A stretch of 64,000 nucleotides of DNA, from contig OX337232.1 of the NCBI GenBank assembly GCA_946965045.2, forward strand, positions 3,782,001 to 3,846,000, given 5' to 3'. The translations under genes were made by a program, and so were the position numbers. Positions 1 through 64,000 of the stretch are shown piece by piece. Source of the DNA: Epithemia pelagica. Its lineage: Eukaryota > Protista > Bacillariophyta. The notes below the pieces were generated by a model. It did not search any database, was not told where the DNA came from, and saw only the letters and a program-made list of their open reading frames with translations. The stretch's first letter is position 1, and each line of letters begins with the position of its first letter.

Positions 1-43
1 GTAGTAGTGCCTAGTCTGTGTTGTTGTTGTTTTCTTTTGCTTT

Positions 44-3000
44 TTAAGACAACCCTTTGGCTTCTTCCCCTGGTTGTTGTTCTTGGTCTTCTTCTTCTTC
101 TGGAGCATGCTGGTGATCTTCGGTGGCGGCACTGTCACAAATCTGATGATGCGTCGGTGAGTGGGAATGGTGATTGGCATTATGACACCACGCCACGGCA
201 AAAAATGTCAGGGCATTGAATTGGGTACACAAATCTTCTCCTCCTACAGGATCCGTGTCTCCTCCTCCTTTTCCTCTTGGACCACCAGCACCCATGGAGG
301 ATGCCGTGTGTGCCATGGTGACGTTGGACCGAAGAATGCCACTGTCATTGACGTGCATAAAGTACGATGATGCCGCCGTGGGATTGCTTGTCACGGCCTT
401 GATGGCTCCTGCTGCTGCTTCTGCAGCTGTTTTTTCTTTGGATTGAGCTGGTTGGGTGTCTTGTTCCTTCTCCGTCTCCTCCGCAATGGTGGTTGGTGCA
501 TGTCGTGGACGTCGTCGTGGGGAGTTCTTATTGTTGGTCACCCTGGCTTTACGAAGTTGATTGGAGGATGGAGAAATACATTCGACCGCCTCCAAATTGG
601 ACAAGGTTTCTTGAACAATGGCCACCACATGATCTACATTGGCCGTACTATCAGTGGTGGTCACCAAGGAGGTTGTTTCGTGGTGTTCCGAAAATCCCAT
701 GTGGTGATGATGATGAAAGGCCCCGGGTGTAATGGCTCCCGTGGTTGCATCCGTGTTGGAAGGGACAAAGACAATGGCAGGAGTTCCATCCTCTCCCTCC
801 ATACTAATGAGTTCCAACAATCGATCGTCTTCTGCGTGATCGTTTTGTGCTTGTTTGACATTTTGTTCGTCCGTGTGAGTACTTGGTTTGGTCTTGGGTG
901 TCGGATCATTGGTTGCCTTTTGCGTTTCGTCGTCTTGTCCATGAGCCATTTCTATTAATCGGTTGTACACATCTTGAGGCGACAACAAGAGGTAGTTGTT
1001 GGGCAAGACCTTGTTGCCCTTTTCATCTGTTCCATTGGGATAGGTAAAGAGAATCATGTTGTCGTCGTCTGGTACAACTTCATTTTCTGGCGATTCATCC
1101 GAAGGAATGGGTGACATGCTCATGGAAAAGGATGGATTGTTGGGAACGACGGAATGATACTGACGGTCGTGTTGTTGCGCAGTGTCGTCCGTTGGCATCA
1201 TTTTGGTTTGTCGGTTTTCCAGTTCATCGCTGGGAGCCATGGAAACCATACCTCGTGACTGAAACGATTGGGTGTAGGTAAAGGAATACTGATCTTGGCG
1301 TGGTGACAAATAGGGGCTGGTTCGAGTTGGTGCCGTTTTGTTGTTGTTGTTGTTGTTGTTTGGAGTCTTGTTGTTGTTCTTGTTGGTATCCTGTTTATGC
1401 ATCACAACGACAGTCGCTTGCGAACTTGGTTGAGAAGTGGGAGGAGACGACCGAGTTTGTGGAGGGGTTTGATTTTGACTGCTGTTGCTACAATGACTCT
1501 GGTTTCTTGTTGTTGTTGTTGTTGTTTTTGTTGTTGTGGACGACTTGGATGAAATCGCAGTCGTAGTCGTAGTTGTTGTACCGGCAGCACCCTTGGATTT
1601 GTGGTTGTCATAGGAGAGCTGCCAACTGACTTCTTCATCCGACGGAAAGGAGGAGGAGGCAGAACTTGGTCCGGTCCGGAGTGTGGAAGAAATACAACTC
1701 TTGTCTTTGGTGGAGGAATGACGAGACTGGTCGTCCTCGTCTTCGACATCGGTCGACGCTTGGGTGGTAACGTCTCCCTCCTCCATTGGTTTCTGGGCGT
1801 CTTGCTTGTGGACGGTCCGCTCCTGTCGTTGTTGCAGATGCAGTTGTTGTTTGAGGATTTGACCAAAGGCATCGTCGTCGCAACAGTCTTCTTGAGGATT
1901 CATTCCACCATCACCAGCACCACAACAATCGTCGAGACTGAACCCTTTTTGCAAATTGGCCAAGCCATGATAAATGGCGGTTCCACTGAGCGAGGCCGAA
2001 ACGGCTGGAGGTGGAATCAGGGCGGCCTCCGCCTCCAACTCTTGTTGGGCAGTCATAGCAGTCGCCTTGTTCTTGTCATGGTTCTTGTGGCTGCTCGATC
2101 GATGCGAACGCGAACGCGAACGACTGCTTCTCTTGGATGGACTACTATTGGCATGACTGGATCTCTTGCTCTTGCTACTGCTTTTGCTCTTGCTCTTGCT
2201 CGTTTGGGACGTGTGTCGTCGTCTCGAGTCGTTTTTTCGGGGTGAATCGTCCAGATTGGTCAAGGAATCCATGGTTTGAATGACACGTTCCCGAATGGGA
2301 CTGGGAATTCGTACGTCATCGTCATCGTCTTCAATGACTTGAACTTCGACATTGTCGTACAAGACCGAAAAACTGTCATCTCGAAGAGTCTTGTGGTGGT
2401 TCTTGTTGTTGTTCGTATCATCCTCATTATGGTCATTACGGTCATTCTTCTCCGCTGCAGCTGCCGTGCCACGACGACTGCACGAATGACTTTCGGTGGT
2501 GGTACTCTGACTGCTCGTGGGATGTCGAGAGGGATGCTGGGGTTTGTGGTTGTGGTGGGTCTTGTGGTTGTCGACCACGACGACCACCACCGAAGGTGGC
2601 GAACCCCGAGAAGTGGAAGACGAAGAGGATTCCGTTTCCACAAGGACATGGCGTTGTTTGGTGGACTTGCGTCGAGGAGACGACGACGAAGAATAATGTT
2701 TTTTGGGAGGACACGACAGTTGTTGGGGTGCTCCAGCGTGGTGTTCGTCTTCGTCGTCTTCCATGGTGGCAGCCGTGACGGCGTCGTGAAAGGTAAAGAG
2801 TTTGGGTGTGGGTTTGCGCACGACCCGTTGTGTTTCATGGCGTTGTTGTTGTTCGCGATACTGGTCCAACTTTTGCGCCACCCACAATTCGGCTTCGTGC
2901 TTGGCCAAGGCGGCGGCGGCTTCGGCCGCCAGTTCGAGGCGATGTTGTTGTTGTTGGGCGGCTCGAAAAATTTGACGTTGTCGTTTGGCGGCATAATAGT

Positions 3001-3193
3001 GCAAGCCGCCCGCGCCATGGGTCGTACTCTCCGTACTCGCACTCGGTTGTTGCTCGGCCGAATACTCCTCCTCCTCGGACGACGACGACGACGACGAAGA
3101 CGAAGAAGCAGCAGGATTGGTAGGGGACGACGAAAAGGTGGTCGCTGCACCACTCGCGGCGGTTTCGTCGGCCGGAGCGTGAAGGACTTCCAT
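44..3193 (-). CDS. Hypothetical low-complexity protein (~1050 aa; S/T/Q/N/H/D-rich, probably disordered)
   Basis: Uninterrupted ORF 44..3346. Most plausible ATG at 3193 (MEVLHAP). Codon and low-complexity style match neighbouring host genes. No recognisable domain. Confidence 0.55.
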   Translation of the reverse strand: MEVLHAPADETAASGAATTFSSSPTNPAASSSSSSSSSSEEEEYSAEQQPSASTESTTHGAGGLHYYAAKRQRQIFRAAQQQQHRLELAAEAAAALAKHEAELWVAQKLDQYREQQQRHETQRVVRKPTPKLFTFHDAVTAATMEDDEDEHHAGAPQQLSCPPKKHYSSSSSPRRKSTKQRHVLVETESSSSSTSRGSPPSVVVVVVDNHKTHHNHKPQHPSRHPTSSQSTTTESHSCSRRGTAAAAEKNDRNDHNEDDTNNNKNHHKTLRDDSFSVLYDNVEVQVIEDDDDDVRIPSPIRERVIQTMDSLTNLDDSPRKNDSRRRHTSQTSKSKSKSSSKSKRSSHANSSPSKRSSRSRSRSHRSSSHKNHDKNKATAMTAQQELEAEAALIPPPAVSASLSGTAIYHGLANLQKGFSLDDCCGAGDGGMNPQEDCCDDDAFGQILKQQLHLQQRQERTVHKQDAQKPMEEGDVTTQASTDVEDEDDQSRHSSTKDKSCISSTLRTGPSSASSSFPSDEEVSWQLSYDNHKSKGAAGTTTTTTTAISSKSSTTTKTTTTTTRNQSHCSNSSQNQTPPQTRSSPPTSQPSSQATVVVMHKQDTNKNNNKTPNNNNNNNKTAPTRTSPYLSPRQDQYSFTYTQSFQSRGMVSMAPSDELENRQTKMMPTDDTAQQHDRQYHSVVPNNPSFSMSMSPIPSDESPENEVVPDDDNMILFTYPNGTDEKGNKVLPNNYLLLSPQDVYNRLIEMAHGQDDETQKATNDPTPKTKPSTHTDEQNVKQAQNDHAEDDRLLELISMEGEDGTPAIVFVPSNTDATTGAITPGAFHHHHHMGFSEHHETTSLVTTTDSTANVDHVVAIVQETLSNLEAVECISPSSNQLRKARVTNNKNSPRRRPRHAPTTIAEETEKEQDTQPAQSKEKTAAEAAAGAIKAVTSNPTAASSYFMHVNDSGILRSNVTMAHTASSMGAGGPRGKGGGDTDPVGGEDLCTQFNALTFFAVAWCHNANHHSHSPTHHQICDSAATEDHQHAPEEEEDQEQQPGEEAKGLS

Positions 3194-3569
3194 ACTGATG
3201 ATAATGGTCGTTGCTTGTTGCTTGTTGTTCTTTGTTGTGGTGGTGACAGTCTTGCGCCACAATGAAATGAGAGTATTGTTTTGTTTGTTGTTTTGTTGTT
3301 TTGTTGGACAGTGATTGATGTGGGGCAGCCACAAACTGTGTGCCAACCAAGAAAGAGCGATGAGGAGAGAAGCGATGCAAGAGTCTCTCTCTTATTCGAA
3401 AAAGAAAAAAAAGAAATGAGGCTCCACCGACAACACCTTGTTTGGAACCGAGACTGGGCACAGTTCTGTTTTGGCCAAGGAAGGGAATGGAGACTTGCGC
3501 CACCACACTACTTGTGTGTTGTGTTGTTGGGGTTTTTGTCGCCATCGCCATGGTGCCGGATCGCTGATG

Positions 3570-3645
3570 GTCGCTCGCGAAATCACCGCCAAATCTAGAA
3601 AGGCAGTCGCTCCTGTCAATTTTCGCGAGCGACGGACCGCCAAAA
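3570..3645. promoter_or_regulatory. CpG-rich upstream region with inverted repeat and E2F-like motifs
   Basis: GTCGCTCGCGAAA (3570-3582) and its perfect reverse complement TTTCGCGAGCGAC (3621-3633), plus two CCGCCAAA copies, ~380-450 bp upstream of the 3193 ATG. Confidence 0.25.
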
Positions 3646-4403
3646 ATTCAGTCGCTTTTGTTGGGCATGCGCGCGCGAGTGGACAGTCGCGCTTATGCGC
3701 GCGATGAGTCGCGCGCGGGCACGCCCGATCTTCTGCGAGCACAGCGAGCGTCCATCGCTCACATATCCTGTGTCCTGTGAGTGTGAGCGCAAAGGATTCG
3801 CCCACACAAGCCGAATCTGCTCTGTCTGTGCCTGTTGCGCGTATCCGTATGTGTGTGTTCTCCCCTCCTATATATGTGGGGGGATGGTCTTTTTGCGTGG
3901 AACGGGAGACCCCAACAATGGGTACTGCGACTTTTCGTGTCTGCTTCTAGTCTCGAGCATGTCAAAGAATGGAATGTGTTTTGGTTGTGCTGGAGACCAA
4001 GCGAGGAGTCATGGTTTGGTTCCACCTTCCTCCTCCTCCTCCTGCCACTGCGGCCGTCGTTTGTCCCATGCTGGAGGAGCCGCAAGACCACACCACCTGG
4101 AGCAAAACACACAACATGACATTCAGTCCTACTCGAGGCAGCCCTGTTTTCCACAGACTTTTACAATGACACTAGAGAACCGGAATCGGAGGAGATGAGC
4201 GTACCAATGAATCATAAATCATACTGTTTCACTGTTAGAATGATGATAATATACTCTACAAGTACCTATAGGTCGTCGGAACGAGCCACGGATAAACACT
4301 ATATTTCAGGGGACCTGAAATCTCGAATCCACACAAGCAGCAGGCCAGTCACCAGGAACCCACCGACCAGAGTTAAATGTTGTTGGCCGTATAACGTTTC
4401 GGA

Positions 4404-7400
4404 TTATTTCCGCATGGCCGCCAAGGCCTTGCGGGACAAATCGTGCATTTGCGGATCGTTCAACAATTCCTTGACGGCATCGGGCGATTTGCTGCGATCC
4501 ATGGCCTTGGTGGCCATGCTTCGCAAATTGTCATTGTGCAACAATTGACGGGCCGTAATGTCCATGTTACTGGCATTGGGAGGCGAGGCCGTGTGCGTCG
4601 GAGAAGTTGCTTGGGCTCCGCGCGTGGCGCTCGAGGGACGGGTCGACACGGAGAGTGAGGATGACTTGTTGTTGTTGCTACTGCTGTTGCGACTCTTTTG
4701 TTGTTGTTGTTGTTTGGCCAAACGGCTCTTGGCCTTTTGCAAATAGGATTGGGAGGCGGCATTGTCGGGGTCGTATTCCAGCGCCGTCGTATAGGCCGCA
4801 ATGGCTCCGGCATAGTTGTGCAAAAAGAAGCGACTCAATCCCAATCGCGCATGGGCCTTGCCATAGGTGGGATCCAATTCCAAGGCGGCCAGGGAATCGT
4901 GTTCGGCTTGACTGTAGCGTTCCAAATAACAGAGGGCCGCGGCCCGATTGCTGTAATAGACATGAGATTGAGGACCGTGACTGGAACACTGCAAGGCTTG
5001 GGTATAGGCCTCCAAGGCTTTTTCGTACTCGCGATTCGCCATGAGGGCATTGCCCTTGGTCTTGAACTTTTCCGCCTCATTGGCGGACGACGACGACGAT
5101 TGTTTAGAAGACGACTTGCCGGCGCCCGTGCGATTGGACGACGATTGTTGTTGTTTTTGTTCTTGTTGTTCCAATCGTTTCGTGGCCTTTTCCAAATAGG
5201 ATTGATTCGAGGCATTGTGCGGTTCGAGACGAAGGGCGGTCGTGTAGGCTTGTTGGGCCTCGGCATAATTGCCGAGCAAAAATTGCGCCAATCCCAATCG
5301 GGCATGAGCCTTGCTGTAGTCGGGTTGCAAGGCCAAGGCTCGTTCACTATCGGCAATGGCCTCTTCAAACTGTCGCAAACTCACAAGGGCGGCGGCCCGA
5401 TTGGAAAAGTACACGTGCGATTGGGGACCGGCCGAGGACAAGTCCAAGGCCTTGGTATAACAGGCGGTGGCCGCGTCGTATTCCTTGCGTTGCATGTGCG
5501 CATTGCCCGTGGCCTTGCAACGTTCGGCCTGTTCCAAATCCTCGACTGCCGTCGTCGCTGCCGTGTGGGTGGACACGGACAAGGAATTGGCCGGTGCCGT
5601 GGAAATGGGAGTCGGACGGTGCGGTTTGGTCTGACTGGGTGGCGGTTGCGGTTTCGTGGCAGTACTACCACCAATGCTGGTACTATTGGATTTGCCGGGA
5701 CGTGGGGGCGTTTGGGGGGATCGTCGCGACGTTTTGTTGTGGAGCAACTTTTTCTTGACATTGCTGGTATTGGGAGTCGTGGTGGGTTTTTGGGAACAGG
5801 GTGGTGTGGACCGATGCTGGTTGGATCGATGATGAGGATTGGCCGTGGTGGGAGTGGCCTCGTCGGGATGAAACGTGGAAAAGAGTTTGGACGCAAAGGC
5901 CATGCGTTTGACGTAGGAGGCGACACTGACTTCAGTGCCAACCGTACTTTCCACACCATCGTCCAGGGGTTCCTCCCACCTACTAACACCACCGTATCGA
6001 GGATCCTTGTCTGTCTTTTCTTCTTCATGGTGGTGAGAATGTTCCGGATCTTGAAAGCGGACCGACGAGGACGTGTTCAAGGCCTTGTTGGTAGTGTTGT
6101 GATTGGTAGTGGCCGGATAGAGTTGATGAGCGCGTTGTCGTCGGAGCGTGCGTCCCTGTTTTTGTTGTTCGGCCGCCGTCAGCGCCGCCAAATATTCGAT
6201 GGTGCCCTTGGTATCTTCCAAGGCCACGGTACTGGCGAGCTTGTGTCGAAATTTGGTGACAATCTTGGCGTGTCGTTCTTGAAACAGGGCCTGTTTGTGT
6301 CGGGGTGTCAAGGTGGGATCGGCTTCGAGGTCGTCAAAAAAGCCCTTGGCGTAGACGGCCGCTTGGTATTGTTGAAACAAGTGCGCGTAGGGACGACAAT
6401 GGCTGGGACGAGTCTCGTTCGTTTCATTCTCAGTGTCGTTGTCCTCGTCGTCCGGTGGACGACAAAAATCGGCTTCGGCTTGGCGTCGCGTTTGGGCATT
6501 GAGACCAACCAAGCCGGCGGCCACCAGTTCGCCCAAACTCAGAGGACCGGGCAAGTCGGATCCCGACGCCAAGCCTTGGAGGGGATAAAACCGATGTCGA
6601 TTGCTGGCATGATAATCATCATAATCGTACAAGGAAATCCAGGCTGGTGGGGGTGGATGGGCCGCGGCATCATCGTCCTCTTGGTCCTTGTCATTCGTAG
6701 TAGTATTAGTGTTGTTGTACTGAGGATTCCGTTGCATCCATTCGCCGGTACTGGGATTGGTTTGGGCGGCCGTGCCTCGGTACAATAATTCGTCTTGCAT
6801 TTCGCCGAGACTGGGCAAGACATTGGCCTGTTGGGTATGCAAGACGGGCCGCGTATTGAGCATTCGCAAAAAGTGCTTGGGTTGTTGCACGTGATCGAGG
6901 GATTGGTGCGTGCCGGCATCAAACCAGGCATCATTGCCGTCCAAGAGGGGCGCATCGTCGTCGTCGTCCTCATCCTGGTCGGCAGACAAGGACGATTTGG
7001 TCTTTTTCGTTTTGTGATTGTCTTTGGAATAGGGTGCAATGCTCAAAACGTGCGTGTCGGCCGCGTCATTGTCGTCAGTGGTGCTGGTTGTTTGGTTGGA
7101 TTTGGACAATGGTGGCGGACAAAAGGCGCGCGTCAAGGCCCAACAGGCCAAGGTGATATAGTCAGCCTGCAAGCCTTGCGTCTGCAAGAGTGCTTGGGAC
7201 GAAAAGGAGCGGGGCAAATCGCGCAAATAATCCAAACAGAGCAAGACCAATTCGGCTTCGGTCGGCAATTGCACGTGTCGATCGGCCGACTCTTCTACCG
7301 AAGAATGGTGTGGGTCTTCGTCCTCTTCATCTTGTTCTGGACCCGAATCCTCTTCCTCTTCCTCCTCGTCGGGCCCATTGTCTGGGTCTTGCTCATCATG

Positions 7401-7940
7401 GTGGTGGTTGTGAGGATGATGATGATCCTCCTCCTCATGGTAGTGATATTCTCCCTCATCCATCAGATCCTCTTGTGGTGGTTGGGAAAAGGACGACGGT
7501 GAAGGAGCAATGGACTGGACATGAGGATTGTGACTTGGATGGTCCTGTTCATCGTCCGAGGTGGAGGCCACATGATGAAAGGGAAAACTGCCTTGGGACC
7601 GAACGACACCGACACTACTGGCCGCAGCACCCGACGAGGGCACCCCGGAACGACTGGCACGATTCGACGACGATGTGGTGCGATGGGACGTGCTGCCGGT
7701 AGGCGCACCAGAAGCAGCAACAGCATGAGGATTGGAAGACGACGAATGCCCATGAGAATGGTTCTTGTGGCGTGGCAAAGACTCGTGATGGTTGTTGCTG
7801 TGGCTGTGGTGGTGGCTGTATCGAGGAGCATTGTTGCCCGTTGCATGTTGTGATTGTGATAAAGAAGACGATGGATAGGGTGGACCCACATCCAAGGGCT
7901 GCATGGGACGTGAATGGTATTTGTTGGAAGGTGGCGGCAT
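4404..7940 (-). CDS. SGTA/SGT2-like co-chaperone with two TPR triplets and a C-terminal STI1/DP-like motif
   Basis: Two TPR modules (AERCKATGNAHMQRKEY...YFSNRAAAL...YSKAHARLGLA and AEKFKTKGNALMANREY...YYSNRAAAL...YGKAHARLGLS). C-terminal ELLNDPQM motif. N-terminal LVLLCLDYL helix resembles the SGTA dimerisation segment. Likely ATG at 7940. Confidence 0.8.
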   Translation of the reverse strand: MPPPSNKYHSRPMQPLDVGPPYPSSSLSQSQHATGNNAPRYSHHHSHSNNHHESLPRHKNHSHGHSSSSNPHAVAASGAPTGSTSHRTTSSSNRASRSGVPSSGAAASSVGVVRSQGSFPFHHVASTSDDEQDHPSHNPHVQSIAPSPSSFSQPPQEDLMDEGEYHYHEEEDHHHPHNHHHDEQDPDNGPDEEEEEEDSGPEQDEEDEDPHHSSVEESADRHVQLPTEAELVLLCLDYLRDLPRSFSSQALLQTQGLQADYITLACWALTRAFCPPPLSKSNQTTSTTDDNDAADTHVLSIAPYSKDNHKTKKTKSSLSADQDEDDDDDAPLLDGNDAWFDAGTHQSLDHVQQPKHFLRMLNTRPVLHTQQANVLPSLGEMQDELLYRGTAAQTNPSTGEWMQRNPQYNNTNTTTNDKDQEDDDAAAHPPPPAWISLYDYDDYHASNRHRFYPLQGLASGSDLPGPLSLGELVAAGLVGLNAQTRRQAEADFCRPPDDEDNDTENETNETRPSHCRPYAHLFQQYQAAVYAKGFFDDLEADPTLTPRHKQALFQERHAKIVTKFRHKLASTVALEDTKGTIEYLAALTAAEQQKQGRTLRRQRAHQLYPATTNHNTTNKALNTSSSVRFQDPEHSHHHEEEKTDKDPRYGGVSRWEEPLDDGVESTVGTEVSVASYVKRMAFASKLFSTFHPDEATPTTANPHHRSNQHRSTPPCSQKPTTTPNTSNVKKKLLHNKTSRRSPQTPPRPGKSNSTSIGGSTATKPQPPPSQTKPHRPTPISTAPANSLSVSTHTAATTAVEDLEQAERCKATGNAHMQRKEYDAATACYTKALDLSSAGPQSHVYFSNRAAALVSLRQFEEAIADSERALALQPDYSKAHARLGLAQFLLGNYAEAQQAYTTALRLEPHNASNQSYLEKATKRLEQQEQKQQQSSSNRTGAGKSSSKQSSSSSANEAEKFKTKGNALMANREYEKALEAYTQALQCSSHGPQSHVYYSNRAAALCYLERYSQAEHDSLAALELDPTYGKAHARLGLSRFFLHNYAGAIAAYTTALEYDPDNAASQSYLQKAKSRLAKQQQQQKSRNSSSNNNKSSSLSVSTRPSSATRGAQATSPTHTASPPNASNMDITARQLLHNDNLRSMATKAMDRSKSPDAVKELLNDPQMHDLSRKALAAMRK

Positions 7941-8805
7941 GATGCAATCAATCAATCAATCAATCAATCAATACGGTTGCGCCTGGAACGAAGATGGTGT
8001 GTGGATTGTGTGGCAGCCTCTCGGATCCAGCAGAAACACCGCGAGTGGTCGTTTGCTGGCGGCTCTGCTAGTGCAGCTGCTAGTTCACAACGGGTGGATG
8101 GTCCCCCAACAACAGAGGTGCAAAGGACACTCCCGAAAAACACGAGAACTTGTTGGTTCCCGAAAGGACGACAAAACTCCACCACGAAACCAAAACACAA
8201 AAGACCCTCTCTCTCTCTCGTTGTTGATGATTCAACACCAACAACAAACACACACACACACAGACACACAAGTCTTGTTGTTGGTTGTGTCTTGTTATGG
8301 TCAATCGATTGGTCTTGTTTCTTGTTGTCCTTGTCGTTGCTCCTGTTTCCTGTTTGCTTTTTTTTGGAGGTGTGACATGGATTGGCACGCCCGACCGACA
8401 ATTGGACCAACGGACCGTTGGATTTCTTACCGATCCGACGAGCGCGGATGCTTGGTCGGCTGACAAACGCCCGCCCGCCTAGACTGCATTCGGGAATCAT
8501 CAACGGGGCTGTGCTAGGTAGGAGCTACTACTACCATAATAGCTAGCTAGGAGTAGCTAGCTCGACCTCTCTCTTCCATCGCCTACTCCGAGTAGACCCT
8601 CGCATTGTCCAATCAAGAAACCGTCGATTGGATAGGAACGGAAACACTCTCCAGCATTGGAAAAGACAAAGACGAAAACGAGAAACAGTTTGATAGGAAC
8701 ACTCCAGCACCGTAGAATAGAAAATGAAAGCCATGTGAGTGTCCCCATTCTACACAGTTGAGTCTGCTGGACCAACCAGCGCCCATGACACGAAACAAAC
8801 GTGAT

Positions 8806-9711
8806 TTCATCGTGTTCTCTACTACCTAGACTCTAACTACTACAAGGACATGGACAAACATGTTGTTGCTGCTACGAAGGAGAGGAGACTGCCATGTTCA
8901 TCGTGTTCTCTACTACTAGAGACTCGAACTACTACAAGGACATGGACAAACATGCTGTGTTGCTGCTATGAAGGAGAGGAGACTGCCATGTTCATCGTGT
9001 TCTCTACTACTAGAGACTCGAACTACTACAAGGACATGGACAAACATGCTGTGTTGCTGCTACGATGGAGAGGAGACTGCCATGTTCATCGTGTTCTCTA
9101 GTACTAGAGACTCAAACTACAAGGACATGGACAAACATGCTGTGTTGCTGCTATGAAGGAGAGGAGACTGCCATGTTCATCGTGTTCTCTACTTCTAGAC
9201 TCGAACTACTACAAGGACATGGACAAACATGCTGTGTTGCTGCTACGATGGAGAGGAGACTGCCATGTTCATCGTGTTCTCTACTACTAGACTCGAACTA
9301 CTACAAGGACATGGACAAACATGCTGTGTTGCTGCTATGAAGGAGAGGAGACTGCTATGTTCATCGTGTTCTCTACTACTAGAGACTCGAACTACAAGGA
9401 CATGGACAAACATGCTGTGTTGCTGCTACGATGGAGAGGAGACTGCCATGTTCATCGTGTTCTCTACTACTAGACTCTGACTACAAGGACATGGACAAAC
9501 ATGCTGTGTTGCTGCTATGAAGGAGAGGAGACTGCCATGTTCATCGTGTTCTCTACTAGACTCGAACTACAAGGACATGGACAAACATGCTGTGGCAGCT
9601 ACGATGGAGAGGAGACTGCCATGTTCATCGTGTTCTCTACGACTAGACTCGAACTACAAGGACATGGACAAACGTGCTGTAGCTGCTACGATGGAGAGGA
9701 GACTGCCATGT
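8806..9711. repeat. Intergenic tandem array, 10 copies of an 86-94 bp unit
   Basis: AAGGACATGGACAAAC anchor at ~8844, 8936, 9030, 9121, 9213, 9305, 9396, 9485, 9571 and 9658. Units differ mainly by small indels in CTA/CTAC microrepeats. Confidence 0.95.
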
Positions 9712-9967
9712 ATTGGAGGTGCAAAGGTAGGATACCAGAAAGGTGGAATGGAATTTCGGATTACTTTGATTAACTATGCAGTCGAGAAAAGGAAGGAAAA
9801 GGAAGCAATGGATTGTAGTATAGAGGAGGAAAGGGATCATGTAACAGATAGCTGTGTGTGATATGGAGAACAAGACGGGATCGGTTGTTCGTTCGTTTCT
9901 TGGTGGTCATCTTGTGGGTTTCTTGGTTCATGGCCCAGAAGAGGATGGCAGCCAGGAGGTTCTACTA

Positions 9968-11746
9968 TTAATGCTCGTACCAATACGAAGCACGCCTTTC
10001 GTGGCTCTGTTCGCACCAATACGAAAAGCGATCCATGGCATACATGGCCAACTGTTTGTTCACGATATCCGATAGGTTGTATTCATCAAACCACAGGTAA
10101 TTGTCACAGTTGCAGGAATGCAAGTAATTGACGGGAAAAGTACAGTGCACCCAGTCCGCAACCGCCGACAAGTCTTCGGTACCCTCGGGATAGAGGGGTA
10201 GGTATTGGATGCCAATGGCGGCCGGAACGGCAGCGGTACAGTCGACGGTTTGACTGCGGTAACGGGCATTGCACGGCTCGTGCATGTAATCGAGCTTGTG
10301 GCTAAAGTCCTTGTCCCTGAGAATCTCATACAAGCCCTCTTCCACATCCAAATACTCCAGACCCCAATGGGACTCTCCGCACCTGTTGGCAAAGTCGTCG
10401 TAATGGCTTGTAACAATGCCATAGATTCCATCTCGAAAGCGTTTGGAAATGTAGTCAATGGACTTTTCGAATTGTTTGCCCTTGTTGATGGGTGTGTCCT
10501 TGAACGAGACCATGAGTGCCTTGATGGCCGGAAGCCGCTTCAGATCCGGCAAACCCATGAGAGCAACGTTGCAAACAGTGTCAACAGCGTACAAGGCCTC
10601 AATGTCCGCGGTGAGTGAGGAAAGTGCAATCGTAATGGTAGCTTCCATATCGCGAGTCGACTGTCGATCACGAGTCGGGTCTATCATGGTACGAATCATA
10701 TCATAGGCAAGCTTGACGGCCAAATCCCGGTCTCTGGTACCAATGCCCACCATGTGAATTCGCCCCTTCATGACCTCGGCATCCCCTCCACCAAGTGCCT
10801 CGACATACGAATTAATCTGCTCCTGGAGTTTAAAACCTGGGCCTACATTATTGGCAAAGGCAAAGGCATGGGCGCTCGTCGTTACTTGGGTTGCCATATC
10901 CAACTTGAGGCCTTCGGCAATGTAGTGAATCGAAAGTTTCGAGTCGGTCGATTGCTCCAGACACCTGACTGGACTATCCGTGCAAGGACTGGTAGTGATC
11001 GAAGTCCCCCAATCGGCAAATTCGTCTCCAAACACATAGAGCGACTCAAAGTCACAATAACAAACGGGATAACTCGGTCCATCGTATGGTCCCGGATAGG
11101 GACACTCGGTGAAGGTCGGTTTGGGCGTCGGTTGTTTCGTCGGAGCGGGTGTCGGTGCTTTCTTTGGTGCTTTTGTTGGTTTGGGCGATCCCTTTTTGCT
11201 GGTTTTCTTGTCTAGCTTGCGTTGTCGGGTCATTGTTTGAGAAATAATCACGCGGTTCTTGTCTCGGTTCGTCACGGTGGAAGCCGACGACGACGAGGAC
11301 TGTAGTGGTGTGGATCATCATCATCATTATCATGGAGGAGGCCGAAACGGAGCGACAATGTGATTATTGAGGAGGCAGAAGCGGAGAGAAGGGTCATGAG
11401 GAGGACGAGGGACAGTATTCCGCAGTAACCGGCATGAGGAAAGCACCCCCACAAGAGCACAGGGCCAGCATCATCATCATCATCGTTTGTTGTCGAAGGA
11501 AGGATTGTGAAACAATACGGGAGGAAGAAGAAACAAACATGGTGAGACGAGGCAGAGGAACAAAGAGGTTTACCTTTCATCCATGCAACAGACAACACGT
11601 ACACTTTTTTCCAACGCCCCCCGGACCACTCGACGACGAAACGATGGGTGCTGTTCCTCGTCCTGGGAGGATGCGGCCGCCAAAGCAGAAGGAGCCAGAG
11701 AGGCCAAGACGACAGCAAGGCTGGTATACCAAACGAGGAGCTTCAT
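9968..11746 (-). CDS. Secreted GDSL/SGNH-like protein with P/T/K-rich linker (2 exons; intron ~11602-11300)
   Basis: Exon 1 (11746-11603) encodes signal peptide MKLLVWYTSLAVVLASLAPSALA. A phase-0 GTACGT...CTACAG intron joins it in frame to ORF 9968..11275. Block I-like YVFGDEFADWG, block III-like MVGIGTRD, block V-like YLWFDEYNLS. Confidence 0.65.
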
Positions 11747-11983
11747 GGTGGTAATAACGGTGAATCGAAGAAAAAAGGTTCAATGTGTAGCTTGGCCACA
11801 ATGGTATCTTGATTCGGATACCTTTTGTGGAATTGTGAGCCAAAGAAGTGTGTCTTTTTCTTGATCGGCTGCTGCTGTTGCAGCATGGAAGCATCAAAGA
11901 ACAACGAGAAGCGTTGGATCAACTCTGCAACAGTCAATCTGACCGTTGAACGCCATGCCCATCACAGACAACGATTAGCTTTG

Positions 11984-12680
11984 GCCTGGGATACTCGGTA
12001 TTTTTTGTGGACCACATACAAATATAGACAAACTACCACAAACTACTATGTCGAATAGACTTCTTGTGGTATAGCTCTACTTATTAAGACCGTTATAAGA
12101 CGTTATACTACAATACCCCCAATGCGGAGTTGAGCGATGTGGATAAATGTTGTCAATTGTTGATAATTGTTGAGCGTGCCATGTTCCTAAATAGACAAAT
12201 AGAAAATTCTAAGTAGAATTGTTTTTCTGCTGCTCCCCCAAAGCCCCCCAAAAATTAGTCCCGAATGCATCGCATGCAGTCACAGTTGACTGCATAGCAC
12301 ATGGCACGAAATTTCTTCGCCATGTGCAACATGATGAGTTTGACGTGATGAATGATTATGTGTTCTTTTCTCGATTGTCGTGCATCGTGCAAGTTGACCA
12401 TGGCCGACGGTACGGTGGAAATGGCGGTTCAGACTGGTTGTTTCGACAGCCTTGTCTGGACGAATCCACAAATCCACAAATCCACAAATCCACAAATCCA
12501 CAAATCCACAAATCCACAAATCCACAAATCCACAAATCCACAAATCCACAAATCCACAAATCCACAAATCCACAAATCCACAAATCCACAAATCCACAAA
12601 TCCACAAATCCACAAACGACGCAACAACACAAACGACGCAACAATCAAACATCTTATCTCTGCTACTATGGGTTAATGTT
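11984..12680 (+). repeat. Left terminal inverted repeat (~697 bp)
   Basis: Reverse complement of 25390-26143 apart from array copy number, a few substitutions and one small indel. Similarity ends after ATGGGTTAATGTT. Confidence 0.9.
12465..12616 (+). repeat. (TCCACAAA)19 octamer array in the left TIR
   Basis: Perfect 8-bp tandem repeat, 152 bp. Confidence 0.95.
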
Positions 12681-12750
12681 GACTAAGGTAAGTAAATGAG
12701 CCGAAAGGGTGAGGACTGTCTTGATTCTTGGTTGTTGCGGTCTTTCACGC

Positions 12751-13230
12751 TCACATGGTTTGTCCCCCCACAGGGTCAGCACGTACTGCAGTCGGTGCAG
12801 CAGTCGCATTGGACTGATTCTCGACGGGTTCGAATACAACCCACTTCCAATCTGCTGCAGGACCAAGGGTATTCTGGGTCAGGATTGCGTCGTGGAGATA
12901 CAGCTGGAAGATCTGGGTCATCCTGGATGAATCGGTCACCCCACACATCGCAATTTTCTTACAAAGCTTGCGGAGAAGTGCCTCGACGTCCTTTTGCTGG
13001 TCGAGGATGGCATCTTCGAGGTTGTCGGGGGGCTCTTCGTTGTCGGGGATCTCCTTCACGTTCACTTTGCGGACCCTCGTCCACTTTTTCCGCCCATTTT
13101 CCTTCTCGATAGCGACGTACGCCATCTTTGCAGTATCCTGCTTGCTGGCTTTCCTCCAGCCCTTCATGCCAACGTAAGTGCCTCCTGTGAAGGCAATGCG
13201 GCAGCCAATCTCAAATTCTTCGTCCGCCAT
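12751..13230 (-). CDS. Transposon accessory ORF (159 aa, unknown; N-terminus KOW/SH3-like)
   Basis: Clean ATG-started, non-low-complexity ORF inside the TIRs, divergent from the transposase. Confidence 0.65.
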   Translation of the reverse strand: MADEEFEIGCRIAFTGGTYVGMKGWRKASKQDTAKMAYVAIEKENGRKKWTRVRKVNVKEIPDNEEPPDNLEDAILDQQKDVEALLRKLCKKIAMCGVTDSSRMTQIFQLYLHDAILTQNTLGPAADWKWVVFEPVENQSNATAAPTAVRADPVGGQTM

Positions 13231-13383
13231 GGTGCGTAGTATCCAACAATCAAAGAGAATGGGAAAATTGTGACCACTCGTGTTCGCGTTTACAAAAACG
13301 AGTTCGTCTACTTGTTATCGCTAAAATAAAGTAGTCAGAACACAGGCTTCATCTACTTGTACATTTCTTATAGTTATTCAAAG

Positions 13384-14283
13384 ATGCTTCTAACGCCTCA
13401 CGAAATGATGATGCAAGGATTGAACTTCCTTGGCATCCATCCTCCTCCTTGTGCACGAGAGAGCACGAAGTACAGCGACCTTTTCCATAAGCATTATGGT
13501 TCGTCTACTTTAGTTGTTGCTTCTCTATGGTTTGACCTTGCACATGCGTCGGTCAATGGCGAATGCTTGCTATTAGAGAAGGAGATGACAACGAGTGGCC
13601 TACGGCAATTCCTTATGGCTATCTACTTTCTTTGGGTCTATCCCAAGAATGCCGAACTTCTTGCCTCGGTATTCAATGTATGCGCGTCCTACTGCCAAGG
13701 TAAGAGGCTGTGGCGTTGGATTGAGAAGATACAGGCGATGAAGACGATTAAAATCACCTGGCCAGATTTCTCGGAAATTTTTTGCCTTACTGTGGATGGA
13801 GTGGACTTCAAAACGTGGGAGCCCAAGCATCCCATCCATCACCGTGACAAGGGGGCCTATTCCCCAAAGTTCAATCATGGCGGTGTGAAGTATGAACTGG
13901 GTGTTGCTGTGTTTCAACCAAAAATTGTATGGACAAATGGCCCCTTCAAAGCTGCTGTACATGACTTAACGGTATTTCGTGCAGGGCTCAAGCAGAAGAT
14001 TGGTCCAGGAAAAAAGGTAATTGCTGACCGTGGATACCGCTCAGACGACAAGCACGAGCAGTCAATGCTCTCCCTACCGTATCACGGAGACAGTGCCGAG
14101 CTCAAGAGCTTCAAGAGCCGTGCGCGCTGTCGCCATGAAAGTGTCAACGGACGGATTAAAAACTTCCGAGCGATGGAAGACACCTTTCGTCATGGCAAAG
14201 AGAAACACAAAATCGCCTTCGAGGCTGTATGCGTCATTGTGCAATACCAAATGGATAATGGCGCTGAGGTTTTCCAAGTCTAG
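13384..14283 (+). CDS. DDE transposase, PIF/Harbinger/IS5-like (DDE_Tnp_4)
   Basis: Catalytic triad in CLTVDGVDF, VIADRGY and RCRHESVNGRIK, preceded by an HTH-like segment (FLMAIYFLWVYP...LWRWI). ATG at 13384. Confidence 0.88.
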   Translation: MLLTPHEMMMQGLNFLGIHPPPCARESTKYSDLFHKHYGSSTLVVASLWFDLAHASVNGECLLLEKEMTTSGLRQFLMAIYFLWVYPKNAELLASVFNVCASYCQGKRLWRWIEKIQAMKTIKITWPDFSEIFCLTVDGVDFKTWEPKHPIHHRDKGAYSPKFNHGGVKYELGVAVFQPKIVWTNGPFKAAVHDLTVFRAGLKQKIGPGKKVIADRGYRSDDKHEQSMLSLPYHGDSAELKSFKSRARCRHESVNGRIKNFRAMEDTFRHGKEKHKIAFEAVCVIVQYQMDNGAEVFQV

Positions 14284-14490
14284 GAGAAGGAGTAGGTGCT
14301 CTACAAGATTGATAGTTCTAATACAATAGTGAAATCTTAACGACAAACTACTACCTGATTACTCACTACCAATATTCATATGCATGTTTATGCTGTGTAC
14401 AGTGGCCAAGAAACAATTGCCTCTGAGTCGCTGTCGACAACACAAAGAAGTTTTTCATGTGATGTACTCTACTGGTACTCGTACCAAGAC

Positions 14491-16170
14491 TCAAAACTTT
14501 TTCTTCCGAGTCGTCTTACCATTGCCCTGAGGAGAAAACAAATCCTTGACTCCCTGTTTGCGTTGCTTGTTCTTCGCACGCCTCGACGATCCCTTGACGA
14601 CAATGCGCCAAAAGACAATCATCCCAAGCATACCATTCGGGAGATCCTCGTCTTCGTCTTCATTCTCCGCTTGTGACTCCAACTCCACAATGCTTGCAGT
14701 CGTAGAATCCAAATCCGCCATCGTTGCTGCTGCCTCACCTCGAGCAACACTGGCAGCATGATCACCAGTTGGGCCACCCTCGAATTGCACTTCGTCGTCG
14801 TCCTCCTCCTCATGATTAATTGTGAGAGGGATCATCTCTGTTGGTACTTCATACTCCTCACCAGCAAGGACGGAGTTGTCCAGAACTATTTTCGACGGGA
14901 AAACAAGAATCCAGTAAGCCATCTCGCGCTCTTTGCTGCCCTTGACAGCGAAGTATGTCTTGTTGTGCTCCTGGATAAACGCCTTGCATCGAGGACCCAT
15001 TCTGGGGTGAGAATGGTATCGTCGCACATTCCTCAGCCAGAAGTCCCTGGAAACTCCCTTGATCAACACCTTGGGGCCAGGGATATGCGTGTACTCTTCG
15101 GGCTTGGGGATCTGTGCTTCCCAAGTGGTGTAGTCCGAGCTACCTGGCGAAATCAATCGGTGAATGTAAACGCTGTTCCAGGTGTGCTCGTTGTAAACCA
15201 TGTCGGTCACATAGAAGACCTCGAACTCCCTGTTCCTCTCGGGGTGATCCAGATCCACATAGATGACGAATGGATTCTCCTTGGTTCCCTCAAGAACTCG
15301 GGAAGAAGAATTGGTTACCTCGAGGGACGAAAAGCTTGAAGTCAAATCAGGAACACTCATCTTCTTGTTATCAACAATCAACGGTGTCCTCGTGGATGAA
15401 TCAACAATCTTCGAAGGGGGGGCTGTTTCCAATGGAACAGAATGTGTTGGAGTCGGGGTTGAGCGGCGCGCCTCAGCAAACGCAACAACTTTCTTGGTCG
15501 GTTGCTTCGAGAGAGCACGAGTAGGAGGGATTATGGCGTCGGTGATGGCGTTGAGGCCAAAGCCTTCTGCGCTGTCAACAGTGTACTCCATGTCGGAGTC
15601 GGGTGGGGTGCAGTCGCTTGCGTCTTCCCCGTTGGGTTCCTTCTTCTCTGGCTTGGTCTCGGGTTCCTTCTTCTCTGGCTTGGTCTCGGGTTCCTTCTTC
15701 TCTTCCTCGGTCGCTGACTTCTGCGACTCGCCAAGTTCTTGGTAGGTCTTATCAGAAAGTTGGACCTTCAGTTCCTTGAGGCGAGAAACGTACTGAACAA
15801 TAGGAAGCTTCTTGAAGTAGCTCCACTTGGTCTGAAATGCTCTGCGGAGCAACGAACCACTTTCCCCGTATGTATTGGGGTACCTGTCGCAGATCGAGAC
15901 AAAACGGAGGCTCTGTCGACTCTTGTTGAGCTTCTCAACGTCTCTTAAAAGCTCAAGAGTCTGAAGACCCGACAGGTGAATCCTTACTTCGTTGTTTGCT
16001 TTGGATTTTTTTTGACATTGTGAGATTTTGTCTGTTGCATGCGAGTTTCCAAGGAGAGAGTCGAGCAAGACAATGCATCTTATTTGGATAACCACTCCTG
16101 TATAGAATATGTTACTAGTTTGAATTCTTTTGCTATGTAAATGGGTTATGCTGGCGGATATTGATGGCAT
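14491..16170 (-). CDS. Transposon accessory ORF (~490-560 aa; possible Myb/SANT-like helical N-terminal domain)
   Basis: Long ORF convergent with the transposase. The listed N-terminal ~45 aa come from the inserted LTR. First non-LTR in-frame ATG is at 16170; the true start may be nearer 16018. Contains a 21-bp EPETKPEKK-encoding duplication. Confidence 0.6.
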   Translation of the reverse strand: MPSISASITHLHSKRIQTSNIFYTGVVIQIRCIVLLDSLLGNSHATDKISQCQKKSKANNEVRIHLSGLQTLELLRDVEKLNKSRQSLRFVSICDRYPNTYGESGSLLRRAFQTKWSYFKKLPIVQYVSRLKELKVQLSDKTYQELGESQKSATEEEKKEPETKPEKKEPETKPEKKEPNGEDASDCTPPDSDMEYTVDSAEGFGLNAITDAIIPPTRALSKQPTKKVVAFAEARRSTPTPTHSVPLETAPPSKIVDSSTRTPLIVDNKKMSVPDLTSSFSSLEVTNSSSRVLEGTKENPFVIYVDLDHPERNREFEVFYVTDMVYNEHTWNSVYIHRLISPGSSDYTTWEAQIPKPEEYTHIPGPKVLIKGVSRDFWLRNVRRYHSHPRMGPRCKAFIQEHNKTYFAVKGSKEREMAYWILVFPSKIVLDNSVLAGEEYEVPTEMIPLTINHEEEDDDEVQFEGGPTGDHAASVARGEAAATMADLDSTTASIVELESQAENEDEDEDLPNGMLGMIVFWRIVVKGSSRRAKNKQRKQGVKDLFSPQGNGKTTRKKKF

Positions 16171-16214
16171 TAGGTGCTGTCTGGCGACAGCAATGCTGTG
16201 ACTCGTGACCAGGT

Positions 16215-16997
16215 TGTTACAATTCTTTCTGAATCGTAGGGACATTGATGCTCGGTAGAGCAGACAATCAGGTAGGTCACCAACCGATACAAGCTTCTCA
16301 GGGTCAGAGAAGCAAGCAAGTCGAAGTCTATCAGAAGGATAGTCGGGACACAAAAGAAGATGTGATAAATGGTGATATTGTTAGATTGTGTGTTGATTAC
16401 TACGATAGGTCTACGTGAAATGTTCGGTCCTGCCAAGGGTCATGTGTCATAGGTTCTTGGCGGCAACAGGTTTGGAATAGTTGGAGTCGATTCATGTGAT
16501 GTATATGACATGTATATGTGGACGGATAACATATACAGGGTCAACAGCTCTTGCTTTGGGTTGGCATAGTTGTTTTCATGGCGCGCAGCTTGTTGACAAT
16601 TTGGAGATTGTGGGAATGGAAATATGGTCTCGCGTGATCGTGTGTCGTGCTTGGGATACTTAGACCGTTGGGTCGGATAGATGCCGACAGCGCTCGGATG
16701 TCGCTTGGGCGCGCTCGATGATTTCGGGCGCGTACGCTTAGGGCGTTAGTATAATGTCCGAGCAACGGCCAAATTTACGTCCGTTGTAATACCGCACGAC
16801 CCAGTTTAGTCTTGAGAGTGAGTTCGTCAATCTATTCTCACTTTTCATGATTTGCGAAGAAATATAGGTCGATATAGCGCGAAGCTAGGGAACATAGCTC
16901 GAAGCTAGATGGCATGATGCGATAGCACGAGGCTATGTGACATGGGGAATCGATGAGATGTAGAATCTAACCACCATAGACGGTGAGAATTCTAACA
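16215..16997 (-). repeat. 3' LTR
   Basis: TGTTACAATT...TTCTAACA. Only one mismatch to the other LTR noticed by eye (A16451 vs G24050). Confidence 0.97.
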
Positions 16998-19900
16998 CTC
17001 CCCACAACTCGTTGTTTCAGCCTTGTCATCATTGGATTTGTTGAGGTCTTGAACTTCTCCTTTCCAAAACAACAATGGCTTGAGCATGGGCCAAATAGAT
17101 ACGAAATCCCAATGTTTGCTAAGGATATCGGCAGGGTTGGTCTTTCCATCTTTCCAGTAGAATGCAACATACTTTGCTGCGATGGCTTCACAAACTCGGT
17201 GGTATGACAGAAGATGGTGTCTCTTGGATAGTATGGAATGAGGAACGGTTGCATTGAGCACAACAGATCTGTTATCTCCGTACATGTAACTTCGCTCTCG
17301 GATAGGTACTCCAAGGTAGCGGAGAGAATGTCGTAATTCTGTAATCTGATCTATTGCTGTCCTTGCAGCCACAAACTCGGATCCATAGGTAGCAGTTTCC
17401 ACCGTGCTCTGTCTCTTGCTGTACCAGTCAATAGGTGTTCCGTTCAACAAATGTAGAACAGCAGTGACGGATTTACCAGTGACTATGTCATGCATGAGAT
17501 TGGCATCAACATAATGAGTTGTGGTAACATAGCGGCCAAGAGGTGTTGGGCAGTCTTCAGGAATACGTTCACTTGCATTCGAATAGACAGTGCGAGTCCA
17601 ATCAAATTCTTGGGTAGGAAGACTTGAATAATCAGGCTCTCCAATCCTAAATCTGATTGCGCCTTCTGGGAGATGTGCAAGGTATCCATAGATACGCTTG
17701 GCTCTATCAAGATGTCCTTTCCTCGGAGCAGCACGAAAGCGTGATAGCGTCATTGTAGCGGTGAAGACGTCGAAACGACCAATAGTGATCACCCATTGGA
17801 GTTGTCCAATCAGAGTTTGGAAATGGCTAGTACCTTCTTCATCAAGGAGCTCAGAATCATCCAATTCAGGATGGTCTCCACCAATAAGAGGTGTTTTGGC
17901 TTTCTTGGGTTTCTCCTTGAAGATTCGTTCGAAAGTGTCCATCATCTTACCAATGTAGCGTCTTGGATCTGCTACTAATGTTCCATCAGAATCCTTGGTG
18001 TAACAACATCCCAAGTGGAAATCAATGGGTCCATCTCCTTTGAGTTTGAAGTTGTATTTCTCCTTCAGGATCTTGCAGATATTCCCAGGATCAGTAGAAA
18101 TAATGGCTAAGTCATCAACGTATACGGCAATGTATTCGTAACAGTCTTCTCCAGGTGCTTTCCTCATCCAGATATCCGGATCTGCTTTGCTTGGTGAAAA
18201 TCCCATGTCTGTCAAAACATCGAATAAGACATCATGCCAGCGTGCGCCTGATGACTTCAATCCATAAAGTGCCTTGTATATAATCAGGATGTGACCTTCT
18301 AATTCCTTGAATTCGGGTCCTGCGACAATGAAAATTTTCTCCCCTGTCAAAGCTTCCAGATATGCGTTTCCAATATCTGCTCCCCATATTTCCAAGTCAT
18401 TCAAAGTACCCAGGAATAAGGCAATGCGGAGGTTGCGAATGGAAACAACACCTGAATAGATTGTCTCAACGGGTTCTTTTGTGAGATGTCCATCTGCGAC
18501 AAGTCTTGCTTTATGTCGTCCATCATGTTTTACGTCAAAGACAAGATGTACACGTATCTTATGATATCCTTCAGGTGCATTGGATACTTTCCCTTTAATG
18601 AAGATGGCTTTCCCAAAATCCTTGAATGTTTTGTAGGACTGGATCTGTGACAATTCTAATTCTGTTGCATCCTGCCACTTTGTGTTGCCATGTTGTTTAT
18701 CAAGAGCGACAGCTTCCTCATAATTGCGTGGTACTTGAAAGCCAAACTTATACTTGACGGAATGGTGAACTTGTTTAATCCTTGACTGTTTGGCTGCTCG
18801 AATGAGACGTTTGCTTGTTTTGACATAACGTTTCAAATGCTTCCATCCAGGTTCGTTGAGTAAACCATGTTTCTTTCCATAAATTGCTACAGTGATCGGA
18901 TCATCATTGGCGATGAGTGATAAGGGTTCATAGGTAGTCTCCCCAGTTTCCCAATCAACAAGCAAATATATTTGCTCCCCTTGTAATCTGGATCAGTTGT
19001 GTTCAGTGGGCCTTGATGGGCAATGACGTCCCTGAACCTGAAAAGATTATCTCCAGAGGTTTGAGCTTGGTTATCTCGTTCGATATACTCCATGAGTTGA
19101 TTATAGGATATCATCTCATCAACATCAGAATTTGTCTTTCGGTAGATGTACTTGACACGTTCTTCCTGTTTCGTTGCTTCTTCATTAAGATCAATGACTC
19201 GTTTGATGACACGTGCACGGTGTCGCTCCCCATTTTCTTCTGTGTCGCATAGTAATGTGCGTCCTATCATGTCGTCAAAATCGATCGTGGGCATTGGTTT
19301 GGATGGATCTTCACTATCACTGCGAATGAAGACAGTGTCAGCTTGCTTATCATTGTCATCCTTCTCAGACGAATCCTCCCCTGAAGGTCGATCCACACGT
19401 AGGTTAGGTGTAGTGGATTCAACACGGCGAACAGCAGAACGGTAGATTATCTGGTTATCCTGGGTGAGAATCTTCCAAGTAAAAGAATCACCAACGTTGT
19501 GAGCAAAACCAACCCAGTGGCCAAGTTTCTCATCAGAAGAAGATGGATATGAACCGGAAGTGGGTTCAGCGGGGTTGACACGGTAGTAAACCTCATCCCA
19601 GAAAGGAAAGAACAAGAGATGAGTAATGTCAGGTGGGCGTCCGGAGAGAGCCTCAAGAGGAGTGCGACCGGAATGGGTGGGTGATGATGCATGGTTCAAT
19701 AAGTCACAGACATACTCAAGGCAAAGAAGCCAGGTGTTGGCAGGGCAACCAGTGGCATTCATGAGAGCGTTGGTCGTACGTTTAACGGTCTGGTAACGGT
19801 TTTCAGCCTTATTCTGGTGTTGATGATAAGGTTCAGATCGATACTCCCCAATAAGCAAAGTGCGAAGAATGTCTTTGACCTTTTGAGAGATGAGAGATGA

Positions 19901-21256
19901 ACCACCATCACTGATAAGAGTCTCCATGGCACCACGAAACCGGATGTTGTCCTGAAGAGTATTGACAAACTGTTTGGTTGACTTGATCCCATAGATATCA
20001 GTAACCAGAGTATCTCGACCAACAAAGATTTGTGCGACTTTACCGCCATGGTCAACAGCAGGGGTGTCGGAGAAAACCGAGTCAGTAGCAACGGGTTCAT
20101 GGCGTCGAGGTATATTAAGGACCGGATTGCGAGCCTTGAAATGTTTCTTGAGGGTGTCGTGGTCAAAAGTAATGCTACCATTACGTGTAGTGTGCTTGAA
20201 CGTATCGGCAATAACATCTTCAGATTGCCAACCAAAGAATGGACGGAACTTCTTCCAGTCATACGCTTCCTGGTAACGACGGTGGACAGAGGCATGAAGT
20301 GTAGGATCATTACCTTCTGCGTCAGCATAGATAGAAAAGAAGGGTGCGTCGTCAGGTCCATGATCGTATGGGGGATCCAAAAGGAGATTGAGGTTACAAA
20401 CAACACGATCAGTGTACTCCCCATAGTTGTCATATGGATGGTTCGACATACTACCATCAGTCTTGACGTGTTTCCAATCAGGATCATTGTCAGAGGGTGT
20501 GGGAGAATACGAATGGTCCAGAACACCAGGATCCCATGTGTCGGGTGACGTGAAGATGATCTGAGGTAAGGTATCCATGTCATCGTCGCTGGGGATACCC
20601 AAGGAGTGGATGTAGGCTAACCCATCCTTGATGTGAAGGGGTATAGCACGACCATCAAGTGTAGTGATGCGTTGTTTACCATCAACTTTAACAGATCGTT
20701 CATCAACAGCAAGTCCGAAATGCTCGAATTGACCAGGAGCATGGATAGATAAGCCCTTTCCATAATAAGCATATTCATTGAAGATGCCGACAATAGGTCC
20801 ATCATTGGTCTCAAACTTTGCGGCACATGTGACGACAGGAAGTCCAGTAAGTTCATGGTTATCAATACCCACAATAGTGATATGGCGGCCAGTCTTAGAA
20901 AGGATGCGCATGTCAGAACCAGCAAGTCCTCCATTAGCACCACGGTCAATCAATTGATTTCCTGGTAAAGTAGATTTCCTGGAAAACAAATAGCGTGGAA
21001 CATGTCCTGCTTGTTTATGCATGTTGGCTTTGAAAGTAACCTTCTTGCTCGTCTTGGACTTGGCGTTAGAAAGAACACTAGTCAGGTCAGTTGCCGGGTG
21101 ATTGATATCAGTCGTCATGGCTTGGTTGATAAATTGTGTAACCGGATCTGAATCATCTGGATGCTCAGGGGCTACGCCAGGTGAGTCGTCATCAGATGCA
21201 ACTTGGTTGGGGTCAGGATCAGGTTCCGGATCAATGTCGAGGGCATGTGTTTGCAC
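16992..21256 (-). CDS. pol: Copia pol (protease-integrase-RT-RNase H), split by a 1-bp frameshift near 18965
   Basis: PR LIDRGANGG. IN ATDSVFSD / LISDGG / KAENRY. RT KARLVADGH, KALYGLKSSGARW, VYVDDL. RH HYVDANL, TYGSEF, YGDNRSV, NPADILSK. Restoring one base gives KYNLLVDWETGETTYEPL. Confidence 0.93.
16998..17005 (-). other. Polypurine tract (GTGGGGAG)
   Basis: Abuts the 3' LTR on the element's sense strand. Confidence 0.8.
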
Positions 21257-21274
21257 TTTCCTCGGTGTTATTGA

Positions 21275-22677
21275 TTAAGGTGCTTGAATCATCTTGTTAT
21301 ACTCACTGATCAACTTACGATCTTCTTCAGAAAGTTTGAACCATAGGTCACGCGGTAGACTAACCTTGGACGAAGAGGATGGAGATTCAGATGTCGCTTT
21401 GGTGTTGTGGACATGATACTCCATATCATCTTGTGAGGTTATGTCAGCATCTGTATCTTGGCCATATAGTGATTCATGTTGTTTGACATGTCGACGGCGA
21501 CTATGAACAGATGACTGGGTTGCTTGATCATGGTCATAAGCTGCGTCTAGAAGGAGACGGAAGTATGATTGATAGCAAAGGGATTTTGCACCGGATTTGG
21601 TGTTCACCACATTATCCAAGATCTTGACTCGGCGGAGATCAGGTACCTTTTCTACAGCTTGCATGAGGAAGGTCATCCTGGTATGATCAGGGATGCAATC
21701 AGACAATGTCACTAGATTGTCTAGCAAACGTAGCTGCTCTTGAAAGTGTAGAAGAAATTGACGTGTTGTTCCGCGCCATGTGTCGTCAAGACGTAGATTG
21801 GAAATGTAGTTGGTTAAACGGAGGACTTCTCGCTTTGCTAGGTCGGATTCGGTATGCAAAGAGTGTAACTTCTGCAATACGGCACGCGCATCTTCATCAT
21901 GTTCATGTTCACGTACATAGGCTCGACCTTGGTCAGTCTGAATGATACGGACAAGAACGGAGTAAAGAAATACTTGTTGCTCTTAAAAAGTTCCTCGGCA
22001 TACTCATCATCATGGGGTGGTGTGTATTTGAAATTCAGAACGTTGGATAGGCCTTGAGCCTTAGCTGTAGTCTTGAATACACGCCAGAATGAATCGTAGT
22101 ATCGTTCATCCTTGAATACCTCATATGCAGTTGCGTCGCGCTTAGTTCCCTTTCTGAATGCTGTAAGGTCTTGTTGAGATTGGGATGCGGCAGTAACTGT
22201 GCTGACAGATTTCACAGATGACGGTGACTTCATTGGCGAGACTGGAACTTGGCTAGATGGTCCCTTAGAGAAATCTGTGTTGATCCTCCAAGTGTTGAAC
22301 TCTTTCCTTGTTAGTTTCATCCAGTCGCTATTGGATAGCTCGTCTTGAATTTCATTGGTCTTGTATATGGCCCAATAAGCCAAGAGCTTGATCTGCTGTC
22401 TTGTGGGGCCTTGTAGATCATGTGTCTGTTTGTTGACCTTGTATTGTGTCAGTTCCTTCATGGATTCCTCGGTATTAGTTTGCATATACGAGATAACATG
22501 GGTAATGTTCTCAAAACCATGGTATTTCATCCACTTCATTAAGTAGTCGGCCCTTTCTTTGGTAAAGAATTGGCAGACAGTAAATATGATGTGGTCGAAT
22601 AGGTCTGTGTTCGAGACATTGTCTTGGTTATCTTCTCCCTTAGGAGTCGTAGGTGTCTTGGGTGATTGAGGATCCAT
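21275..22677 (-). CDS. gag: Copia gag, split by a 1-bp frameshift near 21983; ends in a TAA in frame with pol
   Basis: ORFs 21838..22677 and 21275..21877 join into a gag-like protein (FRKGTKRDATAY...EELF/EQQVFLYSVL...LTNYISNLRLDDTWRG). Confidence 0.8.
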
Positions 22678-22997
22678 GGTGTTATTTGGTTGGTTCGATG
22701 TTTATTTAATGTGCGGTGTGATGTGGTTTATTTAATGTGTGATGTGATGTGAACCCGGATGTACCACGTGTGCCACGTATGTACCACGTATGTGATACCC
22801 GGATGTGTGTTGTGATGTGCGACTCCTGGAAATTTCCGTTGATTCCGACAAATTTTCGCCGAGTTTCAACAAATTTTCGCCGAATTTTCGCGATTTGACG
22901 GGAATGTGTGGCGTGTTGTGCGACCAAGGGTACCCGGATGTGCGTTGAGTTTAAGTCTTGGAAAGCTTTTGAGAGGACGGGAGTTAACTATGAGTAA

Positions 22998-23777
22998 TTA
23001 AGCTTCGGTCTCCGAATCCCCACTCTCTTCCGAATGATCAGAGTCGTTTCCAGGCTCAGATGGGGCAGCACAAGCAACAGGAGAAGGGGTATCACCTTCA
23101 GCCAGGTGATTCTCGACCTCGGTACGCAAAGGGAAGATAGTTGCACGATGGTCCTCGATGGTATGGACCTCGTGGATGTAGGCAACGTAGTTATCTAGGC
23201 GTACAACGTTAGGAGGCAGAGGGCAAGTCGTCGCGTTCACGACGTGGATGGTATTGTAGTATCCAGTTGGGCGCTCGAAGGTTAGGAAGCGGAGGTGGAC
23301 AGTACGGATGGGGTTGCCCGAGAGGGCGGCCAAGATGAGGCGACGCCTCGGAGAACGATGAAGTTGGTCGTTCAGACGGTCAATGTCTTCTTGGTCGACG
23401 ATGTGGGTCACCGATTGGAACTGGCGTTCGATCTGGGTCTCCCCACGGATGATCTCGGGATCGAAGGTCGAACAAGTTGGTTGACGGAAGTACTTGATAT
23501 GATCAGCAATCAACCGGGTGGTACGACGGGATCGAGAAGGGACGAGCCGACGAGGCGGACTCGGGGGCCGAAGCAACGGCGCAGGGATCGGAGCGTGAGG
23601 CTGGGTTGGAGTCTCGAATGGGTTGCTGTTAGAACTGTCGACGGAGATGTTGACCGATGTGTTGGCTGCCTTCGGCGTCGGCACCAGTTCCTGCTGCACC
23701 AGGGTATCGGGCTGCCCGGGATGCAGGTTGGCTCGATAGATCTGTCGTACAGGAGTGATAAGCTCGTTAGTATCCAT
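22998..23777 (-). CDS. Extra sense ORF between PBS and gag (259 aa, unknown)
   Basis: ATG-started ORF beginning ~25 bp after the PBS; no recognisable domain. Confidence 0.5.
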   Translation of the reverse strand: MDTNELITPVRQIYRANLHPGQPDTLVQQELVPTPKAANTSVNISVDSSNSNPFETPTQPHAPIPAPLLRPPSPPRRLVPSRSRRTTRLIADHIKYFRQPTCSTFDPEIIRGETQIERQFQSVTHIVDQEDIDRLNDQLHRSPRRRLILAALSGNPIRTVHLRFLTFERPTGYYNTIHVVNATTCPLPPNVVRLDNYVAYIHEVHTIEDHRATIFPLRTEVENHLAEGDTPSPVACAAPSEPGNDSDHSEESGDSETEA

Positions 23778-23802
23778 GAAACCACAAGGAAATAAGCTTT
23801 GA

Positions 23803-23813
23803 GACTGTTAATC
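23803..23813 (-). other. Primer-binding site GATTAACAGTC, complementary to the anticodon arm of tRNA-Asn(GUU)
   Basis: Directly follows the 5' LTR. Its reverse complement GACTGTTAATC is the pos. 30-40 anticodon stem-loop pattern of eukaryotic tRNA-Asn. No TGG start as expected for 3'-CCA priming. Confidence 0.7.
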
Positions 23814-24596
23814 TGTTACAATTCTTTCTGAATCGTAGGGACATTGATGCTCGGTAGAGCAGACAATCAGGTAGGTCACCAACCGATACAAGCTTCTCAG
23901 GGTCAGAGAAGCAAGCAAGTCGAAGTCTATCAGAAGGATAGTCGGGACACAAAAGAAGATGTGATAAATGGTGATATTGTTAGATTGTGTGTTGATTACT
24001 ACGATAGGTCTACGTGAAATGTTCGGTCCTGCCAAGGGTCATGTGTCATGGGTTCTTGGCGGCAACAGGTTTGGAATAGTTGGAGTCGATTCATGTGATG
24101 TATATGACATGTATATGTGGACGGATAACATATACAGGGTCAACAGCTCTTGCTTTGGGTTGGCATAGTTGTTTTCATGGCGCGCAGCTTGTTGACAATT
24201 TGGAGATTGTGGGAATGGAAATATGGTCTCGCGTGATCGTGTGTCGTGCTTGGGATACTTAGACCGTTGGGTCGGATAGATGCCGACAGCGCTCGGATGT
24301 CGCTTGGGCGCGCTCGATGATTTCGGGCGCGTACGCTTAGGGCGTTAGTATAATGTCCGAGCAACGGCCAAATTTACGTCCGTTGTAATACCGCACGACC
24401 CAGTTTAGTCTTGAGAGTGAGTTCGTCAATCTATTCTCACTTTTCATGATTTGCGAAGAAATATAGGTCGATATAGCGCGAAGCTAGGGAACATAGCTCG
24501 AAGCTAGATGGCATGATGCGATAGCACGAGGCTATGTGACATGGGGAATCGATGAGATGTAGAATCTAACCACCATAGACGGTGAGAATTCTAACA
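23814..24596 (-). repeat. 5' LTR
   Basis: 783 bp, near-identical to 16215-16997. Confidence 0.97.
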
Positions 24597-24777
24597 CAGG
24601 TCGTGATTGTTGTGTTCGGAAACGAAAAGAATGTGAAGCCGAGTCGAGTTCTCCTTTCTTGTTGTGTTTTCTTTCTTGAGCCCCTTCTGGGCTCAACAAA
24701 GTCGTAAGCATTGGGACGTGCGACCAGCACTGAGAGAACAGAGCAGCAAGTACCGTGTTTGATTGTTGTTTTTAACC

Positions 24778-25362
24778 ATGGCCCAATCATCCAAAGACGG
24801 GTGGATCGACTGGAGAAAGTCCGAAAGTCGATCCATCTTGTTGCTGGACTTGGAAAGCGGCGTTCTTCCACTTGATATCACAGCCCAGGAAGCTTGGGAG
24901 ATCTACGCCTTGGAACCTGTGTTTATTGTTGAGGGTGTGGTCTTTGACCAATTCAAGGCCCGACTCGCAGGCCACCGGAAACAGGTGCGACGCGACCATG
25001 CTCAGCGTCAGCACGAAGAAGCGGCTCTCGTCCACGACCGTCAGTTGTATCCGCGTGCCTTCGTCAACCATCGTGCGGAACCAGTCTTCGACATGTCCGA
25101 AGCAAAGACTTTTTTGGAGCAAGATGTCGAATGTGGGAAGCCGCAGACGATGACAATGTCGGCGCTGTACCATTCGCGGCAGGCCTACCTCAAGTTTCGA
25201 CCAGACATCTTTCGACAACGCGTCTATCAAGAACAGCGTCGCCAGAAGTTTCTCGTGTACCTGGAGCAGAAACGAGTCCTCAAGGAAGAAGCTGCAGAGA
25301 AAAGGAGAAAGAAGGTCAGAGAAAAAGCGAGACAGACAAAAGAGAAAAGTGAAACAACTTAA
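24778..25362 (+). CDS. Transposon accessory ORF (194 aa, helical, two internally similar W/D-x-S-x-(A/S)-K/R...L-x-x-D...G units)
   Basis: ATG at 24778; stop ~28 bp before the right TIR. Confidence 0.65.
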   Translation: MAQSSKDGWIDWRKSESRSILLLDLESGVLPLDITAQEAWEIYALEPVFIVEGVVFDQFKARLAGHRKQVRRDHAQRQHEEAALVHDRQLYPRAFVNHRAEPVFDMSEAKTFLEQDVECGKPQTMTMSALYHSRQAYLKFRPDIFRQRVYQEQRRQKFLVYLEQKRVLKEEAAEKRRKKVREKARQTKEKSETT

Positions 25363-25389
25363 CGTCCTGACTGGCCGATGACTCCGTAG

Positions 25390-26143
25390 AACATTAACCC
25401 ATAGTAGCAGTTGTTTGATTGTTGCGTCGTTTGTGTTGTTGCGTCGTTTGTGGATTTGTGGATTTGTGGATTTGTGGATTTGTGGATTTGTGGATTTGTG
25501 GATTTGTGGATTTGTGGATTTGTGGATTTGTGGATTTGTGGATTTGTGGATTTGTGGATTTGTGGATTTGTGGATTTGTGGATTTGTGGATTTGTGGATT
25601 TGTGGATTTGTGGATTTGTGGATTTGTGGATTTGTGGATTTGTGGATTTGTGGATTTGTGGATTCGTCCAGACAAGGCTGTCGAAACAACCAGTCTGAAC
25701 CGCCATTTCCACCGTACCGTCGGCCATGGTCAACTTGCACGATGCACGACGATCGAGAAAAGAACACATAATCATTCATCATGTCAAACTCATCATGTTG
25801 CACATGGCGAAGAAATTTCGTGCCATGTGCTATGCAGTCAACTGTGACTGCATGCGATGCATTCGGGACTAATTTTTGGGGGGCTTTGGGGGAGCAGCAG
25901 AAAAACAATTCTACTTAGAATTTTCTATTTGTCTATTTAGGAACATGGCACGCTCAACAATTATCAACAATTGACAACATTTATCCACATCGCTCAACTC
26001 CGCATTGGGGGTATTGTAGTATAACGTCTTATAACGGTCTTAATAAGTAGAGCTATACAACAAAAAGTCTATACGACATCGTAGTTTGTGGAAGTTTGTC
26101 TATATTTGTATGTGGTCCACAAAAAATACCGAGTATCCCAGGC
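25390..26143 (-). repeat. Right terminal inverted repeat (~754 bp)
   Basis: Reverse complement of 11984-12680. Confidence 0.9.
25447..25662 (+). repeat. (TTTGTGGA)27 octamer array in the right TIR
   Basis: Perfect 8-bp tandem repeat, 216 bp; inverse of the left array. Confidence 0.95.
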
Positions 26144-26669
26144 ATTTAAGATTCAACAATTCCCAATTTTTGAACCCACGACACCATGGAGCATCTTCTT
26201 GTTGTGTCTCTCATTCTATTGTACTGCAATCGTAGAATTGGAACGAATGTCAATCGAAACAAACAAGGCGCATCCATTCGGTACTTGCATCTCTGAACTA
26301 GAGGTCCTTCTTCTTCTTCTTCTTCTTCTTCTTCTTTGGATGACGCGCCAGCAGGACAGCTGTAAATTTTGGTACATGGCGCAGCCCCATCGCCGAATGA
26401 CGACGCCGACGACGACAAGGACAACTCTTCACTATTCTTGCTCTCTTTGGAACTGTCCAGTGCAGCCTCCCCCACAAACCAACCACCAACAACGCGCATC
26501 CCCAAAACAATTCGAACAAGAAGGAACGTCCTGTCGTCGTGCAGACGTTTGCACCACGGCGTAACCCAAAAAAGGAAGCAGTGTGTTTTTTCACAATGAT
26601 TGATCGTATCATTATTCTCTCTCCTGGCGTACTAGCACACTCTGGGGCAAATCCCCGAACCGCAGTGTT

Positions 26670-26862
26670 AGTAAGACTACTTCACGGTGATTCATTCCTT
26701 TAGAGGAGGGTCGCCCGGCGCGAAGGGTAGAATGACGAGAAGGGCATATGTTCGAGGAGGGCGCATGCCCGACAAGACATATGCCCGTCGAGTCATTCTC
26801 CCGACAAGCCGGGCGCCCGACGAGGAAGGAATGAGAAATCACAGGGGAGTAATCTGCTTACT
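26670..26862 (+). ncRNA. Candidate structured RNA (or ssDNA element): rod-like hairpin with four repeated internal-loop modules
   Basis: Nested complementary arms: AGTAAG/CTTACT, GTGAT/ATCAC, TCATTCCTT/AAGGAATGA, GGG(T)CGCCCGGC/GCCGGGCGCCC, GGG(T)AGAATGAC/GTCATTCTCCC, GGGCATATGT/ACATATGCCC, GGGC/GCCC. Transcription is not shown by the sequence. Confidence 0.45.
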
Positions 26863-27581
26863 TTATATCTAGATATGTAGGTAGTGACTACCGCCCGGTT
26901 ATATTATGAGATGGGATGTCGCAGGGACATAATGTTCCTTTCGCGGTTCACCCATGATATCGCGCGATTCGCACGATCACTACTTCCCGGCTCTACAATA
27001 AAATTCTACTGTAAAATAAAAATGTGAGACGAACTACCTGCATAGCTAGGTATATAGTTAGTGTTGTGTTGCCCGCCTCTCTCATTGTCTGTCGCCTGTT
27101 GTGGTGATGGGGATGGTCCGGCGGAGGTTCGGCATCGGTCGCACAAAAAAAGAGAGGACACCTCCGGTCGCACACACCCAGGAGCGCCGGTCGCATCACA
27201 ACCACATCACCGGTCGCACCAAAACAAACCCGGATCTTCGAAAAGGATGCAGTGACATTCAAGAGAGATCCATCCATGCAGCAACCATCATGACCATAAT
27301 ACGGAGATATACTCGAGGAACGAGAGCGTCGTATCCTCTGGGGATGTGGTCGTTGTCTGGACCAGCATTCAAAACTCTTGGAACCAGTCCTCTGTCGTCG
27401 TCGAGAGAAGGAGAACGAGTGAGAAGGAACCAAGTGGCTCACAACATTCGAAATCGAAACCAACACCCAAATGGCAGTTGGGTGGTTCGGCCGTGCTCTT
27501 CTCGGGTTCTTCCGGACGGAGCAAGACGAGGAAGAGGACAATCATCCATCCCTATGTCACGTCCATGACAATAAAAACAAC

Positions 27582-30044
27582 ATGAATGACCAAGGGACCC
27601 TCCTCGCAGGCTCGTTTGTGGTGGATGGTTCGATTTGGGATGGACCGACGACGACTCGTGTTTTGTGTGGTTGGCGTGTCGTCGTATGGGTGTTCTGCTT
27701 CGTACTAATCCTCGCACTGGTGCTGACCACTCTCTTATGGATGTGCATGACCCGGCAACGTCGCTACTTGTCGCGAACTCGTCCTCTGGCCGAGATTCCC
27801 TACGTGGTACCACATGCACCCCATGCGTTGTTGGGACATTTGCCCTACTTGGGGCAAGCCCACAATGTCGTGGACGGACAAGCCCGGGTCGTCCGTGACG
27901 GTGCCAGTGGGGGACCCTTGGGCCTTGTCACGTTTTGGACGGTGCACACACCGACCGTGTCCGTCTTGGACGCTCGGACCATGCGTCGCTGGCTGTGTCA
28001 AAGCAGTGCCCGCTATCCCAGTCCGTTGCAAGCTCGGCATTTGCAACGCCTCGTGGGACCGTCGTCCGTCCTCTTGCACAATGGCGTGGCGTGGAAATGG
28101 CATCGGACCGTGATGCAGCAACATTCCTTTGTCGTATCGCCGTCGTCAGTGTCATCACCACAATCATCAGCATCGCAACAAGAACAACCACACGAGTCGG
28201 TCTTGGATGAGGCCTGTCGGACCTTTGCCCAAGCCTTGGTGGGAACCATGGTCCAAGAACAGCAAATGGCAACGGCAACACGACAGGAACAAGAAGAGGA
28301 CAACCAACCCGCAGGTTGGACCACGAATGCCTTGTCCATTGCTCGTCGGGCCACACTCCATGTCTTTGGACTGGCCGTCTTGGGCCATGATTTTCAGTGC
28401 TGTTGTCATTGTCGGGACGATGAGGACTCGTCGTCGTCGAGCACCTCCAGCACCACAAACCACAACAACAGCAACCCAACCAAGTGGCGCTTGGCACTGG
28501 ATCGTCCCGTGCCCGTCCTGGACCAAATGGCCCGCTTGCAACAAGAGTATACGCGACGACTCTTTCAATCGTCGTTGGACTGGTCTCGTCCCTGGTTGTA
28601 TCTGGCCGACCAATACTATTACGACTACGACCATAACCATCCCCATGGATGGTCCTCCACGTCCTGGTGGAATTTCTGGGTGGCGGATACCCCCGCCAAT
28701 CGACAACATGCCCAGGATTATCACGACTTGAGACACACCTTGCACGACATTGTGCAAGAACGACAACAACGACTGCAACGACAGCAGCAAGACGAGCACA
28801 CAACGACCAATGACAACCACAAGGACAAGGACAAGGACGACAACCGGACGGATTCCTCCCCTCGTCGCAACAACAATCATCATCGTCAAGTCTGGTTGGA
28901 TCGCCTATTGCTCGAGCAGCAACAAACCAATTCCCACCACAACGACAACACTCCACCCAAGGAACCGCAATCGCACTCGTCTTTTGATTGTGGCATGGAC
29001 TGGAACGACGCGGCCGCCGTAGCCGATTGGTTGGTGACAATCTTGTTTGGTGGTTATGATACCACCGCCTTGGCCGTCGGGTATACCTTGTACTTGTTGG
29101 CGCAGTTTCCCGCGCATCAAGAGCACTGTGCCCACGAAGCCGACCGAGTTCTTTCGTCTGGATCATTGTCCCACGACTCGTGGCACCAATTTCCATACAT
29201 TACGGCCTGCCTCTGGGAAGCCTTGCGATTGTATCCACCGGCCACTGTCACGGCTCGCAGTTTGGAACGACCCGTGACAGTGGATTTGACCCAGGAAGAC
29301 GACAATGATGATTGGAATCAGGAGGGGGAGGAGGAACCAGTGACCACGACAAGAACAAGAACCACAACAGCAAGGAGAGTGGACGACCAGTCCGACCCAC
29401 ATTCACCATCCAAACCAACCACAACCACCACAAAAACCAACAACAACAAACGAATCGTCACCTTGCCTCCCCAGACGCGCATCTTGTGTTCCTTTTATTG
29501 GATTCATCGCGACGGGCGAAACTTTGCCCGACCCTTGGAATTTTTGCCCCAACGATGGGTGCAACAACGACGAACCCAATCACACGAGCCATGTCACAAC
29601 ACCACAAGGGGCGACCACAGCCACACGACAAATCCGACGACGACGAGCAATTCTAGTATTTGGGAACCACGCACGGCAGACCCGGATCACAACCAGGACA
29701 ATTCGGTTCCGCGGGGCGATGTTCGAAATCACTTGGCCTTTTCAGCCGGGGGACGCAATTGTGTCGGACAAGGCTTGGCCCTCGACATGATTCCCCGTCT
29801 GTTGGCTCACGTGTTGCAATCGGTGCAAGTGGAAGCCTGTAGTGGTGGTGCGACGGGTTCCTGTAGCACGGACGACCAGGACGACCACACCGCGAGTCGG
29901 AGTCGTCCGAGTAAGGAGGAGGAGCCTGCATCCTCCTCCTCCTGCGTGGCCCCGGAATTGACCTTGGTCCGATATGGACTCAATGCCGTGCCCAAGGATG
30001 GAATTCCTCTCGTGTTTCGGTTGCGAAAACGACAAGGACAATGA
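27582..30044 (+). CDS. Cytochrome P450 with low-complexity loop insertions
   Basis: N-terminal TM anchor, P-rich hinge (PYVVPHAPH), I-helix LFGGYDTTA, K-helix EALR, PERF-like FLPQRW, heme motif FSAGGRNCVG. Confidence 0.92.
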   Translation: MNDQGTLLAGSFVVDGSIWDGPTTTRVLCGWRVVVWVFCFVLILALVLTTLLWMCMTRQRRYLSRTRPLAEIPYVVPHAPHALLGHLPYLGQAHNVVDGQARVVRDGASGGPLGLVTFWTVHTPTVSVLDARTMRRWLCQSSARYPSPLQARHLQRLVGPSSVLLHNGVAWKWHRTVMQQHSFVVSPSSVSSPQSSASQQEQPHESVLDEACRTFAQALVGTMVQEQQMATATRQEQEEDNQPAGWTTNALSIARRATLHVFGLAVLGHDFQCCCHCRDDEDSSSSSTSSTTNHNNSNPTKWRLALDRPVPVLDQMARLQQEYTRRLFQSSLDWSRPWLYLADQYYYDYDHNHPHGWSSTSWWNFWVADTPANRQHAQDYHDLRHTLHDIVQERQQRLQRQQQDEHTTTNDNHKDKDKDDNRTDSSPRRNNNHHRQVWLDRLLLEQQQTNSHHNDNTPPKEPQSHSSFDCGMDWNDAAAVADWLVTILFGGYDTTALAVGYTLYLLAQFPAHQEHCAHEADRVLSSGSLSHDSWHQFPYITACLWEALRLYPPATVTARSLERPVTVDLTQEDDNDDWNQEGEEEPVTTTRTRTTTARRVDDQSDPHSPSKPTTTTTKTNNNKRIVTLPPQTRILCSFYWIHRDGRNFARPLEFLPQRWVQQRRTQSHEPCHNTTRGDHSHTTNPTTTSNSSIWEPRTADPDHNQDNSVPRGDVRNHLAFSAGGRNCVGQGLALDMIPRLLAHVLQSVQVEACSGGATGSCSTDDQDDHTASRSRPSKEEEPASSSSCVAPELTLVRYGLNAVPKDGIPLVFRLRKRQGQ

Positions 30045-30199
30045 CGCAATTCCGGGGGAAACGAGACAGAGTTGTTTCTCGATTCTATCGTAAGAACGAG
30101 AGGAGACACACACACATCACGGTTTGTTTTGGTATTTGGCTGGTATCCATGAAAAAGAGAAAGGCCCGATTCTTCTTCCAGACTACCTACCTAGTTCAG

Positions 30200-31477
30200 A
30201 TGAAGAACCCAATCGAATCTCGCCCTCTAGTTGAAGACGTGGTGGGCGACACAAATCTTGAGGTGTTCTTTGTTGATATTGGTGGCATCGTGGCGTGTTA
30301 TTCGCACGAAGGAAAGCTCATCTGGAGCCGGGATATTCTAAGCTCACTAGGCTTTGGTAAATCCATAACTGGAGCCAGCCCTATGTCCCTTGGAGACGTT
30401 GATGGTGACGGATACCTTGATCTTGTAATGACGGTGGAAGTTAACAGTCGATGGCTGGTTCTTGCGTTTCAGGCAGCAAGCGGCAATGACTTAAAAAACT
30501 TTCCAATTGAGCTTGAAAAGCTACGGAAGGCCGGAAAATTCAAGAACAGGGAGAGTGATGAAAAGAAAGAACGCACACGCCTAGCGCAACCCTTGTTGGT
30601 GGATCTTCATGCCGACCAACATTATATTCTCGATTACATTCGGCGTGGTTCCCAAGCTTTCAGACGAGAAGTCGACATCGCACCAAGCGAATACACGCAA
30701 GGAGGGTCTTCTGCTGGGATCCACATCGTGCAACCTCTGGAAAAGCAATTGTACATTGTAGAGGGTGGATCTGGTTGTACACAAAAGGTTGTGATAGGTG
30801 AAGAAATAGGCACCATGGTTGAAGTTGATGACATCCACGGAACGAACCATTTGGACCTTCTTGTTGCTACCAAGGAGGGAAATATTGTAACACTTGAATC
30901 GTCTGCGAACTATCATCCGCTTAACACGTGGACCGGGGGAGATGTACGAGGGAAAAACTCTCATACTCATGGGTACAGCGCATCACAAGGCATATTCGTC
31001 CACGAGGTTAGTCGACAGTACAAAGACATATTTGGTGTCTATGTCCCAGTCACTTTCGAAGTATTCGACAACCGTCCAAACATCGATCAGGAACTGGGGA
31101 AACGGATATACAAAATTGAAGTTCGAGTTGGGTCGTCCTCACAACGGACTCTTCATAGAGTTGAAGTCCAGCAACCTGGAGTGTACACGGAGCGCATTTA
31201 TGTTCGATTCGGCCCGGGGTATTATAATCTCTGTGTTCTTATGAGTACCTCTCATGGCATTACGTACGAGGACTGCTTTGCGACAGGATACAACGTACAT
31301 TTTATGGCTGGATTTGGAGTAATGCTGTGGCTTCCACTGTTGGTTTCTTTTGTCACAATTCTGTTGTGCAGTGTCAGTAAGAAGGGGAATTGGGACGACG
31401 AAGACGGTGCCGAGGACGAACAAGAGAGCCGTGACAACCGCAGTCTTGGCATCTTGGGTAGAGCACTTCCTACCTAA
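30200..31477 (+). CDS. DEX1-like FG-GAP membrane protein, C-terminal half only (possibly truncated or a pseudogene)
   Basis: FG-GAP-like repeats (DVVGDTNLEV, GDVDGDGYLDLV, DDIHGTNHLDLLV) and a C-terminal TM (LWLPLLVSFVTILL). No signal peptide and no room upstream for the N-terminal half. Confidence 0.6.
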   Translation: MKNPIESRPLVEDVVGDTNLEVFFVDIGGIVACYSHEGKLIWSRDILSSLGFGKSITGASPMSLGDVDGDGYLDLVMTVEVNSRWLVLAFQAASGNDLKNFPIELEKLRKAGKFKNRESDEKKERTRLAQPLLVDLHADQHYILDYIRRGSQAFRREVDIAPSEYTQGGSSAGIHIVQPLEKQLYIVEGGSGCTQKVVIGEEIGTMVEVDDIHGTNHLDLLVATKEGNIVTLESSANYHPLNTWTGGDVRGKNSHTHGYSASQGIFVHEVSRQYKDIFGVYVPVTFEVFDNRPNIDQELGKRIYKIEVRVGSSSQRTLHRVEVQQPGVYTERIYVRFGPGYYNLCVLMSTSHGITYEDCFATGYNVHFMAGFGVMLWLPLLVSFVTILLCSVSKKGNWDDEDGAEDEQESRDNRSLGILGRALPT

Positions 31478-31609
31478 TTTCGTCCTACTTTAGTCATGTC
31501 ATTGAATGTGATGTCTAGAGAGCTATCCTACCCTTGAGATCTTGGGTAGAGCATACTTCCTGTCATCCAGATCAGAATGTGACGTCTAGAGAGTTATCCT
31601 ACCCTTGAG
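31451..31609. repeat. Imperfect tandem duplication (88 + 71 bp) spanning the 3' ends of two convergent genes
   Basis: Both units begin ATCTTGGGTAGAGCA(TA)CTTCCT and end GAATGTGA(T/C)GTCTAGAGAG(C/T)TATCCTACCCTTGAG. Confidence 0.85.
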
Positions 31610-34600
31610 CTTCGCGGTGTTCGACAGCTCTACTCTTTGTGCCTTACCTTTTTCAACGAGATCAGGTAAGCTATTTGACCGAGCAGATACAGTACCAGAC
31701 TGGCGCCAGAGAGTGATGTGCGTAAACTTGTTGAACGAAGCCGGTAGAGACGTGCCTTCATCGGTAGTTTTCGGAAGTTCCACCTCCAATGCAGCGGTTT
31801 TCCCATCCCATAGAACTGCACGAACTATGACTTCTGCTCCATGGCCTTCGACTTCTCCATACTTGAGTCGCATCTCGTCCTGCGAAGCGCTTACTTTGTG
31901 AACCAATGTCACGTGAGTTTTCAAGACGAACTTTTTGTCCGCGCAAAGACTTCCAACTAGGACATCATTGGCAGAATTTTTTCCTGTGATTTTTTTCCAT
32001 AAACTTTCTAGTCTCCTGTCATCGACATTCTTGAGTAGAAGATTGTGGACATCGTCGACGGATACGTCAACTGAAACGTAGTCAATCATTCTGGTAGCTT
32101 TCTTTTTCAGGTCTTCTTGGAATAGTTTGTCGTCGACATGATCAAAGATTTCACCTTGATCAGCTAGTTCCACCACTTTCTTCACCTTGTCCAGAAAAGC
32201 CTGCTGGGACACTTCCACACCAACTGTCAAGGAATTCAAATACGTTTGGTTTTCCTCCAGAGAAGTCCGTAGCCTTGACTCAAGATCGTCGAGATACTCA
32301 TCTTTTTCTTTTCCCACATCTTTGAAGCCATTTCGAGCTTGAATGGCTTCGACAAGGATATTCTTCAAATCAGTAGGAATGTCGACTTCATCGGATCGGA
32401 AGAAAGGACTCTCGAAGAAAGGAATCTCAATTGGCTCTCGAGCGATAAATGCTCCAGCATTTTCGAACTTCGCAGATAGAGAAGCCAAGAATTCATCAGC
32501 TGTTTCTCTTTCGTACAAGCAATAAAACATGACGACGATCATGCAAGCACGTTTATGCGACTGGTCCAGCTTTCCTGGGTGTGAATTGGGCGGTCGGGAC
32601 ATTACTCGGAGCATACATACGGCCAGATAAGTCAGACTGAAGGGGTATCGGTACGTCCTGTCCATACAGATCTCACCATCTCTCTTTCGGAAACCTTGAA
32701 CTACCGTAGTAGACAGTGCATGCTCCGGTATTGCTGGGACACCCACCGACGACGTGTCGGCGCATATCCCGGAAAGTGCATCCCAAGTGCCCGACGGCAC
32801 GTTCTTATCGGCTATGTAGAGACTTGAAATGTCTTGGCGTTTTTCCTTTGTCACTACTTGCCAGTATTTTCCTGGTGTCTTGTCACCCATTCTTACTTTG
32901 AGGTTTCTCCTGGGCTCTGTTCTCTTAGATAAAAACTCGTGTAGATTCAGCTCCGCCGATTCATCTATGAGACTCGACTTTCCGCATCCAGGAATCTGAG
33001 GGAAGAATACAAGTATCCCTATTGCAGAAGCAATGTCGTCCAGGTCATCGGTTTTCGAAAATTGCATTATGGGTTTGAGCAAAGTCTCGGTATCTTTCTT
33101 GGAATCTTCGTCTATCTCCATCGCATCGTTACTTGGAATCGCAGCCAAAGGCAAGTCGACTTTCACAGAGGCCGCATTCTTCCTCCATCCATTCAGACGA
33201 TTGAAAACGTTGTCCACCTTGTCCTCTCCGACAACTGATAAAATTTCATCCCATTCACAACCATAGTAGACAATGGCAGTTTTATCGTCAAGACGACCTT
33301 TCAGGATATTTCGGTATCGACCAGAAGAGTCTTCTAAGCAAACGGAACATACCGCTCCTTCCGTGGTCCCATTAGGAACTGCACTCAGTCCATCATAACG
33401 AATTTTACATCCCACTTGTTTGGCAACATAATCAGCCGCAGTTTTGGCAGTGTCTTCATCAGGTCCTACTACCACCACAAATCCATTGAAGGAGTCTCCC
33501 GATCGCTCGATTTTACCAGCGTCGTACAGCTCGATGAATTGTTCCAAATGCTCGAGGTAGTTGTCCTGACTCAAGGGTTGCAGTCCTGCGTCTCGTCTTC
33601 GTGAGTACTTCGACAACCGTGGCGCTGCATAGTCTGCCCACGCTCGGAAGAATGGCATCCATGTTTTGCGTGCTTCGGACGACATTTTCCACTTGGTTAA
33701 CAGATTGCTCGTGTATTTGACAAACCCCTCACTCCCTCCTTGTTTCAAGTGTTTGAGTCCGTTGCGACATCCAAAGGTTCGCACCATATACAGCAAAAAT
33801 TTCATTTTCAACATGAGACCTTTCTCTTCATCCAAGTCGGACATGAATGTTGTTTGATTGTGAGACAATTCGTTTGCGGAGAATTCGTCATCCGCGGAGA
33901 GTTCCAATGCAAATCCTCGAAAGAGGGCCATATCACCAGGACGCACACTTTTGCGATATTTCGAATGGGCATGGTCCAAAATTACATGAATGATACAGAG
34001 CCATCTCGAGAAGCCATAATTTGTTATTTCTTCCCGTACAATCGAATAATCAACACGGATATTCAGTCGATCCAAGTCCTCAATGACTTGAGCAATCCGT
34101 CGAGTCTCGACATCGTCGGAATCCCGCAATTTCCGAAGGACGGATGCCACATGTTTGGTTGCCGATTGGGACATTCGTACACCAATGCGGCGGTCCGGTG
34201 TCTCCAAGAGCTGTTTTACTTTGGATGCAAAAGAATTAGGCGCCTCGTCGTTAGTCGCGGATCTCATTTGAGCAAAAATGGTTCGAAGGTCGGTCGACAA
34301 GCATTTTGGCAACTTATTTTCGTAGTGACCTGCTGTAATCAACTCAAAACAATCGGGTAAACTGGATGGAATCTTTTTTGAACACAGATCGTCTGCGACC
34401 CTCGCCAAGGACGGCATGTCGCGATTGATCTCATTCTCATCCATAGGTTCCTTGCTGTTTTCGGGATGGGGGACGTATCGAATGACAATTCCTTCCAGGA
34501 TATCGCCCTGGAATTCGGTATGAGGATAGAGACTTCGCACTCGTGTTTCCGCTGCCTTTGTCAAGGTGTGTTCGACAAAGGAAGCCAAACTGGTTTCACG

Positions 34601-36361
34601 GCAATGGTCGTAAAACTCAAACAATGCCTTGGTGCTTTTGGGAGACGTGAACTGCCAAAAATCATTGTGCGGCAATCGAAACCGTTGCGCCAAGGCGACG
34701 ACTTGTGCCGTCGAGTAAAATTGTTCCCGAGTTCTATCGGCCACAGCGGTCAAGATTAAAAAGTCACGCTTTGGCTTGTCGCCATGATCACCCAAGACAG
34801 CCGTCACTACCTCAAAGGCCAAGGTCAATCGTTGCGACTCGACAAAGTCACTGCATTCGTGATAGTGTGCTTCAGCTTGCCAGTCAAGTTTCATGTTCGT
34901 ATCCCCTTCCGTGTCTTTGCTGTCGTCCTGATCATTCCAAAATGCTCGAATAAAGTGTTGTCGAAGCAGAATTTCTCCCACATGGGTGAACTTATTGTCC
35001 ATGGAATTCTTACTGTAGTAGCGCTGTCCTCCACTCCACAACAAGAGGGATCCAGAGTGTTTCAAACTAACTTCCAAATACCCGTCTCCCTGTTGAACTT
35101 TTTCTTGCATGGCCATTCGAATCTTTTTGTCTCCTTCATTGTCAAATTTGGGATGAAAGATGGCCTCCAACCGAATTCGTGTGGTGTCGGCCAAGGTTGG
35201 TGGGGATGCTGTCGCTACTCTAGCCGCGTGAGATTCTTGGGTTTCGTTATTCCCATTGCCAGTCATTGTTTTAATGCTTCGTTTGGCATGTGATACCAAT
35301 TGGTCCATGCTTCGCTTGCGCGAAGATCCACTGGACAAGGAAGCAGAAGATGTTGTGGTTTCTTTCTCATCCTTTCCAGTGTTGGTGAAAGTTTCACAAT
35401 CAATGGATTGTGCCTCGAGTTGTTCTCGTACTTCGCTCGTTTGCCGAGAAATGGATACTGTCCCATCGCTGGGTGCTTCTGCCATGTCCTGATTGGCATC
35501 TTCTTCTTGCTGATATCGTTCCATGGCTTGTTGGGCCAATTGTCGACGAATATTTCGTGCGGCTTGATTGCGATTTTGAATGTCCATTTGGTGTAGTTGC
35601 TCTTCTTCCAACCGATGCATGGTTTGACGCGCCGTTTGAATAGCCTGCCACGTCTCGGGATCAATGGACGTTGTCGACGTTTCACCCGATTGAAAGATGC
35701 GATCAATGCGTGATTTGCGATCCCACAAGATATCATCCGCCTGCACTGCAGGCAGAGATGCAGTAGTAGTAGTTGGTCCAACTTGCCGTCGAAAGTATTG
35801 AATGCGATGTTCTGGAATGTCTCCTTCTCCTGCAGAATTGTCTCCCACACGGACAAAATCAGACACAAAAGTCTCCATTGGTCCATGAATGCGATCGTCG
35901 TACCCGATAATGATTTGATTGGGATCGTACATGGTCGAATCGTATTTCAAGCGATTCAATACATCGTGCGATGTTCGCAAGGAGGGGCGTGACTCTGATT
36001 CGTCATCCTCGGCATGCCGTCGTGCGTGGTGCTTTTTCTTGGTGGACGACGCCTTTTTCTTTCGAGGATTTGGTGACATGGAGGACCTGAATGACTCTTG
36101 CGCAAACAACAAAAGAGGGAAATTGGAAAATTGGCGTCCAACAACAGAGGAGCGAGGGAAACCGGAATGAGTAAGGGACCCCAAAGACGGTTTCCTAGTA
36201 GATAATGAGAAGGGAACCAAAGTCAGGGTATCCACAGCCTTGGTCAGTCTATGGGACTTGGAAACCAACGAACGCGAAGGACCACTACGAATAAAGGCAG
36301 ACGTTTGTGCAGCAGTAGTGAGGAAGGAAACCTTCACCCACGTGAGGATGGCCGCTCTCAT
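31586..36361 (-). CDS. Plant-type (RNL/Trl1-like) tRNA ligase: ligase-kinase-2H cyclic phosphodiesterase, with an N-terminal MJ1316 domain and putative bipartite plastid-targeting peptide
   Basis: Ligase motifs EVSLKHSGSL, YSKNS, FEVVTAVLGDHG, QGDILEG. P-loop FFPQIPGCGKS with ADKNVP. 2H motifs HVTL and HITL. MJ1316-like DVLNRLKYD...IIIGYDDR...DIPEHRIQYF...LWDRKSRIDRI. N-terminus MRAAILTWVKVSFLTTAAQTSAF followed by an S/R-rich segment. Confidence 0.85.
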   Translation of the reverse strand: MRAAILTWVKVSFLTTAAQTSAFIRSGPSRSLVSKSHRLTKAVDTLTLVPFSLSTRKPSLGSLTHSGFPRSSVVGRQFSNFPLLLFAQESFRSSMSPNPRKKKASSTKKKHHARRHAEDDESESRPSLRTSHDVLNRLKYDSTMYDPNQIIIGYDDRIHGPMETFVSDFVRVGDNSAGEGDIPEHRIQYFRRQVGPTTTTASLPAVQADDILWDRKSRIDRIFQSGETSTTSIDPETWQAIQTARQTMHRLEEEQLHQMDIQNRNQAARNIRRQLAQQAMERYQQEEDANQDMAEAPSDGTVSISRQTSEVREQLEAQSIDCETFTNTGKDEKETTTSSASLSSGSSRKRSMDQLVSHAKRSIKTMTGNGNNETQESHAARVATASPPTLADTTRIRLEAIFHPKFDNEGDKKIRMAMQEKVQQGDGYLEVSLKHSGSLLLWSGGQRYYSKNSMDNKFTHVGEILLRQHFIRAFWNDQDDSKDTEGDTNMKLDWQAEAHYHECSDFVESQRLTLAFEVVTAVLGDHGDKPKRDFLILTAVADRTREQFYSTAQVVALAQRFRLPHNDFWQFTSPKSTKALFEFYDHCRETSLASFVEHTLTKAAETRVRSLYPHTEFQGDILEGIVIRYVPHPENSKEPMDENEINRDMPSLARVADDLCSKKIPSSLPDCFELITAGHYENKLPKCLSTDLRTIFAQMRSATNDEAPNSFASKVKQLLETPDRRIGVRMSQSATKHVASVLRKLRDSDDVETRRIAQVIEDLDRLNIRVDYSIVREEITNYGFSRWLCIIHVILDHAHSKYRKSVRPGDMALFRGFALELSADDEFSANELSHNQTTFMSDLDEEKGLMLKMKFLLYMVRTFGCRNGLKHLKQGGSEGFVKYTSNLLTKWKMSSEARKTWMPFFRAWADYAAPRLSKYSRRRDAGLQPLSQDNYLEHLEQFIELYDAGKIERSGDSFNGFVVVVGPDEDTAKTAADYVAKQVGCKIRYDGLSAVPNGTTEGAVCSVCLEDSSGRYRNILKGRLDDKTAIVYYGCEWDEILSVVGEDKVDNVFNRLNGWRKNAASVKVDLPLAAIPSNDAMEIDEDSKKDTETLLKPIMQFSKTDDLDDIASAIGILVFFPQIPGCGKSSLIDESAELNLHEFLSKRTEPRRNLKVRMGDKTPGKYWQVVTKEKRQDISSLYIADKNVPSGTWDALSGICADTSSVGVPAIPEHALSTTVVQGFRKRDGEICMDRTYRYPFSLTYLAVCMLRVMSRPPNSHPGKLDQSHKRACMIVVMFYCLYERETADEFLASLSAKFENAGAFIAREPIEIPFFESPFFRSDEVDIPTDLKNILVEAIQARNGFKDVGKEKDEYLDDLESRLRTSLEENQTYLNSLTVGVEVSQQAFLDKVKKVVELADQGEIFDHVDDKLFQEDLKKKATRMIDYVSVDVSVDDVHNLLLKNVDDRRLESLWKKITGKNSANDVLVGSLCADKKFVLKTHVTLVHKVSASQDEMRLKYGEVEGHGAEVIVRAVLWDGKTAALEVELPKTTDEGTSLPASFNKFTHITLWRQSGTVSARSNSLPDLVEKGKAQRVELSNTAKLKGRITL

Positions 36362-37794
36362 TTAATCCTCCTGGTTGTGTCTGGGCCTCAGACCTCAGAC
36401 CTGCACCACACTGGCCGGCAGTGCCCGAGAAATTGTGAGATCGATGTCGCGAAAGATAGATCTTCACTTTTTGCCATCTGTCACACGTCTGCCTTGGTCT
36501 TGCCGTCTGCTCACTTAAACCAAACCCGCGCGACTGCGCAATAAAAGCTCGAGCGTTAGACTTCAACAACTACCACGGATCACGGTGGCTTTACCCGATC
36601 GAAGTCTTCTCGCTGGGGATTCTAGGATCGCTATTTTTTTCATCCTGATTGACACCACCGTTGGGGGAACCTTCGATCTTCGATGCACAATACGAATACA
36701 AGATACCGTTTTTTGTTTTTTCTGTCTCTTTCATCATTACGGTAAAGCACCATGGAACACTGGAGAGATGGGCGTGGTTGTCATCGTCGACTTCGGTCCT
36801 GGGCCTCGAAATTAGCAAAGACGTAAATTAGTTGTAGTTGTAGTAAGGCTGTACTTTTGTGTCACCGTGATGATGAGGACAAGAGAGAAAACATGTACCC
36901 ACATGCCACATGTCGAAGGCACTCAATTTTCAATTTGGCCTTGAAAAGAACGACCAGAAAGGTGAAGAGCGATACCTCGCGATCGCGACGCACGAGAAAT
37001 TGTGAGGGTTACTCCAAGAAGATCCCGCTAATACCTAGTATCTTTCGTTGGTAGATTCATGATGTTTTCGTCCACAACACGCGAAAGCAAAAGAGAAAGA
37101 TAAGGAGTGAGGAACTTTCTCCAAGTCTACGATTCACGCACCTCCTACTAGTACTCGGAGACAAGAGTTGGAACGTTTGCTTTTGTGACAAACATCCGCT
37201 CGGCCGACTCCAATACTCGTACTATGTACTCTGGATTCGTGGTATTGTGTGTGTGTTGGACGGGCGGTCGAGTCGAGTCCTAGTAATACAATACCCCCAC
37301 GATGCTGTGACCTGTGACTCGTAGAATTAGTCTTAAGCCTATTCTAAGGGCAATACACCTCAGGGATGGCCAGCTTGGCTGTTTGGGGGTGGCCTGCTCA
37401 ACGGATACTTCCACGTACACGATTTGTTGGAAAAGTTCGGGAAGACGGAGCAAGTTCGCCACCGCGATGGCGGCAGTTCCATCCTTGTGAGATTGCCAAC
37501 CCAACAGACAGTTGCAGGTTCCCTTCTGTTGTCTTGTTTGTTGCTTGTGGCTTTTGTTGTTTGTTTGGTGAGTTTTGTGTAGTAAGGTTTCTGTTTCTAG
37601 TAGTATAGATAGAGGAACCCATGCCGACCAATGGAGAGAGGCTCTACCGTGTCGTTGGTTCGTGTCGTCGGTTCCCCGTGTGTCGTTGTCGCAACCGCAG
37701 TGTGGTTTCTCACACCTATACTACAATCGTCCTTCTGTTTTTGGTTCGTGTCAAACAGTAGCAGGACTCGAGACAAGCCAGCCAGCAAGGAACG

Positions 37795-40700
37795 ATGAAT
37801 GACGTGACGACGAACCAACAACAACAACAAAAGAATCCGGCAGCGACGGGGTTGCATCATCGGACGACGCGAGTACCACCCGCATCGTCGTCGTCCTCCC
37901 ACCAACCGCAACTACAACACCATGCGCAACCACAACCACCACAAGAAGAAAATCACCACTTCCAGCACAAAACGTCCGCAGCTCGACCACCGTGGTCTCC
38001 CTACCGTTTGTCGTCGTCTTCCAGTACGGTCCGACGACGTACCAACAACACCACACAATGGTCCAGAGTTTCCCATCCACAACAGGCACTGCAGTGGAGA
38101 AGGAGACTCATTCTGGCAGTGATGATTGCTTCGGCCAGTGTCGGACTTGTAGGAACCACATGGCTCCTCCTCCTGGGTGGAGGGTGGAACGAACCAACCA
38201 CGACAACAAGGACAAACTCGAACCACGCAATGGCACCACCACAGGGCCATGACGACGACGACCGGTCCTCCCCCTTCTTGTGGGTGGCACCATCTTCGTC
38301 GTCTTCTTCTTCTTCTTCTTCTTCTTCTTCCAGCCCGAAACTCCATCCGCATGTCTCTTCGTCGTCTTCTTCTTTGGTTTGGTCCAGTCCTCCGCACACG
38401 CCTCGTCGACCACCGGCCGTGGAGACTTGGTGGAAGAACCACAACGACACGAATCCTCATGAGACGGCAGATTTGGCGGCTGTTGGTGGGTATGACCTAA
38501 TGCCTCGAGTGGGAACGGAACGGGCAGGGCAATCACCACAACGACCCGTACCAGCCGATCTGGCAGCAGCTCCCCTGGAATCCTTGTGTGGCATGTATGC
38601 CCAACAAGCATCTCTCTTGTCGTCGTCGTCCTCCGAGTCGTCGTTTGCCGAGTGGTTGTCCTTTTCCGCCCACGGCGCCTTGCACACGTCCGAGGCCCGC
38701 ATCGCGCTCGTCCTGGCGTCGCGACACCCGGCCGACCTGCAAGTGGGCCTGTCCTTGGCCCAGGCTTTGCAGTCGCAGTGTCGGGCCGTGACCGTGACCC
38801 ATGTCGTCCTGCCTCCCGGCGTTGTCACGACGACCACCAGGGAGGACGACAGTAATGACAATGACGACGACGACTGGTTGGATGCGGGCCAGTGGCATTG
38901 GAGGTGGCGTCACGTATGGAGGGACTTGGTGCAGTCCTATTCCAACCACAACAAACAGACCAATCGCAAACTGGTGGGACCACGCGTCGTGTCCTTTGCC
39001 GAATGGACCCGACAAGCTTCCACTCATTATCATGATTCCCAGCGCATGGGGGAGGACACCAACCACAAGAACCAAAAGACCTTGACATCCTTGTGGAATG
39101 TCACGCATGTCGTGTACGTGGCACCTCGGGCGCCTCCTTCGTCTTCCAGGAAGGAGAATGCCTCGTTGTCGCAGTCATTGTCGAGTCGATTGCGGTTGGT
39201 CCATCTCACGTATACCTTGGTGGGATGGCATGCCTTGCATCAAATGATGTCCATGTCGTCGTCCCCAAGAAACCAAAACAACAAGAATGGAGTGCCGCCT
39301 TTTAAAGTCTTGTATCTGTCCTCCTCCAGTTCGGCTTCTTCTTCTCCAATGGATCCGACCCTGTGGCTGCCGCATCCGGCTCGTTCAAATTCATCATCTT
39401 CCTCTTGGATTCATGTCCACCTCCCACCCACCTTGTCGTGGACGGCTACTCAACCACAACAACAGCAACCACAACAAGAATTACTGCGGGGATGGCATGT
39501 CGTGGGGGCCTTGGTGGCGGCCCTCCAAGTATCCTCCTCGACGGGTCACTTGGTTTGGGATGTGTCGTCCTTGGCCTCCTTATCTACCCAGAATAACAAC
39601 CATAACAACACGAACGACCACCACAATGCCCGAGTGGCACGCTCCTTGGGAGGATGGACCGTACAGGGACCGTGCGAATGGTGTCCCACCACCCCCACAA
39701 AAACGACCACGAGTACGACAATGGACCGTTCTCCAGCGAATGCAAATCATAGTACGAGCAGCATGTCCGGGAACGAGGACCATCCGCTCGACCATGAGGG
39801 CGACCCGGATTCGTCGACCACGACGCCCTTTGCGCCTCGGCCTTCCTGTGCTTCGGAATGTGCGTCGTCGTCGTCGTCCTGTATCCCATCGCCCTGGCCT
39901 CTGGATTTGACGCGAGAATTGACGGCCGACTGTACCACCGTCTTGTATACGACCGTCAAACCGCCCTGGACGAATGCGCACCATCACGATGCACAAGAAG
40001 AACAACCCACGGCACATGTCGTGGCCTCCTTGTTGCGCGTCAAGGCGGAATATCCCACCTCCGAGGAAACCACTACCAACCACAATTCCTCGTCGTCGTC
40101 GTCGTCCACATCGGCCCCCATTTGCAACGTGGCCTTTGTCTCCCGGACCCAATCGCCCTTGGTCGAGTGGGTCTTGTCTCGCGTTCCCAATCAACAATTG
40201 GCCAACTTTGGAGTGCAGGCCACGGATTTGATCATGGGCAGTAGTGGCAGTAGTATTCACGAACAAACCTTGGACAAACTCAATGGCCGACTCTTGTATC
40301 GGGGATGGATTTTGGTATGGCCGGATTCTAAGGGACCACGTCCCTTGACTACTTTGGATTGGATGACGGTCAAACTCACACCGGGCCGATTCCTGTCCGA
40401 GTCGGTCCAACACGCCGTCTATGTGTCGGCCAATGGAGGCAGTCGTTCGTCTGCTTCCAAACATTCTCACCGCCATACGGACGGCACCACAACGACGACC
40501 CATAATACTACTGTGATCCCCAAAGCCACCGTCTTGACCTTGAAGCAAGTGCAATTGTTGGTGGACAAACTGTCGGCACCCGCACAAGAGTGGCAAGTGG
40601 TCCATCACAAATCCAAAAAAATTGTCGTGCCGCCCGAACCACCCCGTCGGGCCGTCTTGGTGGTGTCCCAATTGGCACCACCACACTCCACGACGACGAC

Positions 40701-41556
40701 GACGACCGAACCTCATGGTTGGACGACCAAGGATGCCGTCAAGCATCTCTTGGGCTTATCCCCCAAAGATTCGGAACCACCCGGTGTCAAGCATCAACGA
40801 GACGTCTTTCATGCCATGGCCAAATGGCTCAATCCCTCCATCCCGCATGGCGTCACGCCCGCCTCGACCTATCACATGAATCTCGATGCGTATTTGGTCA
40901 GTACCTCTGTCGTGGTGCATGACCTGAAATTCGGTCACGAATTGCGATGCGAGTGGTATCGTCATCATTTGCCCTTTGTGGTGGCCAGGACGACAAGTTC
41001 CATTCAACCCAATGCTCCGAATCCTCCCATTCACCATCAACATCACGATCAAACGAAGGAGGATACCGATTCGCCCTTGGATGCCTTGACCTTGGCGCAT
41101 GTCTTGTCCTTGCAGAATTTGCAACGGCGTCGTGCCTTGCAGGAACCGGACGATCATGCCTTGAAACATGTTGCCGCACACGGCTTGACCTTGCAACAAT
41201 TGCGAGAAGTGGCCCAAGTCCATCATGGAGGGAGTTACGGAGCTGAGGAGTGGATGCCCCTCCTCCGGACAAACTCAAGAGACATGACGACGACGACGAC
41301 AACATCACAGCGGTACTGGGCATGGGTGCGCTATCAATTTCCCGTCTTGCCCTGGAATTGGGACATTCCACAACAACAACAACAAGAAGAATCCTACAAT
41401 CCCTTTGCCAACTTTTATCGCCAACTAGAGCAGATCGAGACCACAAACAACAACAACAAGACCCACAACTCGACGGAACCACACCCACTGCTGTGTGTCC
41501 GAATCCTGTCAACGGCGGGGACCGTTCATGGTTCGATACACACGGAACAACACTAA
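37795..41556 (+). CDS. Type II membrane-anchored protein (1253 aa); possible degenerate Rossmann/epimerase-like and glycosyltransferase-like domains
   Basis: Long ORF with a single N-terminal TM (LILAVMIASASVGLVGTTWLLLL) and ordered blocks between low-complexity inserts. Domain calls are tentative. Confidence 0.6.
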   Translation: MNDVTTNQQQQQKNPAATGLHHRTTRVPPASSSSSHQPQLQHHAQPQPPQEENHHFQHKTSAARPPWSPYRLSSSSSTVRRRTNNTTQWSRVSHPQQALQWRRRLILAVMIASASVGLVGTTWLLLLGGGWNEPTTTTRTNSNHAMAPPQGHDDDDRSSPFLWVAPSSSSSSSSSSSSSSPKLHPHVSSSSSSLVWSSPPHTPRRPPAVETWWKNHNDTNPHETADLAAVGGYDLMPRVGTERAGQSPQRPVPADLAAAPLESLCGMYAQQASLLSSSSSESSFAEWLSFSAHGALHTSEARIALVLASRHPADLQVGLSLAQALQSQCRAVTVTHVVLPPGVVTTTTREDDSNDNDDDDWLDAGQWHWRWRHVWRDLVQSYSNHNKQTNRKLVGPRVVSFAEWTRQASTHYHDSQRMGEDTNHKNQKTLTSLWNVTHVVYVAPRAPPSSSRKENASLSQSLSSRLRLVHLTYTLVGWHALHQMMSMSSSPRNQNNKNGVPPFKVLYLSSSSSASSSPMDPTLWLPHPARSNSSSSSWIHVHLPPTLSWTATQPQQQQPQQELLRGWHVVGALVAALQVSSSTGHLVWDVSSLASLSTQNNNHNNTNDHHNARVARSLGGWTVQGPCEWCPTTPTKTTTSTTMDRSPANANHSTSSMSGNEDHPLDHEGDPDSSTTTPFAPRPSCASECASSSSSCIPSPWPLDLTRELTADCTTVLYTTVKPPWTNAHHHDAQEEQPTAHVVASLLRVKAEYPTSEETTTNHNSSSSSSSTSAPICNVAFVSRTQSPLVEWVLSRVPNQQLANFGVQATDLIMGSSGSSIHEQTLDKLNGRLLYRGWILVWPDSKGPRPLTTLDWMTVKLTPGRFLSESVQHAVYVSANGGSRSSASKHSHRHTDGTTTTTHNTTVIPKATVLTLKQVQLLVDKLSAPAQEWQVVHHKSKKIVVPPEPPRRAVLVVSQLAPPHSTTTTTTEPHGWTTKDAVKHLLGLSPKDSEPPGVKHQRDVFHAMAKWLNPSIPHGVTPASTYHMNLDAYLVSTSVVVHDLKFGHELRCEWYRHHLPFVVARTTSSIQPNAPNPPIHHQHHDQTKEDTDSPLDALTLAHVLSLQNLQRRRALQEPDDHALKHVAAHGLTLQQLREVAQVHHGGSYGAEEWMPLLRTNSRDMTTTTTTSQRYWAWVRYQFPVLPWNWDIPQQQQQEESYNPFANFYRQLEQIETTNNNNKTHNSTEPHPLLCVRILSTAGTVHGSIHTEQH

Positions 41557-41844
41557 AATACAGATTTGTCGAGAAAAACCCAATGACAATCAGTTCTTAA
41601 TCCGCCTAATTCATGTTGGGAAGCGTGGATGTATACCATCGCTCCCGTTTTTCTAGAATTTGCGTGAAATCCCAGTCGTTTCCAGGGACCTTGTCGGAAC
41701 GAAAGACGACCACAGCGACATGCCAGTAGTCAAAGAACATGAGCATCAACGGGAACGACAGGACGCATATATGACAATGACAAGCGAGAAAGCAATGAGA
41801 AGAGAGACCATTGACAAAAAATCGTCCAGGCAAGACGTGAACAC

Positions 41845-42972
41845 TCACTCTTTGTTAAATACGGAACACAAACACGAAGACAAGACCATGCGAAAAGAAA
41901 AAGATCCACGTACCACACTGTGATCCTCTTTATGCTCCCAAACATACTCAACGTCATCTTTACCCACATAGTGCGGGATATGGGGTACAATCAAGACATC
42001 ACGGTCTACATCAAAATCTAAAATGATGACTGGACGTTTACCCGTAGAAGGCCAAAGCTGCTTCGCAATGACCTCATCAGGATCGGGAGATGTGGTTTGG
42101 TCCAAAGTTGTGGTCGAAACCCTGTCTCCTTTTGGCACAGTCAGGTCTTGCGAATCGATGTCCACTGAATCAGCACCGTCGATTGGAGTTCTCTCAGTAT
42201 CTGCTTTTCCATCCTCGACGATCGGTTGCAAGCCACTATGATGGTCCCGCTTTGGATTGCTTTGAAAACTCACTGTGTCACGACTGTCCTTTGTGACGAT
42301 AATTCCATCCGTCATGTCGTGGCTTACCTTTTCATCGCGCGGTACATCTGTGTCTGTGTCTTTGTCCTTCGAAACAGCAATGGGTTGCAACCCACTTGGT
42401 TCATCCCACGCCTGGTTAATTTGGAACTGTACTGAGTCACTGTCTTCCTCCAGGATTTGAATGGTATCCTCGGGTATGTCTGGATAGATGTGTTCCGGCG
42501 TTGCCACGGGCGATGGAAGAAGAGTGTCAAATACCCATTGTGTTTCGGGTAACTCAAATTCATTTCGACTGCCCGGCTTGGCTCGTATAATGAAACCAAT
42601 ACTCAAACTCCACTGGGTTACTCGGCCTGATGCCTGACCACAAGACGAGGACACGGTTGTGGTGCTCAACTTGCGACGTACGATAGTATCCTCTTTTCGA
42701 GACAAGAAACGTCCTCCTTGTTGGAAAACAGAACTCCCATTCACACGTTCTCCCATGGCTGGATGACTCTTGTCGTCGTCTCGCACATTATTCGGGCTAG
42801 ATACGGGTGATGACTGGATGATATCACTGTTGACTTTGTCGTCAAGAACGGCCTTGATTTCACTTGTACGATGATACTCTGTCGTTGTTGCGCTGTCCTC
42901 TGTGGCCGTGCATGACCAGGAACCGAGAAGCACATGGACGAGGACAAACCAGTGCAATGAGAGGAAACCCAT
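41845..42972 (-). CDS. Hypothetical secreted acidic protein
   Basis: Signal-peptide-like MGFLSLHWFVLVHVLLGSWSCTA at ATG 42972. D/E/S/T-rich body with an internal near-repeat (SGLQPIA / SGLQPIV). Intron structure not resolved. Confidence 0.45.
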   Translation of the reverse strand: MGFLSLHWFVLVHVLLGSWSCTATEDSATTTEYHRTSEIKAVLDDKVNSDIIQSSPVSSPNNVRDDDKSHPAMGERVNGSSVFQQGGRFLSRKEDTIVRRKLSTTTVSSSCGQASGRVTQWSLSIGFIIRAKPGSRNEFELPETQWVFDTLLPSPVATPEHIYPDIPEDTIQILEEDSDSVQFQINQAWDEPSGLQPIAVSKDKDTDTDVPRDEKVSHDMTDGIIVTKDSRDTVSFQSNPKRDHHSGLQPIVEDGKADTERTPIDGADSVDIDSQDLTVPKGDRVSTTTLDQTTSPDPDEVIAKQLWPSTGKRPVIILDFDVDRDVLIVPHIPHYVGKDDVEYVWEHKEDHSVVRGSFSFRMVLSSCLCSVFNKE

Positions 42973-43357
42973 GATGGAAGAAAGACTCGAGTTGAATAAT
43001 TGAGCAAGAGGTTCTTGGAGAGATCGATAGAGCTCAACTCTCGTTTGGGTTGTTTGCATCCAACGAGATTTGTGAGCTAGGCCATCTACCCACACTCCCT
43101 CTCTCCATTTTTCCCCTACCGCTTTTTCTCGGTGAATGCAAAGTTCGTTCCAACAAAACTGCATGGCGATTTAAGCCACACGTTCGCCCAGGACACTTTT
43201 GTTTGTGAGCATGTCTTGCTATGTATCAGACTTCTATAGGTAACGGAACATTGTTGCAGCTTGGATACTCTCCAGTGATGCAGAAGCGCTGTAGCTATTG
43301 CACACTCTTATTATTTTTCCGAGTTTTTAGGTTACTGTCTATACGTTAGTGGGACTC

Positions 43358-46300
43358 CTAAGCGGTCAGCTCACAAAGGAGTGGGGCGGTGTCCATGTTT
43401 GGGACGAATTCTGCCATGGGGGCGGGGGAGTAGATGGGTGTTACCGGCGCAAAACATGGGGATGCCAAATTTTGCAATTGTGTGGTTCTGAGTTTGTGTC
43501 TGGATTGGTGCTTCCGGATTGCACCTATGTTGTTGTTTGCGTGAGTCGCAAGGGCGGAGACGATGGCGTGGCCCAAGGAAGCTTTTGCGAAGTGACCGAT
43601 GGAATATATGTGGGCTTCTGGGTAGCTGAAGTTCTTGGTTTTGGCGTTGGCTGCCGTGAGTAGATTTGAAGGTGCTGCTGTGGATTCTTCGAAGAGTCGG
43701 AATGCCGATGGTTGTGGTTTGCTCCGCTGTTGGTCCTTTCCGAAGTATGGGTTGTGCCATGGTGGTGGTTGTGTGGTTGTGAAGAGATGCGGGTGGTATG
43801 TTGATGGGAACAAAAGGCGATCGGCAAAAGAACCGAGTCCTCCAAGATGATCAACGGTGAAGGGTATCAAGTAAATACCGTTGTCGAAGAGATGTTTGGC
43901 CGTGTCGGGGTCTCTGCAGAACTTAGCTCTTGCCGCTTCTTGATGCGTCCTGGAGGCCATTGAGGCAAGTGTGGTGTGGTCGGACGGGTCGAGAAGGGGC
44001 TGTGGCTGTGGCGGCGGCGGAATGGTAATGTCGATGGCGACATAGTTGAACGGTTCGTTCTTGTGTGGTTGTGAGAGAAGCATGCCGACGTCTGCCGGTC
44101 GAATATTTCTGTGATGTTGCGGTGCCAGTCCTGGAGGTTCAATGTGGACATCGTGTGGTGTGTCCACGGCTGCGGCAGCCGGAGCAAGTTGTTGCAGGAC
44201 ATCAAACAAGGTGTCCCGTATTGCGTTGGACAGAGGTGTCTTGGATGCTGCCGTGCACGAAAAAAGGTGGTCTCCCATGGGATCGATGGATTTTGTTTTG
44301 GAACAACGGCATTTTTGGGGCCAGTTTTGGGATGGGTCGTTGACAAACAGGGGGAGTCGCAGTTTGCGTTTGATTGCTGTCCGGAAAATTTGGTTTGTGT
44401 ACCGGAATTTGGAGGCCGTGAGGGGAAGGGAGAGTGCCATGCTGGTCAGTGGAGACAACAGGGCGGGAAGGAAAAGGCGTTGGTTTGGATCGGTTTCAAC
44501 AATCAAACGTGGCAATGTGTGTTCTTGCACGGTGTGCTGAAGGAGGCGGTTGTGGGTAGTCGGCTCGTATCTCGAAGGTACGTAAAGCGACTCTTCCGCT
44601 TGTTCGTTTGCGAAAAGTGACAATGCTTTTCTGAATGTTGTCATGTGTCCGTTTGTACTGTCTTTCCAGGAAGTGAAATGACGTTGGTGGACAGCGGGGA
44701 TGGGGTTTTCTGTAGAAGACGCGAGATGGATTGCTCTGGCCGTCTGTGTGAGAAAACGAGGGTATGCAGCTGTTGCTGCCTGGTGATAGCCCAGGCCCCC
44801 TAGTCGTTGGGGCATGGTAGCAATGAGGGTGGATGTCTCGGTGATTTGGTGTTCGGGTAGTGATGTTAGTTGTGCGAGGAATCTGGCGACGAGTTTTTCC
44901 GTCCGTTGTGTTGTCGGGCTTGTCCACAGGGTTGTCCTTGGATCTTGGTTCGGGTTGGCCAACAGGATGTCAATTGGCAGGAGGTGCATGATGGACGAAA
45001 TCATGGTGTATTTGAAGAGGCTGTGTTGTGTCTGGAGGTCGTTCAACTGGGTCAAACAGTCCATCTTGTTGCACATATTTTCGAGTTTTTGGTTTATGTA
45101 TTGTTGCGCAAACGATTGCGACCCGATTGGTTGTCCGAGGAATCTCACTCCATGTGTTATTTCTGCTTTTTCAGGGTTGTCGGGTGAGAGAAATTCAAGA
45201 GCTTTTTGGAGGTTCTGTTGTTGTTCTGGCTTGAGGTTGTGGCTTGGCGAGGTGCCAGTTGTTGAAGTAAGTATGGTTGTTTTGTTTTTGTTGAGGATAA
45301 TTCCGAGTGGTTTGCCAAGCTCTTCGAAGCGTTGGAGAAACCAGAGAAGGTCACAGTGGGGCAAGCAGACCGAAGTATCATCCATGATCGATGCGGTGTG
45401 GCCGATGCCTCCCATAGTGTCGTCGTGTGGGTCGTAGCTCACTTTTCTTAGTTGCGCTCGTTTCGCTTGCTCTTTATTGAGTTTGTTTGTCAACGCCAGG
45501 AGGACGAGACAGGAAAAAAGGGGGCTCAAGGGACACCCTTGAGGAAATCCCTCTTCTTGGGTAAGGTATCTGGCGTTTTTATTTTCGTCGAAGTACCATT
45601 GGTTACATGGGCTGTTTGTCAGCAGATCAAACAGGGGGACAAGTTGTGTTGTGGCTTCGTCCTCCAGCAGTATTTTCCGCGCTTCGGTTCTGCTTACGTT
45701 ATTGAACATGTTGGTAAGATCAAGCATCACCAGGGCTCTGGAGGGTGTGTTGTTGTTGTTGTCTGCGTTGTTTGTGTTTTCGCTGTTTGTTTGTCGTTCG
45801 ATATATTCGTTTACCGCCATGGCGGTGGATTGTGCCACGAAATCGACTCCGCCAGGCGTTTGTATGCCGTACTGGCCTCCTTGCAACAAAAGCGGGCGTA
45901 TGTCATCAGTGAGGTGGACCAAAGCAGCTTTTGCGGCTACTCGTCGAATGGCTGTGCCAATGCCGATTGGTCTCAGGCGTTCGAGGTTGTTGATGTCTTT
46001 GTGCAGCGCGAGAAAATAATTGCTCGCGAGAATGGTTTGGATCGTTGGCGGGACCTGTGCTGTGACCACCAATTGGATCATAGATTTTATACTGTTGAAG
46101 TATGGCCGTGTGGCGTCGGGGGACCGGGTTGTTCTGTGTAACGCCATCGATACGAGAATGTCGGTGCTGGTGGAGAAGGGACCTGCGGCCGTTCCCGGCT
46201 TCATTTGCCGGAGTGCAGTTTCAAACATGTTGTCTTGAAGCTTGAGGTATTGTGCCGCTGGTGGTGGCATTGTTGTTTGTCCGTGTGAACGGGTTGCTGG

Positions 46301-47281
46301 TGGGGGCTGTTGTCTTTCTGGGAAAAGTTCCTTTTGGCATTTTTGGATTCGGGGAGGGGTGAGGGTAGCCGGTGGCGTGTTTGTCGTCAATCGTTTGACG
46401 GCGGCTCTGTAGTTACCGAGATCGGCCAGTTGTTGCGCCGAGCTGGTTTTCCATTGTGGGAGTTGGTCTGGTGGTGATGTTTGCTGTTGTTGGCGTCGTT
46501 GTTGCCTGGTTTTCGTCTTGTTGTTGTGGTTGGTCAGTTTCGGAAGCGGTGTTGGATTCCATATGGTTTGGTACAGGTCTTCGATTCTTCCTGCTTTCAG
46601 GAGGGACAGTCGGGCGCGGAAGGCGTTGGTGTAAGTTCGGTGTACTGTGTTTTTGATCGGTGCTAAGAGCAGGGGCTCTAGCAGAATTAGCAGCTTCCAG
46701 AAAGAGCTGGCGTCGGTGTCATGTTGTTGTGGTCGTTCGTCTCGGATGACGGCTTGGGTGAGAGGTGGTGTTGCGGCAAGGAGCCAGGAGATCACGTTGT
46801 TGTAGGTTGAGTAGAATTCTGCTCTCAATGGCGGCTTAAGTTTGTGCCATAAGCTGCGTCGAAAAGGCGGTGGTGTAAGTTGTAGTTGGTGCAGGTAAGC
46901 TAGACTGTTCTTCCAGTTGGTTTCTGTCTCTGGTTGCGCATGTCGGTAGGTATGTAGGACTAATTGGGTGTTCGTTTGGGACCTACTATGCTTTTTTGTT
47001 ACGTGTTGTCTTAGATGGCCTTCCGTCGTGAATATGGCCGTGGTTGTGTCACAGATTTGGCATGGATAAAAACCATGCTTGTTGCAGTACGATGGTGTTA
47101 AATAATCAGATGGGTGTGTTTCGTTGTGGGCGGTGATCAGGTGTTCTTTGATAGAAGCGTGGGGGTTGATTGTGAATCGAGGCACTTTCCATGGACAGTC
47201 TGGGACTGGGCAGTGTCTCGGTGGTGTTGTCGGTGGTTTACTCATCTGGCCCCTTGGCCCAGTTTGCATGCGGGACCACAT
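43358..47281 (-). CDS. ORF2: N-terminal zinc fingers, reverse transcriptase, CCHC, restriction-like endonuclease
   Basis: CPVPDC...HLITAH and CQIC...HVTKKH fingers. RT LRPIGIG, QYGI, LDLTNMFN, GFPQGCPLSP, SIMDD, FLGQPIG, RLGGLG. CRC...GDHLFSC knuckle; RPADV...IDITI nuclease. Confidence 0.9.
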   Translation of the reverse strand: MWSRMQTGPRGQMSKPPTTPPRHCPVPDCPWKVPRFTINPHASIKEHLITAHNETHPSDYLTPSYCNKHGFYPCQICDTTTAIFTTEGHLRQHVTKKHSRSQTNTQLVLHTYRHAQPETETNWKNSLAYLHQLQLTPPPFRRSLWHKLKPPLRAEFYSTYNNVISWLLAATPPLTQAVIRDERPQQHDTDASSFWKLLILLEPLLLAPIKNTVHRTYTNAFRARLSLLKAGRIEDLYQTIWNPTPLPKLTNHNNKTKTRQQRRQQQQTSPPDQLPQWKTSSAQQLADLGNYRAAVKRLTTNTPPATLTPPRIQKCQKELFPERQQPPPATRSHGQTTMPPPAAQYLKLQDNMFETALRQMKPGTAAGPFSTSTDILVSMALHRTTRSPDATRPYFNSIKSMIQLVVTAQVPPTIQTILASNYFLALHKDINNLERLRPIGIGTAIRRVAAKAALVHLTDDIRPLLLQGGQYGIQTPGGVDFVAQSTAMAVNEYIERQTNSENTNNADNNNNTPSRALVMLDLTNMFNNVSRTEARKILLEDEATTQLVPLFDLLTNSPCNQWYFDENKNARYLTQEEGFPQGCPLSPLFSCLVLLALTNKLNKEQAKRAQLRKVSYDPHDDTMGGIGHTASIMDDTSVCLPHCDLLWFLQRFEELGKPLGIILNKNKTTILTSTTGTSPSHNLKPEQQQNLQKALEFLSPDNPEKAEITHGVRFLGQPIGSQSFAQQYINQKLENMCNKMDCLTQLNDLQTQHSLFKYTMISSIMHLLPIDILLANPNQDPRTTLWTSPTTQRTEKLVARFLAQLTSLPEHQITETSTLIATMPQRLGGLGYHQAATAAYPRFLTQTARAIHLASSTENPIPAVHQRHFTSWKDSTNGHMTTFRKALSLFANEQAEESLYVPSRYEPTTHNRLLQHTVQEHTLPRLIVETDPNQRLFLPALLSPLTSMALSLPLTASKFRYTNQIFRTAIKRKLRLPLFVNDPSQNWPQKCRCSKTKSIDPMGDHLFSCTAASKTPLSNAIRDTLFDVLQQLAPAAAAVDTPHDVHIEPPGLAPQHHRNIRPADVGMLLSQPHKNEPFNYVAIDITIPPPPQPQPLLDPSDHTTLASMASRTHQEAARAKFCRDPDTAKHLFDNGIYLIPFTVDHLGGLGSFADRLLFPSTYHPHLFTTTQPPPWHNPYFGKDQQRSKPQPSAFRLFEESTAAPSNLLTAANAKTKNFSYPEAHIYSIGHFAKASLGHAIVSALATHANNNIGAIRKHQSRHKLRTTQLQNLASPCFAPVTPIYSPAPMAEFVPNMDTAPLLCELTA

Positions 47282-50200
47282 GACCGGTGCGCGAGTCGGT
47301 GACGGTGGAGTTGCTCGTCTGTACCAAAGACTGAGCGAATCTCCACGCGTCTTGCGCGTCTGTGTCGTTCGTGAACGACTTTGTGTTTTCCAAAAACTTT
47401 CTCATTTCGTCTAGGCGAGAGGGGTTGTTGTGTGCCACATACTTAAAGATGAGTTCGATCTCTTCCATTGTGGTGGACGAAAACTCGTGTTCGTCGTTTT
47501 CGAGGTTGTCATCGCTGCCGATCAGGGCCCGGGAGTGATCATCGTCCGTGTCCATCCTGTCTGCGGCCGATGGTTCGTCATCTTCCTGTTCGGTGAGAGG
47601 TGCAAATTGGTTGCGTTTGGCGGCGGGTTTGGCGTCTTCTTCCTCTGGGTGTGGTGCAAACGAGTTTGTTTGTGCGGCCACCGTCGTCCAGTCGGTTCCG
47701 TCGTCGTATGGGTCTCTTTCTTCGTCTTCTGTGGGTTGCATGGCCGCGGCGCTTCGTTTGTTGGCCGGCGGGCTGGTGTTCGGCGGTGCACTTTGGTTGT
47801 TGGTGTTGTTGTTGTTGCTGTCTCCGGACGTCTCGTCGAGGTTGTTGTGTTTGCGACGGAGCAGACGGTTGGTGAAGGCTAGCAGCCTATTGGTGTGGCT
47901 GGAGGAAGTCGGAGTGGTTGGGTTTTGGCCTGTGATGGTCTGTCTTGGTGGTGTTGCCGCTACTGCCGCCAGAGTGGGGAGAAGAATGTTTTCGGGAAAC
48001 TCTGGGTGCTGCCGAATGGTGTTGGTGGTTAACATGTGGGTGTCCGGTGTCTTTCGCAAATAGAGGGTGTAGAATTGCGGATCCGGGTCTTCGTTATCGA
48101 ATTCTGGAAAAAGGGCCACGAATTCACGGATGTTTCGCAGTCGCTTCCAATCTCCGTCGGTTGCTTCTTGGTTGATGGGTTTAAGCTTGATTTTGACGCA
48201 AGCTCCGAAGAACTGGTCAATGTCCTTGATTGCCTCCAAGGTTGTTGTTCGATTGCTCTGAGAGGTTGGCATCGGGATGATTTGGATGTTGTTCTTGCAC
48301 CAAGTCAGTTCGGTGTTGCGGTTGGCGGATAGGTAGGCGTTGTAACTCCGAAGTAGTGCCTCAAAGTTGCTTTTGGACGAGGCTGTGAGGTAAATTGCCG
48401 GAACTTGTCCACGTTGTTTATTTTTCAGCTCGCCGCTGAAAGTTCCAGCACGACAGCCGATGTGGTTGTAATAGTCCACGTGGTTCAGCTTCCGAGGGAG
48501 GTGAGGGGTGAGGATGTTTTGGATGTCGGAGGACAGGTCCAAAGCTGCTCGACGGTGTTTGATTGTTTGGGCCGGCACACCTACGACTATGCCGTAGGTG
48601 TCGCTCGTGCGGTTGTTGCATGCTGGTTGGTAGACGTTGATTTGGTCGTACCGTGGGTAAATCGTTGGGTTGGATTGGCGGGTGCCTGGGCGAAGGATTG
48701 TTTGGTACCCGTGCTCGTCGTAGGAAAAGTCGTCGTTGTGGTGTTTATGCCACATTTGCAAGACAAAGCGAAGACCTTGCTCGAAGAAAACACCGGTGTC
48801 GAATGCGTCGTCCGCTGGAGCAGGGGAGAGGGTGACATGGAAGGTGGATGTGTGTCCACTTCCCTTGTTGGATCGGTTTTGGTTGTCCGCGCCACGGAGG
48901 GGGCGACTGGGGGACTGTTTCGTTTCGAGGAAGTCCACGGAGTGGACCTGTAGCCACATCGGCTCTTCCCTCTTGCTGTGGTGGAAGAAAACGTCGTTGA
49001 GATGCGTTTTCAGAGCTTGTTCGGTGAGTCGCGGGAGAGTGGACTCGATCTCGTGGTTGTGATGGTGGTTCACTGCCACGTGTAGGTGGAACAGGAAAGA
49101 CGGTTCGGGGGACTGGGGACGTTTCGCCACTTTCGGTTGCCTGTAAGGGTTCGTCGTCGGCGTGCCTTTTTCGTTGTCGTTGCGTTTGGTAGTCGAGTCG
49201 TCGTCGCTCGTCGGGATTTTGTTGTCGGTGGGTTGCGTTTCCTTGGTTCCTTGGGTGCCTTCGTCTGTGGTTTGTTCGTCGGTGGTGTTGATTTGGTTGG
49301 GCTCGTTGTTGATGGATTCGGTGGTGGTGTTGTCGTTGTTGGTGTTGTCGTGGTGGTCGTTGGTGTTCTTTTTTTCTGTGTTTTGTTCGTTGTTCTTTTT
49401 TTCTGTGTTTTTGTCGTTGTTGTCGTTGTTGGCAATGTTTCCTTTCTTGTTGTTGTCGTTGGCGGTTGTTTTGGTTGTCTTACGGTCCGGGGTGACGGCG
49501 GTGGTGCCGTGGATGGTCGTGGCTGAGAGAGGGATGGGCCCGAGGGCGGAGGAAGGGATTTTAGCCCGGGTCGAGCGACGGCCGGCGGAAGGTTTGGAGT
49601 GGACTTGCATCTTGGTCGAAGGTTGCTGTTGGCGGTGCTGGTCGGCTGGAGGAGGCTCTCTGTGAAAAACTCTGTTTTCACTGTTTTTGTGAGGAAGGCA
49701 TTCCGTTGGTTTGGTTGTTGGGGGGGTCATTTTGAGTTGGAGGATGACTCGCTGTAGGGCTTGGGCTATCTGGGTTCTTTTGGAGACCTTTGGGCCCGGG
49801 CAGCTGGGTTCAGTGGTGGCGGAGGTCGGCATCGTTTCAAATTCGGACTTGGTGGCGGGGGTGGTGGTTGTTGTGGTGTGGTTTGGCCTGGAATGGTCCT
49901 GTGGTGGTGGGCGGGGGAGTGCCTGTTGGTGTCTTGCCCGGTCTACGTGGCCTGGGTCTTTGTTGTTGTCTCCGTGTCTTTGGGCTGGTGGTGGAGTGGA
50001 GAGGTGGTCTGGCTGGGTCATCCTCTTGGTTGGTTCGGTCATCCTCTCGGTTGGTTCGGTCATCCGATTGTTTGGCTTGGTTTTGGTTTGGGGGCGTGCC
50101 GGATGCGTGTTGTCGTTACTCCGTAGCAGTCGCTGGGGGTATGTGTTTCCGTTGGGCGCTGTGTTTTCGGCCAGCTGTGGGTTCTGGGTTTTGCCATGGC

Positions 50201-50501
50201 GGCGGGGGAAACGTGTAGCAACGTCGTGTGGTTTGTTTTGTTTGCTTTTTCTGAGACCATGGAGGGATTCCATGGCCCATGTTGCGGTCGCCATGCGTTG
50301 CATGTGTTGCCATCCGATGGGTGGGGGCGGATCGGCGTTGTTTTGGCAGTTGGGTCGTGGTTCGGCCATGGGAATTGTCCTGGCCAATATGGCCCATGGC
50401 GGGTCCGCGTCGCGCCCCATTGGCAGCGTGCCCTTGTCCGTGCGGTAAATGTTCGTTCCCCGAGGACGGCGTTCGGCTTTTGTTGGTGTTATCGTCCTCA
50501 A
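47238..50501 (-). CDS. ORF1 of the non-LTR element (~1050 aa, largely P/T/N-rich, unknown function)
   Basis: Uninterrupted 3.26-kb ORF directly upstream of ORF2. Includes three ~21-bp repeats (MTEPTER/MTEPTKR/MTQPDHL) at ~50010-50070. Listed start is TTG; the true ATG is uncertain. Confidence 0.7.
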   Translation of the reverse strand: MRTITPTKAERRPRGTNIYRTDKGTLPMGRDADPPWAILARTIPMAEPRPNCQNNADPPPPIGWQHMQRMATATWAMESLHGLRKSKQNKPHDVATRFPRRHGKTQNPQLAENTAPNGNTYPQRLLRSNDNTHPARPQTKTKPNNRMTEPTERMTEPTKRMTQPDHLSTPPPAQRHGDNNKDPGHVDRARHQQALPRPPPQDHSRPNHTTTTTTPATKSEFETMPTSATTEPSCPGPKVSKRTQIAQALQRVILQLKMTPPTTKPTECLPHKNSENRVFHREPPPADQHRQQQPSTKMQVHSKPSAGRRSTRAKIPSSALGPIPLSATTIHGTTAVTPDRKTTKTTANDNNKKGNIANNDNNDKNTEKKNNEQNTEKKNTNDHHDNTNNDNTTTESINNEPNQINTTDEQTTDEGTQGTKETQPTDNKIPTSDDDSTTKRNDNEKGTPTTNPYRQPKVAKRPQSPEPSFLFHLHVAVNHHHNHEIESTLPRLTEQALKTHLNDVFFHHSKREEPMWLQVHSVDFLETKQSPSRPLRGADNQNRSNKGSGHTSTFHVTLSPAPADDAFDTGVFFEQGLRFVLQMWHKHHNDDFSYDEHGYQTILRPGTRQSNPTIYPRYDQINVYQPACNNRTSDTYGIVVGVPAQTIKHRRAALDLSSDIQNILTPHLPRKLNHVDYYNHIGCRAGTFSGELKNKQRGQVPAIYLTASSKSNFEALLRSYNAYLSANRNTELTWCKNNIQIIPMPTSQSNRTTTLEAIKDIDQFFGACVKIKLKPINQEATDGDWKRLRNIREFVALFPEFDNEDPDPQFYTLYLRKTPDTHMLTTNTIRQHPEFPENILLPTLAAVAATPPRQTITGQNPTTPTSSSHTNRLLAFTNRLLRRKHNNLDETSGDSNNNNTNNQSAPPNTSPPANKRSAAAMQPTEDEERDPYDDGTDWTTVAAQTNSFAPHPEEEDAKPAAKRNQFAPLTEQEDDEPSAADRMDTDDDHSRALIGSDDNLENDEHEFSSTTMEEIELIFKYVAHNNPSRLDEMRKFLENTKSFTNDTDAQDAWRFAQSLVQTSNSTVTDSRTGHVVPHANWAKGPDE

Positions 50502-51450
50502 TGTAGTTCACTTCACAAGTTTGGTTTGCACTCTACTGGAACGATTTCAGGTCATGAGCATAGGTTTTCAAAAGGAACCGAAATCAGCAGAATATGCGAC
50601 TCACCCAAGCAACATAGCCCTCAGTCGCTGTTCGATGTCGTCGCACGCACGCCGAGAAAGGAGCGGGACACAAAAAGGCCGCTCTCTCGAATTGCTCTTC
50701 CGATACATCTACTACTACGGAATAGACGGATATATCCTTGCATCATCCAGCTTTCCTCCTAGAAAACACAACAACAACAATAATAACGGATCAATACTTG
50801 GCTCAATCCTCCAGCTTGTTCCTCCACAACAACAACAAGAACAACAACAACAGAATGATATCTATTGCCACACGAAAAGGAGATTCGAACGCTGTACATC
50901 CAGAATCCAACTGTATGTGTAGGGGCGCAAACCACAACACACACACAGACACACACACGTGTCGGACAGGATCACTGTGGAGCAGACGAACGACGACACC
51001 AAAACTAGATTGGTAAAGAGGCTGACCACACACCCCGCTTTTCGTACTACCACTGTTCCTCCATGATCGAACCACAGAGAACGAGCGACTATAGTATGTG
51101 TGTATGTGCCTGTGCGTGTGTACTTGTTCCTCCGAAACGGCGTTTTGCGACGAGAAATGAAAGAACAAAAGGCTTGGATGCCATGTCCTATTATTAGGTA
51201 GGTAGCTCTCTTGGATGAAATGCGACCGACGCTTGGCCCTGGTCGATTCGCAGATTCCGTTCTGGAGAGGCCCACTTCGACCCTGTCCGTGTCCGTCCCT
51301 CCTCGACCCTACTAGAAGTGGTGCAAGGAAAGCGTCCCAGGAAGTACAAAGAAGAATATAGTTGATACGATGCTAGGTTTCTTTTTGTTTTTCTTTTACG
51401 ACAGGGTCGTTGCACACACTCATTTTCACACACAAATGGGATCGATCGAG

Positions 51451-51987
51451 TTAGGGTGAGAGTTTGGAGACACTGTCGTCGTCGTCGTCTTGTGGCAAAA
51501 AGCTGGGTGGCAATTCACAGGCTTCTTCCTTATCGGACAAGACACAGTCTTGACAAAACTCCAAGACTTGAGCGGGGTCAAAATCAAAAATATCTTCATA
51601 AACATCGCAATGTCCCGTGGCAATGCATCGATCGGCACAATAAATTTCCGGATGTTCTTGGGCCAATTTCTTGTCCTTGTGATATTGTCGCATGGACAAC
51701 AAATCGTCATGATCGTCGGCCGCTTCCAAGACGTGAAATTGGTAATTGTCTTGTTCCACATCGGGCATACTGTGACGATGATAGGAATGCAACATGGCCT
51801 CACGATTCTTGTGCATCCATTGCGCTTCAAATTCCTTCTTGTGTTGTTGTCGCGAGAATTCCTTGTCAATCATGTCGGCAATGTCTTGTTCCAAAAACAA
51901 TTTCGTCGTGCTCGTCGAAGGACGGGGCGGACAAAAGGCCGTCGTCGAACCGACCAAAAGGGTCAAGGCAAGGGTACGAGTCCACAT
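51451..51987 (-). CDS. Small putative plastid-targeted protein with a Cys-rich C-terminal domain (178 aa)
   Basis: MWTRTLALTLLVGSTTA|FCPP fits the diatom signal peptide + F(+1) transit peptide pattern. C-terminal CADRCIATGHC...FCQDC...EEAC. Confidence 0.75.
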   Translation of the reverse strand: MWTRTLALTLLVGSTTAFCPPRPSTSTTKLFLEQDIADMIDKEFSRQQHKKEFEAQWMHKNREAMLHSYHRHSMPDVEQDNYQFHVLEAADDHDDLLSMRQYHKDKKLAQEHPEIYCADRCIATGHCDVYEDIFDFDPAQVLEFCQDCVLSDKEEACELPPSFLPQDDDDDSVSKLSP

Positions 51988-53776
51988 GATACTGAGAAGG
52001 ATGATTCTGAAATCTAAAAACTGGTAGAAGAAAGGCAATTCAATCGGATTTGTGAGTCGACCAAGATGTTGCCGTGGGTTTTGACCCAACGACCCGTTTT
52101 GGAGTTCTGATTGTGCTTCGTGTCTCGTGTCGAACGTACCGTGTGTTTGGGTCTGTTCCAAGAGGTTCACTTTGAGCGTCTATTGTTCGGTTTGTTCTTC
52201 TTTGGTTCTTTTCTCAATCGAGAGAGGATGATGGCTCTTGTGTTGTTGTTTTTTGGGATTGCTTTTTGGTTTTGCTTGATGGGTCTTTGTCAAACGCAAT
52301 GGCATGTGTGTCTGTGAGAAGAACGACTCGGCCCCAACAACAGCTGTCCATTCCGAAACAAAGAATACGTCGTGTTGCCCTTTGGACTGCACCAATTGAC
52401 CTTTGACATGCGTGTGTGTCTTTTCGACCATCTGTTGGTTGGATGGATCGTGTGCGCAGATGGTGTCACCTCCGTGTCATTCTATATGCGACTGTAAATG
52501 CGACCAATAAATTCTTGAGTCGCGCCAAATAATTGGGTCGTAGATACGACCGGATCTACTCCAAGTTATTAAGAGGAGTAATACCTCTCTATAGTGACTC
52601 CGACCGATGCTCGATCCATACCATCCTGTATATCGTTCCTGTTTCTACTTGTTCCACCGATGACAATGGCATTGTACATAGTTCGCAAGCCACCAAGGGA
52701 TCCAAAGGTGGTCTGGTGTGCACACAGGTTTCTCTCTTGTGTATTGTACGTGTGGTCTTGCCCGTGACCAGTGGTCTGGTTCTGGATTCATGGTGGTTGT
52801 GTGAAACAGACTCTCTCCATGCCGCCAACCCACTCTCTCTCACACACACACACACACAAAAGTCCAGGATGGTGGAGTCGCAACCCCCGACCGAGAGAGA
52901 GAGAGAAAGTCAGTGGCAGAGACCAATTCATATACCGGGGAGCGAGTGTCTAGGGACGAACAATTGGTGTGGCAGATTCGGTTTCGTAGTCTTGCACAAA
53001 AACCACTCTTGGTCCGACCAGGAATGTGAATCGTACACACACACACACACATTGGTTGTCCCCAAGAGGACCGTGTCGGTTTTTGTTTCGGTTTTGTTGG
53101 GAATCGGTTTTATTACTAGGAGGAGGGTCGTCGACACTGGAATTCAAAGGGTGGAACCAACACGAGTCCGGTGGTATAGTCCTATTGTGAGTTTGGAGCA
53201 CTAGACTACTCCTGCCGCTCGTATTCGGAGTTTGGAGAAGCCGGACCAAGTCGTGATTGGTGGGTTCCCAAACGTCCAGCAACAAGTCCCGTTGGACGGC
53301 ACAGGGTGGTTCTGGTTCGGGGGCAAGCATCCACGACACCATGGACGACGACAACAACAATGTCGACGACAAGCGCATGACGTTGGCGCGTGGCCAACCG
53401 TCTGGCGTCGTCTTGTTGTGGGACTGTGTTGGCAATGGCGGTAGATTCAAAAAGGTTTGCAATTGCTCGTCCAAGCGATGGGGATATTGCACCAATTCAT
53501 ATGCTGGTAATTGACAATCCACATGTGGAAGGGATCCAACCAGGACCGACCAATGTGGTGTTGGAGCCAATGGGCATGGAGGGCGACATTGTAGAGGGGC
53601 GTCGACCACCCCATGACTGATAGGGTGGCTTCCCCTTGCGTACCACAAATTCGGCAAAGGACAACAAGACGGACAATGATTGTGAGGAGGAGGAGGAGGA
53701 GGAATTGGAGTTGTGGTGATTGTCGGAGGATGGCCGCACGAGTGGATGTCCCCTGCTTTTGTACTAAGTGGAAGGA

Positions 53777-55042
53777 TCATTTGGCAAGTCCTCTTTTGAC
53801 CCCGGTGGAAATGTCTTGGTGATAGGCTGGGGATCGCACATATTCCAACAAACGACTCTCTTGTTTCTTGACCCAAAAACACTTGTTCCAGACATGTTGC
53901 ACATCTGTCGCACACTTTTCATTTGGTTCACCACCATAACAAATTCCTTCCAAATCGTCATGTTGCCAATATCCTTCGTGGGGTCTGACACGGTTTCGAT
54001 ACACAGTCCAGGCATGTTCAAAGGCCGGATCGTTCAACACTTGAAGTGTAAATGTGCATTGGTGAATATAATACGGCAATGTGAAGCATACATTTTTATG
54101 ACGAGGGGCCTTTTGTATTGTCACTTGGAGACGGTGATGGTAGGCTTGCATCCACTGTTTCATGATCAAATTTCCGGGGGACGATGCCAAGAAAAAATTG
54201 TCAATCATGCGGGCCGGATCCGCCAGTTGCTCCTCCGCAAGAATGGACTTGCCTCGAACATGGCAGGTGGCATATTGTTGGAGTTGCGAATGATTCATGG
54301 CACCCGCCAGCTGAAAGTGCGGCGGAGCATAAAAGCCGTCCGTGGGTCCCACCAGTTGGCCGAGGTAGTCTTCGAGGGGCCGCAGGGGGCAAATTGAGGT
54401 ATCGGTATAGACACCACCGTACAAGGTCAGGAGCTCGGTGCGAAGCAGATTGGCTAGTTTGATGCGGCAAACCCGATGATGATTGGCTATTGGTTGGCCA
54501 CGGCGATCAAATAGAGGAATACTTTGCAAACGGGCAAATTTGGGAGCGAGTTGCTTGGCTTGTGTTTGATTGAGGATGCGAATCTCCCAGGTGGGATGCA
54601 AGATCTGCCATGCCTTGACGCATGCATAGTCGGCCTGATATTTGTTGGGTTCGGAATGGGGACCGCCAATGTGCGCCAAGTGGTCGAGTCCTCGATCCCA
54701 ATACATCCAGATAATTTTCGGAATGCCGTGAATAGTAGTACTGCTCGTAGTGTTGCTGGTCGTCGTCGTCGGAGGAGGAGAAATCATCCTCGTTGGAACA
54801 GACGACACCAAGGATGTGGATATTGAGTAATTTGCTGCTGGAACAGTCATTCGAGGAGACTTCTTAGCTGGGGGCAGCGAGTCTTGGTAGCATTCGATTG
54901 GGTCGCCACTACAGCTCACAGTCCCCAAAAGGATGGCGAGTTGTTGCAGGATTCTCAATTCCAATAGAGTCACCAAGAGGAGTGTCGCCGCCAGTACCAT
55001 CGTCCTGCGACGTCGACACAACAACAAGCGCATCATGATCAT
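53777..55042 (-). CDS. Glycosyltransferase, GT32/Caps_synth (DXD sugar-binding) family, type II membrane
   Basis: N-terminal TM, IPKIIWMYWDRG, HPTWEIRILN, ANLLRTELLTLYGGVYTDTS, DNFFLAS. Confidence 0.85.
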   Translation of the reverse strand: MIMMRLLLCRRRRTMVLAATLLLVTLLELRILQQLAILLGTVSCSGDPIECYQDSLPPAKKSPRMTVPAANYSISTSLVSSVPTRMISPPPTTTTSNTTSSTTIHGIPKIIWMYWDRGLDHLAHIGGPHSEPNKYQADYACVKAWQILHPTWEIRILNQTQAKQLAPKFARLQSIPLFDRRGQPIANHHRVCRIKLANLLRTELLTLYGGVYTDTSICPLRPLEDYLGQLVGPTDGFYAPPHFQLAGAMNHSQLQQYATCHVRGKSILAEEQLADPARMIDNFFLASSPGNLIMKQWMQAYHHRLQVTIQKAPRHKNVCFTLPYYIHQCTFTLQVLNDPAFEHAWTVYRNRVRPHEGYWQHDDLEGICYGGEPNEKCATDVQHVWNKCFWVKKQESRLLEYVRSPAYHQDISTGVKRGLAK

Positions 55043-55995
55043 GGTGGATTAGTTGAGAGCCACTACGAGAAATTGTTTGAAGCCCTTCTCCGCACAAAGA
55101 ATAGATAGAGAATAGCGAAGACTATTGTATGCATTTCCCAACCAAAATTTGAAAAGATGAGACGCGAGCTCAAATCGATGCGGGTAGGTTTCCCGCGCAT
55201 CCCATCCTTTGCGGGACCAAATACCCGCGTGCTCCGCAGTTCCCTTCTATATCGGGTTTTATGTACGCTGCACATATTTGACGTACGGGCGGTCAGACCT
55301 AGATAGCACCAAATCGTGTTGTAGGTGCTAGTAGTGCGGTGCCAGGGATCAGCACCGCGGTGCTGCGCATCCGATGCGCAGAACCTTCCGGAGCTACAAT
55401 ACTCCTGCAGATTGTACTACCTACTATGCCTTATGTAGGGCTATCAAACTTAGGTAAGGGCTGGGTAAGCCGATCTCAATGTACATCAAAGTTTAAGCGG
55501 GATCAAGAAGCGGGATTGGACCACGTCACGGAGCCTGCGCATTGATTGTGAGCGAAGAGAGAGAGCCGGGCGAGATCCAGAGAACATCGCCGGCACACCG
55601 AACAGGAAATAGATGAGGCAGAACAGGCGTGCAATTCGGAAGTCGAATTTGAGAAAGTATGTGTATCACATCTACTGCGACAAAACACTTCCTGTTCAAT
55701 CTCTGAAGTGCCATCATACAAGAACCAAGGACTCGGCCTTTCAAGAGACTTGGCTTATATGGAAACAGACAACAATGCGCCAAAATGAGGTCCCTAGTGG
55801 AGCGCAAGCATCGACCAGATCCACTAAGCCAAAGACGCAACAAACAAGACAAGAGGGAGAAGGAGCTCTCACTCTTTGGATTTCCTACGGTTCGACGGCG
55901 AAGGCTTGATCACCTTTGGCGTTGTTCTGAGTTCTCTGAGGAGCTGAATCTCCAACTTCGGTTTCGCTGCGCTCACCCTCTCTTTCCTCTCGGTC

Positions 55996-58428
55996 ATGTC
56001 TGTTCCTCCGCCTCCTCCTGCTGATGATGAGGATACTGTCCTCGCTTCGCTCGTCGCTCAGGCGTCGATTGCCACTCCCTCCGCTATTGGGGCCGCCCGT
56101 TCGTCTACGTCGGCTCTAAGGGGGGACCGCGGTCAGATCTCTTTTGCGGAACCCGCGGAAGACATGATGCAAGCATCGGACTCTACTACTTTCCCATCGT
56201 CCACGTTGTCGACCCTCGGTCGTCACACGTCGTCAAGTAAGTTTGGAGTGGTTGTTCTACGTACAAGAGAATGCGCCGAAAAGTTGTTGTGTTTGGGCCT
56301 CAAACGAGGCGGTAGCACCTTTTGCATTGACCCCAAGTGCGCGAAAGCCGGGGACCATGGAACTGGACTGCCCGCCTACGATTTGGGGCCCAATGGAGGA
56401 CTGTTTATTGTCAAGAACCCAGCCTCCGCTTTCTGTACCCCCGTGGTACCTCTAGAAGACATTTCTCAGACCACACTTGAAGAAATTCAGGGCGAGAAAC
56501 ATTCTATGGAAGACTGGACGAAGAAATTCGTCGCTCTCAAACGCTTAAAACAAGTCACAAACGAAGGAAACCAAGAAGCAAGCCTCAAGGAAACGGAAAA
56601 CAAGATCTCAAGCATGAAGGATTTACGCACTCCGTTTACTTTACAGAAATCCAAGTCGAAGACCACTTCTTTTCTAGTTCAGAACTTTTCCCCACACCAC
56701 AAGATCTTAACTGGCGAACTAAAGGAAGTTGTTCGCCAGATTTCGTCTGATTCGACCCTCATCCCCACCACCATCCGTGAGATCGAGGACTCAGTCACAG
56801 AAGCAGGTGACATCATTCGAGCTCTTTTCTTGGAACAAGAGGAGATGGCTAGGGAAACAGGAGATGCGGTAGAAGGTCTCGGAGTCAAATTCGACCAACT
56901 CTCTATGGAAATTGGACCCCGCGAAGAATTGCCCGAAGAATACCAAGCTCCCACCCTCTGGGGGATCATTTCTTCTATGATCAGGAGCATCCAGGAAACA
57001 TCACCGTCGACAGCTGAAGCAAACCAACAAGCAATGGACAGTCGACTTGCTGGGGTGGAATCGTCGATTGGAACCTTCTTCTCACGCGTTCAAGCTGAGA
57101 TGTCATCCAAGCTCTCAGCCGCTCAAATCGAATCTCGAAATGGTGTGGACAAGCTCCGTTCTCAGTTTGTCAAAGGTTTTGAGGGTCTAATCGGTAGGAT
57201 GTCGGCCCTTGAATCTAATTCCTCCACAGCAGAAAAACTTTTGGAACTGGAAAGTAAATTGCAAGCTCATGACATGGCATTGAATCGGGTTGCAACTCGA
57301 ACCGCGTTTCCCTCTGGATCCTCTAGCATCCCAGCGCCTGACTTTTCGAAAGATCCAAAATTCATGGCGATGGAAGCTGAGATTGCACATCTTCGAACCA
57401 TCGTCAAGGACGCAAACACTGTGATGCAACGTCTCCAAAGCAAAGTGGACACATCTGCTATCAAGTTCGGGAATCTTGGCGTGGCGTCGGTCGACGACTG
57501 CAAAGCCTGGGTGGCCCTCAAGTTTGGATCCCAAGCCTATGGACTCTTGTTCGATCTCAATCTTGTCTTGGAATGGTGTGCTCCTCAAGAAAACGGTGAC
57601 GTTCTCTCCATGCTCACGACCATGGAGAAACGTCACAAAATGCAGATTGCAACCACGAATGAAGCTCGAGCCATTTACTCCATGAAGAATGAATTCCCCC
57701 AGTTGTTGTACAAAGACTTCCCTGGTACGGGTCGTGACCCCTCCTTTCTTACAGCAATGAAGGAGTTTGCGGACTGGGAGACTCCGGAAACAGGAGTGCG
57801 CGATAGAATCCTCAATCGTTTGGGCAACATGAACTCGATGTTTGGGGAGCAGATTGCAACTACGATGTCTGCTGAACTAGAGGCGCGGGCATTAGCACTA
57901 TCGATGCTATCTGTTTCGGTCGGTTGTTGTCGCGAACTTGTGACTTACTTTGACGAGACCATGAATGAACTCACTATCAAGTCGAAGTTTACTACCCGTA
58001 AGGCTTTTAGCCTTGTCACGCAAGTTGTCCGCCGCTTCTTCATGGATTTGTACAAGGTGCGGGCTCAGGTTTACTCCTCCTTGTCCACCACCGACAGTGC
58101 GGGGCAATGTGCATGGATCCTCTATGGGGTTCTACGCACGCATGACGTCATGACCGAATACGTCAAAGCCCGTTTCAAAAATCACCCGTCGGTTTCTAGC
58201 GAATACATTCGCTTTTTATCTACCAATTCTGGCTTCGAATCCTTGAAGACACTAGAGGATCAAGTCGACAGTTTGAAGAAAACCTCTTGTCAGTTAGTTA
58301 AAGATGTTACAGCCGCCAAAAAGGCTTCGGACACGGCTAGCAGCTCTATCGACACTGTCAAGAAAGATGTGACGGAGCTGAAAAAGCAAGCTCAACGCCG
58401 CAATGGTCAGGGTGGTGACAAAAAGTGA
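55996..58428 (+). CDS. ORF1, gag-like (810 aa; N-terminal Cys/His cluster, coiled coils)
   Basis: Long ORF upstream of the RT; CLG...FCIDPKC...H cluster; ends TGA in frame with pol. Confidence 0.75.
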   Translation: MSVPPPPPADDEDTVLASLVAQASIATPSAIGAARSSTSALRGDRGQISFAEPAEDMMQASDSTTFPSSTLSTLGRHTSSSKFGVVVLRTRECAEKLLCLGLKRGGSTFCIDPKCAKAGDHGTGLPAYDLGPNGGLFIVKNPASAFCTPVVPLEDISQTTLEEIQGEKHSMEDWTKKFVALKRLKQVTNEGNQEASLKETENKISSMKDLRTPFTLQKSKSKTTSFLVQNFSPHHKILTGELKEVVRQISSDSTLIPTTIREIEDSVTEAGDIIRALFLEQEEMARETGDAVEGLGVKFDQLSMEIGPREELPEEYQAPTLWGIISSMIRSIQETSPSTAEANQQAMDSRLAGVESSIGTFFSRVQAEMSSKLSAAQIESRNGVDKLRSQFVKGFEGLIGRMSALESNSSTAEKLLELESKLQAHDMALNRVATRTAFPSGSSSIPAPDFSKDPKFMAMEAEIAHLRTIVKDANTVMQRLQSKVDTSAIKFGNLGVASVDDCKAWVALKFGSQAYGLLFDLNLVLEWCAPQENGDVLSMLTTMEKRHKMQIATTNEARAIYSMKNEFPQLLYKDFPGTGRDPSFLTAMKEFADWETPETGVRDRILNRLGNMNSMFGEQIATTMSAELEARALALSMLSVSVGCCRELVTYFDETMNELTIKSKFTTRKAFSLVTQVVRRFFMDLYKVRAQVYSSLSTTDSAGQCAWILYGVLRTHDVMTEYVKARFKNHPSVSSEYIRFLSTNSGFESLKTLEDQVDSLKKTSCQLVKDVTAAKKASDTASSSIDTVKKDVTELKKQAQRRNGQGGDKK

Positions 58429-61400
58429 CGGTGTGCCGCGTCTAACCTAGATGATGATGTTTCATGTGATCCATCTGGTTTAGACGCAGGTAGTATTGCT
58501 TCTTCGCTCAGCAGCCATCATCCGCCAGATCCTCCTGCTAGCATAAAGCGTTCGGCTCCTCCTCCATCTGTCACCATTCGAACAAAGCGTCCATGTGTTC
58601 GAGCAGTTGATCGCGGGTCCAAGACCTTTCGCAGTGATCTTTCGTGCTTGATCCTTGGTCAATCCGCTATTACCTGGGGTCTTGCATTGAGTGTGGGTGA
58701 CTGGCATGGCATTTACATGCTGGCCAGTGAGTACGAGGCACGACGGGCTGACCCTTTTTGGAGCGCTGTTTTGGCTCATTGCCATGACAAATTGCATCTG
58801 GTTCCAAGCATCGACATGGTTTTGGGTCGTGGTATCATTTCTGTGGTATTGTTGGAGGGAGATCCGGACTTCTTAGCTTCTTCATTGGCGCTTGTCCCTT
58901 CCAGTTGGCCGGTACTGCTTCTCTTACCATCGGGATGGTCTCGACCACATTTGCCTCAAGTCTAATGGTTAGCCGTCACTCATAAGCAGTGCGGCGGAGT
59001 TACTACCGCTCGGGTGCATGTTGGACGGCGTGGTTTGCCGCCTTTATTCTTCAAGTTATCGTCACGCCGCACGATTGGATCTATCCTGATACATTCGGTT
59101 CGACCTGAACCGTGCTCCCCGCCGTCCGTATCCTTGTCAACTTACGGGAGTGACGACTTACTCCATACCCGTCAACTGGACAAACCGGTCAAGTTCGCCA
59201 CTCGGTTTTACAAGAACGGCTGGGGCTCCCGTTCCCTTACCCCGTTGGAACTGGGTGCAGCTTTTGACCTCCCATTGTGGATCATGCAGATAAACGATTC
59301 GTTTGATTGGTGGATCCAGCATGTGTTGTCCCCTCGTTTCACACCCGTCAAAATCCCAGGCCAAGTCTTGACCACCGCCCTCCCTTTCCTCGAGCCGGTG
59401 CTGATTCACCATCTTAGCACCGCTGGCACCAAACACGGTGGTCCACCGTCCCCTTTGCGTCCCGTCAAACGAGGACGGTGGCTGTCAGCCCTGGCCGAAC
59501 ACACGCAGAATGGCGTACTGGGCACACATATTCCTTCTTTACCCGCCTTCTTGCCTCACGCTGCTTGGTTAGATGATTCCAAAATATCGGATATTGCCGT
59601 CAAATCTGATGACGCGGTCGCACCTTTTTGGATATGGAACGGTCGGATTCGTGGATTGTTTCCTTGGATTTCTGATCGGGCTCTGGCTGGGTTTCGTTTA
59701 CTTGGGCTCCGTTGGTGGCGTCGTCGACTGTATCGAAGCTTTATCGCCTATTTACGTCTTCGGTTTGGACAGGCATGGCCATCTTTGGTGTCCGATTCGA
59801 CACTCCAGGGGGGGGACTCTGAATTTTCGTTGCACTCTGCTCCTCTTGTGCGTGCCGCTGGATGTCAAGTGCTTTCGCAATTGTTGGCAAGCACGTGGTG
59901 GGATTGGGATGAAGGATCTTCTCTCATTTTTTGGCGGTGGAATGGCCTCGACCAACAAAATGAGGCCTGGTTTGGGACACCCATTCATGTCACCGGTGCT
60001 CTTCCGTCCTATCATCGCAAGCAACGTCCTCCTTCCGACGATATGCTTGCTCAAGTCGGCGCTAAACTTTCGACAGTCTTGAACCGCGGGTATTTTGATC
60101 TCAACGCGCCTATTGCAAGCATGTCGGACTACTTTGCCGTACCAAAAGGTGACAGCGATATTCGTATGGTCTACAACGGCACAAGTTGTGGACTCAATGC
60201 ATCGTTGTGGGCCCCAAACTTTTGGTTACCATCTTCCGAATCTGCGCTACGTCTCCTAACGTGCGATTCCTACTGTGGTGACATGGACTTAGGCGAGATG
60301 TTTCTCAACTTCCCGATGGACATTCGCCTTCGTCCATTTGCTGGTGTTGATTTAACTCCGTTACGTGACCATCTTGCTACACCACCATCTGAATCCAAAC
60401 CCAAGCTCGCACGTTGGAACCGCCTTTTCATGGGCATGTTGCCCAGTCCTTTCCATGCGGCGCGGCATTACTACATTGCGGAAGAAATGGCCAAGGGATC
60501 CCCGCAAGACCCGACGAGCCCGTGTGGGTTTGATGCTGTGCGGTTCAACATTCCAGGGTCCGCCGACTACACACCAACACTTCCCTGGGTGATGAAATGG
60601 AACTCGAAGCTAGACAACATTGCGGGTGATGTGGTAACCTATATGGACGACCTTCGAACTGTCGGGTCGTCTGCTGAGCACGTATGGCAAGTGGCAAGAC
60701 GGTTGGGCTCTCGATTACAATACTTGGGCATTCAAGATGCTCCTCGAAAGCGCCGCCCACCGTCGAAAACACCAGGAGCTTGGGCGGGCAGCGTCCATCA
60801 CATTTCGGAGTCAGCAGTGTCGAAAACGCTGACGCAAAAGAAATGGGATAAGGGGAAAGCCCTGTTGAAGAAATACGTGGAAGCGTTTGCCGAAAGCGAC
60901 GCTCCAATCTTCGACCACAAACAAATGCAGAGAGATGTCGGTTTCTTCGTCCACCAAGCCCTGACCTTTAGTTCCATGATGCCATTTTTGAAGGGCTTTT
61001 ACTTGACGATGAATGTCTGGCGGCCGGACCGGAACGGGGATGGCTGGAAGCTTTCGACAAGAGAATGGATATCTCAGTTGCAGGAAAAACTTTCGGATGC
61101 CGAGGTGAATACCTTGTGTGGTTTCCTAGAAGAAGACGAGGAAAGCGAACCGTCCATGCAAGATACAAAGGAGACAAAAGTGCGTTCGGAAAATCCACCG
61201 AAGTCAGTGAAAGCTGTTCCGCGTCTCAAGTCGGATGTCAAAGCGCTGGCAGCGATGCTCGCGGAAGAAGAGCCTCCAAAGGTCCAAGTGAGATCTTTGT
61301 CCGTTTACGTGGCCTTGTTTGGTTGTGGAGACGCGTCGGGATGCGGATTCGGCGCGGCCTTCCAGTTGCCACAGAAGAAATTGTCCTACAGAGTGGGCGT

Positions 61401-62355
61401 CTGGGGGAGAGACATTGTTGTTGAAGAATCCTCCAACTGGAAAGAGTTTACCAACTGTGTTGAGTCGCTCAAGGAAGAAGCAACAACAGGCCAACTTGAT
61501 TCCACGGAAGTATTCTTCTTCACCGATAATTCCACGGTGGAAAGGTGTTTCTATAAGGGGTCGTCGTCCAGCCCAAAACTCCTAGACCTCGTAATTCGTT
61601 TGAGGCGACTAGAGATGAAGCATGCCCTGAGACTTCACATTTCTCACGTCTCGGGTAAACGGATGATCGCTGTTGGAGTTGACGGAATTTCAAGAGGTCA
61701 GTTGAATGAAGGGGTGATGGCAGGATCGCCTATGCTGTCCTACATCCCCCTTCACAAAACTCCTATCCAAATGTCAGATACCCTCTTTGAATGGGTCCGA
61801 TCTTGGTTGGGTGCCAAGACGGAGCTCCTAACCCCCATGGATTGGTTCACCACTGGCCATGACATCAGGGGATGGACGCTCCCGTCGGATCATAACGATC
61901 TGTCCCTGCCAATCCTTCGGCCAGGACATTTCGTATGGGCTCCTCCCCCGGGAGGAGCAGACGTGGCTTTAGAAGAGCTTCCAAAAGCCCGTCATAAGCG
62001 TCAGTCTTCCATGCACGTCTTCTTGTGCCAACGCTTACTTACACCTAAGTGGTTTAAACAATTGCACAAGGCTTGCGACCTTGTGCTGGAAATTCCAGCG
62101 GGAACTTCGTTTTGGCCTGAAGGAAACTTTGAACCTCTAATCGTTGGTCTTGTTTTTCCGTTTATCAGGTCACAGCCATGGCAACTCCGAGGAACACCGA
62201 AGATGTTCTCAATGGATTGGAAATTGCGCAAAATGTGGAAAGAAGATCCCGTGGGTGGACGGGATCTTCTGCGCAAATTTTGCGTACAGTGTTGGAAAAT
62301 GCGCTCCATGTCGGAGCGCATGGTGTCCAGAGTGTTATTCTTTGAGCGACGATGA
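58429..62355 (+). CDS. pol: C5-MTase-like remnant, reverse transcriptase, RNase H, DIRS-type adenine-MTase-like domain; one in-frame TAA at 58963
   Basis: RT FAVPKGDSDIRMVYNG, DLGEMFLNF, LFMGMLPSP, TYMDD, LQYLG. RH GDASG, SSNWKE, FTDNS, DGISRG. C-terminal FVWAPPP resembles the NPPF motif of the DIRS MT domain. Confidence 0.85.
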
Positions 62356-63739
62356 CCGGTTCTACGTCGCGTCGCGAAATACCATGGTAGAAGAATCGGA
62401 TCAAGACCGTCTGGTGGCTGAGACTTGGAGGAGTCGCACCAGAGACCGTCGGGAGGATTTCAATCAAGCACGAGCCGGCGATCACATGGTCACGCCGTTC
62501 GAATGCGATTTGTGCGTGTTCCGGAAACTGCGACAAGAGGAGCCGGACCCGCAAAACCTAAAAGACCAGTACCTTCTCACTTGCATAAGACGAATGAACT
62601 TGGACGCCTTTTGGAGCAGGGCCACGAGTACGGTCATGCAGAACACGAGGAATGCAAAAACGATGATAGAAAAATCCAAGAAAGTTGGGATTCCATTCGG
62701 ACCCTTCAGAAGCCCTGGTCCGTTCCCTAATTACGACCATTGTGGCTATCATGTGGCTTTCTTAATGCTGGATGCGTCGTTGGATCAAGGAAAGTATCAT
62801 CGAGACAGAAAGCAGTTTGATACGATACGAAAATTTCGCTCTACCTATTCAAATCATGTGAGAGCAACGGCTTCTACGTTGGTAAACGGCCATCCGTTGG
62901 TGCTTACAGACAACAATGGAAAGGCCTTTTCCCGAATGGGTCAGGATGAGAGCGGTTCGTTATGGTTCTCCAGATTTGTGGAAGGATGTCGACGTCGAAT
63001 GGGCCAAGATTGGCGACCTGATCAGGCTGTGACCAGTGAGCTAATGCTAGCCTTGTTGGGCTCAATCGAAGAGGAGATTGTGGAGAACCGAGAAGAACAC
63101 GACGCGTTCTTCCTTGTTCTTGCTGGCACCTTCTTCGCTACGTCGTACGTTTTGTCGTTACGAGGCCCGGAAGGTTTGCTGCTGGACTTGAATGCGCTTG
63201 TAAAGTACATGGATCTTTACAGGCAACGAAACTGTATTGTGGTTGGGTTGTGGGGGCAGTTCAAAGGAGAGCATATGGAACGCTCACACCTTTTGCCATG
63301 TTGCGACGAGACCAGCAGTGGAATAAAGATAAGACGATGGATAAATCGGGCAGTTTGCCTGTCCCAGGAGATGGGACGATGGTCGGGACCATTGATGCTC
63401 AATCGCAATGGGACCCCCATCACATCAAGAGCTTTGGACGACACTCTTCATCGTCACTTGATAAAAATCTTCGTTGAGCGGAGGGACCTTTTCCCGCTTG
63501 CTGCCATCAAAGACGAAGAGGACATTATATCAAGATACCCAGTCTTTCGATCCTTCCGGAGAGGATCAAATACGAGAGCCAAAGAAATTGGCGTTGCCAC
63601 TCCAGACGTTGATACAGTCAACCGCTGGAGAACGAAAGAAAATGCGGGCACAAACAAGCCAGGAGCCAGGATAGACCACATGTACGCCGATCTAAACTTG
63701 CTTGTGGGTCCGTTCTTGAGGTACACTTGGTCCATGTGA
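62144..63739 (+). CDS. Tyrosine recombinase with an N-terminal Cys-rich zinc finger
   Basis: SLRGPEG (catalytic R), RSFRRG (HxxR box with H replaced by R), NRWR, HMYAD (catalytic Y). Upstream CAKC...C...CAPCRSAWCPEC. Confidence 0.85.
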   Translation: MVLFFRLSGHSHGNSEEHRRCSQWIGNCAKCGKKIPWVDGIFCANFAYSVGKCAPCRSAWCPECYSLSDDDRFYVASRNTMVEESDQDRLVAETWRSRTRDRREDFNQARAGDHMVTPFECDLCVFRKLRQEEPDPQNLKDQYLLTCIRRMNLDAFWSRATSTVMQNTRNAKTMIEKSKKVGIPFGPFRSPGPFPNYDHCGYHVAFLMLDASLDQGKYHRDRKQFDTIRKFRSTYSNHVRATASTLVNGHPLVLTDNNGKAFSRMGQDESGSLWFSRFVEGCRRRMGQDWRPDQAVTSELMLALLGSIEEEIVENREEHDAFFLVLAGTFFATSYVLSLRGPEGLLLDLNALVKYMDLYRQRNCIVVGLWGQFKGEHMERSHLLPCCDETSSGIKIRRWINRAVCLSQEMGRWSGPLMLNRNGTPITSRALDDTLHRHLIKIFVERRDLFPLAAIKDEEDIISRYPVFRSFRRGSNTRAKEIGVATPDVDTVNRWRTKENAGTNKPGARIDHMYADLNLLVGPFLRYTWSM

Positions 63740-64000
63740 TTGTCCAGTCGAGATTCTCGGTGGAGGGGGTTTTGGTTCCTACAAGTTGAGAGAAAGCCGA
63801 CATGGCAAGGCGTTTTCTCTTCTTGATTGTTGGTTTATGGGTTTGTTCCGTCACAGTCTGCTGTCCCTTGCCCCCTTTGCGATTGCATGGTGCTACCTGA
63901 TTGCGTTGGGGGAATCCAGGGGAACAAACAGGAGTCTCGACATGGTTCATCTACCCGTGGCTGATAAATTGGTACTCTTAGCTGGTTACGAAACACCGGC

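What the first reader, a model, noticed from the sequence alone, without database searches (positions are those of the whole stretch)
26670..26862. Rod-like fold with four copies of one 5x5 internal-loop module: candidate new structured RNA
Seen: a ~190-nt nested hairpin in which four successive stems each open with GGG/CCC and are flanked by the same symmetric loop. The loop pairs are GAGGA/GACGA (26703/26819), GCGAA/GACAA (26720/26803), GAGAA/GTCGA (26737/26787) and GAGGA/GACAA (26754/26771), consensus GMGRA-GGG / CCC-GWCRA. Each loop allows a central G-C pair bracketed by sheared G.A pairs, and two stems share a bulged U right after GGG. The stems differ in sequence while the non-complementary loops recur, which a simple inverted duplication does not explain. 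Inference: a multivalent protein-binding RNA (or ssDNA) scaffold on the + strand. I recognise no known family.
Basis: partly seen in the sequence, partly recalled or inferred. Interest (0 to 1): 0.85.

Follow-up and report, generated by a model that had tools for sequence, protein, structure and literature searches.

The report
Transposon end hairpin, not RNA gene
The striking 190-base hairpin is real, but it is the folded end of a small 393-base jumping gene present in many copies in this alga's genome, and its regular G-A mismatches and split-palindrome design suggest the element moves through a circular, possibly single-stranded, form.

Summary
Observation confirmed. Window 26670-26862 folds into one rod (z -12 as RNA, -9.9 as DNA). 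It carries four GNGRA-GGG / CCC-GWCRA 5x5 loops at the stated coordinates, and 16 of 21 mismatched oppositions are G.A on the + strand (P about 5e-8).

It is not a stand-alone RNA gene. It is the first 193 nt of a 393-bp dispersed repeat, 26669-27061.
- A second full copy, 94.5% identical with unrelated flanks, lies elsewhere in the same genome, and fragments lie at a third place.
- Summed contig depth over the hairpin core is about 100-370 times the single-copy flanks.
- The element has no terminal inverted repeats. It ends in TAGTAAG...TAGTTAG.
- Its last 22 nt pair with the 22 nt just after the hairpin, so joined ends form one continuous 239-nt rod.

Best reading: a non-autonomous element moved in trans through a circular intermediate by a tyrosine recombinase (Crypton- or DIRS-like). 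The rod would act as end-splint or recombination site, and the G.A loops would mark one strand.

I could not show the recombinase link. It rests on architecture. No RNA data exist, and Rfam is blank.

The scan has already reported the same kind of G.A hairpin at Crypton ends on other DNA of this genome. I confirmed its TAGT ends and split palindrome here, but not the recombinase.

The parts
26669..27061 (+). Whole 393-bp non-autonomous mobile element
   Evidence: L121:9905-10306 aligns end to end at 94.5% with unrelated flanks. Single-copy contigs of three runs stop at 26692-26698 and restart at 27033 (k=31). Loose ends show other flanks before 26669 and after 27061.
26669..26675 (+). Left terminal 7-mer TAGTAAG. 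It shares TAGT with the right terminus and is the likely crossover site.
   Evidence: Identical in window, L121 and the fragment L123:9510-9552. The L123 variant also starts with TAGT.
26670..26862 (+). 193-nt rod hairpin, the finding itself. Apex is GCAT at 26764-26767.
26703..26761 (+). Four 5'-arm modules GNGRA-GGG at 26703, 26720, 26737 and 26754, period 17
26768..26824 (+). Four 3'-arm modules CCC-GWCRA at 26768, 26784, 26800 and 26816, period 16
   Evidence: (family D5).
26863..26885 (+). Extension arm just 3' of the hairpin. It is complementary to the element's right end and contains the local palindrome ATATCTAGATAT.
26886..27032 (+). 147-nt internal domain with no long ORF. It becomes the far loop of the rod in a circular form.
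   Evidence: Conserved in L121. It contains the internal TAGT (minus strand, 26981-26984) that was hit by another insertion in L123.
27033..27054 (+). Right-end arm that pairs with 26864-26885 when the two ends are joined
   Evidence: 19 Watson-Crick + 2 G.T + 1 G.A of 22. Smith-Waterman score 16, reached by 0.035% of random window segments. blastn e=0.02 within the window.
27055..27061 (+). Right terminal 7-mer TAGTTAG
   Evidence: Same in window, L121 and the minus-strand copy L123:9859-9941. Each is followed by a different flank.

Best explanation
The hairpin is the left-terminal structure of a 393-bp non-autonomous transposable element (26669-27061). The element belongs to a family, with related subfamilies that share the hairpin core, present in tens to hundreds of copies in this eukaryotic algal genome.

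Shown:
- The element has no terminal inverted repeats.
- It is bounded by the near-identical 7-mers TAGTAAG and TAGTTAG.
- Its right end is complementary to the sequence directly after the hairpin. When the ends are joined at the shared TAGT, one uninterrupted 239-nt rod results (86 Watson-Crick + 4 G.T pairs).
- The rod is interrupted almost only by periodic purine-purine (G.A) 5x5 loops. These exist on the + strand only.

Inferred mechanism:
- The element is excised and inserted through a circular intermediate, by site-specific recombination at TAGT.
- The enzyme is a tyrosine recombinase supplied in trans by an autonomous Crypton-type (or DIRS-type) element.
- The 3' half of the rod (26766-26885) acts like the internal complementary region of DIRS elements. 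It is a splint that holds the left and right termini side by side on a single strand.
- The regularly spaced G.A loops make the folded + strand stable and distinguishable from the - strand, and possibly serve as repeated protein contact points.
For: Mobile and multi-copy:
- A second full copy with unrelated flanks, in the same assembly.
- Truncated and nested copies in L123.
- Summed contig depth of 19,000-32,000 over 26682-26828 and 1,800-6,400 over 26829-27122, against 69-86 in the flanks.

Ends: identical 7-mers in three copies, no inverted termini.

Insertion at TAGT: the L123 hairpin variant interrupts another copy exactly at that copy's internal TAGT.

Split palindrome. Circular ssDNA folds at -75 kcal/mol against -42 +/- 5 for shuffles.

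Strand asymmetry:
- 16 G.A of 21 mismatches on +, pyrimidine-pyrimidine on -.
- 4 G.T wobbles on +.
- Rod energy -137.3 on + against -116.2 on -.

Pairing maintained across variants:
- Most copies carry TA>AT at 26780-81, together with a 5'-arm variant GGGCAAT that restores pairing.
- The L123 subfamily has a different but still self-complementary outer stem (CCGGTGTCG / CGACACCGG).

Published precedents:
- Cryptons have no TIRs, have short terminal direct repeats, a proposed circular intermediate and abundant non-autonomous derivatives (PMC3212892).
- The DIRS-1 ICR is complementary to both termini and is essential. Intermediates are single-stranded, and insertions are flanked by a trinucleotide (PMC7192593).
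Against: - I found no autonomous element that shares these termini.
- The two tyrosine-recombinase-like genes I could fetch from this genome have no such hairpin attached and no demonstrable link to the hairpin 6 kb away. These are L123 15934-18024 (NDC10_II plus a weak Phage_int_SAM_1 match) and L124 8227-10566.
- Only two full copies, one variant and two fragments were seen as sequence. The rest is inferred from contig depth, which is not a true copy number.
- No empty site was recovered, so target duplication cannot be told from a crossover core.
- Some copies close a loop into normal pairs: module 3 in L121, and the outer module in a read variant. Individual loops are therefore not indispensable in every copy. 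Those copies may be dead.
- Arm-to-arm gene conversion could keep a palindrome paired without selection on a folded strand.
Confidence: 0.6

Rival explanations
1. Non-autonomous partner of a DIRS-like retrotransposon (tyrosine recombinase plus reverse transcriptase) rather than of a DNA-only Crypton. The element would be transcribed and copied into single-stranded cDNA. The hairpin's 3' arm would serve as the ICR that aligns the two termini before circle closure and recombinase-mediated integration.
For: - The architecture matches the DIRS ICR logic: an internal stretch complementary to both extremities laid side by side, and trinucleotide-flanked insertions (PMC7192593).
- The structure is strand-specific, as expected for a single-stranded intermediate.
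- A first-stage scan note places a DIRS-like element in this window at about 56-64 kb. My Pfam scan of its three long ORFs found no RT or recombinase domain.
Against: - No sequence similarity between the 393-bp element and the rest of the window, including the DIRS-like region.
- DIRS elements have long inverted terminal repeats, which this element lacks.
- No promoter, poly(A) or RNA evidence.
- Non-autonomous DIRS derivatives of this size are not something I found described.
Confidence: 0.15
2. Single-strand 'peel-and-paste' or rolling-circle element moved by an HUH (Rep-type) nuclease, as in IS200/IS605, Helitrons or Replitrons. The big hairpin would be the nuclease's recognition structure, and TAG would be the cleavage or target motif.
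For: - No TIRs.
- The same short motif sits at the left boundary and at the right end.
- A strand-specific hairpin at one end.
- HUH enzymes typically recognise DNA hairpins (PMC10288648).
Against: - The ends are not 5'-TC...CTRR-3', and the hairpin is 193 nt at the 5' end, not a 16-20-nt hairpin near the 3' end. The Helitron definition here is from established knowledge.
- Replitrons were not detected in diatoms (PMC10288648). That this genome is a diatom comes from scan notes only.
- The split palindrome across the joined ends is not a feature of these families.
- No HUH gene was seen in any fetched locus.
Confidence: 0.1
3. Source of small RNAs. Read-through or own transcription of the many copies would give a long imperfect hairpin RNA that is diced into siRNA- or miRNA-like RNAs. 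This would be either a host silencing trigger against the family or an exapted regulator next to the P450 gene.
For: - A very stable RNA fold.
- The copy sits about 410-520 bp upstream of a cytochrome P450 gene.
- TE-derived hairpins are a common origin of small-RNA loci (established knowledge).
Against: - No RNA run is available, so this is untested.
- The 5x5 purine loops every 16-17 nt and the conservation of mismatches are not what Dicer substrates need.
- It does not explain the split palindrome or the terminal 7-mers.
- It is compatible with, not exclusive of, the transposon reading.
Confidence: 0.08
4. One reading: an independent structured non-coding RNA gene that acts as a multivalent protein-binding scaffold.
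For: A repeated loop module with differing stems, and strand asymmetry.
Against: - It is a multi-copy element with defined ends and unrelated flanks.
- Copies decay, with 5.5% divergence, a 9-nt duplication and loop closure in L121.
- No Rfam match.
- No homologues in the metagenome or viral scans.
- No RNA evidence.
Confidence: 0.04

Closest known systems
Crypton DNA transposons and their non-autonomous derivatives (Goodwin et al. 2003; Kojima and Jurka 2011, PMC3212892)
   Same: - No terminal inverted repeats.
[quoted passage not shown]
- A proposed circular intermediate.
- Non-autonomous derivatives far more numerous than autonomous copies.
- Present in stramenopiles, including a diatom.
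   Different: - Published Cryptons are described as lacking structured ends.
- Here about 60% of the element is one long imperfect palindrome, split by the termini and studded with periodic G.A loops.
- The published stramenopile group (CryptonS) mostly has TATGG termini of 5-6 bp. Here the termini are TAGT(A/T)AG.
- No recombinase gene was linked to this element in my hands.
Internal complementary region (ICR) of DIRS-1-type tyrosine-recombinase retrotransposons (Cappello et al. 1985; PMC7192593)
   Same: - An internal stretch is complementary to the left and the right extremities laid side by side, so a single strand can bring its own ends together.
- Insertions are flanked by the same short motif.
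- A single-stranded intermediate is implied.
   Different: - The DIRS ICR is 88 nt, exactly complementary and far from the ends, and the element has long inverted LTRs and an RT.
- Here the 'ICR' is the 3' arm of a terminal hairpin: 97 nt against the left end and 22 nt against the right end.
- Pairing is deliberately imperfect (G.A loops).
- The element is 393 bp with no genes.
Folded single-stranded recombination sites of bacterial tyrosine recombinases: integron attC (PMC5027507) and the CTX-phage attP(+) hairpin
   Same: - An imperfect palindrome whose unpaired features exist on one strand only and tell the recombinase which strand to use.
- The crossover point lies inside the folded structure.
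   Different: - attC sites are 57-141 nt with two or three extrahelical bases and a central bubble.
- This rod is 239 nt with four or more symmetric 5x5 purine loops at 16-17-nt spacing.
- It is eukaryotic.
- No biochemical evidence exists. This is a functional analogy, not homology.
Parvovirus terminal hairpins with a mismatched 'bubble'
   Same: A purine-rich mismatch inside a terminal palindrome makes the two arms non-equivalent once the hairpin is copied into duplex. This gives asymmetric processing.
   Different: It is a viral replication origin processed by an HUH nickase. It has a single bubble rather than a periodic array.
MITEs and Foldback elements
   Same: Small, gene-less and multi-copy. 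They fold into a long hairpin.
   Different: - In MITEs and Foldback elements the hairpin is formed by the two termini (TIRs), and insertions carry fixed-length target duplications.
- Here the palindrome centre is 97 nt from the left end.
- The termini are direct, not inverted, repeats.

Membership tests
Crypton (tyrosine-recombinase DNA transposon), non-autonomous derivative | Shares both termini with an autonomous element that encodes a tyrosine recombinase | tested here: inconclusive
   No such element was recovered. The recombinase-like genes in L123 and L124 carry no matching hairpin or termini. Only unverified scan notes assert the link.
Crypton (tyrosine-recombinase DNA transposon), non-autonomous derivative | No terminal inverted repeats and no long terminal direct repeats | tested here: met
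   The left end begins TAGTAAGACTAC. The right end, read as its reverse complement, begins CTAACTATATAC. The two are not alike.
Crypton (tyrosine-recombinase DNA transposon), non-autonomous derivative | Short (4-6 bp) direct repeats at both termini | tested here: met
   TAGT is shared within TAGTAAG and TAGTTAG in three copies.
Crypton (tyrosine-recombinase DNA transposon), non-autonomous derivative | Circular excision product with joined ends | not testable with these tools
   Only modelled: joined ends give a continuous rod. The reads laid showed no 27054>26669 joint, but they are assembled contigs.
DIRS-like retrotransposon derivative | Internal region complementary to both extremities | tested here: met
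   26766-26885 pairs with 26669-26765 and with 27033-27054.
DIRS-like retrotransposon derivative | Inverted (or split direct) long terminal repeats, and dependence on a reverse transcriptase | tested here: not met
   No terminal repeats longer than 7 nt. No similarity to the DIRS-like element of the same window. RT dependence is not testable.
Helitron (non-autonomous) | 5'-TC ... CTRR-3' ends, insertion between A and T, and a short hairpin 10-12 nt from the 3' end | tested here: not met
   The ends are TAGTAAG...TAGTTAG on + and CTAACTA...CTTACTA on -. The hairpin is 193 nt and lies at the other end.
MITE / TIR DNA transposon | Terminal inverted repeats plus a fixed-length target-site duplication | tested here: not met
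   No TIRs. The flanking repeat is part of the conserved termini.
Any Rfam RNA family | Covariance-model match | tested here: not met
   No match at gathering score in the window, and none at E<=1 on 26600-27100. No tRNA-like part.
Hairpin-RNA / miRNA-like locus | Transcription and discrete small RNAs from the arms | not testable with these tools
   No run on record as RNA holds the stretch.

The most novel reading that the evidence does not exclude
A eukaryotic family of recombinase-driven transposons moves through a folded single DNA strand. The 239-nt rod formed by the joined ends would be the actual recombination substrate. Its 5x5 tandem G.A loops, spaced every 16-17 nt, would be repeated docking modules and the strand selector, in the way extrahelical bases work in bacterial integron attC sites. 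Small gene-less derivatives such as this 393-bp copy would show that the rod plus about 150 nt is all that is needed in cis.
Probability: 0.25. Interest if true: 0.8.

Novelty: new variant of a known kind. Interest (0 to 1): 0.55.

Why it matters
Cryptons and other tyrosine-recombinase transposons of eukaryotes are the least understood class of mobile DNA. Their ends are described as featureless, and no transposition intermediate has been characterised for the DNA-only forms.

This 393-bp element consists almost entirely of a strand-specific, mismatch-patterned rod that closes across its own termini. It would define the minimal cis requirements of such a family. It also points to a concrete, testable intermediate: a circle, possibly single-stranded, recombined at TAGT.

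It is also a caution for RNA-structure scans. Extreme fold z-scores with apparent 'designed' loop modules can be transposon end structures.

Tried and rejected
- **Rfam.** Searched at gathering score on the whole window and at E<=1 on the element. Nothing found. No tRNA.
- **Second copy in the window.** None. No other comparable hairpin in the window.
- **Metagenome scan with a three-module pattern.** It returned 120 loci, all chance or low-complexity purine repeats. None had the partner modules or similarity to the element.
- **Viral contig scan with a 25-nt exact string.** Nothing.
- **RNA evidence.** No RNA run holds the stretch. The four runs are contigs of one study.
- **Fishing for copies by translating the hairpin.** The + frame gave P0001 (L121) and P0002 (L123). 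P0003 is an unrelated low-complexity ORF. The - frame gave nothing.
- **Fishing for the autonomous partner.** The NDC10_II-type recombinase ORF of L123 has only one distant relative, in L124. Neither carries the hairpin. Extending L123 by 10 kb (L126, L127) found no remainder of the interrupted copy.
- **Sampling more of the genome through exact TE proteins.** The 789-aa pol and the 677-aa piggyBac-like transposase each returned only their own locus.
- **Hairpin core as the ~193-bp repeat unit that scan notes report in piggyBac-like ends.** There is no tandem array and no similarity around the one piggyBac-like gene I could see. Not excluded genome-wide.
- **Empty site.** The P450 ORF as I translated it is not on record. 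The neighbouring gene led back to the identical assembly.
- **Replitron and Helitron readings.** Rejected on end sequences and on the literature.

Full report
**1. The observation**

- As RNA the + strand folds into a single nested rod of -106.7 kcal/mol. Shuffles give -57.9 +/- 4.1, so z is -12.0.
- The - strand gives -94.8, z -10.6.
- With DNA parameters the values are -52.5 (z -9.9) and -47.4 (z -8.2).
- It is the most stable 200-nt segment of the whole window.

The four 5'-arm modules GNGRA-GGG start at 26703, 26720, 26737 and 26754, with period 17. The four 3'-arm modules CCC-GWCRA start at 26768, 26784, 26800 and 26816, with period 16. A two-module pattern is expected 0.07 times by chance in the window.

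I laid the fold out as a ladder. On the + strand 16 of 21 mismatched oppositions are G.A and 2 are other purine-purine pairs. On the - strand the same places are pyrimidine-pyrimidine. The binomial probability of 16 or more of 21 at a 0.2 expectation is about 5e-8.

**2. It is part of a multi-copy element**

No RNA family matches, and there is no second copy in the window. Laying the contigs of four public runs of this organism gave the key result.
- Summed depth is 69-86 in the single-copy flanks in runs X1 and X2.
- It is 19,000-32,000 over 26682-26828 and 1,800-6,400 over 26829-27122.
- Single-copy contigs stop at 26692-26698 and restart at 27033 (k=31).
- Loose ends show other sequences before 26669 and after 27061.

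Depth summed over contigs is not a true copy number. It does say that the hairpin core occurs on the order of a hundred or more times, and the rest of the unit some tens of times.

I then translated the hairpin and searched the protein collections. This found two short called ORFs. Both are from ENA assembly ERZ21939226, which is the same genome: its contig ctg1347l is identical to the window over 21 kb.
- L121:9905-10306 is a complete second copy of window 26669-27061, 94.5% identical, with unrelated flanks.
- L123 holds a 43-nt left-end fragment at 9510-9552.
- L123 also holds a right end in minus orientation (9859-9941, 98.8% identical). It is cut exactly at its internal TAGT by a diverged hairpin that begins TAGTATTAAT (9938 onward).

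**3. Anatomy of the element**

The unit is 393 bp, 26669-27061. It has no terminal inverted repeats. It begins TAGTAAG and ends TAGTTAG in all copies seen. It carries no ORF of note.

The last 22 nt before the terminal 7-mer (27033-27054) are complementary to the 22 nt that follow the hairpin (26864-26885). The match is 19 Watson-Crick pairs, 2 G.T and 1 G.A.
- The Smith-Waterman score is 16, reached by 0.035% of random window segments.
- blastn finds the same inverted pair.

If the two ends are joined at the shared TAGT, hairpin and extension stack into one 239-nt rod. It has 86 Watson-Crick and 4 G.T pairs and only a T.T at the joint. Its energy is -137.3 kcal/mol on the + strand and -116.2 on the - strand. 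A circular single strand of the whole element folds at about -75 kcal/mol with DNA parameters, against -42 +/- 5 for shuffles.

The palindrome is therefore split by the element's own termini. The 3' arm (26766-26885) is complementary to the left end and to the right end laid side by side.

**4. Are pairing and loops maintained?**

Pairing is maintained.
- Most copies carry TA>AT at 26780-81, and a matching 5'-arm variant (GGGCAAT...) restores the pairs.
- The L123 subfamily has a different but self-complementary outer stem.

Loops are mostly maintained.
- The three inner modules are the same in the diverged L123 hairpin.
- About 90% of depth reads G at 26740, which turns the window's GAGAA into the consensus GAGGA.

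Loops are not maintained in every copy. L121 has changed module 3 into the near-perfect complement of its partner. One read variant has a fully complementary outer module.

The other differences between the window and L121 are uncompensated: C>T changes and a 9-nt duplication. This is what one expects for decay after insertion.

**5. Mechanism**

Shown: a small, gene-less, multi-copy element with direct-repeat termini, a split palindrome and a strand-specific mismatch pattern.

Inferred: movement through a circle by site-specific recombination at TAGT, by a tyrosine recombinase supplied in trans. This inference rests on two published precedents.
- Cryptons have no TIRs. They have short terminal direct repeats, a proposed circular intermediate and abundant non-autonomous derivatives (PMC3212892).
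- DIRS-1 has an internal complementary region that pairs with both extremities and is essential for transposition. Its intermediate is single-stranded, and its insertions are flanked by a trinucleotide (PMC7192593).

The closest functional analogy for one-strand-only unpaired features that guide a tyrosine recombinase is the integron attC site (PMC5027507).

The G.A and G.T bias means that only the + strand can form the stable rod. This is what one expects if a single strand is used at some step, or if the two arms must be told apart in duplex form.

**6. What I could not show**

I found no autonomous partner. Two recombinase-like genes of this genome were fetched: L123 15934-18024, with NDC10_II at 1e-9 and a weak Phage_int_SAM_1 match, and L124 8227-10566. 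Neither has the hairpin or the termini attached. Extending the L123 locus did not help.

No RNA data exist for this organism in the runs served, so the RNA and small-RNA rivals are untested. No empty site was recovered. That the organism is a diatom comes from the scan's notes. My own checks show only a eukaryote.

**7. Relation to earlier notes of this scan**

Other agents reported rods with G.A mismatches at the ends of Crypton elements elsewhere in this genome, with TAGT direct repeats and a palindrome that becomes whole when the ends are joined.

I treated these as leads. On this element I independently reproduced the TAGT termini, the split palindrome and the G.A strand bias. I did not reproduce the association with a recombinase gene.

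What this locus adds is a 393-bp gene-less derivative. If the family assignment holds, it delimits the cis-acting parts.

**8. Verdict**

The finding is a real and unusual structure. It is a transposon end, not a new RNA gene.

Against the published literature I searched, structured, mismatch-patterned split palindromes are not a described feature of Crypton-type elements. I therefore rate it a new variant of a known kind, of moderate to good interest.

Confidence is high that it is a mobile-element terminus. It is moderate for the recombinase and circle mechanism, and low to moderate for a folded single-strand substrate.

Noticed in passing
window 25383-25715: Perfect tandem array of an 8-nt unit (about 40 copies), inside what a first-stage note calls the right end of a PIF/Harbinger-like transposon (11984-26143). 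Contig depth at 25800-26139 is about 7 times single copy.
   Followed up: no
window 26302-26337: A (CTT)n microsatellite about 330 bp upstream of the element. The reads tool skipped it as a repeat.
   Followed up: no
window 27471-30044 (+): A cytochrome P450 gene (Pfam 1e-36). The assembly's gene call starts at 27582. The element therefore sits about 410-520 bp upstream, in its likely promoter region.
   Followed up: no
window 26866-26877: The perfect 12-nt palindrome ATATCTAGATAT, centred on CTAG, lies inside the extension arm of the rod. Its partner at the right end reads GCTAGG (27045-27050). Scan notes say piggyBac-like elements of this genome insert at CTAG. No connection was shown.
   Followed up: partly
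L123:9859-9960 (same genome, ctg1248l): A nested insertion. A minus-strand copy of the 393-bp family is interrupted at its internal TAGT by a hairpin of a related subfamily. The junction itself forms a perfect 10-bp hairpin (CCGGGAAGTA / TACTTCCCGG).
   Followed up: partly
L126:6305-13186 (same genome, ctg1248l): A tyrosine-recombinase-like gene (NDC10_II plus a weak SAM-like N-terminal domain), a P2RX7_C-like ORF and a 677-aa piggyBac-type transposase (DDE_Tnp_1_7) lie side by side within 7 kb. This may be one composite element.
   Followed up: no
L126:3054-3774: A perfect (AGAA)180 microsatellite, called as a 275-aa ORF by the assembly's gene caller.
   Followed up: no
window 26888-27061, run X4: In run X4 a 1,827-nt contig, at about 15 times that run's gene-level depth, starts in the element's right part and continues past 27061 into other sequence. 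In the same run the hairpin core is almost absent (depth 4.8), while in the other three runs it is the deepest bin. X4 may be a different library type, possibly RNA. Its kind is not on record.
   Followed up: no
window 26758 / 27025: At single-copy depth in three runs, one contig joins sequence like ...26758 to 27025... through 10 other letters (ATACTCCAAA). This is probably another, internally deleted relative of the element elsewhere in the genome (table 5c).
   Followed up: no
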